The notes beneath the pieces are model-generated. The model had not been told where the DNA came from. It saw nothing but the letters and a program-made list of their open reading frames with translations, and did no database searches. This document shows positions 1 through 64,000 of a DNA stretch of 64,000 nucleotides, in pieces (the stretch's first letter is position 1; every line of letters starts with the position of its first letter). The position numbers and the translations under genes were made by a program. The stretch is taken from NCBI GenBank assembly GCA_030704615.1, contig CM060733.1:2542001-2606000 (forward strand). Reading direction: 5' to 3'. This DNA comes from Takakia lepidozioides. Its lineage: Eukaryota > Plantae > Bryophyta.

Positions 1-193
1 GTGATTGTGGTGTCCTCTGGATTACAGACATGGCGAATGAAGCGGACAAGCAAGACAGTTTCCAAACTTGTCATGTGATTGTCTACCACTGGCCTCTAGT
101 AGGAAAGAGGACTGATGGAGTTCTTGATATGTGATGGAATAAGCTTGGAATTGAAGAAATTTCTTATTTAGCCTTGCGTTTGTTAATGTCCAG

Positions 194-2057
194 AGTAGCA
201 AAGTGCTTGCACGGCGGCTGTTGAATAAGGAGCTGGAGCCCTTAACAGTTTTGAACATGACACCTGCGGAATTGAAGGTGGGGATCTCTTTTTGGTGTTT
301 GATGACCTAGCTCAGAGAAACATTCTTGTTCATACTTCTTCAACCCCACCCACCTCCCTAGACCTTTGTTTACTTCGGACATGTGATTTGTATTGACCTG
401 AGTTCTCTGTCGATCCCAACAGGATGGTTTCACAACTGTGGAAAAAGTTGCCCAAGAACCACCTGAGGAGGAGGCTATACAGGTATTTCTCTTCCCAATT
501 GAACCTTAGGTCATAAATTTCTTTCTCTCTGTCCATCTATGTCCAGCTTGCACAGGGCGCAACTGGGAAATTGAAACTGAAGAACACTTCTTCTGTTGCC
601 CTCTATATTACGAGATCCGTGGGAGATTCCACTGTCTATTCCGTGGAACTCAATCTCTCACTGAAGTCTTCCACTATGAGGATCAGAAATGCTTGGCAGC
701 TTACCTGCACGAGGCCTTCACCCTTAGACAATCCCTCGAGCAATAGTTTTATTTTTGGCGCTGGTTTTGTTTCCTCTCTAATTTTTTTCCATTTTGTCCC
801 ATAAGCTCTATGAGCTTTCCGGGGACGTTATAAAGTACCATTTCATTTCATTCATTTCATTTCTCTTTGTTCCATTCTCTCTCCGTACGTCCAAGTCAGG
901 CAATTGCATTACTCTGAATGTTTTCTTTCCCTTATAGCCTCTTCCGACATGAGCTGGAAGGCCAGAACTCATTCAGTTTTCAAACATAATGTGTGCTACT
1001 GCAGCTAGCCTTCATGCTGGTAGTAGAAGATTCTCTCTTTCAATCTCCCCCCCCACACCCTTTCCCTCCTCTATACTCCGTTGGAGTGAGAACTGGTTCA
1101 TTCCCTGACACCACGCAAAATTTGAAGGATTACTTTTCTGACTGTCTGGGTATTATCTGAAGCGAGGAAGGTAGATATTGGACATGACACAATGCCTATG
1201 ACAGATGGCGGATGTGCGGTGTTCGATTTGCACGGAACGTCAAGTGGGTGTGAAAGATATTATCCATGTTGGCTACGGCGATCGCTATCAGGTACTACTT
1301 GTCTTTTGAACACACCTGCGGGGACGACCATACCTCTGTATTTTTGTACTCAGTTATGATGTGGCTCTAATAGATGCCTGTAGTATTCCATATCCATCAG
1401 ATATTCTATAATGCTTATATTGGTAATAAGCTTTGAATTTTCCCAAATTTTGTACCTGGTAGTAATTCAGGGTTTGTGCAGCTTGAATGTCTCAAGTGTG
1501 GCCATTCCTGGTACGCATCAAGAGACACAATCTCATCGTTGGTAGACGCACAGCCATCACCAACGACGGTGGGTGCAGCCCCCTGGGCCACTTCCAAGTT
1601 TGAGGAGGTGGAGAAGGACCTCACGAGCCCCCACGAAGGGATGGTAAGCAGTTCTGCTGACTCAAGCATCGCAGTACCCGCACCACCTCCACACACCACA
1701 AGCCATTACCAGGAAGTTCAAAATCTTCTCACTGAGAAGATCCCAGTTACCAACCACCCTCATGATGGAACAGGGACTGTGACCACTGATCAAAGTATTG
1801 GGAACTCGAACCCTCAAGAAGACTCTCACTTATCAGGGGGTATTCCAGAAGCAAACCCTCCACTTTCTACTGGGGTACGACAGTCTAGCGATGGTGACAT
1901 GTCCCCTTCCAGTACACATGTTGAGAACTCACAAGGGTCTATACTGGGAAAGATTGAGACAGTGCCAAATGGTGGAGAAGATCATATCATTAGCAAGGTC
2001 GATGGAGATAAAGAGATGACACAATCATCTGCAGAGCTGGTTCCTCCAGGATCATGA
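194..2057 (+). CDS. AIPP3: 3' exons of a BAH + TFIIS-M (central domain) + zinc-ribbon protein, AIPP3/At4g11560-like; 5' part lies upstream of the window
   Basis: GT-AG exons 194-277 (SSKVLARRLLNKELEPLTVLNMTPAELK), 423-482 (DGFTTVEKVAQEPPEEEAIQ), 1205-1291 (MADVRCSICTERQVGVKDIIHVGYGDRYQ) and 1482-2057 (LECLKCGHSWYASRD...ATSKFEEVEKDLTSP) join in frame. They match the recalled C-terminus of plant BAH-TFIIS proteins. The BAH domain itself is not in the window. Confidence 0.8.
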
Positions 2058-2807
2058 AGCTAATTAATTTTAGTCTCAGTTCAAAGCTCAGATTGTAGGG
2101 CCCAGAGTAAAGCTTTTCTCAGGGACTGTTTGTTGTTTTGAGGTATTTACACTTGTTCTCTAGGTCTGAGAACAATCCAATTCTGTTATATGTACCGATA
2201 GGTTAGCACTAAACACTTGTACAAAAAATCAAAGAGGTTGAACTTTACACACTTAAGAAATTACTATCTTTGTTCTTGCAGCAACCAAGCTACTATCCAA
2301 TCTCTAACTTCTACATCTTCAAGGATTATTGTGGGAAGTGGGGCAGTGTAATTGCTGTGGACAAGATTTGCTAGAGGGTACAGAACGGGTACATCATCCT
2401 TCATGATCAAGCGGGCTGTACAGCATGTTGTTTTACTTTTTTCCAAAGAAAGAGGAGGAAGCCCTTTGAGTCAGGAAAAATTAGCTTTGGGGAATGCCAT
2501 TCTAGGCTCATGAGAGGATACAATATCCGGGCTGCATTGGGGGCTAAAAAACGGTAATCAGGTGGCCGCCAAGGAAGGCTTGTCGAAATGTCAGTACAGT
2601 ATGTTGACAATTATGAGCATTACCAGGTGAGTGTGCTACATAATTGATTTATAAACCCAAGCATGACCCAACCTGTACAAATTTGTTATCAATACTTGGA
2701 CTCCCATAGAGGGGATGCTTACTAAATAGCCTTATGTCAGATTTAGATACCTTATGATACGAATGAGTTCCTTTTCTTTGGCTCAAATGTTTCTATGTTT
2801 CTCCTCG

Positions 2808-4545
2808 TTAAGACGTTGTTTGCCGTAGCCTTGTGGCCATTGACCCCGCGCCCAGTTTGAGCGGGAACAAAAGGGACAGAACCTACCTCTGTCAGGGGCT
2901 GACGTTGGTAGTAAGACTTACCTCGATATAAAGAATTAATCCGGGTTTTCCAGATATCCTCTAGAAATCCCTTCACACAAGCATCAATCTGCTGAGTGTG
3001 ATTTGCCCAAAAACTAGGCCTCAGGAGGGCCTGGGCTTTTGGCTCAGCCTCGAGACTTTCAAAGTTGGTAAACAGGGGTACAGGCACAATTCCCTTAATA
3101 GATTTGAAGAGAGCGTCTCTTTGGTGAGAGAACCCCGGACAGTGTATCAGAAAATGAATACTGTCTTCAGATTGCCCACACAACGGGCAATTGCACTCTC
3201 CCTTTCCTCTCTGCTTCTGTTTGCTGTTCAAAGGTAGGCTTCCTGCCCTGAGTTTAAATTTCAGTCTAGTGCCGAGAGTGGGTACACCCTTGAGGACATC
3301 CAAGATGTCCTCCCCCATGTCACAGACTGGAAACAAGTTCAGGGAAGTTTTCTGCCTAACTTCATTTTCATCATACAATCTCATGGCAACAGACATGGCT
3401 GAGGACACTACAGCCTCTAAGTCAGATTTATCCAGCAGGGTCAAGACTTGCGGATCCAGGTCTAGGTCCTTGAGGATCTCTTCTACTCTCTTCTGCCAGG
3501 ACTTAGTCTGTTTGACAGGGCGGTCCTGTTTCCAAGATATAGAGTCGATTAATTTAGGATATCTGGTGTTGGGCATATGTTGCAGCTGACCCCACCATCT
3601 GACCTTGAATTCATCTCGTCGGGAGCTTAAGGACGGAATGCCAAACTCACCCCGAACAGCCACATTGGCTGTTTTGGAGCATGCTGACATACACTCCTTA
3701 AGCACCCCCACTTGAATGGATTCTAGAGACTTAGCCTGGTTGGAGTTATCAACCCATATAGCAGATCCGTACTCCAAGGCAGGTCTAATAACGCGACAAA
3801 GCATGGTGTTCTTAACCTCAGAGTTGACCCCTCTGCAGTGAAAAAATTTAGTGAGCCCCAGAGCTTTGCCCTTGCCAGTTTGAACAACTTTCCGGATATG
3901 TGCATCCCAATTACAATTGGAGGAGAACTCAACGCCCAGGTAAGTGTAGGAAGGGATGACCGGGATCTCTTGGCTACCCCACTGCCACTTAAGATCACTT
4001 CCTCCCTCTCCTCTGTCGTTGAATGCTACCACTGCACATTTGCTGACATTAGCCTCTAGACCCCAAAGATCAAAGTATCTCTTCGCGCAATCAGTCAACT
4101 CCTGGAGATTGGTTGGAGTCTCCCCTATGCCTGCGAAGTCATCCGCAAACATAAGGGCTGGTATGGTGGTATCACCCACCCTTAACCCAAATCCCTCACT
4201 TTCCACATCCTCGAGAAGTTGATTGATGAAAACATTGAAGAGCAGAGGGGAGAGAGTAGATCCTTGAGCTACACCTTGGTCTATGTCAAAGAAGTTGGAC
4301 TTCTGTCCGTTAACAGTGACACAGCTTTTGGTGTGTGATCCCACAAGACCAGAGGCGGAACCATAGGCCATCTCTCCACACTGTGTCATAAGCCTTTTTG
4401 ACATCCAGGAAAAAGACAAGTGGGTTTCCCTTCTTTTTTCCTTCCCTGGATAATCTGGCTTAGAGTGAAGATATGATCCACACAGCCCCTGTTTCGCCGA
4501 AAGCCAGCTTGGCCTTCGTGGAAACAACCTCTAGACTCCAGATCA
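2808..4545 (-). mobile_element. 5'-truncated non-LTR retrotransposon (LINE, RTE/RTEX-like): RT plus C-terminal zinc-binding domain
   Basis: QAGFR..R.C.DHIF, GVAQGSTLSPLLFNVFI, LMFADDF, YTYLGV, then CPLC..EDSIHFLIHC. Frameshifts near 4350-4420; no endonuclease domain present. Confidence 0.9.
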
Positions 4546-6036
4546 ACCTCGAGACGAGTACTAAATAGAGATGAGAGGAGAGAGAAGAGGTGTAAGAAGT
4601 CTCCAAGATTTAAATTGCTGTAATGCATAGTTGGGAGGCAATTGGAGTACATGCAGATCCGAAAGCTTTCTAGGAAAGGTCAGATCTACACAATAGAAAC
4701 TTGCTCTAGCTCTAGGCAACTAAATGAGCTTTCCGAAGACCCAAAAGTCGCCGAGGTTCACTAAAGTTATATATAAATGGCAAGAGATGGGTGTAGACTG
4801 TAGTACCTTCACGAAAGTTGGTCTTCATACTAATGGTTAGAGCTGGTTTTTCATATATGTAATGGTCTTCCGATCCCTGATCTGTATTCACAGGGTCACA
4901 GCTCAGTGTACTATATGACTTAGGTGTTTATAACGTGGATCCGGTATCATAGTGGTCGATTGTGTAGGACTGCGTTGTTTGGCGAGTACAATTGTAATGG
5001 AAGGGGCCGAAAGCCAGTCAGATGGGCGAGGAGAGGAGGCTTTCCCCAAATGAAGCCATGCCACTTCCGGGAGCGAGCTCCAGTGTCATGCCAGAGGATA
5101 TTTCTGACCAGAGTAATTTGATTGTGGATCTACAAGACTATCTACGTCCAATCTCTGGAGCAAAACCCTTTGCACCCTGGAGAACTGGATCTGGTGAGCA
5201 ATATTCCTACTTCACAGCTTACGATTACACGATGACAGAAGTCAGGGTGAGATCTTTTTCAGGACTAGCCTGAACCAAGTCTCAGACATTTGTAGAATCT
5301 CCTTTGCAGGAGCTCAAAGGTTTGTAAGCATGGGCAGGTTTTGAGGAGGCCACATTTCTGATTTCCCCCATGTCATCAATGGAGACTTGCCTATTGAAGT
5401 ACCTAGACATTTCCTCATGATTTAGACTTCAAAGATTTTGTTTACCTCTCTTGTGCAGCACTGGCCACTCCACACACTCCATTAACACTTCATCGCATGT
5501 AGTAAGCCTTGCATTTGACATTGTTCTTTGTGGCAGATGTTTCTTATGGTCCATGGTGTCAAATGCTGCCAAGTTATAGAATGGAAATAAAAATGACCAC
5601 TCTCCCAAGGCAAAAACGGAGTTGTTCTTACATCATAAGTGCAGAATCTTTTGGGGGAAAACAGTGTCATTGCGCCACTGGTCCAATGTCTTCAAAATAG
5701 AGTACAGCAGCTAGAAGCCCATTTATCTTCTGAACTAAAGGAGTGCAAAAAGGCGAGAAGGTTCCATGCTGTTGCTAAGAGTAACCATGGTCGCACTCGG
5801 GGTGAAGCACATCCTCTGTGAATGGTGAAATGCACCCCGATACAACCTGCTCTCAGTCCAGATACAAACTATTCAAGTCAAGGAACCATGGACGAAGCCA
5901 CGTGTCAGTATGGCAAGTCAGTAACAGTGGAGTGACAAGGAGGCTTGGTACTAGGGCATTGTGCAAAATACATTGTTGATGGTGGATGCTGTAAAAGTAG
6001 GCCTGCCAGAGTTAAAAGCAAGAGAACCAACTACTT

Positions 6037-9000
6037 TTACAACTTGAGGATTAGACCAATTGGGCAGTGGTCACTCCCACTGACATCAGGGAGAGTATAA
6101 GAATCATGGACAGAGTCACAAAGGGACTCCGAGAGGAGAAAGTAGTCCAGCCGCCACCCTGCCAGGAAAATCCCACAGGTTAATTTACATGTGGGTGAGC
6201 TTGATAGAATAATGCAGACATCTGCTAGATTGATGTGCATTACTGCAGTGGTGAACAGCATGCAGGATACAGTGAAGCCACCCATCCAAGTCCTTAAGGC
6301 AACTGCTGGATTGCCGTCATTACTACAGTCATGGAGGCCTCAATTAGTATTGAGGTAAGTAGCCCATTCCAAGGGAGGAGAGAGACAAAAGAATCGTGGC
6401 ACAATGCTGACACACAAGATACATGACACTACTACTGCAACCCACCGCGGTTTTTCGGCCGGGAGGCAGTTCGGTAGCCCCAGTAAGTATATCCAACAGC
6501 ATTTGGATGCTGCCGTCTGAATGTATCCACCAATCCCTGCTTCAGAAAATGCTTCTCAAATGAGTCTCTTTCTTCAGTTGTAAAGCCTGCACTCCGCTTA
6601 TTTCCCTGTCATATTTCAGCCCACAGCCAAGTCAACACAAAAGGGCAATCGAAGCTTGGAGCATCGTTGCCTCAGCCAACAAGGGCATGGCCTGATTCAT
6701 GGATGAGCAATGATATAGTTACCACAACTTTTTCTTAATGACACTGATGTTGACTCAATATCTAATCTGCAGGTGCTGAAATTTTGTGGCTACACCAGCT
6801 CTACTTTATAACAATAACCTGGACATTTAGGAAGGGCATGACATACACACTGATGGATCATTATTATAACAGCAGGAGAAGTACTGAGAGTGCTCAAGCT
6901 AATACAGCAATCAGTTGGGCATACATCAGGGTTATATATATCAATCTCTTGATGAGCACAGTTCAAGTCGCCCGTGAGTATGACTGGCTTCATCTTCTCC
7001 AGCTCCTGCATTAAGAAAGTCAAATTGTGAAATTCCAAGAACTGCACTAGCTATTTCTAGTCTACTATTAAGGATTGCTTGCAAGCTGTCGGGGTCCCAG
7101 TCTGCACTATGCTTTCTCGTTTCAAGATATAGTCTCTGCATAGTTTGATAGTACTTTATGACCCACGCTTCCATTCCAATCACCTCATAGAATGTACTCA
7201 TAAGACGTTTGCTGTAGCCTTGTGGCCATTGACCCCGCGCCCAGTTTGAGCGGAAACAAGAGGGACAGCACCTACCTCTGTCAGGGGCTGACGTTGGTAG
7301 TAAGACTTACCTTGATACCTCATAAAAATTGCTAAATGGGTACCTCTGATTAGAAAGCTTGGGAAACAAAAAGACCTGAATGGTCTTGTCAATGTACTGA
7401 CATATCAGGCTCAGAATATCCACTGTATGTATACCTCAAGGGATGCACACAAATATTTGTGAGGTCTATATTTTCATGAAGCAAAGTGACTTGCACTCAC
7501 TGTAGTGGCGCATGGGCAGATTGCATCCATTTTGGCACGTTGAAGGTTTGTATCTGTCTCCCTTAAGCCTGGGGGGTAGGGTTGTGTGAAGGTGTAGAAG
7601 TGGTGATTTGCAGTTTCAAACCAATCTCTTTTCAGATCGACTGTGACAAAAAAACATTGATCAGTCCTAGCTAGACAATACATTGAGAAGAGTACACATC
7701 CAACTAACGAGGACTGATCAATGTTTGTTTCCTGCAGCGGATTTGAGAAAGAGAAAGGTCTCAACCTACAATAACCAATTCTACACCTTCACACGCTGTT
7801 ATCCCAGCATAGCAAACACCTGAAGAGGAAGAGGAAGAAAAGGTTCGGACGTTGTTGTGCATTTTTCTACCACAATATTTTGCAACACCAAGACCAAACT
7901 CACCGACAACCACAACTCAGCGACTATACCATGGCTAAATACAGAAGTGCCTACTGTAAGAGCATACCTTCAAGTATCCACTGAAAGCAGGATCCCACTC
8001 ATTCGTGCGGTATGCCTGCCAGAATAGCCATATTAGCCACAAGCTCAGCATGTCCTAGTTCAGTCTCAGTTTTCCTTCACTTGATCCCCCACACACCATT
8101 TGAGGAGTGAAACAGTGAGGGTGTTGCTAGCAGGTGCCATGTAGAAGCCAAAGTACATAATATCATCATCTTACACCATCCCATCTTGGATGTTCTAGCT
8201 ATCAATTCCACCTCAATACTTCTATGAGCTTCCCACTCTTGACGAAGATTCATGCAGTGAGAAGTCAGGACAAATCCACTAATAGACCAAGGTTCCCAAG
8301 GTGCCACAGTTTAAATTACATTCATAATACAGAAGAACCAGCCACTGCTTACCAGTCTTTCCAACTTTCCACCCGAATTGGGGACATAGCAAACGACCAG
8401 ATAAAAAGAGTTGAACTCCACCGTAATAACCCGACCTTCATTATCATGATCCGATATCCCAAGGCCATACTTCACAGAGACAGGCTTGATCTGCAATAGA
8501 AGTAAAACACAAAACATTACCAAATGCATTGGAGTATTGGCTGCAAATATTAGCTGAAGACATGGTGCTGTAATGACAAAAGCGTGCAGTGAATATTCAA
8601 TTCTCAAATGCATCGGAGTAGTACTTTGCATATCAATGTAGGAGACACCTTATTGCCAAACTTCGTGGGATCATGGACTGTTGATGGAGTTGCAGGACAG
8701 AGTGTCAGTCACCCTATCATCCACTACTTTCCAAAGAATATTACAAGTTGTATGACCATAACAACCTGAAACCATACACGTCTCAGAATTGTCATCACGT
8801 CTTGACAGAGGCTAAAATCACCTATTCCACTAGGTAAGAACCACAAGTGTATCACATTCAGCAGATTTCAACAAATCTGACAACACAAAAAGCCTCTCAC
8901 CCGGGAGAAGACAGCAGTGCCTGAAGATCCAAGCTTGCCAGTGCTGCAACTCCAAATACTTTCCTCGTGGCTTGCTAAGAGAGATTGCCGAAGTTGCTCC

Positions 9001-12000
9001 ACATCTTTCTCCTGCAGACCAGGAAACAAATGAATGAGGCCATGGATACTCGGAATCAATGCTTGGTGGGATTTAGTACCAGGGGGTGCAGCAAATTGGG
9101 CAAAATCATGTAGTTTGTCACTACTGACGCCTGAAAGGTGACCTAGCGATACATAAGATGATTGAAACTCCATCAATTTATGGCAAAAATGGGGGATAGC
9201 TTGCCTGCAATTTTGTCTCCTGCAGACACAACACGTCGAAGTCTTCTCGGGCAGCCAGCCGCACCATCACTGGTCCCTCTTCATGCTGCATACCTTTCTC
9301 TTTCAAAAGAGCCCTCAGGCCATTCACATTCCATGAGACAAACTTCATAGTTTTCACTGAGCTGGCAGTAGGCACTGGCCTCATAGTGGATGGATTATAA
9401 GCCACCCAATTTGGCTGTGGCTTTTTGTGGACGAGCATGGACCATGCCTCGTTGTCTCCATCAGTTTCTGTTGCAGTCTTAAGAGGGAGATTTTCAGGTG
9501 ACTCTTTGCTGGACATCTTCCGAGCAACCCCCTTTTTCATCTTCTTCTCTTCAGACGGTCCATCAGATTTGCTGCCTTTCCCCACCACAACCTTCTCACT
9601 GTCTAATGAGGGCATCTTCCGTTTGGTCCCTGAGGTTCCTGGGCCAATTTTCACATTCTCTTCTGCCTTAACCTCTGCCTTAACTTCTGCCCCTGCCTTG
9701 TCTTTGCTACTCTTCTGTGCCGATGGTAATTTCTCAGCAACTGTTTTCTGTAAAGCCCCCCTCGGTGACCTCCTCCTCCCAGACAACTCATCTCCTAATG
9801 TTGGGACAACAGCATCTGTGGGCACATTGTCGGCCACATCGGCAAGAGCATCTCGTGTAGCCTTCTTTTGCCTCCCTCTCTTTGCCATCGGAGAGGCAGC
9901 AACCGTCTCCTTTACATTGTTTCGGGCTTGTTTTCTCGGTGAAGGAGCCACGACAGGCTTGCCTGAAGACACCTCTGCCTTCAAGACCACCTCCTCCAGG
10001 GACTGGCCTGACTCATCGTTTGAAATTTGATCTGCCTCTTGAGCTGTAGTAGAATGAATAATAGTTATTAGAGGGCTGGACTGCACGGTTTTCCTCAGAC
10101 CACCTTAAAGGAGAAGGAACGTAGCAAACGCTATAACACAGGGGTCCTAAACAACCATGATTGTCATCCAACATTCATGTCTGTATATTGGAAAAAACTC
10201 CAATGAGAAATAATTTAGTAGTGACACCACTTGTGTCCCGATTGAGACAGCTTAGAACAAATAAAACTCGTTTCCATGCATGAAAGACCCCTCCTCCACA
10301 AGCTAGCACCACAAATCTAATGCATGCTTAGCTGCAAAGGTTGATGTGTGATTTAAGATGGATACCATGCAATGTGACACCTGCACGTTCAGCCAGCCAC
10401 TTTTCTACTTCCACAATCAGGTCCTGCTTGCGGCCCACTGTTGGCTTTTGCATCTGCCTGTGAGATGCCAACATTTTGTATGAAACATAAAGAAGAAAGG
10501 ATTTTGGATACATATGAAAAAGCTCGCTTTCACCCTTAAAGCCTCGCTTGTTCATTGCTTACCAAAAGAGGCTAATACTGTTCCCTGCAGGAGCATGGAA
10601 CAGATGCCATGGAAAGCTCCATTAATCCAAATATAATCTCTCTTTTTCGAAGCTTACCATTGAGACAAAAGTTCACTGTATAGCTATGTGCATCTCCTTG
10701 AGTACATTTACTCTGGGTCAGCAGTGGATTTGATGATCTATATATTGGAGCTTGTCTGAGAAGGAGATGCCAGGAGAAGCATCGCAAACTTTCTTCGGCC
10801 TCTTCTCCCATATAGATTCTACTCTTCTGTGTTTCTGCTTCATCAAACACCTCAGAATTTGTCATTGTATTCTAGCAACACATGACAAGGGATAGAAATA
10901 GAGTTGGACTTTTGCCAACAGACCAGATCGAATGTTGTGATCCTATTGGAGACATACCCAGAAAGAACTCTGGAGTAACTTGAAAAATGGTCTTTAACAG
11001 CTAAAATCCCACAAGCCTCATGGGTATCACACAAATTCAAACAGAACTGTTCACCTACAAGCAAGAGACACACCTCATGAATTCACGAAGCTTCATCACA
11101 GTTAGAGTCTTGAGCTCATCATCTGCCTGCAGTGCCTTCAAACACACCTCCAAGTCTTGTGTCTGTGCCTCTTCTTTACTCTGCTTCTGTGATTTCTTCT
11201 GCATTTCCTGCCAATCAGAGGACACACTCCACATTCATATGTGTACAGTAATGACCTACTTGGCAGTGATGAAGAACTTCAATGTATGATGAGACATTTC
11301 ACAACCACAACTACACACACAAAGCTTTTCCTCTGCTGCTGCTACTCAATGCACAAAGAACAATACTTGCAGCAGTACTGACTACACAGCAACCCACAGC
11401 CTGTTGTTACCACAAAAGGACCCTACAAGAACAGTGGTCACACATTTTGGAAAGTCAGCATCCATACATGAGGTACTTTTTTATCATTGCTGTCTTTCTC
11501 GTCCTGATTCTTTGCTTGCAATATCTGGGCTGAGACCGTGACCTCTTTTCTGACTCTCAGTTGCCTCCCACCACTCTCATTCAGTGCCGGTATTTTCATG
11601 TAGGCCACCTTCCCTAAAGAAACTGGGTATCCCCTGCCCTCTCCCAGATGCTTCCCTCGTAGCAACAGGGACACTGGCTCGAAGCACCCTGCCCAGCTGG
11701 CCATACATCCAAAGAATCCTGTCAGCTCTTGACTTTTCACTTGGCTGCAAAGCTACTAGAACATCACATCTACATGACATCCATTGTCAAAGTGTTTGTA
11801 CCCATTTGAACTAAAGCTTCAGCTACCTAATAGAGAGCTCTATGCAAAGTAGTTCCTGGGGTTTGAGAGACAGTGTGGGGGTAGATCGAAGGGTAGAAAC
11901 GCTGCAAAGGTTCCTCTAGAGGTCTTACACCATCGATGTTCTTGTACAAATTTGTGAAGATTTCAGACAAGCCAAAAAATTCTTTGTCTATGATTCCCAG

Positions 12001-12687
12001 TTGCTCTGAAGGTGAGCATTATAGTTTTCACCTCAATCTTCAAGTTCAATGAGGCTTATGTATCACTGCCAAAGCCTGCCTTCCTCCTACAGTCTGAACG
12101 CCCTTCAATAGTAGCCAGACACACAAGTGTCTCATGATCACTAAGAGAGGTAGCTTATACTCAGAAGCACAGAATCAGTATAGCTTCTTGCAATGCAGCA
12201 ACAAGACAGTGCATCTACTCAGATGAAGTACCAAAGCATCCAGGGGAACGGTTGAACTAAGTGTTCTGAAGACAACCATACGCAGTATTTTAACTTCTTG
12301 CATGCAAAATTCGCCACATGTACAGCAACCTCCTGGCACACAAGTCTGTAAGGACTGTCTAAAGAGGGATAAGCCAAACGCTGATTGCTCCAGGTTAGAA
12401 GCACTTGGGTACATTCACCTTGCAAATGGGACAGTGAGCACAGAGGTTCCCAGCAAAGTCTGACGCCAAGCCCTTGTTGGTGGCAACTCGCAACAAGCCA
12501 CCGCAGGCGACAATGAGATGAAGCTACGGTTGCACCGATCAAATCTGAGTCGACTGGTAGCACTTTTAGAGAGATAAATTGATACTGGAGCTTGGTTGCC
12601 AGTAGTGCGGATGGCACGAAAAGACAATGTTTGCATCCGCACGTTGGCCAGAAATTCACAGCCACCGCTTAAATGCGTGCTCCACAT
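6037..12687 (-). CDS. ARP: Apurinic/apyrimidinic endonuclease ARP (ExoIII/APE1 family with SAP domain), 11 exons, about 748 aa
   Basis: Exons 12687-12419, 11744-11477, 11207-11074, 10457-10381, 10043-9205, 9011-8901, 8490-8353, 8015-7968, 7005-6925, 6605-6446 and 6158-6037 join with consistent phases. Motifs: SAP ([18 protein letters not shown]), [49 protein letters not shown]. Confidence 0.92.
7201..7318 (-). mobile_element. Short 3'-end fragment of the same LINE family, inside an ARP intron
   Basis: Nearly identical to 2808-2925 ([14 protein letters not shown]...[11 protein letters not shown]). CTCATAA occurs on both sides (possible TSD). Confidence 0.85.
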
Positions 12688-14520
12688 TCAAGGCTACGCA
12701 CTCAGATAATCTCTCCCTTCCTCTTCAAACCATAGCACCTCAAAAACTGGTCGGTTCTCTTGCATCATCTCAACATTCTCCACGCCCACTGTCTCTAAAT
12801 GATAACAGCTGCGTTCCCGCAGTGTTCCACATTGCAATGTACGTGGCAGTCTGACAGAAGAAACCTTGATCTTCCTGCCCGACAGAGACTGTCACTCACC
12901 AGGCCCAGGCCTTCTGCACAGGCCCGAGGATAAGCAAACAGTCCCAGGGAATGACAGATATGAGCAACGACCACACAGAATTGAGAAAATGAGTGCCCAA
13001 CTGACACAGTAGGCAGAGACTAGAGACCAAGAAGAAATGAATCACGGAGAGAGAAAGGGGACAGAGAACGCAGACCCGTAGACTCCAATTAAGAATGTCC
13101 TTGCACGCAGGTGAACGCAATGAAGCCCCAGCGCAAGAGATATGTAGGCCTAAATAGGTAAAGACACACTCTCTAGCACACTGGTGAAAAAAGCTGCGGA
13201 GTTAGACAGACGAATGTGCGTACGGGATTTGATGTGAAAGTGACAAAATGAAACAACAATGCCACAGGAAGGGAGAGGAAAAGAGAGAGGGGAATGTGGG
13301 TGCACGAAGATAACGAAGAATGACAGACAGAGGGAAGAGAAAGCTACAGCGAGAAGAGACGAATTGTCTGAAATCAAAATGCGAGCTACGAACCAGAGCA
13401 AAGGGCAGGCACAAAGAGATAAACCAAGAGGAAGAGAATGTGTATACAGAGAGAAAGAGCAGCACAAAGAGCATAGACTGGAGAAAGAAAGATCACGGCG
13501 GCAGGGTAGCGCGGGAAAGTTGCAGCTGCGCCGGCCTTGGCACCACTCCTCCTTTGCTTCGGTCCAGCCCCCGAAGGCACAGGGCTGGGAAGGGAAAGGG
13601 AAGAAGAATCACAGTTTATTGAGAAGCACTGTGTCATCCGCAAGTGAAGTTATGAGACATGTGGGGGTCTGGTTGGGTCCCTCCGAAGCATGAGCTCGGC
13701 CGTGCTGCCATCTTCGTTGCGACGTGGCCTTGCCATTCCTCGTAAGTACCTCTCTCTCTCTTGTACACATGATCATGCGCTTGTCATGATGAGAGGGTCA
13801 TCACTGCGCTCGTGAATAGCGCGCGTCCAAGGCCAAGGTATGCGCTATGATGGTAGGCACGACAGCAATAGCGGCTCATGAGTTTCTCTTCCACTGGCTG
13901 CTTTGGGAGATGGTTTGCTGGCAACTCTGATCTTAGAGCTGGAATGAGGTGACCATTGAGGACAGTGAAGGCAGCAGGGAAAAGATTTTGGAGTAGCTGC
14001 AAGGTGTTTCCTTTGGAAGGAAGTAGCAAAATGTCTTGTTGTTACCTTATTGTATCATCTCCCTTGTACATGAAATTGAGTATAGTGCCAGCACTTTTAA
14101 AGTCACATTGTAATACAAATTCAGAGCAAATTAAGCTGCAAACTGCCGGCATGCTCATACAATCAGGACATGTTACCAATCACACAAATGTGAAGCTGCC
14201 CACAATTAGTGTGCATGAAAGTTTGTGTTCAACTCCGTTGTACAAAACTCTTCACTGCACATAGATTGTAGTCCACTCTTTTCAGAATGAGTTTACTTAA
14301 GGGCATGAAATGGGTGGTGGGTTGCATAGTTTCACTGCTACCCAATCTACAAGAGATGCTTGATGCAATCTTACCCAAAAAAAGGACCTCCGCAGTCATG
14401 GGAATATCCGGCATTGAAGCATGACTAAGTTTTATACCCTGGCTTTGAAGCCTTAACATAAACTTAGTCATGTATTAAGTGCCCTATCAGTTTGAAGGCA
14501 GTATCACACTTTCACAACAA

Positions 14521-14706
14521 CAGATACCAGCTGGTGAGATAATTTTTCATTCAAGCACCTACAGACCAACTTTCCAGTTGCAAACCTTTTACTTCGTCAG
14601 GACAAATACCAGCTGGTGAGATAGATTTTCATTCACCCACCTGCGAACCAATGTCAGACGCACAGAATCAGCCCCCCTGCTTTTCAGTTGCAAACCTTTT
14701 ATTTCA
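14521..14706. repeat. Short imperfect direct duplication
   Basis: ataccagctggtgagata..ttttcattca and cagttgcaaacctttta each occur twice. Confidence 0.7.
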
Positions 14707-15496
14707 GTCTCTCCAACAGAGCACCAGGAATACTGTTCATGGGTCACAAGCTGTCTCAGGACCCTACCTAGGGGGGTAGCTGGCAGCTTCTAACCTTTCA
14801 ATTTACAGCAGGCCACATGAATATGCCCACTGTTTCCACTCACCTATGTGCAAGTTGCAAGCAATGATCAATCAGATTGCTATATGGCCAAGGTATTGAG
14901 AAGCTCACGTACCTAGATTAGAGGTTCCTTTTCTCCAAAACACAATTGTAGATTCAACCTTCCCATGCCTAGCTCAGCCATGTATTTATAAGCAAAAAGA
15001 CAGCGCCACAGAGTCATGAGATTCCATGTAATGTCCAGTAAGATTGAACTGTACCTTGCCGTGTGTTGATTTCAGAAGTGTAGTACATTAACCCTTACTT
15101 GGTCTTGCGACTATATTCCACATTCATTATATTGGATATGGAGACACCGCAGGGGGAATTTATTTGTTTGCACTCATGATCATTGTGTTGGATCGAAGAG
15201 GTTGCTGAGTTCCTGTCAAACGATAAGCCTGCCCTCTTATAAACTGGTGGGGAGAACCAAACCCTTCAATTCAAGCACTGGGCAAGGGGATTTTCAGGAC
15301 TAGGTGTTTGACCAGCACTGCACACATCAACCACCTTGAAATTTAGATCTCAGACCACAGTGGATGAGAAATCACATGTAAAGCATAATATGGGAAGTAA
15401 TAATACACCAACCACAGTGTAATAATAACAGGATGAGAAGCAAGCAGATCGAGAAAATTCTAGAAGCTGACATGACTTTTAGATACAGTAAACCAA

Positions 15497-15585
15497 GCCC
15501 ACCCCCGAAAGGGGGCAGTAGCCGCAAGGTGAAGTGGCTCTTTTGTTACACCGGATTTGGCCGGAGTCATCTCTCTCTCCCTCTC
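15497..15585 (+). mobile_element. 89-bp retroposed structured fragment (SINE or LINE 3' end) with (CT)n tail and 13-bp TSD
   Basis: TSD tacagtaaaccaa at 15484-15496 and 15586-15598; the insert contains GNRA hairpins and ends in ctctctctccctctc. Confidence 0.75.
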
Positions 15586-15898
15586 TACAGTAAACCAAAG
15601 GGATTGATGAACTACTATGATGTGAACTTCATGAGTCAGCAACTCATACTCCCCAGAGTCTATTTTCCATTCTCCAGTGTGCAGAGCACAACCTGACACC
15701 ACAATTCATACCTTAGCCCAGTCCCATAAGACAGCCATTGGTATCATTCATACGCGAGGCAGCAGACAACTAAAGATGAAACCCATCAACACTGTAGCTC
15801 ATGCACGAAGAGCAGTATTCCCATAACTTTACAAACAATAGTGAATCCAAGGACATTTTGGAGGACCATCCGGAAGACAAAGACGACGAACAACCCGG

Positions 15899-17685
15899 AC
15901 TGTGATAGAGGGTCAGTACCGAGGACGTTGCCTATAGCATTCTGAGTTTTAGATTCTACACAGTGATCACTTGTACATCAGTTATACTAGAGGCAAAGGA
16001 GGAAAGGGGCACTTAGGGTTTAAAAGGCATTCAAGAAGTTGATATTGTACCTTAACTGGTATGAGCATTTCTGCAGCCCATTGCAGTTACGAAATTGGGA
16101 GTCACTGAATTCCTCGCTCTGGCATAGCTGAACCCTCAGTAATCATATTCTTTGAACTGGCACAGTCAGCCCGTTCGATTCTGACAGCACCTAGGGCCAA
16201 ATATATTGCCAGAGCTCGTCTCCTTGTTGTCTATTGCACTACATATAGAGTCAATCCTTTCTGTCAGATCAATACTTACTAGGAATATGGAAGACTATCG
16301 TCCTAAGGGATAAAAGGACATAAGACTCCCCAATGTCCTTCACATTTCTGAGAAACTACTTCCTTAATTAAACATATCAAGGTATCCCAATCGTCTCACT
16401 GTCCAGGACACAACACCTGAAAGAAAAACGAAAGAAAGAGTACACGCGATACCTGCAGCCCAACTTTTCTAGCAAAAAGAACAAATACCTGCTGGTGCTT
16501 CAGGAACACCGGGATGACCATCAACGGACGTTACAATTCCTCCAGAGCTCTATTTCCTGCGAATCTGCATCAGGGTAGCGACACCATTTTTATCCACTGA
16601 AAAGTCATCGCGTGAAGAGTTTGTCCCTGCCTTCAAGCCAAGGCGCTTGCCAGGCGTCATGAGATGGATTCTGCCATCTGGATCAGTCGCTATACGTTGT
16701 AAGCAGGTGTGGCGGATTCTGCCACTTTTTCGGCCTAATTCTCAGGCAGAATCGGCCACCCAGGGCAGAATCGGCAGGGATGGCCAATTACGCAACTGTG
16801 ATAGAGGGTCAGTACCGAGGACGTTGCCTATAGCATTCTGAGTTTTAGATTCTACACAGTGATCACTTGTACATCAGTTATACTAGAGGCAAAGGAGGGA
16901 AGGGGCACTTAGGGTTTAAAAGGCATTCAAGAAGTTGATATTGTACCTTAACTGGTATGAGCATTTCTGCAGCCCATTGCAGTTACGAAATTGGGAGTCA
17001 CTGAATTCCTCGCTCTGGCATAGCTGAACCCTCAGTAATCATATTCTTTGAACTGGCACAGTCAGCCCGTTCGATTCTGACAGCACCTAGGGCCAAATAT
17101 ATTGCCAGAGCTCGTCTCCTTTCTATTGCACTACATATAGAGTCAATCCTTTCTGTCAGATCAATACTTACTAGGAATATGGAAGACTATCGTCCTAAGG
17201 GATAAAAGGACATAAGACTCCCCAATGTCCTTCACATTTCTGAGAAACTACTTCCTTAATTAAACATATCAAGGTATCCCAATCGTCTCACTGTCCAGGA
17301 CACAACACCTGAAAGAAAAACGAAAGAAAGAGTACACGCGATACCTGCAGCCCAACTTTTCTAGCAAAAAGAACAAATACCTGCTGGTGCTTCAGGAACA
17401 CCGGGATGACCATCAACGGACGTTACAATTCCTCCAGAGCTCTATTTCCTGCGAATCTGCATCAGGGTAGCGACACCATTTTTATCCACTGAAAAGTCAT
17501 CGCGTGAAGAGTTTGTCCCTGCCTTCAAGCCAAGGCGCTTGCCAGGCGTCATGAGATGGATTCTGCCATCTGGATCAGTCGCTATACGTTGTAAGCAGTG
17601 TGGCGGATTCTGCCACTTTTTCGGCCTAATTCTCAGGCAGAATCGGCCACCCAGGGCAGAATCGGCAGGGATGGCCAATTACGCA
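15899..17685. repeat. Near-identical tandem duplication of about 895 bp
   Basis: 15899-16794 versus 16795-17685; only a few substitutions and indels visible. Confidence 0.95.
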
Positions 17686-17859
17686 AAGAGGACGATAGAC
17701 CTACCACTGAGGCTCATCGTCATCAACCATCAAGCCGCACATCGACCTTCGAGGCTCGCCCCCTTTATATCCTCTCTGGGGCTCTGAATCTGGGCAATCG
17801 ATATGGGATAATCAAACCTCAATCATATTGCGCCACGTAGCGGGCGAGAATCCGCCACA

Positions 17860-18066
17860 CCTGCTTTTAACGCCAGTGAACGGCCGCGCACAGGGGCCTA
17901 TGCGCGGCCATAGGGCTCACCCTGAGGGGCCGGCCCAAAGGCCGCTTACAGGGCAGAATCGGCCAAACAGGGCCCTGTGCGCGGCCATAGGGCTCGCCCT
18001 GACGGGCTCGCCCAAAGGCCGCTTACAGGGCAGAATCGGCCAAACAGGGCCCGTTCTTTAGTACGG
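17860..18066. repeat. GC-rich repeats resembling a DNA-transposon subterminal region or end
   Basis: Units gcgcggccatagggctc..cccaaaggccgcttacagggcagaatcggccaaacagggccc occur twice; the cagaatcggc motif is shared with the duplicated block. No matching opposite TIR was found. Confidence 0.5.
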
Positions 18067-18369
18067 ACAAGAGACTCCATACCCTTTCCAAAAGTGACTA
18101 CCACCATAGCAATCCCTCCTCAGTTGCTTGTTTCAACGATCTAAGGTGCAGGGCCGTCATCGTCTCCTGCGATCACCCATCTTGTTGGCCTTGTAACTGT
18201 GCCGGAAATAGCTACCAGATCCGGTAGCTCTGCTTGTGGTTGGAGTTGGAGAATTGCATCACAGATCAAGGTCCATCTCTCTGTGGGTCATGTTCTTTTT
18301 CTTTTTTTTTCAATAAAGAAGGAAGTCTTCAAGCATGATCATTACCTGCATAGGAGGATTCTTCAAACA

Positions 18370-18815
18370 TATGGGCCAAAGGCACATGCTACCCTATAGG
18401 TCGCACTTGGGCCTCCACATAGGAGACCCTTGAACATGCAAGATCCTACACTTGGGCTTAGATGACATTGGACACTTGGGCCAAGTGCACAAGCTACCCT
18501 AGAGGTCGCACTTGGGCCTCACTGTATGAGATGCTCTGGAGTGCATAGAAGATCTTACACTTGGGGCTTAGATGACACAAGACACTTGGGCCAAGTGCAC
18601 AGGCTACCCTAGAGGTCGCACTTGGGACTCGACAGAGGAGACGCACTAAGATACATGGGAAATTGCACTTGGTTTTACAATTCAATTCTTCACACATGGG
18701 CCAACGGCTTAGGCTACCCTAAAGGTGCCTCGACAGAGGGAGTGGGATACATAGCAGATCTTGCACTTGGGCTTAGATGAGATTGACCCTTGGGCCAATG
18801 GCACAGGCTACCCTA
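18370..18815. repeat. Degenerate tandem repeat, unit about 115-120 bp, roughly 4 copies
   Basis: Recurring gggccaa..gcaca.gctaccct..aggtcgcacttggg and cacttgggcttagatga. Confidence 0.8.
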
Positions 18816-18953
18816 GTCAACAATTATGAAAAACCCAAATATATGTACTATACTTCCCTAATCTACAAGATGTCCAAAATTTTTATTTTCTTGATCAAAA
18901 TATCGTACACATGACAACAAAAGAATTGCTCATTATCCACCCTTTTCTACTTC

Positions 18954-21704
18954 CTATCTTTCCGATTCGGCTCCCTTTGGAGTAACCTTCTCAATCATGG
19001 ACACAACATTGTCCTTTTGTCTATCATTATGATTGAGTGTATTTCCACCTCCACCCACATTCCAAGGATGTTGTGTACATCCTTTCATGCAAGGAGGTAT
19101 TGGAGATTGCCCCTCCTCCCGTTCCAAGATAAATTTGAAGACTTTTGCATGATTTAACCCCGAGCCATATTCCTTCCGCACAATCCGATAAAGACCATCA
19201 TATGTATACCGGATAGTGGTTTTCTTTGTCTTGCTGTTCATCAGAATCACATGCCTTCGAACCAATCGCACAACCAAGTTGAGCTCTGAAGTATGGCACA
19301 TCGCTTTGTTACCTTTCTCTGTCTTCTGGTCTTGCACTACCGGTGCACCAGCAACCCTAGATAACCGGCCTCCGTGCCCAGTGTACTGAACTGTGGTCCC
19401 ATTGTCAATATTATCCACATACGAACTATTGGAGCACAACACAACACATGTTGCCACGACTTGGCTGGCGTATCGGCGTGCACATCCATATGCAATTCCA
19501 GAATTGGGAAAATTGTGTAACCCTACAACGGCCATCTCATGTCGAAATTTGAAAGAATCCCCAACATGGACTCCAGGAACAGTGCCAACAATCACCTCCG
19601 TGTTCACGCATTCGCCAGTTTCTTTCATTCTATTGTATGCCCGAATGTCATGTCGATGCCTTTTGCTCGATTCAGATGGGTCGCCTCCTTTCCCTGAAAC
19701 AGCAAACTTTCGTGCCAAAGCCTCTGCATAATATTGCCTGAAATATTCCTTGAAAGCTTCCAAGGCCCTTGTGACCTTTGCTCTTGCATCTGCTGTTGGT
19801 TAAGAACAAGTACAAAGAATGTTAGCAAGCCTTTCATTATCACAAGCCTTCCAATTTCTACTAACATTTCCAGGACTACCAGATCTAAGTGACTTAAGAG
19901 TTTGATCCTTTTGTCCCAAAACCTGTCCCACATTGTCAAGATTGTTCGACTGTTGCGCACTTCACTACAATAGCTCCATTATGATGTCATGTTGAGCAGA
20001 GTTTGGGAACTTGAAATTCTAAAATTTCATTGTCAGATGAGTGTGCTTTTTCAGCTCGTAAATCAGGAAAGGCACATGGAACTCCTTTCCTGCTACTCTT
20101 CACATACTGACATATTGCAGGCTTACATTTAAGCACCAGTTGGCATGATGTCCACACTGACACAACACTTTGGGCATTGTGCATATCCACCATTACACGC
20201 ATGGGAAGCAGTATATTTGTGGAAACAGCACGCTCACTGGTGATAAGCCAGCGGACCAGCCGGCGAAGCTCTTACAAATCTCGTGTTATACCCAATAGAC
20301 GTGGAGACAAGCACTCCGCTAAAATCTCAACTCTGTTCTCTACTATGTGAACAAACAAGTAACTTGGTGGTAAAGATTCGGGAGATGTTTCTATTTCCAC
20401 CCCAGAGCTCCATGTGAGTTTCACGAGCATTACCTTCAGACATAATGGTTTGGGATGGCTGGCTATCAAAGAGTATTCCTGTATCACCCCTTGACTTCAA
20501 TGCACTTGTTGATACTCTTCCTGGCAACAAGACCATGACCAACGTAAGTCAGCTTGAAACAGCATAGGAAAGTGAGTGACACTCTTCCAGCAATAAACTA
20601 GTAGACAAGAAATTTTTTTGAGTTGTTATGTAGTGAGTCAAACTGTAGATCACATGATCCACAAAAGAGTGTGAAGTGCATACCATTTTGCTTCTGGACA
20701 TTCACAAGTTGCTGGGAAGACCGCTGGTGGAATGATTGTTGCTTAGCAAGTACTTCCCTATCCTTCGCCAAACCTGCTGGCTGAAGGGATGATTGTTGCA
20801 GAGCAAATACTGTTTTCAAAGAAGTTGCTGGCACCAATCTGCCACGCATGCCCTTCAATACTTCTTTTTTTAGTTTCTGAAAGCGGTTATTCTTAGGGCC
20901 CTTCTTCTGCATTACAGGTTTGTGATGAGATATACGACCAAGGCCTGTATGTAACTTGGACCGTACTTCAGGCACCAGAGGCTCGGGTAGCTGTTTCAGT
21001 CCCACTTGGGATGAAGAAACAAACACACCAGAATCCTTGCCAGGAGGGTCTAGAGCTATTGCCTCTACATCCACAACACTTCCCTGATGAACCAGAGTAG
21101 CAACGGGGCTTTCAACTCCAGTGGGTGAGTTAATGTTTGAGAAGTTGGACTTCTGATCACCACTGGTGCAAGCCTCGTCATTTGTGCACTTTTGCACTTG
21201 AATGTCTGTCAAAACCAGACCACTCTTGCAATTCTGAGGCCAACCCTTCTCAGCTCGGACACCCTCCACTGCAGAAGGAGAGAGAGTTGGAGAGCAAATA
21301 CTGTTGTTTGGCCATAAAGGTTCCCAGAGCAAATCTGCTGGGGATATAGCTGAAGAAAACCACAAAGGACTATCCGGTGGTGATAAAGCTTCAATTAAGC
21401 CCGTCAAATCCGAGCAGTTGTCCAAAGCATCATTGGTGCGGTCTCTTAGTTTGTTGCTTGCTGGACCATCAAATTCGACTGGCTTGCTTGGTTTGTATTC
21501 CTCCTCCTTTAACCTTTTAGCTGAAGGTCTTATCTGAACTGGAGCTTCCCCACCTTTCCTTTTCACTTCACCTCCTTTGCTTGATAGTGGAGTGTCCCCA
21601 TCCACCTTTTTCAACTGAGTGTTGACCTTCAAATCTGTGGGTAGGTCCCAAATACTTGACCTTGGGCATAAGCTAGAAGAACCCAGCACCTCAGGCTGCG
21701 CCAT
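18954..21704 (-). CDS. SRA/YDG-domain protein (SUVH-type SRA) lacking pre-SET/SET, at least 647 aa
   Basis: Exons 21704-20684, 20520-20434 and 19789-18954 join in phase. Contains DARAKVTRALEAF helices, IVGTVPGVHVGDSFKFRHEMAVVGLH, YVDNID..YTGHGG, DQK..GNKAM, VRLVR, YTYDGLY, VFKFILER, then a stop. The start codon is uncertain; spliced upstream segments at about 22246-22459 and 23126-23330 may be UTR. Confidence 0.8.
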
Positions 21705-24700
21705 CTGAGTTGGTGATGTAGCACTGCTGGAAGTATTCACTACACAGCACAAACATGGCTAGGCTCAGCAAGAAGGTTAGGGTTAAATCATACACAAAGA
21801 TATTGCTAGAATCATGACAAACACTCCCGACAACCAACCATAATTCATTGACCACCCTGCAGATAACAAGTGATACTTTCAACTAATCAAATTGCTTGGT
21901 ATGGATCGTCTTCCCTGACCTTGCATTACTCGCTCCTCTCAAAGTCTGGCAACGGCTGAGTCCAAGATTATGCACTCAAAAAGACATGTGGCAATTCCAA
22001 GGAAAGAAAGAGGGATACTGATGGAGTCCAGCTCTCAAGGGCATTGTATTAAATCAATCAGAAATCCAAAGAGTTGGGGAGAAACTAGTCTGCAGGTCAT
22101 GGACTGGTTCATGAACTGACCATACTGTGGCAAGTATATAGCATCTCTGCAAAGAAGTAACACACCTGATGTAATTGCAATTTCCAACAGCATATTTCCT
22201 AAAAATCTCAAAAAAAAAAATACAGAAGTTCTCAACTGATTTGTACCTGCATCAGCCCTGAACTTCCAGTTGAAGCTGTGCAGAATCTCTATCTTCTGTC
22301 CTTTCATATACTGCCCTTTCAAGGCACACTCTCAACCGATGCGCTAGCCCCACACTCACAAGGAGCCTCTGTAGCTAGTCCTTTCCAAGCCTGCCATCCA
22401 ATGACACTCTCATCTCAGCTGACTGTCTAAGCAACATCTTCATGGTTATTATCAACCACCTGCAACTCGGAGGTCCCAGACAACTGATCAAACTCTGGCT
22501 CACATACACGTTAGTACTGCCGTACTAGAGGAGGGTTGCTTGGCGCAATCTCAAAAGGAGGGAGATCAACAGCCTGCGGCAATTATGCAACCAGAATTGG
22601 CCGTTCAGGCTGTCTCAGTCTTAAACACAATGTAGACCGGGACTAGCTCCCATTACCAACCAAAACGAGAGGGACGAAAAACAGAAAATCTACTTTGAAC
22701 TCGACAAGACGAGAACACGAGGTCTGCTCATGGCATACACTCACTACGGCACTGTGTGTCATAATCTGCCTAACTTTCCATGCGACTCATCACATGCAGA
22801 ACTCCACCAACTAACAAACCCCAACACTTACCTCTCTCGTTGTCGTCCCGGATACGACTCAACTTAACAAACGTCCCTTCAGCCCAGATACATATCAACC
22901 GAAGCTGAAACCCGGCAGTCGCCTCCTCCAAACAAAATGCGAGTAAACACAAACGAACACATCCAATACAACACCCACCCAAGTGCACACTAACAGAAGC
23001 AAGAGATGAAGGAAGGGACTCACACGAATCGCTCGAAAGCTGCAACCCGCACCGACAATCATGACGACCGTAGCTGCAAAGGAAGAAAACTTCAACTGCA
23101 AGACACGACAACTCAACTCCGGTACCTCCTCCTACAATCCAGAAGCTTCCACCCCTCTGAAGAAGCCCCCTGTGCAAACACAGCTCAGGCTTCTCGCACA
23201 TAATAATGAGGCTGGCCCCACTACTCGTAGCCGTCTCCTGCGGCCTCGGGGGCGCAGCTGCGCCGTCTTCCTTCGTCTTATTTCGCCCCATTCACCGCCT
23301 CTGGCAAAACCACTGCCGCCGCCACTTATGTCGTGACATACTCTGTTTACATCTTGGTTACGATTCATAATCTCGACAGCCACTTGCACAATTTCTCCCA
23401 CCGAGTTGTATGATGAAGAAATAAAACATAGAATGAAATGTATGGGTAGCGTGGAATGAGGCGTTATGTGAGATTTGCCTGTACTATTGTATCTTGCCCT
23501 TCCTGGGGGAGAGCCCATCATGAACCTTGTGAGCTACGCGCCTCTACGTTAGATTTTTCCTCTCACTAGGGGAGTGATCCGTGAGGGTTTCAAACTTAAA
23601 CAACCAATTAGAAAAGAAACTGGAAACACTGTAACAGTGAATATGTAACTGGAAAGTGGAATTCACTGGAACAGTCAATGTGCACGTATTTTATAATAAT
23701 TGTAATCTTAAGTAACCCACGTGCCTCATTATGATCTAGTCAGGCTATTCAAATAGAATATTCAGTCTTAAGGGTGATTGGAGATGCCTACACATGTGGT
23801 GTCATTTTATTCATCTTCCATTTTCTTTCCATTTGTAAGTTTCCATCCAAATGTTGTTTTGGCAAGCCACAAACGACAATACCCTTTGCAGTTTGCGGCT
23901 TGTTTTTGGTTTTTTTTTTTTGTAAGCTTCTAGCAAAAATTGGTGGAGTTGTCCGGACGGGTATTATACTATTTTCAGATATACTATTTTCCGGAACACT
24001 ATCTGCTGGACACTGCCTGGTTCAGCCCATAGAGGCAGTATTTGGTCTGCTCCCCAGCAAATACTAGACATAACCGTCAAATGGTTGAGGGACATATCAT
24101 TGCTTTTAACGAAGCTGAGGTGATGCTGGTTAGGGCAGCACTGCCGCTCTCAATGAATGAGAGCATGCCACATCAGTGAAAGGTCTACATTTGCTGGTTA
24201 TGTGCTATAACCTTGGCAAGTCGCCAGGTACGGTTGAGGGTGTATGCATGAGAAAGCCAGTCTCCATTGACCCTGGGATTCATGTACACAATATGATATC
24301 TGGGACACATTGCTCATTTTTTTTTCTAAACACTCACCATCATGATTCCCCATAATCATATAGCGATAATTTTTTTTATTTTTTTTGAAGAAGGGAAAAT
24401 ACCCCAAAAATACATTAAGCAGTGTGGAAAATTAAATAGCCGAGGTGGTAATGGGCACATACCATACCACCTCCAAAGTGGTTGTAGATTCAATCCACCT
24501 ATTCGTATCACAAATTGTCCACCTTCATGCTGGAAGGCAGTAATCCTTTGGGGGTGAAGAGACCCCTAATTTACCCTTCCTTAGGGAGGCATCATATATT
24601 ATATTATAAGACCCCAATTCTTTTTGTTTTTTTATTTATTCCAAAGGAACACTAGCCCAATTTTGTAAGCAACTAGGAACAATGGTAGTAAATTCGACTA

Positions 24701-25031
24701 CCAACATTTAACCCTTATCATAATCCACTTCACTAATGGTGTAGTTTCAACGCAGCATGCACTCCAAGGTAGTAACAGGGTCAATCCACACCATAATTTA
24801 CGGTCGGTTTGGCAACACATCCATATTTCTTATTCATTTGAGTTGATTTGTTTAAAAAATTATTATTTCTATCGTTATTTTAAATGTGAAAGAACAAGTC
24901 AAATGAGAAAGAAAAAGACAAAAAATTACTAGATAATCCTAACTATTTACAATTTTAGACAACTCAATAATCATCTTCGTAGTGGGCTCTTATTTTGCTT
25001 CAAAACATAAAACATACCAACCCTAAAGATT

Positions 25032-25759
25032 TATCACGGACATAGCCCAGAGGAACTTACTAGGAGTAAATACCAGAAATTATTAAATTATCATATTATC
25101 AAAAATTACCATATTTTATTGTGATTTATCATGATTTACCATAAATTATCATAAGTCACCAAGTTATCGGGAGTTTACCAAATTACTGAGAGTAACTTGG
25201 AAACTGCTCACGAAGCTTCATTTTGAAGAAACTTCTCCTCAAAATACCTCATTTGTTTAAGGAAACTTCTCCATCAAGAAACCTTTGTTTAATGAAACTT
25301 CTCCGTCAAGAAATCTTTGTTTAACCTTGAAAACTTCTCCATCAAAGAAACTTCCATTGGGAAAGCTTCTTAAGGAACTTCCTAGTAGCCAGTATATATA
25401 GGAGGCGAGACTGGACACTCTTCAGTCTCACCAACACAAGTTCAAGCTACTCTTGTTTCCAGTCTCATTATTCCAGTTCAGCAGCCAGTATTCTAGTCCA
25501 GTTTCTAGTATCTGACACTTTAGTCCAGTTTCTAGTATCTGACACTTAGTCAGTTTCAGTATCTGTTTAGTCCAGTTTCCAACATTCCAGTATTCAAGTC
25601 GAGTTCCAGTATCTTGTACTCTTGTCCATTGTTATAAAGATCATCTTGATTCATGTTTACCCATCATGCATTAGGCCACACCGACTTTGACTTCTTGTCT
25701 AGTCTTTTACCTCTAGTCTGATCTCTTGTTTGTGTTCAGTCATGTTCTCATCCTTGATA
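25032..25759. mobile_element. Degenerate solo-LTR copy (family X)
   Basis: Same ends and internal repeats as the clean copy at 53533-54074 (t[g/a]tcacggacatagcc...gttctc.tccttga[c/t]a). Confidence 0.75.
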
Positions 25760-26391
25760 TCATCTACATTATACAAAAGATTTTATGTATGAATTTTTTT
25801 TTATCCAATAAAAAAAAATTAATATCTTCGAATATAGCTAATTTTCTTAAAACATAATTATCAAAAATGACCAAATTATCGGGAATTATCAAATTTACTA
25901 AAAATTATCATGATTTACCATAAATTACCATAAATTACTATGAATTATGAAGTTATCAAGAGTTACCAAATTACTGAGAGTAACTCAAGAAATTGCTCAA
26001 GAAACTTCATTGGTTGATGAAGCTTCTTAAGAGACTTCTTTTGGTGGGAGAAGCTTCTCAAAAGACTTTCCTTGGTTGGGGTACCTAGTATATATATAGG
26101 AGGCGAGACTGGACACTCCCTCAGTATCGCCATCACAAGTTCGAACTACTCTTGCTTCCAGTTCTAGTACTCTCGCCCAATTGGTACTTAAGTCCAGTTT
26201 CCAGTATTCTAGTACCAAGTGTCACAGACATAGCCCAGAAGAATTCGCCAAGAGTAATTATCAGAAGTTATCAAGTCACGAGGAGTTACCATGATTTATC
26301 ATGATTTATTATGATTTATCATAAATTACCATGAGTTAGCAAATTACCAGGAGTAAGTACCAAATTACTGAGAATAATTTAGTGGATGAAG

Positions 26392-29300
26392 TGTCGCGGC
26401 CCTTTGCCTTGAGGGCAGGGGGTCGGGACACATGAGGGGCTACCCCTGTGGTGGGGCAGCGGCAGCGATAGGTATGGGGGGCTGAAGCACCCTTGAGTGC
26501 CCAAGGCACTCAAGGAGGCGGAAGCGCTCACTAGGTGGAGCCCCGCACACCGGGTTGCGGTGGGGGTGGCTCCACAAGGGGTGGTGGTAGCTTAGCGGGA
26601 CTTAGTGGGGGTGGCATAGGACTCCATGGGGGCAGAGACCTCGTGGTGGGAGTCGTGGGGAGTCTTGGGACTCATCACGGTCCATAGGGGCCGTGGTGAG
26701 TGGGCCAAGACTCACCGCGACTCATCACCGGGAGTCGAGGGTTTTCGTGGTGGTTCGCCATAAAATGGCATGGCTGGTTGTGAAACCCCCGCGGACAGCT
26801 ACAGAAGTATATATAGGGAGTAGTAACCCCGAGAACGGTGCAAGCCCGTTGGTGACCAAAAACTAGTGAGTAAGCGAGCGAGCCGGAAAGCGACCAAAGA
26901 GTGGGGAGCTGTTTCGGACTGCCAACTGCCAAAGGGAATTCCCGCTGGTTCCAAATCGGTGGAGGGTTCTTTGGGAGAACAAAGGGGGGACCGTTATGCC
27001 CCGGTGAGCAGCCGAAGCTCCAAGTTGGCCCGGCGGCCAGGTTGGGAGTCAGGCGCGCGCAAGTAAGCGAGTAACTATGACTTAAGGGGGGAGCTTACCG
27101 AAGTGAGGTGCGCGACACTTGGTATCAGAGCTTAGAGTTCAGTACGCGATCGTCCTTGGGATTGGCCTCATCATGGGGTCGGGCAAGCCAAAGCGAAAGC
27201 GGAACGGCCCAAAAGATGATGATCCTGGTGAGCCCGATGAGGGCGACGTGTCACCGAGGCGGCCGTTTGAGGAAGCGATGCATGTTTCCGAAAAGGAGGC
27301 CGCTCAAGAGCGGGAGGAATCCGAGGAGTCGGAGCCCGAGGAATCCTTGAGAGCTCCGACAAACCAAGAGATGCCTCCCATGCCGGCAGCATTTTGGGAA
27401 GGGTTGTTGGCGCAGTTTGGCGGGACGTTGAGAGACGTGTTGAAGGCGGCTAATGCCACTTCCATTAAGGCAAAGTTTAAGGTGAAGCCTAAGGAACCCG
27501 GCACCTTCGAGGGCGTCCGAAATCGGAAGGCACTCAACACCTCGCTCCTGGAGCTAGAGTAGTACTTCCGGGCGGCCAAGTGAGTGACGAGGATCGGGTG
27601 GAAGTGGCTCCCACCTATTTGAGGGGCTATGCTTAACAATGGTGGCAGAAACGCCTTCACGACCGAGGTCCAAGCCCGGAAACCTTGAACTGGAGTGGGT
27701 TCAAGAAATTGATGAAGAGACGGTTTGTGCCCCTCAACGCGTCCTGGCTTACCCGGGACAAGATGAGGAATTTGAAGCAAACAGATGACATTCGGGGGTA
27801 TGTCCAGGCTTTCAATGTGATGTTGCTCAAAGTCGCGGACATGGCAGAACCAGAAATGGTCTTCAACTTTGTGGCGGGACTGGCCCCATGGGCCAAGCGG
27901 AAGTTGGAGAGGAGAAGCCACCCAAGACTTTGAACGAGGCAATTGAGAGGGCTGAATGTTTCTCGGATGTCCCTAGGGGTGAGAGACAAGGCCGTACGGA
28001 GCTGAACCAGAAGAAGACCCGGCGGGAAGGTGACTCCTTCCGACCGGAAAAGAAGTGGGATAGGCCACGCGGCGACAATGGCACGTGGAAATCGAAGGGA
28101 GGGCCTTCACACGTCAAGGCGGCACCCGGTGCTTCGAAAGGAAAAGCGGGTGGAGCAGCTCATGGCGGACAGAAGGTGACCTTTGATGGAGTGTGTTTCA
28201 ATTGCGGGGAGCCTAGGCACATGGCCAAGAAGTACACGAAACCTCGACAATTGAACATGACTCGGGCAACCACGGAGCTGTCGGAAGATACCATCAGTCG
28301 CTTAGTGGAAGCGGTGGTCGCCAGGACTTGCAAGGTAGGCAACTATTCTTGTGAGTTGTATCAGGAAACTGGCGCCCTGCGTAAAGGGAGTCAGTTATTG
28401 TTCGTGGATGGGATAATATCCGGAACTAACGTGTCGTTGTTATTGGACACAGGAGCGTCGCAGTCAATGAACGGGAAGAACCGGCAGCCAGTTACATGCC
28501 AGCCGAGTGCCTTCCTGGAATTTCCGGGTGTGACATGAAACCTCCGGAAAATGAACCGACGGAAAAAATGGCCCAAGAGGAAACCATCCGAGTGCCTGAC
28601 TCAGAGGACGGATTTTTGCCTTTCCGTATCAGTAAATGCCGGAAATATGCCTTAGTTGGCACGCCTGGACGGATTCCAGCCGTTCTTATCTTATAAGAAA
28701 ACGGAAAATGGCCGTTGAATGCTGCCACGTGCCGGAAATCCAGCATGCCAGGGCCCACACCTGGTTACATCCAACGGACGGGGTCAGGGTGGTTGGGGGC
28801 AAACCCTAGTAGAGACTAGAAGAGCCTTGCCACGTGGCGGAAATCCAGCATGCCAGGGCCCACGCCTGGTTACATCCAACGGACGGAGCCAGGGTGGTTG
28901 GGGGCAAACCCTAGAAGAGCCTTGCACTCGTTCTTTGCTAAGTCCTTTGCTCACCCTGCCGGGCCCGCACTTACCACTGTATGTTGATGTGCTGCCGACG
29001 CTCCCGCCTGCTTGTACTCGCTGCGTGCTACCACACTTCAAGGCCCAGACATGTTTTCAACCTTGCATTCGTTTTTTGCTAAGTCCTTTGCTCACCTGCC
29101 GGGCCCGCACTTACCACTGGCTGTATGTTGATGTGCTGCCGACGCTCCCGCCTGCTTGTACTCGCTGCGTGCTACCACACTTCAAGGCCCAGGCATGAGT
29201 CTTTGTTTCATTTGGTTATGTCCTTGCTTTTCCTAGTGATAGGTTATGACTTTTGCCTTTTGAAGTCTACAGCTACATGACTTTCTGCATACTTTGTGCT

Positions 29301-32300
29301 CATCATGCAGTAAAAAACAAGGGCATTGGTAGGCCTCCCCTTCGGTTCTTCTACCGTTCTTTCGACCACGGTTTCTGTTGCTTTGCAGCAGGCACAAGCC
29401 GTGTCTATTTTGTGTCGGGCAAAGGCGGCTGGGAGGGCTGCATCTCACCTCCCACCGATTTCTGACCCACCTCCCCTTCTATTTTCTGATTTGCTTCAGG
29501 CAGTTGGCAGGCCTTGCACTCGTTCTTTGCTAAGTCCACATCTCACCTGCCGGGGCCCGCACTTACCACTGGCTGTATGTTGATGATGTGCTGCCGACGC
29601 TCCCGCCTGCTTGCACTCGCTGGCCCTTCCTTGTTGCAATTTCCGTGCTATAAATTTGTATTTTGTAAGGTCTTGGCTATGGCCAAGCGCCAAAGGAATC
29701 TAAGAAATGTGTTATTTAGGGCTGGTCGCACTGGTGATTGTGATGAGGAGTCTCCTTCCGCTGTCCCCCCTGCCTCATCTTCAAGTGGTATGGACAAGCC
29801 ATCGAATAGTGTAGAGGCAGCCCAGAAAGCATGGAAAGATGTTTGGTACACTCAATTTGATTGGATTGAGTTTAACCATGATCTAGGTAGGGTTTTTTTG
29901 TAAAGTTTGTAGAGGGAAAGGAGGGAGGACAGTCTTTGCAAATGCTGGTTCTGTCAATGTCAAGGTGAGTTCATTCCAAGACCATGCTAGGTCAGAAGAG
30001 CATCGTAAGTTCTCTTGGGCCCTACAATCTGGTAAGAAAGCCATGGAGAAAGCCATAGCTAGTGCTAATCGAGCTTGTGATGATGCTGTTTTGGCTCTTT
30101 TCCAAGTTGCTTACTACATTGGTTTGGAGGCCTTGCCATTTAGCAAATTTCCAAGTTTGTGTCAACTTTTGGTTACTCTCAAAGCTTGTATTACCCAGAA
30201 ACTGTACCATGATGAGAAGTCATGTGCTGATATATTGTATTGTATCTCATGTGTTGTTCAGAAAAAGGTGTTGGATAGAGTGAAGGATTCCAAGTACTAT
30301 GGAATCATGATAGATGAGTCAACTGACATTTCAGTGACCGGTCATCTTGTTGTTTTTGCTTCTTTTGTTGAAGAGGGTTTGCCAGTCACTCTGTTTTTGG
30401 GATTACTTCATTATTGATGGCAAGAAGGATGCCGCAATGATATATGAGTGTTTACTAACTAGTTTGAAAGAGTGGGGTTTGGATGATGTAGATAAGTTTT
30501 TGGGTTTGGTTCGGATGGGGCAGCAACCATGGTGGGGACTCGATCCGGCGTGGTTGCTTGTCTTAAGCAAAAGGTAAACCCCTTTATGTTGGCCGTCCAT
30601 TGCGTAGCACATAGGACCAACTTGGCAGCATTAGAAGCTGCCAAGACATCAGCATGTCATCTTATTTCAAATGAGGTTGACACACTTTTGAACTCTCTTG
30701 CTGGTCATTTTCGCAAATCATCTAAGCGTAAGGCAACCTTGCAAGCTTTGCAGACCGAGCTTAATGATGCTCAGAAGTGCCTCAAAAGGTTTCACAAGAT
30801 TCGTTGGTTATCTAGGTGGCAGGCCGTGACATCGCTTTGTGATAGTCTTGAGAGTGTTGTCACGTATTTTAGAGATGTGTCGGTTGCCAATGATGATGGA
30901 TCAGCCTCTCTTTTGTATAACAAGCTTAGGGCATTCAAAATGATTTATGTCTTGTATTTTTTGGCTGATATGTTGCACGGTCTATCTCTACTCTCACGTG
31001 TGTTCCAATGGAAGTTTGTGGATGTAACTAGCATTGGGTCCATAGTTAAGACAGAGATTGCACAAATACGAATGTTTTTCATTGAGGATAGCACGGATTT
31101 GAACCAATCCACCTTCAATGAGGAAGTGGGTTATCACATCATCCCGGAATTTGGTCCTCCTGGTGGGTATTTGAGGCGGCTAGCCTCTGAGATTAGGGGA
31201 TCCAATTTTCATGGTGTACAAATGACACGAGAGAGGATAGGGGGTGATTTGGAGGCAGCACTTACCTTCCAAAAGCTTTATGCAGAGGCTGTTTGCAATG
31301 CTTTGGATGCCAGATTTGAGGACAACGGAGTTGTAAGTGCATTCAAAATATTGAGTCCATGTAACCTACCAACTAGGCAAGTGGGGTTAGCAAGTTGGGG
31401 TGTAGTAGAGTTGGAAATATTATGTGCGCACTATGGTGTCGAAAGACATATTGCAGGAAGGACATTGCTTGCCCTTGTTGACATAGCAGCGGTGAAACGA
31501 GAGTTCTTGCTTTCAAACTACAGGCAAGTACCGAGTGGATGGAGAAAACATTCAAGGATCTTTGGGGCATGGTGACTTGGAACCCTTCTCTAACGATGAA
31601 GTATGAAAACTTGCTTGTGCTTTCTGAAATTGCTCGAGTTCAATGTGTAAGCACTGCCGCATGTGAGAGGGCATTCTCAGTTCAAAACTCAATCAAAACT
31701 AAATTTCGAAACAAGTTGAAAACAAAGAACTTGGAAAGTGTGCTTCGTGTTGCTTTGGAAGGGCCAAGTGTGCAGGCATGTCAACCTGTTTTGATTGAGG
31801 CCATATCTTTGTGGAAGAACTCCACAAACTTCAGACATTTGTTCTCTCATCCTGAGCTATATTTAGCTGGACAGCCAATAGCTGGACAACCATAAGGTGG
31901 GCCATCATATGCAGAAGGTACGAATGATGATTTGCAGTTTTGAATTTATGTTTGTTTGTTTGTTTAGATAGGTAACGCTTCTAAAATTCAAGGCCCTTCA
32001 ACTTTTGGTTGAGGTCCTTGCATTTTAGAAGGGTTCGATCCTTGGCCTCCAACTGGTGGAGGGCATTGACAGGTTCAACTCCTGCCAAGGATACTTTTCT
32101 GCACTTGTTTGAATTGCTTAAAATTGGTTGTGATTATTTATTGTTGTTCATTTGTTGAATTTGTATGCAGCCGAATTTAATTTTCATTTGCAGGAAATGA
32201 GCCGGTTGATATGTACAATGGCCGGATTTATAGCCGAACACACCCAAAAAAAAAAGGAATATTACCGGTTGTAAAACAATATGTAGGAAATTGACCGCCT

Positions 32301-35300
32301 GAAGTTACCACTAAGGGGCAGCAGCCGACCCCCCAACCCACTTAGCCGGTTGGTGTTGAAAATGAGCGGCCACTGGCTGGTTCAACTCAAAATATTTCCC
32401 GGACACTGGTCACAGTCCTTCATGACGCCGGCGGCGGCGCGAAAGTTGGGACTCCCGACAAGTGACGTGGGGGCCTCTATTGAGGTGCGTTCTGCCAAAG
32501 GAGAACCGCAATTGGCGACAAGGTTGGCGTTTGATGTTCCTCTTCAACTGGGGAGTTGGGGGGGACGTGAGAACTTCACCATCTGCGAGATCGATGGAGT
32601 GGATCTCATTTTGGGGATGACCTTTTTGAGCAAATCCGGAGCGGTCATAGATGGCCGCAAGAGAGTAGTCACGCTGCCATGTGGGAATGGTGGCGAGGTC
32701 TTACGAGTGTCGGAAACGCCCAAATCCGTGGAGGGCGAATAAAACTTCTGTCAGCAAGGGAGTGGGCCATGGAGGAGGCACACGAGCCCCAGTTTTTGCT
32801 TTACATTAGAGAAGTAAAGGGAGAAGGCGATGGGGAGCCGAGCCCAGATTGGATCAAGGGGATTTGAGATACCAGGATGTGATGCCGGAGGATTTACCAA
32901 GCGGCTTGCCACCGCGAAGAGGAGTTGACCACAAGATCGAGGTGATACCGGGATCGGAACCGCCTGCTAAGGCACCCTACCGGTTGAGCCACAGGGAGTT
33001 GGTCGAGCTGAAGACTCAGCTCAAGGATCTAATGTCAAAGGGGTACATCCGGCCGAGTAAGTCACCTTACGGAGCCCCGGTGCTATTCGCAGACAAGAAG
33101 GATGGGATGCTGCTGATGTGTGTCGATTACAGGGCTCCGAATAAGGTGACTATCAAAAACCGGTACCCTTTGCCAAAGATCGACGACCTCTTCGATCGGT
33201 TGGCAGGAGCGAAGTATTTCAGCCGGATCGACTTGCGCTCCGGCTATCATCAAATTCGGGTGGCAGAAGGAGATAAGGAGAAAACTGCGTGCAGGACAAG
33301 GTATGGTTCGTATGAGTTCTTGGTGATGCCTTTCGGGCTCACCAATGCACCAGCGACATTTAGCACGCTGATGAACAGCCTTTTTCAGGAGTGGTTGGAT
33401 GACTTTGTGATCGTGTACATCGACGACATCTTGGTGTACTCGAAAACAAAGGAGGAGCACCTAAAAAAGGTGTTCCAAAAATTGCGAGAAGGGAAGCTGT
33501 ATGCCAAAGCTTCAAAGTGCGAATTTGGGGTCACAAAAGTGGAGTTCCTGGGGCATGTGATTACACAGGATGGGATCAAAATGGATGACAGAAAGGTGGG
33601 GTGATCTTGGACTGGGAGCCTCCGACTTCGGTCCCGGGAGTGCGATCCTTCCTAGGACTCGCCTCCTATTACCGGAAGTATGTGAGAAATTTCGCCAAGA
33701 TCGCAGGGCCGTTGTCAGACCTTCTGTGTAAATCCAAAGTCTGGGTATGGAACACCTTGTGTGGCCAAGCTTTTGCTGAATTGAAGCAGCGGATGGCGGA
33801 AGCTCCAGTCTTGAAAATCCCGGAGTTCGATCGTCCATTCGAGATACATACAGATGCGTCGGACTTCGCGATTGGGGGTATATTGATGCAAGATGGACGT
33901 CCAGTGGCTTACGAAAGTAAGAAACTGAATGAAGTGGAGCGACGGTGGCCGACGCACGAGAAAGAGATGAAGGCGGTGGTGCACTGTCTTGAGCTTTGGC
34001 GCCACTATGTTGGTTCCAACCCAGTGAAGGTGTTCACGGACAATGTCACGGTGAAGTATTTTGCCACGCAGCCCAAGTTGTCCCCAAAACAACTTAGGTG
34101 GCAAGATACTTTGGCAGTGTTCGACGTGGATATCCAGTACAAACCGGGACGAGACAACGTGGTAGCCGATGCTTTAAGTAGAAAGCAGCAGCTCTTGTTG
34201 GTGTACAAGGGCGAGACGGCGCTCCAAAGGAAGATCCGGAAGGCTTGCCGGAAGGATGAGCTGGCGAAGTCCGTGATGCAGGACTTGAGGATGGGGGTTA
34301 AATCGCAGTTCCACTTGCAAAATGGACTGCTCCGGTATAAGCAAAAGCGTCTCTACGTGCCGAGGAAGGATCAGAGATAGCCTCTTGAGAGAATGCCATG
34401 ATAGCCCGCTTGCGGGCTACGACGGAGCCAAGCGCACTGCGGCACTCTTGAAGAAAGAGTATTTCTGGCCCAAACTGAGGGAGGAGGCAGAGAGTATGTC
34501 AAGACATGCACCACATGCCAACAAAACCGGAGCGAGTACAAAAAGCAAGCGGGGCTGTTACAACCCTTGCCGATTCCAGAGGGGACTTGGGAAAGCGTCT
34601 CGATGGATTTCATGACTGCTATGCCGCTGTCAAAATGATTCGATGCAATCATGGTGGTGGTGGATAGGTTCAGTAAAATGGGTCATTTCATCCCCACCAA
34701 GGAGACGGCAACGGCGCAGGAAACAGGGCGACTTTACTTCGCCCACGTCTTAAAGCATCATGGAGTCCCAAAGGATATTGTCTCGGACCGCGATCCAAAA
34801 TTTACGAGTAAATTTTGGAGGGCACTTTGGAAGAAGATGGGGACGAGGCTGAAGATGAGCACCGCCTTCCGACCCACGACCGACGGCCAAACAGAAAGAG
34901 TGAATTCCGTAGTGAAGCACATCTTGCGGAATTACGTGTCGGCAGACCAAACAGACTGGGTGGAACACTTAGACGCGGCAGAGTTCTGTTATAATAACAG
35001 AACACTCCGCAACGGGAGTTTCCCCTTTTGTATTGGGTCTATGGAAAAGCACCTCTGGTGCCGACAAGTTGGGCCGCCCAGGACGTTGAGGAACCGACAG
35101 TAGCGGCGGTACTAGAAGAACGTGAGCGTTTGTTGAAGCTCGCAAAGTACAACATTGCCAAAGCTAGGAAACGGTATGAAAGGCAGGCGAATCGGAAGCG
35201 GAGGGAAGTGAAGTTTGAGGCAGGCACGGAGGTCTGGTTGAACATCAAGAATTTCCGACTACCTCCGGAAGTGAGTCCAAAGTTCGTACCTCCGTATGCG

Positions 35301-37295
35301 GGACCCTTTCGCATCCGGAAGGTTATGAATGAGGATGTGTATGAATTGGAGCTGCCGGCAAACAGCAAAGTGCATCCAGTATTTCACGTCTCCTTTTTGA
35401 AGCCTTACTTCAAAGATGAAGCGCGTCCGAATCGGCATCAAGTGTTGCGTCCGCCGCCTGTGTTGTTGGATCATGAAAATGAACCTGAGTACGAGGTGGA
35501 GGCAGTACTTAAGTCGAGGAGGTTCAAGAACCGAGAAACGGAGTATCTCGTCAAATGGAAGGGCTATCATCATGTGGAGGCATCTTGGGTGCGTGCCTCA
35601 GAAATGGGAAACGCATCCGAGGCGGTTGCAGTTTTCGAAGGGCGACCTCAAAAGCGGAAGAAGCGTTGATGGGGACATCAACCTTGGAGCGTGGGGGAGG
35701 AAATGCATGCTTAGCCCGGCTTAGCTAGCTCAGGAATCCGATTGCAAAAACTTGTATTGTACAAAAATTTGTTATAAAGGAAATGGGTTCCAAATGTTGT
35801 GTGTCCTATTTTGTTTGGAATGGTGATGCATGGTGTGCTTGGCTAGTGTGTAGAATGCATGCTAGCTTACAAAAGTGGGAGAGGTAAATTGGGTTAATCG
35901 TGTGTTTGCGCAGTGCCGAAATCGAGTGACTCCCATCCAAGGGGCAAGGAAACATGCGCCTTCTTTGGGAGTTCACGTGCTAGTGCGCACCTGGCGCGTG
36001 CGCGTACTATAACTGCGCTACCGAGGTGGTTGCCTTGTAGTGCGGGCTAACGCGGAAGCTATGTGCTTCCGTTCACGTACTCTACTCGTGTAGCCTCGTG
36101 ACGAAGTCGTAGTGCGGCTTCCACGTGTTCCCGTACCTCAGCCAGCATTCCAAGACGGACCCATTGTAGTGATTGGGGCGCATGCGGTTGGTTCAAGTTA
36201 TCTTCCTAGTCAAAGGGGGTTCGAGGTGAACCCTTGCGCAAAGTGATGCCAAAGCGCATCAGGAGCGATCGCAATCATGTTGTGTTTGTTCAGTAAGGGC
36301 GATTCGATCCTCGGGGAGGATCGTTTCCTTGACCTTGAAGAAGGCCAAAATGGTGCATTGGAGGAGCTTGAGAGGCTCCACCACTTGCCGTGACTTGGAG
36401 GGAAGTCGGCCAAACTAGCTAGTGGAGAGTAGAGTCAAGTGTGGGGTTTGGTTCTTTGCCATGGGACGCCATGGTACGGAACAAACTCCTTGATGTGGGA
36501 CCCACAACCTTGGATTTTCGTTTCTACAAAATGGACAGTCGATGAGGACATCGACTCCCTGTTGGTAGGGGTGTGTGTCGGGCCCTTTGCCTTGAGGGGC
36601 AGGGGGTTCGGGACACATGAGGGGCTACCCCTGTGGTGGGGGTAGCGGCAGCGATAAGGTATGGGGGGCTGAAGCACCCTTGAGTGCCCAAGGCACTCCA
36701 GGAGGCGGAGGCGCTCACTAGGTGGCCCCGCCCACCCGGGTTGCGGTGGGGGTGGCTCCACAAGGTGGTGGTAGCTTAGCGGGACTTAGTGGGGGTGGCA
36801 TAGGACTCACCATGGGGCGGGGACCTCGTGGTGGGAGTCGTGTGGAGTCTTGGGACTCATCACGGTCCAGGGGGCCCGTGGTGAGTGGCAAGACTCAACC
36901 GCGACTCATCACCGGGGAGTCGAGGGTTTTCGTGGTGGTTCGCCATAAAATGGCATGTCTGGTTGTGAAACCCCCCGCGGACAGCTACAGTAATATATAG
37001 GGAGTAGTAACCCCGAAACGGTGCAAGCCCCGTTGTGACCAAAAACTAGTGAGTAAGCGAGCGAGCCGGAAGCGACCAAAGAGTGGGGAGCTGTTTCGGA
37101 CTGCCAACTGCCAAGGGAATTCCCGTTGGTTCCACATCGGTGGAGGGTTCTTTGGGAGACAAAGGGGACCGTTATGCCCCGGTGAGCAGCCGAAGCTCCA
37201 AGTTGGCCCGACGGCCAGGTTGGGAGTCAGGCGCGCGCAAGTAAGCGAGTAACTATGACTTGAGGGGGGAGCTTACCGAAGTGAGGTGCGCGACA
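26392..37295 (+). mobile_element. Full-length Ty3/gypsy chromovirus (Galadriel-like), frameshifted
   Basis: LTRs 26392-27117 and 36576-37295 (TG..CA), TSD tgaag, tRNA-iMet PBS tggtatcagagc at 27120, purine tract before the 3' LTR. Gag with CCHC-like knuckle, protease LLDTGA, RT (YIDD), RNase H (TDAS), integrase (SDRDPKF..TERVN), GPF motif and chromodomain (EYEVEAVL..YLVKWKGY..ASW). Confidence 0.96.
28465..32408 (+). mobile_element. hAT DNA transposon (ZNF862/DUF4371-like transposase) inserted in the chromovirus protease
   Basis: Imperfect TIRs caatgaacgggaa / ttcccggacactg and 8-bp TSD gtcgcagt / gtcacagt; removing the element restores GASQSFMT. Transposase at about 29679-31895 has IDESTD, SDGA, HCVAH, RWLSR, CERAFS, with frameshifts. 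Internal tandem duplications at 28720-29200. Confidence 0.93.
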
Positions 37296-38039
37296 TGAAG
37301 CTTCTCAAGAGACTTCCCTGGATCGATGAAGCTTCTCAGGAGACTTCCTTAAGTTGGAGGATCTTTCTTTAGGCAGGGAAAGTTTCTGTAGGACTTCGTT
37401 TGGCTGGGGAAGCTTCTTAGGAGACTCCTTAGTAGCCAGTATATAAAAAAGGCAGACTTGGCACTCATCCAGTCTCGCCAACACAAGTTCAAACTACTCT
37501 TATTTCCAGTCCCAATACTCATGTCCAGCTTCCAGTACTCTAGTCCAGTTTCCAACATTCTAGTATTCCAGTCGAGTTTCAGTATCTTGCACTCTTGTCC
37601 ATGTTATAAATATCATCTTGAGTCTTCTTTACCAATCATGCATTCGACCATGCCGACCTTGACTTCTTGTCTGGTCTTGTACCTCTAAGTTTGATCTCTG
37701 TTTGTGTTTCATCATGCCCTTGTTCTTGACACCAAGTACAGTTCCAGCATCTTATATTCTTGTCATTTTTGTAAAGACTACATAAAGTTCCTCTTAATTC
37801 ATGTTTACCCATCCGCAGACCTTGACTTCTTGTCTAGTTTTATACCTCTAGTCTGATATCTTATTTGAGTTCAGTCATGTTCTCGTCCTTGACATTGACT
37901 GATATGGGTAGAGATCACGTTCTGCCTTGGTATATAAATTCGCAGAGATCGGACATACCCGTACCACTCTATGCCTCAACACCAATACATTCATATCATC
38001 CTTCAAAGGTTCAAGTTGGAATTAAGTAATGCAGTTGCA

Positions 38040-38790
38040 ACTCTTTTTTTACGCTGATTATAAACTCTCCAATGAAATGGCACCTATGACTAGGAAAGAA
38101 GAGGAGGATATGAAGGTTATTCCTTATCAAAGTGCAATTGGAAATTTGATATATTGCATGGCTACACATTGTCTACTATGTGGGAATGGTGTCACAATTT
38201 CTTTCAAACCCAAGACATATCTATTGGCTAGTGGTAAAAAGATTTTTTTTGATATCTTAGAGTAACGACATCGTCTAGCATAGTTTATGGCCGAAAGGAG
38301 AATCCAAAGTTGGTTGGATTTATAGATGTAGATTGGGCAGATAGTAGAAGATCTACTTCAGGCCATTGCTTTGTTCTAGCAGGTGGTGCGGTGTCTTGGT
38401 CTAGCAAACGACAAACTTCAACAGCTCTTTCATCAACAGAAGCTGAGTACGCTGCACATCTCAGCTACACAAGCAACAAAAGAAAGTTATTTGGTTGTGG
38501 AAACTACTTTAAGATTTGGGGCACCTACAGCCACACCCTACAACTTTATATTGTGACAATCAAAGTGCCATTGCATTAAGTCAAAACCCAAAAACCATTT
38601 GAGAACTAAACACATTGAGGTTCAGCATCACTACATTTGAGAGATTGTAGGCAAATGAGAAATCGAAATGCTCTACTACCCTACAAAAGACATAATTGCG
38701 AGTGTTTTCACAAAAAACCTGCCAAAGCCAAAACACATCAAATGTTCACTTGAACTTGGTGTAATGTCTCCAAAGACATCAGTGGAAGGT
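38040..38790 (+). mobile_element. Degenerate Ty1/copia RT-RNase H remnant
   Basis: PYQSAIGNLIY, GFIDVDWA, RRSTSG, VSWSSKRQ..TALSSTEAEY, CDNQSAIAL, TKHIEV; stops and frameshifts throughout. Confidence 0.85.
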
Positions 38791-38816
38791 TGAGAGTATG
38801 TGATTATCTCGTTGAG

Positions 38817-39261
38817 AGACACAACAGATCCCGGCTTTAACGTCTGCCACATTGGCCCAGTTGTAGCATATATGTCTATAAAATGCAAGGGGGTAGTTCT
38901 AGTTGCCAATTGTGACCACCACCTTGTACCTCCACCACGTCAGGATATGCGGTCAAACACGTTTGACCAAATAGGGGGAGATGGTAGATACGACTAGGAG
39001 TCATGGCCAACTGCAACAGGTTGACGTGGGCATGAAAATGTATGATTGCCAGTATTCACGACTGCACGTGGCGATTGTCGGTTGCCCAAGGGTGGTCTAC
39101 GGACGATGCAAACAAAAATGGATGAAACAGATGCAGGATGTGATTGCAAATGACTACGTGTCAACATATCATTCCTGGCGGGTACTAAGCCACACCCTTT
39201 GTATTTTCAACTTTCAAGTTTCATTATAGGCTCGACTATTGTCGCTTTTCACTGTTGTAGT
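38817..39261. mobile_element. Putative non-autonomous CACTA-like element
   Basis: Left end acaacagatcccggcttt matches the reverse complement of the CACTA-type end at 53038; right end ...actgttgtagt. Confidence 0.5.
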
Positions 39262-40133
39262 CACAAACAATATTACGTGTTTTTATGATATATATTTTAA
39301 TTCAAATAAATTTAGAATAAATCATTGGAGAGAGTTTTAAATGTCATTTCACTTATTTAAATACGTTAAGTGTACAAACAATTGACTAGTAGTTAGAGAT
39401 AGTGATATAGAGTAACTACATAACCACAAATCTAGTAACTTAAATGGACGGTGAAACCGAATTGCGTGTCTTCCAGTAGTTATATGAATGAAGGAAGGAA
39501 TGAATGAATGGATGAATGAATATTTAGGATGAACTAGGATGAATGACGATGAATGTGCTCTAATTTAGGGTTGCTAGGTCGCAGTGTTGCAGGGGCTGGG
39601 ACTTAGTGTTTTTTGGGGTCTGTCTCTTCTTAGCGAAGCAGAGCGATAGCAGGCCGTATTTCAATCTCTGCCCGCTCGCAGCACCCTGGTGGTTCTCACA
39701 GACCAATCTGACATTATCTACCTGACTACACAAGCAACACACACAAGAGGTCATCTTGGGTTCATGGTCAGTCAAATCCTCCATAGGTCATGACACAAGG
39801 TCGAGGACAATATGGAACATAGTCAAGTCTGACGACCACACGTTTTTGTTGCAATTCTGCAGATTGCAGGTGAGTCAAACGATCCGGGATTTGACAAGTT
39901 GAAGCAAATTGTAGAATGGTGTTGGCTCTCCCCATACACACAGATCCAGAGGGAGGCAGGGGAGTTGAGGCAGACAGAAGGGCTTGGGGTATGTGCTGCG
40001 GCACTAGAATCAACCGTTCAGGAGTGAGAGGGGCTTGATGACTCATAACCCTTTGTTAAAAGAACTCCGTGGTGCAGTAGTCCCCAACCTGCATTGGGAT
40101 TTGATAGAACCCATCATACCATTTGAGGAAACC

Positions 40134-41836
40134 ATGGGTCTTGCAAAATTGGTTGTGGGGGATGCGGTTATCACTTTTCTATGGGTATTCTATATGGCAG
40201 CCTTGCGGCCATAGACCCCGCGCCCAGTTTGGGCGGAACTAGGGAACATATACTACTTTTGTGAGGGGCTCACTCCATCAGTGTGACTTACCTTGATAGA
40301 GACAATTAATTTGGGTTTTCCATATATCTCTTGGAAAGCCCTTCACACAAGCATCAACTTGAACGGAGGTGCAGGATAATGTTCTTGATTGTCCAGATGA
40401 GGGTCACTCTCTACTGAGAATATCCCATACAATGTATCAGAAAATGGATATCGTCTTCAGGCTGCCCGCACATCCGGCAATTACAATCTCCTCTTCCTCT
40501 CTGCATTTGTTTATTGTTCAAAGGTAGAATTCGCGCCTTGAGTTTAAATTTCAGTCTTGTGCCAAGGGTAGGTAGGCCCTTGAGATCATCTCTAAGGTCT
40601 TGGCCCATGTCACAGACTGGAAACAAGTTCCAGGAAGTTTGATGCCTAACTTCATAAGGAAGAAAGAGAGAGAGAGAGAGAGAGAGAATTTTACTGTCCA
40701 CTTACTGTGTGATTACCCATCAAGTTCTCGAAGCATTGCTGCTCTTCCTTGCCTTGTTCTCCTATTCCATCATGTGTTCATCGCACGGCTTTGGGTGAGC
40801 TGTTGTTGGGATTTGAAGGTAACCTGTTGTTTTGATATGCAGATGATAGGGGCAGTTGGTGGAGCCTTGTCTATCTTGGAGGTGATGCCAACCAAATACA
40901 AGCATATGCTCGGTGGCCCCAAGTTGAGAGTGGCTCTAAGTAAGGGGGTGCTTGCTGAAGGACTCTTGACTTTCACCATCACTCTCGTTTTCTTATGGAC
41001 ATTTTTGAGGGCCCACGCAATGGTGCTGTGAAGAACTTTATTGTGGTTGTGACCACCCTTGCTCTTGTCATGCTTGGGGGTACTTACACCATCAATGAAT
41101 CCAGCTAATGTAAGCTTCTCTTCATCTGTCAATCCCTGTTTCAGCTGTCCTCGTCCAACTTTGTGTCTATGATATAGGTATTTCTTTACTAGTTTAGGGC
41201 CTTTCTTTTGACACTCTTGGATTATTGCATGAAAGAAGGTGAGGTTTTTCACTTACGTTGTGGTCTATACTCTACATTACCGCTCTTTTCTTCACTGAGA
41301 ATACCTTGTTCTCGCTAGAATCCGACTAGCAGTGCATTGTGCACATGTGTGAGGAGGTAAGGCTAAAGCAGCAACTGGAACCTGAAATGATCGTCTTGAT
41401 GCCCATGGCAGTACTAAAACCAATGCTCCCTTTGAGGAGACTGCCGTTGGCTACATGTGCAATATTGAGGGGTCTCCAAAACCCTTGGAACAGTCAATGA
41501 GTACATTCATCTTCTTCTGCTCCTTCTATTGATTAATTTGTGGTCCAAATACAGGCTGCAAGAGTATCACTGGCAAAACTAAACTGGAACAGGCTGTGGT
41601 GGGGGGGAGGGGGGGGGTTATTTATGGCAGGCATTTGGATGGGCATATGCAGCCAACCAACATGTTACATGGGAGCATTTTGCGGATATTGGCTGGGTCC
41701 TACGGTTGGCGCAGTGGCATCAGTTTGGGTTTTCCGTTTGTTATATACTCCATTGCCCAAGGGAGGGCCGGGTAAGAAAGAGGTTGTCAAGGGAGGGCCA
41801 ACCAAGGATGGGTTGGCCAAGGAGAAGGCATCTTAG
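40134..41836 (+). pseudogene. SIP1: SIP-subfamily aquaporin pseudogene; exon 1 disrupted by a LINE fragment
   Basis: MGLAKLVVGDAVITFLWVF, then a LINE; GAVGGALSILEVMP.KYKHMLGGPKL..GVLAEGLLTF; PSMNPAN followed by a GT donor; AFGWAY..N.H.TWEHF..YWLGP. Deletions and frameshifts present. Confidence 0.85.
40196..40690 (-). mobile_element. LINE 3' fragment, same superfamily as 2808-4545
   Basis: LGTRLKFKLKA..LPLN..CRMCGQPEDDIHFLIHC and the gaccccgcgcccagttt terminal motif. Confidence 0.85.
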
Positions 41837-43044
41837 GTGTTTCCTGGCCTTCAGATTTACCAGCCACAAGATACACAGGGTTGGTTTCCATATTGCCTCC
41901 AGTTTTGCAGGAATTGCAGCACACATGTCTAATGCTCCTAGGTGTGGTTTTTTCTTAATTTGTACAATGTAAAGAAGTTTGTCCATCCTGCAAATGTGGG
42001 CTGTTGGCTCCTGTTAGTACCATGATTTGGTATTCTTCTTGATGTTTACAAGGTTCTTGGGAGAGTCAGTGTGGTTTTAGCAGGCCGTGTTTCAATCTCT
42101 GCCTGCTCAGCTGGACCGTGGTGGTTCTCACATACCAATCCGACAGTATCTGACTACAGACACAAGCAGCACACACAAGAGGTTCTTTGGGTTGATGGTT
42201 GGTCAAATCCTCCATGGGTCATGACATAAGGTCAAGGTCGACAATGTGGTGAGGGCACCTTCTTCTTCAACCTATTTCTGCCCGTTTTACCCTCTCATCA
42301 GACTCGGCCCTGAGATGCATATTGAATTCAGTAAGTTAGCTCGTTGGGTGGATCTGTGGTGGTTAGGAGTGACTTTGACAAGTTACTGCCGATGTGGCAG
42401 CAGGAAAGTATCCAAAAACAGATAACATAGATGAGGAGAAGCTTGTTGGTGGATCTATGGTGGTTTTGGAGTGATTTTGATATGTTACTGTATGTAGGGT
42501 TAGGGCGTCAGTGTCAGCTGCTAGCTGTAGCAAGGCTGAGGATGTATTCACAATTTGTACACAGGCATGGATATTTGAAGGAGTGCAGGGATAGATTGTG
42601 GGTCCAGATACATCCAAGAGGCCTGGATTTCAAGCTCCAGATTACCTATGATTCCTTGTGGAGGATAGCTACAAGAAACAGATGGTCAACTGGAAACTGC
42701 AGCAGTAGCGGCACAATGGATAAAATCAGGCACTGCTAATGAAGGCACCTTCTTCAACACATTTCACCCTGTTTTTCCTTCTTATCAGGATCGGCCCTAA
42801 ATTTCAATGTTGAATTTTGCAAGTTAGCTGGTTGAGTGAATCTTGTTTGGAGTGACTTTGACATGATACTATAGGAAAGTATCCAAAAACAGGTAACAGA
42901 TATGAGGAGGAGCTGTGGGATGAATACTCTTCTGATCCCAATAAATGGTGAGACAACCGAGGCAAAAAGGTGAATGGCTGTCAGATTACAGAGAATAGCA
43001 GATGCAATTGACCATATGAACTAGTGTGATTAGTTGAGTTGGGT

Positions 43045-43283
43045 GCAATTGCACTCTCCATTTCCTCTCTGCTTCCGTTTGCTATTCAAAGGTAGGATTC
43101 CTGCCCTGAGTTTAAATTTTCAGTCTGGTGCCGAGAGTGGGTAGACCCTTGAGGTCATCCATGATGTCCTCTCCCATGTCATAGACTGGAAACAAGTCCA
43201 GGGAAGTTTTCTGCCTAACTTCATTTTCATCAGACAATTTTCTGGAAACAGACATGGCTTTGGACACTACAGCCTCTAAGTCA
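43045..43283 (-). mobile_element. Internal fragment of the same LINE family
   Basis: Highly similar to 3187-3424. Confidence 0.85.
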
Positions 43284-46136
43284 GTAGGGTTGGGGTGTTT
43301 GCTGGAACAATTCTAGGTTGTCATTGTTAGCTGCTAGCAGCAAGGCAGATGTGTGCATGATTTGTGTAGAGGCCTGGATAGCTGAAGGAGCAAGGATAGA
43401 GTGTGAAGATGCTTTGTGAGGCAGACTGACAGAGGCTCTACAGACTTTAAACCAACGAGGCATTTCAGCAGATTCAACGTACGTCTGTATCTTGCTTAAG
43501 TGCATCAAGATGAAAGGTCTTGAAGCTGGAAATAGGTGCACACTCACATTATCCAAAGTGGATTCACGCCAAAAACAATTCTATCCAACACCCTTGTCAA
43601 CATGTATGTTAAGTGTGGGAGCATCATGGATGCTCACCAAGTTTTCCACATAGTGCCTCAACGATCTTTGATCACGTGGAATATAATGTTGGCAGGATTT
43701 ACCAAGGATGGGTGTGGTAGGAATGCTTTGGAGACCTATGAGCAACTGCTACGCGAAGGGTGAAGTCCAATCACATCACGTTTGTTTGTGTTTGCAATGC
43801 GTGTGCAAGGCTGGGAGCTCTGGGAAAGGGGAAAGAGGTCCATGATGACATCGTCAAAGCTGGATTTGTACTAGATGTCATTCTGAACCCTGCCCTGGTG
43901 GACATGTATGCCAAATATGGGTGCATTGAGGATGCCAAGGGAGTGTTCAACACTATGGCTGAACGAGATTTGGTGTCGTGGAACGTGATGCTTGCAAGGT
44001 GTGCAGATCAGGAGCGTGGGATGGGGCTTTGGAGACCTTGTCAAGTTATTTAACCACTAGTGTGAAACTAGCTAGGAAATAGCTAGTTTTTACATATTGA
44101 CATTTGGGATTGGCCCAAGTGTCAATCCAGGGGTCAAGGCAGATTTAGGCCCTGGAGTGGTTATCTTCACGGCAAGCGCGGGAGGCTCATCTTTCTTGAG
44201 TTGAGCCTCACCGCGCCTAGCTATGGCGCCGTAGTGTGGATTCCCCATGGCGCGGGGTGCACTTGGCTTGACTTGTATTTGAGTAATGAGGTTATATATG
44301 CATGAGTTTATGCTTCAGCTTTGTGAGCTCGCATGAGCTTGTGCTTGTATTCTTCTTCTTTATCACTCGAGAAAGATCAGCTCGTATTTGTGAGTGCCAA
44401 ATACGAGTTAGTTGTAGCACTTGTGGTTTTTGCTTGAGAATGAGAGAAACCAGGTTGTTATGCAAGGAGCACCGTGGAGTTCTTGATTGTTAGAAGTGGA
44501 GGCGATGTGGGTTATGAGGTGGTAAACCTTGGCATTCGATCTTCAGCTTCAGAGATGAAAGCACCATGCTGCAGGTAATTCCAGAGCACCTTGATGGTTT
44601 CAGATTGTGTACATGCATGAGCAAGCACGATTGGGAAGAGGACCAATCAAGAGCAGGTTACAGTGGCTTTGGTGGAAAATCTGAGAACTAGCCTTGGAAA
44701 TGCGAGCTTTCATTGTGTGAAGGATTGCAAGACCAAGCGAAAGGGCTGATTTGGCTTGGGGCAAATCAGTGTACTTTGTGGAGTATGTTGAGATTGGGTT
44801 TCAATCTTGAGCTTCAGCATTGAGAGGGCTCTTGTCATGGCAAGAGCAGGGCTGGAACAGGAGCTAAGAGGTGCGGCAAGACAATGGAATGTGCACCTAG
44901 GGTTTCAGAGCTTGGAAGAAGAGCTCTTGCACCACAAGAGGAGTGTCTTGTGGCTGGAAATGTAAGCCTTAGGGTTTCAGGAGCTTGGCAAAGGTTGTGG
45001 AGTGCTTAGTCTTGTCTTAGAGAGCATCAAGGAGCTAAGGAGCCAAGATAGGGGACTGATACCTCTTGTGTGAAGAGGTTGCATGTGTGGAGCATGTATT
45101 CAGCTCATTGAAGCTTCCATCTTCAAGCTTGGAGGGCAAGCAAGGAAGAGGGAAGGGCTGACTTCCCTTATGTGAGAGCAATGCATGTATGGAGCATGCT
45201 TTCAGCCTGTTGAAGGCTTGTACTTTCAGGTTTGGGAGTGCAAGAAAGGAAGGAAGGGCTGGTTTCCCTGTAGGGCATGTGTGGAGCATGCTTCCAGCCC
45301 GCTGAAGCGTGTATTTTCAGGTTGGTGGGTGCAAGAAAGAAAACAAATGGGCTGATTCTCTGGTGGTGAGAGTGGGGCATGTGTGGAGCATGCCTTCAGT
45401 CCATTGGGCTTTTGTTTTCAAGCTTTAGAGAGCTAGAATGGAAGGGCTAGGGCTGGTTCCCACTTGGGTGAAAGAAAAGCACTTGTAAAGCATATGTGAG
45501 ATGGGGTTTCAACCTCAAGCCTAGATAGAGCATGGCTCTTGAAGTGGTAGGTATAGGGGGCTGGAATAGGCTCTAAGACAGATGCTATGGCCAAGGAAAA
45601 TGCTTGAATGAGTGCTCACAAGGGCTGGAAACCAGCAAGGCTTGGTTGTTTGCCATTGAGTTTAGTGGCGTGTTTGGGGAGTCTAAGTGAGAAAAAAAGC
45701 TTGGTTTGTGGCAACCATCTTCCTCATGGCTTAGGGCTACTATTGGTGGTGTGTAGGAGCCAAAAGAGCAAGAATACCTTGCTGATTTCTTCACAGCCGC
45801 CATAGCTCGGTGCAAAGAAGCCTAGCGTCCAAGCCCCATGGGATTCATGTGTGGAGCATCACTATCACTAGTGCAGGTGGAGTCTGCTGCAGCCGTGACT
45901 CGAGGAGCAGCACGAGTTCCTGAGCCACGAGGTGCAGAGGTGGAGTTGGATCCACAACATGGGGAGGCAAGCCGTCAGGCTAGGCTTCCTCAGTCATTCA
46001 CATTGGCGGAGACAGTGTCGACGCCATCCATGGCACCTAGTTCTCGCTCGACTGTTACTGAGGCGGAGGTTACTATGCCATTGGGGAGAGCTACACGGGT
46101 ACACTACCTAGTGTTGCCAAGGCTACGGCAGCTAGT

Positions 46137-47042
46137 GTGCTGCTAGAAGCGGCCACATCTGTGTGCCAGGCTCCATTGTTCTCGGCTACCATGATTGCGA
46201 CGCCGGGGGTAAGACCAGCTGAGGTGTTCAGGCTGGTAGCTACACTCTGTAACAGTGGGGAGGTTACTTTATCTTCTGCAGAGATAGTGGGAGGTGTAGT
46301 GCCGGAGGGATCCTTGGATTTGAGGGTCAAGACTGCCACGGCAGCGCCATGGCAAGTTGCAGCTGCCAGGTTGATGGAGCTGCCAGCTAGGCCAGCCATT
46401 GAGCGCACCATGGTGACACCTGGAGTTGTCATGTTAGACAACCAGGATGACATTTTCTATTTGAGTGGACCGGCAGACAAGAGGTACCGGCCACTGCGGG
46501 TCTTGTTGGATTCGGGAGCTCAACCATTGATGCTGGGCAGAGCTGCTATTGCAGGCTTGGGCCTCATGGAGGCGGATATGGAGCCTTGTCCTTTCCAGAT
46601 ACAGACGTCTCTGGGAGGATCGGAGCAGGCTCGGGGCATGACACGGCGTGAGTTGGCTATCAGACTACAGCCGGATCACCCTACAGATGGCTCAGTGATG
46701 CGAGCCAAGGCCATTGTGACAGACGCGGTCTCATACGATGTCCTGGTTGGTGGGGCAGTATTGTACCCCATGGGCTTCACCCTGGATTTTTGGGAGGAGT
46801 CAGCTTCCTATAGGCCTGGATGGCAGTCAGGGGAGCGCCGGCGTATGCAGCTCCCTGTGACGTTCATAGGAGGAGTTGCGGTTGCCCAGCGAGGCAAGAT
46901 GCCGACACTAACAGCATTCACAGCGGCAGTGAGTTGGCCTAGAGAGTTGATTGAGGGCAACGCTCATTCAGAGAATGTACCACCTCCGGGAGAGCAAGAT
47001 GACATGTATGGTATGGCGGAGTTGTCTACCATGGTTGCTTAG
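46137..47042 (+). CDS. Retropepsin-like aspartic protease region of the element's polyprotein
   Basis: RVLLDSGAQ motif and downstream YDVLVG. Confidence 0.8.
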   Translation: MLLEAATSVCQAPLFSATMIATPGVRPAEVFRLVATLCNSGEVTLSSAEIVGGVVPEGSLDLRVKTATAAPWQVAAARLMELPARPAIERTMVTPGVVMLDNQDDIFYLSGPADKRYRPLRVLLDSGAQPLMLGRAAIAGLGLMEADMEPCPFQIQTSLGGSEQARGMTRRELAIRLQPDHPTDGSVMRAKAIVTDAVSYDVLVGGAVLYPMGFTLDFWEESASYRPGWQSGERRRMQLPVTFIGGVAVAQRGKMPTLTAFTAAVSWPRELIEGNAHSENVPPPGEQDDMYGMAELSTMVA

Positions 47043-47214
47043 ACTCCATTGTGGGGCACGAGCAAGGATTTTCAGCGGGATGCTGATCGACGGGTGCAAC
47101 AAGTCTGGGTGGAGGCTTTTGTACTGTCAGGAGAGGAGGAGAGTGCGGGGATTGCACCAGGACCACCTCAGTTGTCTCCATTGGACACCACACCTATTGT
47201 GTGGCAGTATCCGG

Positions 47215-48180
47215 ATGAAGGCATTTGTCTTCTGGACTTGTTTGGCGGAATCAGCACCGGATTGGCTGCTGTGTTACAGGCAGGTGTACGAGTTCGACGT
47301 TACCTGTATGTGGAGAGGGATGAGACTGCACGACGCGTTTCACTTTGCCATGTTGCTCAGTTGGTGCAGCGGTACCCTGAGTTGTTGTCGGTGTCTGCAA
47401 TTCGTGGATATCAGTAGGCCTTGCCAGCAGACATTTTGTTGCTGGGGGCGCATGATTTGGAGCGGGTTGGCTCCATTGATCTGGTAGTGGCAGGTTGGCC
47501 CTGCCAAGAGCATTCATCAGCCGGGCATGGCAATGGATTGCGAGACTCGAGGTCGGGTCTGTTTTGGAAGAAGGTGCGGGTTTTGCGCCACTTGCAGCTT
47601 CATCAAGCTGTATCTCCAGCATACATCTTGGAGAATGTGCCACTGATGGACGATTCTCGGGCCAGGGTGATGGCCAGTGTGCATCAAGTCCGGTCATGGC
47701 TTGGGTCAGCAGTGCTGCTAGATGCAGCTACAGTGGGGTCACGGGCTCATCGTCCACGGCTATGGTGGACTAACTTGATGCCACCCGCACTGCTCAAGCG
47801 TGCATTTGATGGGGTGTAGCGGCCAGCACATCTCACAGTGGATAGCATTCTGGACACAGGGAGGCAGTCTCAGCGTGTGAGACACGATGACCGTTCGCCT
47901 TTGGCAGTGGTCAACAAGGTGGGTCAACCACGAGCAACATTATCTACACTGCTCAGTTTCCCAGGATCGCATGCTTTCCGGGATAGTGGACCTGGCCTCT
48001 TGTAGGATGCTCATTTGCAGCAGTTAGTGGAGCCTAATGCTGACGAGCGTGAGCGGGCAATGGGTTTTACCACTGGTACCACGGCGGTGTCGTCTCTTTC
48101 TGAGGCATCACGTCGTCAGGTGTTGGGGCAAGCAATGGATCTCAATTGCTTGACCTGGATTATCAGCTTGGCTATGGTTG
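47215..48180 (+). pseudogene. DNMT3-like C5 cytosine DNA methyltransferase domain within the retrotransposon polyprotein (in-frame stops)
   Basis: Motifs in canonical order: I LDLFGGISTG, II YLYVERD, IV DLVVAGWPCQ, VI YILENV, VIII RAHRPRLWWTNL, IX ERERAMGF, X RRQVLGQAM. Confidence 0.92.
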
Positions 48181-48634
48181 AGCAACGGAGAATGCGGAGT
48201 ACACTTTCCTCGATGGTCTCTCTGCCTACCGAGACGGTACAGGCAGTGAGTGGGGGCGAGCATGTGAGGACCACGGGGTGCAAGCATCCATGACACACGT
48301 GGGATGTGCTCGAGGTTCAGAGGGAGTTGACAGCCAAGGCGGCTGTGATGGATGAGGTTGGGGATTCTTCTGGGGTTGAGGAGGTCCTCAAGGATGAGAT
48401 GATGGGGCAGGATGAGGCCTTGTCATTGACTGAGCAAGCAGGGAGTACTGCTCAAGAGGTTGCGGCATAGCAACCACGAGACGCGTCCTCTACCTCTAAG
48501 TCTGTTGGACTTAAGGTTGCAGTTACGAAGGGCAATTGGGAGCCTGACATTGGACCTATTGTCACTAGAGAAGAGAGACGACGTATACAGCGGTTCCTGA
48601 GGCTTACAGGAATTGCTTTGCCTCTCGTGCTACG

Positions 48635-50359
48635 GTGGAGGAGCACGAGAGACATGTTCAGGTTCTGCATCGACCGGGTTTGGTCAATAGGGATGCGGAT
48701 GGATTGAGTCGCAATCCATGCACGAGCCAGCAGGATGACACTAGAGCTCGGTGGCATGGTGAGACGGACGAGGAGATGGTGTCGGGATGGCATGCATCTG
48801 CCTTTTTGTGTATCTTGGCATCGGGAGGTCAGGTTGGACCTACAACAGGGATGACTGTAGACGGAGTGTCTGAGGACCCTGAGGCTAGTGATGAGCCAGG
48901 TGGTGCCAGAGATATACATGAGGATTCGGTTGTGTTGGACTACCTCCGCACTAGAGATACGGCAGCTAGTGTGACTGCCAAGGAGAGGGATCGGATCCTA
49001 CAACGAGCCAAGAGGTTCAAGTGGGAGGGGATACATCTGCTTCGAGTATGGGAGGATGGTCAGGTGAGGATCGTGCCTCACCCAACACAGCGTGCACGGT
49101 TAGTGCGGCATGCCCATGAGGAGTTGGGGCATTTTGGAGTGCGACGCACTCACAGTTTACTGCAGGGGCAGTATTGGTGGCGTGGTATGCATACAGAGGT
49201 GCAACAATTCGTGGCTAGGTGCATGGTGTGTGACAGGGTGCGTGCTTCATTCAACGCCCCTACACCATAGTTGCATCCTTTACCAATCATGGGATTGGGC
49301 TACAGGTCGAGTCTTGACTTCGCAGGACCGTTGCCACTGACTATGCGCCACCACAGATATGTGTTGGTGATGGTGGAGCACTTCTCCAAGTGGATTGAGT
49401 TGGTTCCATTGCCTGACAAGGCTAGTGAGGGGGCTGCGTATGCATTCTTGGATCGTGTGCTTAGCCGATTCGGTGCTCCAGCTGAGGTACTCACGGACCA
49501 AGGGAGAGAGTTCTTGGGGGAGTTTCAGGCTTTGAGTAATAAAGCCTTGATAGACTACCGCACCACTTATCGGGATCATCCTGAGGCCGATGGCTTGGTA
49601 AAGAGAGTTGTTCAGACGGTGAAGAGGGGTTTGCACAAGTATGGCTTGCAGAAAAAGGGACACCTATGAGATTGGGATCTTCAGGTTCATTGGTTAGCCA
49701 TGGGCTACAGGTTCAGCAAACAAGCATCACTTGCCTCCTTCTCACCATATTTCCGTCTCTTTGGCCGAAAGCCGGATTTGCCTGCAGCCATTCGTAGGGA
49801 CACTGCTCAAGTCCTTAACCTTGACGATCCGGACGTGTGGGTACATGCATGTGATCAGCGTGCAGAGTTGTTCAAGAACGTCATGCCCATGGCTTTTGAG
49901 AACCTTGCCATTGCACAGCACCGTGATACGTTGAGGTATGCCACTATACATGGTGGAGGATATCGTCCTGGGGTTCGGAGGTTTAGCCCTGGTGACTATG
50001 TTTATTTGCAGCAGACTGCTCCTACGACTCTGGATGTTACTGCAGGGCGTGTTATTCTGAGGGTTCGAGAGGTGTTGCCCTCAGGGGTCCTGATCTTGGA
50101 GGGTCGGGATGGCATGACTTGGAAGGACCATGTGCGTAATTGTGCGCCATGTCACCTTCCCAATGTCGATGGCAGAGTTGACCCAAACTTGGCAGTGGTA
50201 CCTGCAGGTTTGAGGTGCATGGTCTGTGGGTCTGCCAAAGGGGCAGCCACCATGCTGGTGTGTGATCGATGCTCAAGGGGTTGGCATATGGGATGCTTGA
50301 CACCACCTCTTGAGAAGGTTCCTGATGGAGATTGGTTGTGTCCACACTGCTTGGGATAG
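48635..50359 (+). pseudogene. RNase H C-terminal remnant, integrase (HHCC plus core) and C-terminal PHD finger
   Basis: HRPGLVNRDADGLSR; HEELGHFG..CMVC; LDFAG, EHFSKW, TDQG.EF, DGLVKR (catalytic E apparently changed to K); PHD CMVC..MLVCDRCSRGWHMGC..PDGDWLCPHC (C4HC3). Confidence 0.9.
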
Positions 50360-52384
50360 TGGCAATGGACATGACTGGAGGCAGCTAACAAGACATAGGA
50401 GACCAAGCTCATAGGAGTCAATACATGATATCCCAAGCTCAAGTTCACAGGTTGCAAGACGGCGACTAACGATGGGGCAACTCTTGCACCCGACCTCTTG
50501 ATCTATCGAGTTTGAGTGTAGTAGGGATAGTGGTGGAGAACTTAGTGAGGCTATGGTCACTATCACATCTTGTGGCTACCTGGACTTAGAGGGACCTAAG
50601 CACCAGCTAGGGGGGCGATTGTGTGGACTAGTGACTGCCATAGTGGGCAGCATAGTGGCAGCCTAGTTGTAGCCTAGTGGTTGGACTAGTGGCTGGACTA
50701 GTGGTATACTACTGTGTGGTGTGCACATGTGTTGTGTGGTTTTGGACAGGGATGTAGTTGTGTAGCGATATGTATGCGCACGACAGCTGTCAAGTTATTT
50801 TACCACTAATATGAAACTAGCTAGGAAATAGCTAGTTTTTACATATTGACATTTGGGATTGGCCCAAGTGTCAATCCAAGGGTCAAGACAGATTTAGGCC
50901 CTGGAGTGGTTATCTTCGCGGCAAGCGCGGGAGGCTCATCTTTCTCGAGTTGAGCCTCACCGCGCCTAGCTATGGCGCCGTAGTGTGGATTCCCCATGGC
51001 GTGGGGTGCACTTGGCTTGACTTGTATTTGAGTGATGAGGTTATATATGCATGAGTTTATGCTTCAGCTTTGTGAGCTCGCATGAGCTTGTGCTTGTATT
51101 CTTCTTCTTTATCATTGTGTGGACTAGTGACTGCCATAGTGGGTAGCATAGTGGCAGCCTAGTTGTAGCCTAGTGGTTGGACTAGTGGCTGGACTAGTGG
51201 TGGACTAGTGGTATACTAGTGTGTGGTGTGCATATGTGTTGTGTGGTTTTGGACAACGATGTAGTTGTGTAGCGATATGTATGCGCACGACAACCTAAAA
51301 GCAAATGATGGGGGAAGGGGTGAAGCTTGACCACATCATGTTTGTATGCGTTTGCAGTGTGTGTGCAAGCCTTGCAGCCCTAGAAAGCACATGCAAAGAG
51401 GTGCATGGTTGCATCACCAAAGCTGGAATTGTACTAGATGTGATTATGAACAATACCCTCGTGGGCATGAATAGCTGAAGGAGCAGGGATACAGTGTGGG
51501 TGCAGATTCATCCAAGATGGCCGGATTTCAAGCTCCAGATTACCTATGATTCCCTATGGAATGATAGCTACAAGAAACCTGCATGGGTAGATGGTCAACT
51601 GGTAGCCGCAGCAACAGCGGCACAATTGATAAAATCAGGCACCGCTAATGAAGGCACCTTTTTCAACACATGAGACCATTTTCCCCTCTTATCAGAATCG
51701 GCCCTAAATTTCCATGTTGCATTTTGCAAGTTAGCTGGTTGAGTGAAATCTAGTTGGAGTGACTTTGACATGATATTGCCAATGTGAGGAAAGTATCCAA
51801 AAACAGGTAACAGAGATGAGGAGAAGCTGTGGAATGAATGCTTTTCTGACCTTAGTCAATGGTCGGACAATCAAGGCAAACAGGTGTATGCGTGTCAATG
51901 ACCAAATGTCATTCTGAACACTGCCCTGGTGGACATGTATGCCAAATGTGGGTGTATCGAGGATGCAAAGGGAGTGTTCAACACTATGGCTGAATGAGAT
52001 GTGGTGTCGTGGAGTGTGATGCTTGCAGCCATCGCGCTACCTGTCAGCAAGACAACTCCCAAACCTCCAGTCCTTGATTGCCAGAATGGGGTAAGGGTTC
52101 CCTACCTGCAATTTTCCATTGCTTGAAACCTTGATCATGTATCTTCTGCCGTTTTCGGGCTGGATGGCAGTTGAAGGTGGGTGACCTAGTCCGGCCAAGC
52201 CAGTGTATGCATCTTCTGCAGTCTACTTAGACTTTGCAGCTTTGTGCATTTTTGTAGCAGCACCGGATTAGATTATGGAACGGATCTCTGAACATTAAGT
52301 CACGTTGTATTTGAATCGATGTTCCAATTTCAAATGTGCTTTCATGTTTCAATGGTGTTTTTGTGTTTCAATGCTATGGTCATG

Positions 52385-53038
52385 TACACGACTACCTCCC
52401 ATCCACAGAACCTCCGCCACGTGCCACTTTCACCCTCGTGTTCGCCCATACTCGTGCCACGTGCAGTATTTAGAGTGCGTCATGGAAGTCATATGTTCCA
52501 GTCATAACGACCACCCCACCTCCATCTTACATAATTTGACTCCACGTGTAGACCTAGGATTAACCGTCCGAAGTCATATATGTCAGTCACGAAAGACCCT
52601 TCTACTCCATATTGTCATGCCACATGTCATATCCAGTCTAATCCACGTATTGTCTTGGGGTGCATTTGCGGAAGTTACCCTGCCATGTGTCGTCCCCAAT
52701 ATTCTCCACGTGTTGTCCTGGGGTTGATCCACGGAAGTCGTATATGCCAGTCGAAGACCCTGTCGCCTTCCCTTTGACGTGACACGTGACATATCCCTTC
52801 CGTTTCACGTGAAGCTGACATGGATTCGCAGTCATTTACTACGGTCTTATCAATGACTACGATTAGGCGTCCCGTTGCCATGTCAACAGTGAGCTCCACG
52901 ACTGGCAGATACGACTCTATGGCGCTTATGACTCATTTGTCACAACTGACTGGGTTTATCTGACTGGGCAGTCATCAGTCATAAAAGGCTGATACGACTG
53001 AAAAATATTAGACATAAAAGCCGGGATCTGCTGTAGTG
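52385..53038 (-). mobile_element. CACTA-like non-autonomous remnant, one end visible
   Basis: Ends ...gccgggatctgctgtagtg (reverse complement cactacagcag). Interior is rich in cacgtg/gtca repeats; left boundary approximate. Confidence 0.5.
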
Positions 53039-53327
53039 AGAGGGTAGAGGAAAATAGCTCCATATGCAACGAATCTAGATAAAGTTAAAGATATTATAAG
53101 AGAGGCTTTTGTCTTGAAGTTGAAGCTAGTCCATTACGAGACTACTTAACATATATAGTAAAAATGTCTAAAAACAAGTTTTAGTGATTATTTTTAGCCT
53201 AGCTAGAACTATATAAGAAGCTCGTCGGTGAAGCCACAAATCAATTGTTCTTGTTGTGTGCTTTTATGGTTGGGTGAAGAGCTTCTATACAATCCTCTTT
53301 CATCTTTGTTGTTCTATCTCTGTTTTC

Positions 53328-54520
53328 TCAAGTTACAGTGCTGAAGAGTATAGAGATGTCATTTTAAGAAATCGAACGAGTTACAACAACGTGCACTCGT
53401 TATTGGTACAATGTTTGATTTTCTATATCTAGTACCATATGTTTAAGAAACTTGGGCTACCTTAGGCAACGGAGGTACACATCGTTTACACCGAAGTTGA
53501 GAATCGAAATAGAAAAGAACAAACCAATATACTGTCACGGACATAGCCTAGAGGAACTTACCAGGAGTAAATATCAAAAGTTACCAAGTTATCAAAAATT
53601 ACTGTGATATACCATGATCTACCATAAGTTATCATTAGTTACCAAATTACCGAGAGTAACTTGGGAAACTGCTCATGAAGCTTCCTTTGGAGGAAACTTC
53701 TCCATCAAGAAACCTCATCTGGGGAAGTCTCTTAGGGAACCTCCTAGTATCTAGTATATATAGGAGGCGAGACTGGACACTCTTCAGTCTCACCAACACA
53801 AGTTCAAGCTACTCTTGTTTCCAGTCCCAGTACTTTAGTCCAGCTTCCAGTACTCTAGTCCAGTTTCCAGTATCTGGTACCCCAGTCCAGTTTCCAGCAT
53901 TCCAGTATTCGAGTCGAGTTCCAGTATCTTGTATTCTTGTCCATTGTTATAAAGATCATCTTGATTCATGTTTACCCACCGTGCATTCGGCCACGCCGAC
54001 CTGGACTTCTTGTCTAGTCTTGTACCTCTAGTCTGATCTCTTGTTTGTGTTCAGTCATGTTCTCGTTCTTGACATATACTATATTGGTTACCCAACTCAA
54101 AGACAGAAGAAAGTTGGGAGTCAATTATATATATTTCGGAGATTCCAACAGTTGATAAATTGATTATGGCTTGTTACATCGATGTGAGATGTTATGAGGT
54201 GGTCTTGTTCTGTAACCTAAGCCACAATCGGTTTATCAAATGTTGAAATCTCCGAACTTCGTATAATTGATTCCCAACTTCATTCTGTCTTTGAGTTGGG
54301 TAACCAATATGGTATATTGGTTTATTCTTTTCTACTTCGGTGTAAACGATGTGTACCTCCAATGCCAAAGATAACCCAAGTTTCTTCAATATGGTACTGG
54401 ATGTAGAAGATGTGTTTGGAATCAACACTAGATCGCTAAGGAGTGCGCGTTGTTGTAATTTTGTAGCAGCGTTCGAGATCTTGAAATGATATCTCTATAC
54501 TCTTCGGCACATGTAACTGA
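53328..54520. repeat. Long (about 300 bp per arm) imperfect inverted repeat or foldback, left arm interrupted by a solo LTR
   Basis: 53328-53532 plus 54080-54178 is reverse-complementary to 54211-54520 (e.g. ggttacccaactcaaagacagaa / ttctgtctttgagttgggtaacc). Confidence 0.85.
53533..54074. mobile_element. Solo LTR (family X), 542 bp
   Basis: TGTCA...TGACA ends with 5-bp TSD tatac. Confidence 0.9.
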
Positions 54521-54807
54521 CAAAATAGTTGTCAAAACAAATTACACATTGACGCAATAATTTTGTTATGTTTTGTAAATGTTTCTGTATTTGTCGTAAA
54601 CAAACATAAGCATCGCTTCATTCACTCTTTATATTAAGTGCCAAAGGTAGTTGGCGGTGGTCGACAATTCAATATAATACTAGTTTGCCAGTGTGCACAC
54701 CAACGACCTCGTCAAGCCAATGGTGCTAATCCTCTCGAGTTTGGGTCCATGGATTTGTATACTGCTGATCCTTCAAGGTTGCGTCGAGAGGGTTGCAGGG
54801 CAGGTTG

Positions 54808-57800
54808 TGTGAAGTTATTCTAGAAAGAAGACAAGACAAGAAAACTAAGAAGAATTCATATTAAGCTTGTTTTATAATGAGAAACATGTCTCTATTTATA
54901 CATAAAGTCAACAACTATAATTATCTGGGTATGAATAATCACACCTTTTATAATCTAGCTAATATGGGTTTCGTGTTCAATTCTCATCACTCCCCCTGAA
55001 ACTATATTAGCGTGCTTCATGCTAAATAAAAGTTTAACTCGACTTACACTTTTAGTAAGGAAATCAGCTACCATTAGTTCAGTAGTACAATAGGCTAATT
55101 TAAGTTCCCCACTAGTTGTCTTTTCTCTTATGTAGTGAAATTGAATTTCTCTGTGTTTAGATCTAGTATGGAACTTTGGATTTTCCGTTAGTGCTATTGC
55201 ACTTTGATTATCGCAAGCAATAATAGTAGGATTAGATTGTTCATGTTTTAAATCTGTCATTAATCTCCGTAACCACACCGCTTCCTTGGCAGCAAGAGTC
55301 GCAGCAATGTACTGTAAACACCATGAAGGTTTTCTTATTCTAGTAGATCGACGTGGACTACTAGGTTGACTTGAGGGTTCAGGGAGATCAAAATCATCAT
55401 CTGAATGGTCATTAAAAGTAGGAGAAATAACTGGTGGAGTGGAGTTTACAGGTTGGTTAGTAGGAGGTATTAAATTTTGAGGAGGAATAAGAACATTAGA
55501 TGGAGTAATTGAAGGAAGACGGTCAGCATTTGGTGGAGAGAGGGCATAAAAAATGGATCGAGGGACTGAAACAGAATGGGAATCAGGATCAGGATCAGGA
55601 TCTGGAGGGCTTCATTAAAGGAAACATCCCTACTAATATGAATGGTTTTATTTGGTTCATAATAAAGACGAAATGCTTTTGATGTTTCATCATAGCCAAG
55701 CAAACGACATAGAAGGCTTTTAAAATCTAATTTCTTTCTGAGTTCATCAGGAATGTGCATGTAAGCCTTACATCCAAAAATACGGATATGTGATAGAGTA
55801 GGCTTACGGCCAGTCCATTTCTCATGAGGGGTCATATCAATTACGACATTTGTAGGTAAGCGATTTTGTAAATAAGCTGTTGTTGAAACAGCTTTTGCCC
55901 AAAAGATTTGGGTAGTTTAGAATAGTCAAGCATACAACGAGCGCTCTCCATGAGTGTGCGGTCCTTCCGCTCTGTGCGACGCCGTTCTGTTGAGGTGTGT
56001 AGGAAGTAGTCATTTGTCTTGAAATGCCATGTGTAGTACAAAAATCCTTAAATGCATTAGATTTATATTCACCCCCTCCATCTGAACGTCTTTAGGCGCT
56101 TGCCAATAAAAGTTTCAGCATGAGATTTAAATGCTTGAAAATGAGTAAATGTTTCACTTTTGTTTTTTAGAAAGTAGAGTTTAGTCCAACGGAAGGAGTC
56201 ATCTATAAAAGTTAAGAAAATATATAAAACCCGTAAAAAAGGGGACCGAAAGTGGACCACAAATGTCAGTGTGGATCAAATCTAGAATGTTTTCACTTCT
56301 ATATTCACTTGTGCGAGGAAACTTAGTGCGGGCATGTTTTCCCATAACACAACTAGGACAAAAATTAAGGTGGGGAAATCGTTTTAATTTTACGCCATAG
56401 ACATAAGGAAGAGTATAAAGTTGTTGTAACTTTTTAATTCCTATGTGTCCTAATCTTAAATGCCACAGTTCAGATTCATTTATTTCTTGATTGGTAATAT
56501 TAATAAGTGGAGAAGAGATTGATGGACAATCAGCAAGTGCTTTAGGATATTTAGATTGACCCAATTTATATAACTGACCCTCTGGTGTAAATGTAGTAAT
56601 TATATTAAAGTAAGGGGCTTTATTTTTAAGAACACATTGTGCAGGTGAAAAAATAAAGGTATAGCCAACATTAACTCCTTGACTGACTGAAATTAAAATT
56701 TTCTTAATACCAGGGACATATAAGACATTTGATATAAACTTTAAATCTCCTGAAGTTAGCTCAATTTGAATTGTGCCATGGCCTTTAATAGGATAAGATG
56801 AGTTATCTCCAGTGTTGTGCGGGTCCGGGTTTTGAAGGCGGGTACCCGTACCCGGCGGGTTAGGATCTGGGTTACCGGGACCGTGCTATCACAAAAAACC
56901 CGGACCCTGACCCAGGACCCGCCTGCTGGGTCCAGAACCCCTTAAAACCGCGGGCCAATGTTGCGGGTCAGGGTCCGGGTCTTAAATTTAGATGGGGCAT
57001 GCGGGGTCCACCTTAGCTCTGGTAGGTTTTGTCACATGTGTGGAGGGGACGAGCAGCAATAGGCCACTGCAGCAGCCAACCACCTCAAAAGCGGTTGTGG
57101 GTTCAATCCACGGAGTGGTGTCACAAAGTTGTGCCCTATGGGACCATAATTTACACCTCCCAAAGGAGGCGTCATATATTATTATTAGGCCAGATCCCAC
57201 ACATCCATGCTATAGTGATCTACCCTTGAGGCATATTACTATTCTTAACATGTTTAAAGAATTGATATTGAAAAATAGAAAATGGAACTCAAACTTCTAT
57301 TTTAATTCTTATTCATGGTATACATATTCATATTCATGGTATATTTTGAAGGAATGTCTCTTAAATTAAAATTCATTATTAGGATTTAATTTTTTTTCCT
57401 GCCAAAAATAATTTTATCCCTTATTTTTCTAATTTATTTAATCAATAAATTAGGACCCGGATCCGAACCCGTGAACCCGCTATCTTCCAACAACTACCCG
57501 GACCCTAACCCGAGTCCGTGTTTACAAACCCGGACCCGAACCCGGACCCGGATTTTCCAAATTTCAAAAACCCGGATCCGGACCCGGACTTGGCTCCGAG
57601 AAAAAACCCGCACCCGGACCCCGGCGGGTTCCTTAAAAAGGCAGAACCCGCACAACACTGGTTATCTCCCAAATAGACATTTTGGGAGGTTGTTGTTAGT
57701 ATGGTGTTGAAAAACAATCTTCGTTAGATGTCATATGTTGTGAAGCACCAGAATCAACAAACCATATATTGTTATTAATTTCAGCTGAGATAGATGTTAC

Positions 57801-58884
57801 AAACAATTGAGTGTTTTGAGATGCTGAACTATTTGTATGACCAGAACGACACTCTTGAGCTATCCTGATTCGACAATATTTTATATGATGGCTTAACATG
57901 TTACAATGAAAACACCTTATTACAGGTATTCTGTTAGGAAATTTGTTAAATGGAGTTCAAATAGAAGAACGTGGTCGTGGTGTAAAACTTGAACCACTAG
58001 GTTTTGGACGAGATCTATAACCAAAACTTGATCTTGGTCTTAATTTTTGATTTTTTTAAAAATATTAAATAATGCAGTATTGGAGACAGGCTCAGGTTCT
58101 TCACCTTGTCGTCTCAATTGTTCTTCTAATAATAATTTAATAATATCTGTTAGTGTGCCAATTTTACCCGTTTGGGCCATGACAAGACCAGAATAGGACT
58201 TAGGCATAGAACCTAAGAGGTTTGCTGCTGCATCGTTATCTAGTGGCCGTTCATCCATCAAATTACTAAATTTATTAATGTGCGCTTGCACACTATCATT
58301 TTCCATCATTTTTAAAGTAAAGAATTTCCTCGTTAGAAGATTTTTACTGATTAAATTACTCTCTTCATATAAAATATGTAAGTGGTCCCAGACCTCGTTG
58401 GAAGTCTTTAGGTGTTTTACGTGTACTAACAGATTATCTTTCATACATAAAATTATATCTCCTTTGGCTTTATTATTTTTCTTATCCCAAGCTCCTTGAT
58501 TGGTTGGTGTGCCTCAGAACCATCTACTACGTGCCATACATCTTCTCTTAATAATACATTTCCATTCGTGTTTTCCATATGCTATAGTTAGTGCCGTCAA
58601 GACGGTCAACTAAATTATTAGATGGACTCATGATGGACATGATTTCAAAAGTGTTAGAATTCTCTATTGACTCTAAATTCTAGTTTGCAAAGTATTTCAT
58701 TTCTCATTATTAACTCAAGCTCTGATACCGACAAGAAAACTTAAAAGAATTCATAATAAGCTTGTTTTATAATAAGAAACATGTCTCTATTTATACATAA
58801 AGTCAACAACTATAATTATCTGGGTATGAATAATCACACCTTTTATAATCTAGCTAATATCGGTTTCGTGTTCAATTCTCAACA
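54808..58884 (-). mobile_element. Ty1/copia element with short LTRs; RT deleted, degenerate
   Basis: LTRs 54808-54989 and 58730-58884 (the latter lacks about 27 bp at its inner end), TSD ggttg, iMet PBS at 58719-58729 and PPT agggggag. Gag, WFVDSGASQHM, WHLRLGH..CPSC, IHTDICGP, and RNase H CDNQSAIAL..HTRSKH. Confidence 0.92.
56810..57660. mobile_element. Non-autonomous hAT element (MITE) inside the copia
   Basis: 15-bp TIR cagtgttgtgcgggt, perfect 8-bp TSD gttatctc, subterminal acccg/cgggt repeats. Confidence 0.93.
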
Positions 58885-60448
58885 GGTTGACGGACTGAAG
58901 CTGGGCTACTATGATACAACGAGCTGTCTAATGTCGAGTCCGCGGTAGAAGCCAATAAATTGGCACAGCCTTGTTGAATCCCAGTTTGACCAATGCTTGT
59001 CTTTCACGATTATTATCATGTCCACGTAGCCTAGGGATATACATTCACTTTGAGTTTATTGTCCAGAAACGTCCGTTTGTAAGGAATTGCAAGCATGGTA
59101 TGTATAGTGACGTAAAATGTTAACTCAGATCGATATATTCCTGAGCGTGCTCTCACGCTACCTGAATGGGAGTCCTTTGCCTGAGGCTGATGACCAGGAG
59201 GTGAATTGGCCATTTTGTCGGTTTCCCACGAGCCAGAGCTCGACGTCTGGTGCTTTCAACTTGGATCAAAGGTTGGGACTGGATTCTTCAGAGGTACACT
59301 GTCCAGAGGACTCATTGCCACTAAAATCTGTGTTGTTAAATGTGTTATACTGAAATTCAGTTATAGAAGTGTGCCCTCTCATCCAGTAATTGGTCAGAGC
59401 ATTACCCTCTGGCAGATCCTATTGAACAGACATTGCGGATCATAAATAGTCTCCCGTGCCCAGCATTTTACCGGTCGATTCTGGACAACGGAAGTGATCC
59501 CACTCTCCGCCTGAACAAGAGAGATTTTGCTTGCTGGATGCCATCGGTCTGTCTTCCATGTTAGGGATCGTGCAAATTGTGCATGTGCAGGATGGGAGGG
59601 CCTTTTTAATGTGGATGCAGAACTGGCAATCGATTCCCGGGTTTGCAAATCTGAGGCAGGATTCTTTTTTTTGTATCCAGCAGAGCCGTTATAAAATTAA
59701 GTGAACCAATGTGCTGACAGGCAGGAACGGAGAGGTTCGATCCAAGTGCCGCGATGTCAACAAAAACTCCATGACGCTTACATCTCTTCAGGCCACTGGA
59801 GAGAAATCGAACTATGATATTCTTGCTGGGCCGAATTGCTACCTCTGGCATTCTGATTGGGTTGTTCTCTGCCACGAAATTCGAACAGGATCTTCAATCG
59901 AGGGATCGAGAACAAAGAAACCCACAAAAGAGCGAAGTGTCTTCCTAATTTTTCTGTGTGAGATGGCAGGGTCTCTCAAACTATGGGCCCTCCAAAACCT
60001 AGATCGGAGCATCTCCCTTCTCTTCTTGTTACATGTCTTCTTCACATCTTTGAAGTCGGCAGGTTGAGAGAGACGATTTCAAGGTTTGCAAGATTGCATG
60101 ACATTGGTAGGCAGAAGTAGTTGCCTGTTGTCTATTTGCCTTGTAAAACCTGTCAAAGTTTTGGATTGTGCCTTACATAGACTAGAACTACACTGCCATG
60201 GGAGACCATATGAGTGTAGCTGCAGGGCATCAGAAGACTCCACAGAAGTCCCGAGCTGCTGCGGGACCAGTTTTTCTATCAGCTACAGTGGCCCTGCCCG
60301 TAACTGTTGTGTCCTTTTGCAAGTTATGGAGTGCATGTTGTTGTTGCTTCCATTTTTAGGTACAGAATAATGCTCTAAAAAAGTGCCATGGACACAGATC
60401 ACATCTTCAAGGCTTGTAAACTTGATCTGAGCAGTGCCTTTCTCCAAA

Positions 60449-63400
60449 CTAGCCCTGGACAGTCGGCCATGCTGGAGAATAGAAGTCTTTGCGTTTCTCC
60501 TCTACAGATTCTTCTACATCATTAGAAGGGTAATCGTCGTTTCCTTGGAATTGCTTCGAATGACTGGTAAGCATGGTATGCACTCTCTGCACTAGCTGCA
60601 CACAGAACCCACCACAGATTACTGGTCAGCAGATCCCAAGACCCAAGGCAGTGAAGCCCAGAGGAGAGCACATTACACCATGATATATTCAGACTATCTG
60701 TGGGAAAATTTGAACAATGGGACTTTCAGAGATACACGTTACAGCCCAGATTCTCTGCCTCAACATGGCAGGGATAACAGTTGTACCTGCTCCACCCCAT
60801 GCTGCGTTTGCACTGAAACGCGAAGTGCCCCACCTGGGCCTAATGACTTATAAAGGATTGGCTCGTCGGTGGAAAGTTCTGAGGGAGCAGGAGGGGGTGG
60901 CAGGAGGTCTGATTTGGAGACCACATCCAGCCAAGGGCGATCCGCAAACCTTTGCTTTATTTCCTTGTAAATGAAGTACTGCAATTTACAGAAAAATGTG
61001 CCCATGAGGCAAACCCAAAGGGTTAGCATGATTAATCAAAGATTGACTTGACAAGTCCGACGAAATGGTCATTTGATTCACCACCCCCAAACGCATCCTC
61101 CTTACCATTCTATCTCTGGCATTCTAGTGGGCAGTCCCGGATCCAGCAAACCTCAGCAGTGCCAAAGAAGTGAAAAGAAGAATTCACTGATCTCAGGCAT
61201 GTATGCACCTGGTCAAGAAGTGAGGTCCCACAATCACCAGTCAAGTCGTGCACGTATAGAACAGCTGTAGGCAGATGAGAGAGAGCTGCAAGAGTCAATT
61301 TCTCCATGCTATTTCTCTCCTCTGCACAGGTCAAAAAACTGTGTGAAACCTAGCAAATGTCGCAGTTTATGCATCTAAAGCATCTAAATAGGGGTCAGTG
61401 GTCTCACACATTTGTATCAACATTTAAACTTTGTCAGTACAAAAGGGATTTTTGGGATTACATTTACCCTAACCAAGATTAAGTGTCAACATGAAACCTT
61501 CAAGATGGCTAGTGGGTACAAAAGAAAAAACAATTACCATCTGGACGTTTCAGTAGACCAGGAGTGTCAGTCACCTGCAACTCGACCCCAAACCAAAATA
61601 AATTAGGCACATCCAGGAACAACACTTGATACCCAAACAACTGTCCCAAGGTCAAAGGAAAAAAAAGTTAGAGAAACCAAACAAGACCTTTGACATCCAC
61701 ATTCTCTTTTACTTCCCTTCAGAAGTCCGATTACAAAGTTTATATATACACAAAAATCTTAGTAAGCTTTCACTGAAGAAACATAACCCACTGCCCTCGG
61801 TAACAGATTCACGCACCTGAAATCGCTGAGTATCCACGAAGAAATGGCCCATCGAGATGCCCCTAGTTGTGAATGGATAATTACACACCTGCAATAGGAT
61901 GTGATTAGGTACTGCCTTGTTTATTACTGCTCTCCCATTCAGTGGAGATATATCAAAACTGTCTCCATGTCTAAGATGCAAGACATGTGTTGTATGTCCT
62001 TGTAGTATAAGGGAACCACTTGCGAGTGTGTGAGGGTGGGCGTCTATTGTTGAGCTCTTGAGCTTCCTGTGGACATGATAGAGTTCCTCATTTTTCCTTT
62101 TTCTACTATCACATCTGTCAGGCCAGCCCAAAGCTAGGCTAAAAGAGGAGCTGTGAGATTGCGCTACACAAAGCATGGTCCAAAGAGTAAGAGAAGGATG
62201 TGTTTCTTCCAGAACCTACCTCTGGTTTACCTGAAGACAGAATGCGCACTAGCGATGACTTGCCCACATTGGGGGCACCCACAAGGCAAAGGGTCGGTGT
62301 CCGAGGATGCACCACCGGCATTGCTCTCAATATCTGAAACAAAAATTGCTGATGCATTAGACAAAGCTTGAGAGGGGAGGAAGAAATGAAATAAAATAAA
62401 ATGATACTGACAAGAGGGAACAGATGGAACTCACTCCAGTAGTGGGACTTGCCTTGGTATAAATAATCGATACAGGCTTTCCACATTTCATTTAGAACGC
62501 CCTTCACACAAGCATCAATATGCTGTGTGTGAGCTGTCCAGCAATTAGACCCTGGGCTGTAGGCTCAGCCTCGAGATTTTGGAAGGTAGTGGACAGAGGT
62601 GCAGGGACTATGTTCTGGATGGTCCTGAAGAGGGTCACTCTCTGATGAGAATACCCCAGACATTGTATAAGAAAATGGATATTGTCTTCAGGCCGCCCGT
62701 ACATCATGCATTGACAATCTCCCTTCATTTATTATTCAAAGATGTCCCCCGAGTTTAAATTTCAGTTCAGGGACAAGGGTATGTTCCAGACAGAGACAGA
62801 CAGACAGAAAGAAAGACATCTGGAGGATGCCAAGAGACAGAAGTAGAACAATACCATTGAAACACAAAGAAGAGAGAGACTGAAAAATAAACAAAGAAAG
62901 ACGCTTTGCAAAAATCCACGGGGGGCCCAAGAAAGGAAAAAAAAATTCTGAGTCCAGAAGGCAGTGGGAGGGAGAGGCAGACATGACATGAGTCTATCCA
63001 GTGCATGGTCATCGATAAAAGGCAGACAAACTTCTGACCCTTCTACCACTAATTACCAGATAGAGCTTTTTGAATATGACGTTTAGGTAAGAAACCATCT
63101 CAAGACCGACCTTTGCAATCTCTTTCAAGTCATCAACAGCTTTGCCGTGTCGCTTGAACAGCTCCTCCAGCCTAGCAAACCCCTGCAATACAGATTCATT
63201 GTTGAAGATAAGGAAATGAATCCTTTGGGATTCCCTTCATGGTCCAGGCCAATAATGAAATGTAGAGAAACACACCAATGCAGAGGTGTGTACCTCATCC
63301 AGGCGCTCCCCAGCCTCACGCTTGGTGGTTGACTGTATCATCCAACTCCAGAGCTTAAGTCACTGACCACATTCCTACTTGTAACTGTAAGAAACTCCAA

Positions 63401-63884
63401 ACAAATCCAATGCCTGGACTTGCCTTGATCCACATAGCAGAAACAGAAAAGGAGAAGAGAGGACAAAACCACAGAATGTGAGATGCTTGGGAGGACATAA
63501 GAGGACCCCAACCTTGGCACACAGAGATGCACAGTTCTTCCCAAAATCCAATATCTTCTTGCGGAGCAGATCAACCCTTTCCAAAGTCTGCACAAAGCCA
63601 TTAAGAATCCAAAGTGGGTAGTTGGAATGGTGATTGTGAAATTATTGCCTTAATAGTTTCAATGTATATACCCACAAGAGTAGAAAATATCAAAAACGAT
63701 AGCGTTGACTCGACAGTTTGAGATTATGGACGATCAGAGGCTTATGGCCAATGGACAGCTGCAAATGTACCTCTTCATACTTGCCTGGCCCAAGAGTAAG
63801 CTCAAGGAGAGAGTGCTCATAAGGATGCAGCTGAAACCTCTGTGGAAATTTCTGGATGTATGTTCTTAGTGGCATTGACAACTC
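60449..63884 (-). CDS. 3' ten exons of a NOG1-like OBG-family GTPase (probably the organellar PDE318/At1g80770 type); 5' end lies beyond the window
   Basis: Exons 63884-63771, 63587-63513, 63332-63294, 63182-63111, 62333-62220, 61888-61817, 61574-61538, 61321-61209, 60978-60787 and 60595-60449 are in phase. Motifs LHPYE, G1 GAPNVGKS, G2 YPFTT, G3 DTPG, ERNSME, G4 SKSD. Confidence 0.9.
62425..62785 (-). mobile_element. Degenerate LINE fragment in an intron of the GTPase gene
   Basis: EDNIHFLIQC..LEAEP.AQ.L and the cccttcacacaagcatcaa motif shared with 2970-3260. Confidence 0.75.
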
Positions 63885-64000
63885 CTGCATATTTCACATA
63901 CAACTATTACTTTGCATGCATGGCATAAGACTTCTGACCCACAGTGCCAGGCCCTCGCTTCAACACTTACACTCAAGAGTTCCAAGGGTTCCACACCCAG

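Follow-up and report, generated by a model that had tools for sequence, protein, structure and literature searches.

We are highly confident that the element found in the window (the whole 64-kb stretch of DNA that was analysed) is a copy, dead and with internal deletions, of a gypsy lineage that occurs in bryophytes and Klebsormidium, i.e., of the KnitGypsy-Dnmt3 type. Intact members of this lineage encode Gag, protease (PR) and a DNMT3-type cytosine methyltransferase (DNMT), then reverse transcriptase (RT), RNase H (RH), integrase (IN) and a PHD finger. The joint reading, i.e., a dead KnitGypsy-Dnmt3-type copy, a DNMT3 that likely methylates the element's own cDNA and a likely integration from an end-joined circle, appears on the whole probable to us. 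DNMT-bearing gypsy elements are a known kind; the extension is to land plants (liverworts, Sphagnum). The analysis further adds permuted ends with true integrase signatures, an internal palindrome and a leaky-type stop, which lead to a specific mechanism.

Structure and decay of the window copy

The element spans 44039-51292, carries the repeats A1, B1, A2 and B2, and has a 4-bp ACCT duplication on both sides (Table 1). It is flanked by the remains of a PPR sequence (Pfam PPR, 28.3 bits); together with the nearest named relatives, which are liverwort and Sphagnum proteins, this makes a bryophyte host very likely. One contig from another run (X8) has the element start exactly at 44039 with a different flank. 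TG...CA termini, a short target site duplication (TSD), a DDE integrase, a primer-binding site and a polypurine tract are present as in conventional LTR retrotransposons, but there is no complete direct repeat per end as in the conventional LTR layout. The preliminary description had named an LTR retrotransposon; with regard to the ends this has to be corrected, since the two ordinary LTRs are replaced by split direct repeats (A-coding-B-A-B). It had overlooked these ends as well as the conserved stop 3' of the DNMT. The hallmarks of DIRS/Ngaro elements (tyrosine recombinase, no TSD) are not found either: an rve integrase and the 4-bp TSD are present, and Pfam scans of the window and its relatives yielded no tyrosine recombinase family.

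Table 1. Features of the DNMT-bearing element (window coordinates).
Feature	Position	Strand	Remark
Left TSD ACCT	44035..44038	+	equals 51293-51296; 5-bp version mismatches
Repeat A1, left element end (TGTC start; interpreted as R-U5 preceded by the 3' part of U3)	44039..44365	+	97.2% identical to A2
Predicted self-primer	44189..44200	+	12-nt complement of 44366-44377; one mismatch in A1, exact in A2 (50938-50949)
Predicted self-priming primer-binding site, adjoins A1	44366..44377	+	
Gag C-terminal remnant, frameshifted; N-terminal ~430 aa with zinc knuckle gone	45826..46430	+	aligns to Marchantia P0004 residues 433-490 and from 498
Aspartic protease, DSG at 46509	46431..46850	+	motif; 40-60% identity to same region of relatives
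DNMT3-like C5 cytosine methyltransferase domain	47205..48170	+	PF00145; DNMT3A best; stops 47415, 47817, 48003
Conserved in-frame stop TAG CAA CCA, predicted read-through site closing ORF1 (Gag-PR-DNMT)	48468..48476	+	
Remnant: linker, 11-residue RT piece behind YxDD, RNase H tail (two deletions)	48610..48720	+	
DDE integrase (H2C2 zinc finger, core); stops 49268, 49667	49049..49780	+	PF17921 E 1e-16, PF00665 E 5e-11
PHD finger, integrase C-terminus	50216..50350	+	PF00628 E 1.3e-11
Polypurine tract, directly 5' of B1	50609..50618	+	
Repeat B1 (GACA end; interpreted as the 5' part of U3)	50619..50785	+	97.0% identical to B2 plus 11-nt indel
Palindrome GACAGCTGTC at B1/A2 junction, predicted internal integrase attachment site	50782..50791	.	
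Repeat A2	50788..51114	+	
Repeat B2 (ends GACA; right element end; A2/B2 = predicted end-joining junction)	51115..51292	+	
Right TSD ACCT, within decayed PPR sequence	51293..51296	+	

The protease has no Pfam match in the window ORF; Asp_protease_2 was found on some relatives. At 0.49, the CpG observed/expected ratio of the element is the same as in the sequence around it (0.43-0.55) and is uninformative. A perfect 10-bp hairpin (44381-44407) lies just 3' of the primer site, and the long leader of the element contains tandem units of about 100 nt at 45080-45480.

Judged by motifs, profile and fold ranking, the domain is a DNMT3-type C5 cytosine methyltransferase. Its motifs stand in canonical order, unlike the permuted order of DRM, without introns and in a single frame, which is also the frame of the protease DSG: I (LDLFGG, 47232), II (YVERD, 47307), IV (GWPC, 47493), VI (ENV, 47631), VIII (AHRPRLWWTN, 47745), IX (48045) and X (LGQAMD, 48123), with a motif span of 47232-48140. 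The PF00145 match (E 2e-11) reaches 44.3 bits, where the cut-off is 22. Among PDB sequences, DNMT3A matches best (E 2e-9); DNMT3B/3C and the DRM-type 4onj (1.6e-4) rank behind it. A 22-row profile gave E-values of 4e-23 for DNMT3A, 2e-15 to 9e-12 for DRM-type enzymes, 2e-8 for HhaI and 6e-7 for DNMT2, which is a similarity ranking and not a rooted tree. The structure model of P0002, the relative from Calypogeia, has a mean pLDDT of 66, with most of the DNMT at 85-95. It matches DNMT3A-DNA with a TM of 0.84 by target length, and all top ranks of the fold search with this model are DNMT3A/B/C. With the PF00145 match, which the preliminary description had proposed as a check, and DNMT3A as closest PDB match, its claim of a DNMT3-like methyltransferase in a gypsy-type land-plant polyprotein is borne out.

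It had further placed the motifs in one intronless frame directly after the protease. The single frame and the lack of introns stand, but the frame is not open: TAG stops lie inside the domain (Table 1) and at 47040 before it. Nor is the position immediate, since about 118 codons of linker separate the protease and DNMT domains, with motif I 723 nt 3' of DSG. Given the three in-frame stops in the domain, this copy cannot produce the enzyme.

The window copy is dead. Beside the stops in the integrase, frameshifts are present, and the RT-RNase H region has lost about 1.2 kb, i.e., the distance from the DNMT end to the integrase is 879 nt vs. 2072-2155 in 6/6 relatives measured. About 0.9 kb of gag is gone as well (A1-to-PR distance 2066 vs. 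2921-2998 in relatives), and other family contigs diverge 5' of 45837. The third catalytic integrase position is K, such that, together with the broken frame, this copy is silent on present activity. At 47040, 48004 and 49268, contigs of other copies differ from the window in almost their whole depth (among the 40 of 774 rows listed); these stops are therefore private to the window copy. Open relatives exist, e.g., P0002 and P0004.

We considered whether the depth at 48624-48656 marks an RT-RH deletion common to most copies. This was rejected, because the stretch is an RT piece that full copies cover too. Few contigs span the deletion joints (X1 record 6, X2 records 13-14, X6 records 29-30), each with 3-7 other letters, and the 31-letter rule applied at the joints is satisfied by X6 record 30 only, at the second joint. 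A small deleted subfamily is possible. The RT-RNase H deletions (48600-48660) leave the remnant in frame with the integrase, and the frameshift at 48600 is absent from full-depth contigs of run X5. A non-autonomous form that keeps PR-DNMT and IN-PHD is likewise possible.

Other features of the window lie outside the element. A SAD/SRA-domain ORF (PF02182, E 1e-34; 18954-19799 and 20598-21758, both on the minus strand) is probably part of a host SUVH-like gene; no relatives of similar length were found for it at E<=1e-20. A decayed chromovirus (about 26986-37295; RT, RNase H, SH3, chromodomain) lies between 98% identical 132-nt repeats and has a CpG observed/expected ratio of 0.9, above its surroundings. 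A tandem duplication of about 0.9 kb (15899-17421) with 100% identical 300-nt blocks is either very recent or an assembly artefact. We also found nested, MITE-like inverted repeats (53320-54528), another repeat family (copies at 25102-25954, 37392-37900 and 53585-54085), a copia-like fragment (56199-56885) and LINE-like RT and endonuclease fragments (2752-4530, 9178-10104).

Relatives of the element and selection on the domain

A search for longer homologs gave 50 proteins; identity is 67% for Calypogeia fissa, 57-67% for 16 Marchantia polymorpha rows, 48% for Sphagnum fallax and 45% for Klebsormidium nitens. The profile search added Sphagnum troendelagicum (68%); neither vascular-plant names nor host DNMT3 occur among the matches listed (120 of 276). 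An exhaustive search gave 236 clusters at E<=1e-30. Among 197 proteins (query included), 133 also bear PR, RT, RH or IN, and the DNMT precedes RT in 14 and follows it in 51. The order PR-DNMT-RT is found in Marchantia, Sphagnum and Klebsormidium, and PR-DNMT also in Calypogeia. Loci L003, L013, L022, L029, L040 and others have the intronless DNMT3 within a polyprotein of gypsy order (RT-RH-IN). Metagenome loci (best 80 of 258 matches) fall mostly into two lineages (1 and 2), about 65% and about 40% identical to the window DNMT, both with the order gag-PR-DNMT-RT-RH-IN-PHD. The 258 matches come from an alignment query; metagenome and viral contigs scanned with the single protein P0002 gave no match. 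Finally, family contigs span the DNMT domain in 3/4 runs, which are from different samples. That is, the domain is not limited to one copy, a point on which the preliminary description had made its reading depend, but occurs in many elements of liverworts, Sphagnum, Klebsormidium and the metagenome loci.

Next, we compared the window copy with 15 close loci. For the DNMT, pN is 0.18-0.22 and pS 0.72-0.76 (saturated), with dN/dS of about 0.1 where computable; pN is 0.06-0.15 for the integrase and 0.24-0.43 for the linker. The DNMT is thus under purifying selection as strong as that on the integrase, unlike the linker. Within the two families, the median dN/dS of the DNMT is 0.57 (14 pairs) and 0.31 (12 pairs) vs. 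0.51 and 0.38 for RT. Being counted pair by pair, these values reflect both selection and post-insertion decay, and the value 0.57 includes much neutral decay. The dN/dS test that had been suggested for the domain hence speaks for purifying selection and not for neutral decay.

These data leave next to no room for a one-off capture of a host DNMT3 mRNA, or for a nested insertion or assembly chimera in the window copy: the domain is intronless and the copy decayed, as such an event would have it, but dozens of loci, as well as named proteins of liverworts, mosses and an alga, have the domain in the same place and frame, and it is under purifying selection and is spanned by the contigs of the three runs.

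To place the element, we used two trees. In the DNMT tree (186 rows, without a host DNMT3 row; domains below 240 aa were dropped and Sphagnum fallax thereby), the window falls into a clade of support 100 with Calypogeia, Marchantia and lineage 1; this clade and Klebsormidium are not grouped with support. The unrooted RT-RH tree separates 10 DNMT-before-RT rows, including Klebsormidium, from 45 DNMT-after-RH rows, with an SH-like support of 97 for 55 rows and 71 for 33 rows. Rooting this tree by three outgroup rows from the window and the loci was rejected, as these rows are long-branched. Because the domain order, the split repeats and the side of the RT-RH tree are the same, the window element most likely belongs to the lineage of the Klebsormidium KnitGypsy-Dnmt3 and would not be an independent land-plant capture. 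Thus, of the earlier claim, the DNMT-carrying land-plant element is retained, and the separate capture most likely is not.

A second arrangement, RT-RH-DNMT-IN-PHD, is present in 51 proteins (e.g., P0033-P0035, P0037, P0039, P0061, P0070), and those checked retain the catalytic GWPC. Since this set stands apart in both trees, the domain moved within Pol at least once. P0049 (1417 aa) has both PF00145 and PF05869, a phage Dam family, and resembles the dual-methylase EpiLTRs in this.

Possible role of the methyltransferase and proposed route of integration

In 26/35 lineage-1 loci (some of them duplicates), an in-frame stop follows 85-133 codons after the DNMT; the other 9 are frameshifted or rearranged there. 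The stop context is TAG CAA CCA in the window and TAG CAG TTA in L022 and L024, which fits the read-through consensus CAR-YYA (PMC2194720), and most other loci have CAA CCC, one base off. RT continues in the same frame past the stop, open proteins terminate at it, and it is absent from the list of variable sites among family contigs. Lineage 2 loci do not have the conserved stop, so a DNMT at Gag level is not general.

In the lineage of the window, a leaky stop would yield an ORF1 product Gag-PR-DNMT, i.e., a DNMT as abundant as Gag, which would be packaged in excess where the cDNA is synthesized. Such a Gag-level enzyme in the particle would favour new cDNA as substrate, and the methyl mark would set how host chromatin or nucleases treat the new copy. 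With moderate confidence, we predict the element's own new cDNA to be the substrate of the DNMT. Its release by the protease, as put forward in the preliminary description, would be a further prediction for intact members. The related idea of an epigenetic camouflage, raised in the preliminary description, finds no support. Transitions between repeat pairs affect 67/228 CG, 50/149 CHG and 120/1083 CHH sites (ancestral base assumed to be C or G), and given the high CG and CHG rates, integrated copies behave as methylated DNA with no sign of escape.

It is rather doubtful that the DNMT instead acts on host chromatin or the insertion site, guided by the integrase PHD, or dampens the element to the host's benefit. 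The PHD is found on the integrase in both domain orders and Gag-level expression could supply free enzyme, but the Pfam scan found no targeting domain of its own in the enzyme, and polyprotein products are usually packaged with the RNA. Both ideas are raised in passages of the 2018 paper (PMC5890265). We hold it for quite improbable that the particle retains the domain for DNA binding or as a structural element, with catalysis being unimportant. It is true that the Klebsormidium enzyme produced no methylation in yeast, a result called inconclusive by the authors in the respective passage (PMC5890265); against this, the catalytic PC, the E of ENV and AHxR of motif VIII are invariant in 24/24 rows of alignment A1, and C, E and the motif VIII R in 22/22 more distant rows.

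The layout A-coding-B-A-B is shared by the window and 7 loci having both ends. B precedes none of the 5' A copies, of which 25 are distinct (two of the 27 rows are duplicates); two chance pattern flags among them showed no B by BLAST. The 3' ends comprise 11 distinct B-A-B (window included), 8 with B only and one cut at the locus edge, while A followed by host DNA was not found at any 3' end among the loci. Repeat hits on the opposite strand or in rearranged loci were set aside (L001, L015, L020, L021, L044). Exact 4-bp TSDs flank 8 of the 10 copies with both ends; L019 has one mismatch and L043 none. The 3' ends that stop after B1 belong to L003, L008, L013, L019, L025, L038, L063 and L068, where L013 is A-coding-B with an exact TSD. 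These B-only ends could result from 1-LTR circles, double cutting or B-B recombination.

All 12 distinct B1/A2 junctions carry the palindrome GACA-NN-T(G/A)TC with its 2-nt spacer, which is kept in both metagenome lineages. The A2/B2 joins are heterogeneous: flush, 1-2 nt short, with an extra base, or with about 145 nt gone (L058, TSD intact). A-pairs and B-pairs are about equally diverged in 6/6 copies with both measured, so both are re-copied in each cycle. A G-rich tract precedes B in all loci where B adjoins the coding region. The bases right after A1 are complementary to mid-A over 9-16 nt in 8/9 elements, and controls reached 9 nt in at most 1/52; among the 9 elements tested, L078 has no self-priming match. 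Given the tract before B and the self-priming site after A, the true LTR would be B+A. We also considered the spacer change rate (GC in 4/12) as a sign of targeted methylation and rejected it, because the spacer is lost at integration and variants may be inherited.

Integrase 3' processing removes 2 nt. In the proposed mechanism, the RNA would start in mid-A and self-prime at the site behind A1, and plus-strand synthesis would begin at the tract 5' of B, so that a linear B-A-coding-B-A cDNA results. The natural ends of this cDNA would be joined to a 2-LTR circle; the heterogeneous A2/B2 joins resemble such end-joining products. The integrase would then cut the 5' copy of GACA^GC-TGTC, with loss of the 2-nt spacer that matches ordinary 3' processing; the CA ends would be inserted with a 4-bp stagger, which gives A-coding-B-A-B. 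We give a cautious preference to this route, i.e., integration from end-joined circular cDNA cut at the palindrome inside the LTR. The insertions begin at the A start and end at the B end, unlike the LTR limits that reverse transcription would define (B start, A end). If the two palindromes of a plain circle were equivalent, half of the insertions should be A-B-A-coding-B. Since this is seen in 0/25, the second palindrome is never used alone and an extra asymmetry is needed, which could come from the left LTR becoming double-stranded first or from a methyl mark on one palindrome copy.

A regeneration of the ends in the style of DIRS/Ngaro seems unlikely to us. In that case, the RNA would span A1-B2, the internal B1-A2 would serve as a splint that juxtaposes the ends, and the integrase would act on a single junction without end-joining. 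The layout is the same as in SymbioDIRS and KnitGypsy, and the sole permutation seen (0/25) would be explained. However, ordinary LTR boundaries at the B start and A end are marked by the B1-adjoining tract and by the self-priming site 3' of A1, the A2/B2 junctions differ between copies, including the 145-nt deletion, and the Pfam scans lack a tyrosine recombinase.

Returning to the circle route, it appears somewhat more probable than not that an ancient streptophyte gypsy lineage integrates solely from 2-LTR cDNA opened at a palindrome in U3. That, in addition, the packaged DNMT3 methylates the cDNA such that only one of the two identical palindromes is cut is a speculative combination to which we give little credence; if true, it would unite two peculiarities found side by side in this lineage, from Klebsormidium to mosses and liverworts.

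Comparison with known systems

The closest known system is KnitGypsy-Dnmt3 of Klebsormidium nitens (de Mendoza et al. 2018, PMC5890265), for which passages of that paper report an acquisition in the K. nitens lineage and Ka/Ks <0.2. Common to both are an intronless DNMT3 in a gypsy polyprotein, purifying selection, a DNMT before RT (P0041) and the same side of the RT-RH tree. The DIRS-like repeat layout is shared as far as the figure legend tells for Klebsormidium; it names DIRS-type repeats with gypsy domains and spells out A-coding-B-A-B for SymbioDIRS. They differ in the host, an alga there and land plants (liverworts, Sphagnum) here, and in the stop after the DNMT and the PHD finger of the window lineage, neither of which is in P0041, a partial protein. 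TSD, primer site, palindrome or integration mechanism of KnitGypsy-Dnmt3 do not appear in the passages of PMC5890265, where 'circular' gives 0 hits. Its survey table has Physcomitrella and Selaginella, but not Marchantia or Sphagnum.

In passages of a 2025 paper and a 2026 preprint, 'streptophytes' are mentioned with reference to the 2018 work. In the literature searched, i.e., outside subscription journals and repeat-database reports, we found no split or permuted LTRs in gypsy elements and, with preprint supplements also outside the scope, no published land-plant description of a KnitGypsy-Dnmt3-type element. The self-carried DNMT3 thereby moves from one alga to a lineage with open frames in the model liverwort Marchantia (e.g., Mp4g09160, P0004), which makes the question of 2018, i.e., the role of a retrotransposon DNMT, testable by genetics. 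ORF1s are already annotated as host 'DNA methyltransferases' and can inflate bryophyte DNMT counts.

SymbioDIRS-Dnmt3 of Symbiodinium likewise has a DNMT3 in Pol and A-coding-B-A-B repeats, and passages of the same paper report de novo CG methylation by it in yeast (PMC5890265). It differs by a tyrosine recombinase and a DIRS-type RT, in contrast to the DDE integrase and 4-bp TSDs here.

EpiLTRs (bioRxiv 10.64898/2026.05.21.726589) are LTR elements, too, and combine a DNMT with a chromatin reader according to the preprint. Their DNMT is, however, DNMT4-related and combined with DAM and a chromodomain, and they occur in Cymbomonas and Euglena; the preprint treats the streptophyte Gypsy-DNMT3 as a separate capture.

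The predicted self-priming is of the Tf1 type, as in Tf1/Sushi, Tcn1, Phygy and Selgy in passages of Neumann et al. 2019 (PMC6317226), in which 'methyltransferase' has 0 hits. Those elements have two ordinary LTRs and were found by LTR-FINDER, which we infer would miss the split layout; standard LTR finders likely miss such split-repeat elements in general. For Phygy, the passages give the 4-base target motif NCGN, which the TSDs of the window family do not fit.

Finally, the cut at a palindrome on a circle that leaves 3'-processed CA ends, as proposed here, resembles integrase cleavage of 2-LTR circles in retroviruses, reported for a palindrome of foamy virus (PMC1180852) and for the circle junctions of HIV-1 (PMC4372172, PMC1905944). 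In those viruses, the LTR-LTR junction itself forms the palindrome and the provirus is colinear, whereas here the palindrome lies inside U3, the insertion is permuted, and this is apparently the rule of the family. LTR circles are usually seen as dead ends; the ends of the present elements suggest a natural case in which they are the normal precursor of integration.

Follow-up and report, generated by a model that had tools for sequence, protein, structure and literature searches.

KnitGypsy-Dnmt3 of Klebsormidium nitens joins a Gypsy pol to a DNMT3-like domain, and the legend of Fig. 4c in its published account describes a DIRS-like repeat arrangement (PMC5890265). Here and below, statements on published systems refer to the accessible text of the sources cited. 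In that text, the account of KnitGypsy-Dnmt3 makes no mention of land-plant members, target-site duplications (TSDs), self-priming, a conserved stop or an integration mechanism, and the term PHD occurs neither there nor in the three readable supplements (PMC5890265). Streptophyte and dinoflagellate cases are repeated in a 2025 paper (PMC12344493). The elements named EpiLTRs also combine a reader and a DNA methyltransferase within one LTR element, but they differ in having a chromodomain, DAM and a DNMT4-related enzyme, and are found in Cymbomonas and Euglena (10.64898/2026.05.21.726589).

Chromoviruses (Tcn1 and the Tf1/Sushi group) place a histone reader behind the C-terminal domain of their integrase, the same position as that of the PHD finger described here. 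REM1 is said to hold a PHD in an antisense ORF alongside a chromodomain. The reversed ORF of REM1 is described in PMC2774666, and Neumann et al. describe Tf1-type self-priming of Tcn1 in place of a tRNA primer (PMC6317226), as is predicted for the present element. PHDs also occur in Chlamydomonas Gypsy, Penelope-like and CR1 elements, for which targeting has been proposed (10.1101/2022.06.16.496473, PMC8557442, 10.1101/2021.11.30.470311, PMC6673714, PMC9977147, PMC2774666). In Gypsy-7a_cRei, the PHD has been proposed to limit harmful insertions, and Gypsy-7a insertions are intergenic 2.6 times more often than chance (10.1101/2022.06.16.496473). The Gypsy-7a legend places the PHD before the integrase, and, unlike in the element analysed here, no DNMT is reported in the accessible descriptions of the Chlamydomonas PHD Gypsy elements.

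Here we report a computational analysis of a Ty3/gypsy element in a 64,000-nt stretch of Takakia lepidozioides DNA (hereafter referred to as the window). By its DNMT3-like domain within gag-pol and its DIRS-like repeats, the element is assigned to the family of KnitGypsy-Dnmt3, and the Klebsormidium proteins P0115 (PR-MT-RT-RH-IN, partial) and P0091 match the window family directly. Its polyprotein ends with a PHD finger at the integrase C terminus, which is retained across the family. In the openly readable text of the literature, we found no Gypsy element described as having both a PHD and a DNMT3, and no account of circles integrating by way of an internal attachment site.

Element structure and the C-terminal PHD finger

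The element (44039-51292, + strand) has TGTC...GACA ends, is flanked by an ACCT duplication and encodes, in order, a protease, a DNMT3-like methyltransferase, a gap, an integrase, a C-terminal domain and a PHD finger (Table 1). The window copy is dead: RT and RNase H are deleted, stops and a frameshift interrupt the reading frame, and the third catalytic acid of the integrase, present in 90 of the 97 motif-matched relatives, is missing. The loss of RT and RNase H is not family-wide, because about 1.3 kb of additional sequence stands between 48623 and 48657 in a contig from a run with the same organism label. RT-RNase H sequence at this gap in same-organism contigs and in relatives also ruled out a Ginger-like, RT-less DNA transposon. 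Judged by the PR-RT-RH-IN order of the loci and the Ty3-like RT of the relatives, the element belongs to Ty3/gypsy; the best match of the intact relative P0005 is Ty3 Gag-Pol (E=1e-91). The insertion target (43400-44038 and 51293-52100) is degenerate, PPR-like sequence to which many same-organism contigs map, and may itself be a repeat family.

Table 1 Features of the element and their positions in the window
Feature	Position	Strand	Remark
Target-site duplication, left copy (ACCT)	44035..44038	.	inside degenerate PPR-like sequence
Repeat A1, left element end, starts TGTC	44039..44365	+	predicted transcript start near A position 150
Predicted self-priming site	44365..44381	+	complementary to 44185-44201 / 50934-50950 inside A
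Degenerate leader/gag region	44400..46040	+	only 45865-46038 matches Marchantia ORF1 proteins
Aspartic protease, motif LLDSGAQ	46368..46814	+	tblastn, translation
DNMT3-like C5 cytosine methyltransferase, FGG/GWPCQ/ENV/RAHR motifs	47208..48197	+	in-frame stops in window copy
Clade-conserved stop, context TAG-CAR-YY, end of ORF1 (Gag-PR-DNMT)	48468..48470	+	
Deletion junction, ~1.3 kb lost (RT and most of RNase H)	48623..48657	+	
Integrase HHCC (PF17921) and DDE core (rve, PF00665)	49082..49660	+	stops in window copy
Integrase GPY/F-type C-terminal domain, predicted beta-strand, SH3/Tudor-like	49958..50150	+	model
PHD finger, C4HC3	50216..50350	+	stop at 50357-50359
Polypurine tract (PPT)	50609..50617	+	
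Repeat B1, ends GACA	50618..50785	+	
Palindrome GACA-GC-TGTC at the B1/A2 junction, predicted to be an internal attachment site for integrase	50782..50791	.	
Repeat A2	50788..51114	+	
Repeat B2, right element end, ends GACA	51114..51292	+	
Target-site duplication, right copy (ACCT)	51293..51296	.	

The ORF at 49670-50359 closes with a complete C4HC3 PHD finger, which follows the integrase HHCC motif, the rve core and the predicted β-strand C-terminal domain and is terminated by a stop two residues past the last Cys. All eight zinc ligands are kept, as C(50216)xxC, C(50261)xxC(50270), H(50285)xxC and C(50339)xxC(50348), with the conserved Trp (50333) ahead of the last Cys pair. Pfam PF00628 matches with a score of 44.8 bits (cutoff 24; E=1.3e-11), and the strict C4HC3 pattern occurs only once across the six frames of the window. 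These results bear out the original prediction of an intact PHD at the polyprotein end, as does the Gly (50279) that replaces Trp two residues before the zinc-binding His in the G(50279)-W-H(50285) segment, so that the usual H3K4me3 cage residue is absent. An Asp (50264) after C3 and a V-P-x-G-x-W loop complete the local features of the domain. An AlphaFold2 model built from a 16-row alignment has a mean pLDDT of 60, with values of ~78-86 over most of the PHD, which superposes on the PHDs of ATXR5, BAZ2A/B and DPF proteins within 1.0-1.8 Å over 47-51 residues; whole-model TM-scores in the Foldseek comparison are ~0.2. Tudor-PHD proteins are among the Foldseek matches to the integrase C-terminal domain model, at low TM-score.

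The PHD was also predicted to stand in place of a chromodomain. By position, after the integrase C-terminal domain, this description fits, but it is one of position only, not of descent. Neither the window element nor, by precomputed annotation, any of its 119 relatives contains a chromodomain, the repeats are permuted, and the RT of the element family is only 35% identical to that of a chromovirus elsewhere in the window. In our quick tree, which included no named reference sequences, the lone chromovirus row forms a very long branch.

This true chromovirus (26986-37295, +) has LTR-like repeats that are 98% identical, together with RT, RNase H, integrase, SH3_Tf2-1 and a chromodomain, and contains a nested hAT-like piece (~29887-31900; zf-C17orf113, DUF4371). 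The window also holds a degenerate Ty1/copia element whose two terminal repeats share 96% identity (54835-58884, -), remnants of LINE-like RT and endonuclease ORFs (2752-4530 and 9178-10104, both -), and a non-coding repeat family with 10-nt subrepeats (25102-25770, 37392-37900 and 53320-54528, the last with nested inverted arms). A tandem duplication at 15899-17421, with 100% identical 300-nt blocks ~892-896 bases apart, is either recent or an assembly effect. On the reverse strand, an SRA-domain ORF (PF02182, E=1e-34) and a long upstream low-complexity ORF (18954-19799 and 20598-21758) were found, of which the former looks like part of a SUVH-like host gene or pseudogene. An ARTKQ match at 38380 (-) was dismissed as chance and does not mark a histone gene.

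Retention of the PHD finger across the family

A protein search gave 120 matches among 1950 candidates, from which P0120, an unrelated chromatin protein, was dropped to leave 119 relatives. Precomputed annotation places a PHD in 106 of these, a count biased upward by the PHD in the query itself. The strict C4HC3 pattern fits 97 of the 119, the 22 misses including truncated and one-ligand variants, and the residue two before the His in these 97 is Gly in 87, Ala in 7, and Pro, Leu and Trp in one each. Among the best 80 of 396 confirmed metagenome loci, 77 have a PHD match; 25 of these PHDs are intact, all with Gly at the same position. Thus, absence of the PHD from other family members, which the original prediction had named as refuting, is not the case.

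The nearest named proteins are from Marchantia and Calypogeia (top identity 70-79%), and named members extend to Sphagnum, Klebsormidium, Closterium, Coleochaete and Tetradesmus. The earlier remark that PHD retroelements are mainly green-algal does not describe this family, which is also present in liverworts and mosses. Many 'hypothetical' Marchantia gene models, including Mp7g09570, Mp4g09160 and Mp8g17980, are pieces of this Gypsy-DNMT3-PHD family. One relative, P0221, is filed under 'uncultured Synechococcales cyanobacterium' and is most likely a plant or algal sequence that was binned with a metagenome. When viral contigs were scanned for the family, none of the 51 pattern matches proved to be a relative. 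The viral contigs L099, L114 and L117 encode proteins that begin with an H3-like tail followed by non-histone sequence, which are possible histone-tail mimics.

The PHD is terminal in 24 of the 97 strict cases and is followed by an unannotated tail of ~50-560 residues in the other 73. The tail of P0067 has a weak match to an adenine methyltransferase (PF02086, E=0.003, below cutoff), and some long-tailed relatives (P0024-P0113) may combine PHD, DNMT and DAM. The quick tree (98 rows; 96 of the 119 relatives passed the length filter) places the window in a 15-row clade (SH-aLRT 99) of terminal PHDs without the acidic wall discussed below, one row being unscored.

The median NG86 dN/dS between the window and the loci, calculated over pairs that are not independent, is ~0.24 for the PHD (28 unsaturated of 73 pairs), 0.10 for the integrase C-terminal domain (45 of 77), 0.06 for the integrase core (21 of 60) and 0.13 for the methyltransferase (8 of 17), so that the PHD value is 2-4 times those of the integrase and methyltransferase. 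Among the 9 variable PHD positions listed for same-organism contigs, 7 are silent, and a single codon, changed from Val to Leu, accounts for the remaining two. By these estimates, the PHD is under purifying selection.

Probable histone reading and the DNMT3-like enzyme

Among the best 60 of 86 PDB matches of the window PHD, CHD4, PHF12, KDM5B/A PHD1, ATXR5, KMT2C, DPF2/3, BHC80, BAZ2 and UHRF1 are at the top, followed by CHD5, AIRE, KAT6, ORC1b, KMT2D and similar proteins; none of these 60 is an ING, BPTF, TAF3 or ADD domain. The readers ATXR5, BAZ2, KDM5 PHD1, DPF3b and MOZ recognize unmethylated K4 (PMC5415848, PMC5499861). The closest solved PHDs are those of ATXR5, KDM5A/B (PHD1) and BAZ2A/B (E 1e-12 to 1e-10), which share with the window PHD the lack of a cage Trp, the A1 pocket and the first R2-binding Asp. 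Most of the remaining matches presumably also read unmethylated K4.

In ATXR5, A1 is held by Pro60 and Gly62, R2 by Asp41 and Asp44, and K4 by main-chain atoms (PMC5499861). In ATXR5 numbering, the window PHD keeps Asp41, Val59, Pro60 and Gly62 but lacks the second R2-binding Asp: the Asp44 position is Ser (50273) in the window and Asp in 7 of 97 relatives and in none of the 14 members of the window clade. The P-x-G-x-W of the A1 pocket is kept in 12, and the Asp after C3 in 13, of the 14 nearest proteins. Unlike the KDM5 and BAZ2 PHDs, the window PHD has no acidic wall, a feature of helical-H3 PHDs defined in PMC5415848. We scored the wall as Asp or Glu at position -5 or -6 relative to the third Cys, a column set from a KDM5B alignment and a BAZ2A sequence; these residues are Ala-Ala in the window, and the wall is present in 0 of the 14 nearest proteins versus 55 of the 73 long-tailed relatives. 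The moss-type subfamily S2 retains acidic residues at the wall position. The N-terminal, H3-facing half of the domain has a net charge of +3 in the window and a median of +1.5 in the clade, versus -4 in long-tailed relatives. An uncontrolled prediction of a complex between this PHD, zinc and a surrogate H3 tail scored 0.30 against a mark of 0.34 and weighs neither for nor against binding. Together, the residues at the binding surface make H3K4me3 reading unlikely and K4me0 reading likely, and, with neither an acidic wall nor a second R2-binding Asp in the window clade, H3 binding may be weak. Unmethylated K4 is the state of most chromatin, so such a reader would keep away from promoters without seeking out silent chromatin, the destination originally envisaged.

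The C5-methyltransferase (47208-48197; PF00145, E=5e-11) has 31 PDB matches, which comprise DNMT3A/B/C and two entries titled only 'DNA methyltransferase', with DNMT3A the best (E=8e-10); the writer of the predicted reader-plus-writer pair is thus real. The DNMT3-like domain is unpermuted and placed within gag-pol, and its G-[WPF]-P-C motif is kept in 50 of 66 homologues. In the window clade it lies ~2 kb upstream of the PHD, ahead of an in-frame stop between DNMT and RT. This stop has the context TAG-CAR-YY in the window and in seven loci (L008, L010, L015, L030, L002, L016 and L018), is TAA in L023 and TAG-TAA in L049, and breaks database ORFs into Gag-PR-DNMT and RT-RH-IN-PHD; it is absent between DNMT and RT in subfamily S2. 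UAG-CAR-YYA is a readthrough signal, for which our literature search found no paper, and by resemblance to it the conserved TAG is likely to be read through. Because this TAG and the RT-RH region separate the DNMT from the PHD, the two domains probably end up in separate mature proteins. De Mendoza et al. suggested that DIRS-borne DNMTs methylate cDNA (PMC5890265), and by analogy we adopt this as the likely role of the present enzyme.

On balance, we lean towards a model in which the two domains act in sequence on one cDNA, the DNMT writing the cargo and the PHD reading the target. The DNMT, ending ORF1 in the window clade, would be made at Gag-like levels, cut free and methylate new cDNA inside the particle, whereas IN-PHD would be made through rare readthrough of the conserved TAG. 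As the last integrase domain, the PHD would tether the integration complex to a free H3 N terminus with unmethylated K4, and insertions would be biased away from H3K4me3 promoters without being homed to heterochromatin; the cDNA would integrate as a circle cut at the internal palindrome (see below). Histone H3 binding, the K4 preference and any effect on target choice are inferred.

It is unlikely, although worth serious consideration, that the PHD of the window clade no longer reads H3 and binds instead DNA or RNA, a host protein or part of the intasome. The net basic surface, the wall-less nearest proteins and a strongly supported clade in which no scored member is acidic would all suit such a change, as would selection weaker than that on the integrase. 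However, ATXR5 is a K4me0 binder in spite of having no such wall (PMC5499861), and the A1 pocket and the Asp after C3 have been retained in nearly all of the same proteins. We favour H3 reading with a role in target choice over a purely later one, since the integrase C terminus is where chromodomains direct integration (PMC6673714, PMC2774666). A PHD that reads H3K4me0 only once the copy has integrated, or to influence transcription, for example by keeping the new copy or its LTR in a particular chromatin state, without affecting target choice, accordingly seems to us very improbable, even though chromatin remodelling is among the published proposals for transposon PHDs (10.1101/2022.06.16.496473, PMC8557442) and the right-hand flanks have no sequence bias apparent by eye.

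The original prediction likened the pair to the ADD and methyltransferase logic of animal DNMT3. In such an ADD-like unit, the PHD would bring the methyltransferase to K4-unmethylated chromatin, or switch it on there, so that the insertion site is methylated. The co-occurrence that this requires is found: among the best 80 of 396 loci, all 21 that reach the protease have both domains. Moreover, both lie within one ORF in 49 of the 119 relatives, and the DNMT directly precedes the integrase in 44 of the 119, including Tetradesmus P0047; these form a second, partly algal branch, in which an uncut DNMT-IN-PHD protein is possible. By contrast, the conserved stop and RT-RH part DNMT from IN-PHD in the window clade, which makes the analogy poor for the window copy; the DNMT occupies two different positions in the family, whereas the PHD is always on the integrase; and, with no ADD among those best 60 of 86 PDB matches, an ADD fold and a catalytic domain were not found in one chain. 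We therefore consider an ADD-like unit quite improbable, and retain separate reader and writer proteins as the preferred reading.

Permuted ends and proposed integration from circles

The element has the layout A1-internal-PPT-B1-GC-A2-B2, with the palindrome GACA-GC-TGTC at B1/A2, and A1 and A2 are 97% identical (9 differences in 327, 8 of them transitions). Elements of the DIRS order with split direct repeats (Ngaro, PAT and TOC1) also have an A...B-A-B layout, together with a tyrosine recombinase, whereas elements of the window family encode a DDE integrase, begin with TG and end with CA, contain a PPT and are flanked by 4-bp TSDs. Ten two-ended elements, including that in the window, have an exact TSD in six cases, a 3-of-4 match in three and none in one. 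Among the best 80 of 396 loci, two B copies occur in 37 (28 distinct flanks), a single B in 24 (20 distinct), B-A without B2 in 4, a truncated B in 4, no B match in 8 and no PHD match in 3; recurrence of the B-A-B end in 37 of 80 loci with 28 distinct flanks rules out an assembly artefact. The element was set apart from Phygy by description, the NCGN target preference of the latter not being evident by eye in the flanks.

The predicted self-priming site matches A2 perfectly over 13 nt and A1 over 8 nt, and the stem appears in the fold. In 9 of 13 elements, with L069 scored as a miss, the sequence right after A1 complements A positions 151-171 (8-15 nt; control fraction <=0.033), and the loose ends of same-organism contigs lengthen the match to 17 nt by eye. 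A tRNA primer site was rejected on the basis that the letters after A1 match the element's own repeat instead.

The permuted ends fit a normal LTR (B-A) cut at the internal palindrome of a circular cDNA. Reverse transcription from the PPT to the primer site would give ordinary LTRs of the form B-GC-A, and end-joining a two-LTR circle; a staggered cut at the left palindrome, made after CA in each strand, would then yield exactly the double form. The single form could arise from a one-LTR circle, from two cuts or from later B-B recombination. The circle model is supported by the A2/B2 join, which varies among 13 distinct S2 copies (~86-92% identical), being blunt in 4, having two shared bases in 5 and taking other forms in 4. 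It is weakened by the lack of the mirror form that a cut at the right palindrome should yield: none of 14 left ends (those of the window and of 13 loci, one of these a duplicate) has this form.

Extended to the whole family, these elements suggest a widespread green-plant Ty3/gypsy lineage in which circular cDNA is integrated after the DDE integrase cuts it at a palindromic U3 GACA-NC-TGTC site, leaving permuted LTRs, a DNMT3 made at Gag levels methylates the cDNA and the integrase PHD picks K4-unmethylated nucleosomes, with DNMT-IN-PHD of the second branch perhaps being one protein for reading, insertion and writing; we offer this broader picture tentatively, as possible but just short of probable.

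With the present family, the range of Gypsy elements that carry a DNMT3 grows from a single alga to include land plants, where its many copies annotated as hypothetical host genes could distort counts of DNMT3 and PHD genes. A role as targeting modules has been suggested for transposon PHDs over 20 years, and we found no test of the idea in the accessible literature text. For Marchantia polymorpha, both genetics and chromatin maps exist, and because the family is present in this liverwort, the PHD targeting idea is directly testable there. LTR-retrotransposon circles are usually regarded as dead ends; if the permuted ends come from cutting a circle at an internal attachment site, this family would be a case of LTR retrotransposons for which circles are the routine substrate of integration.
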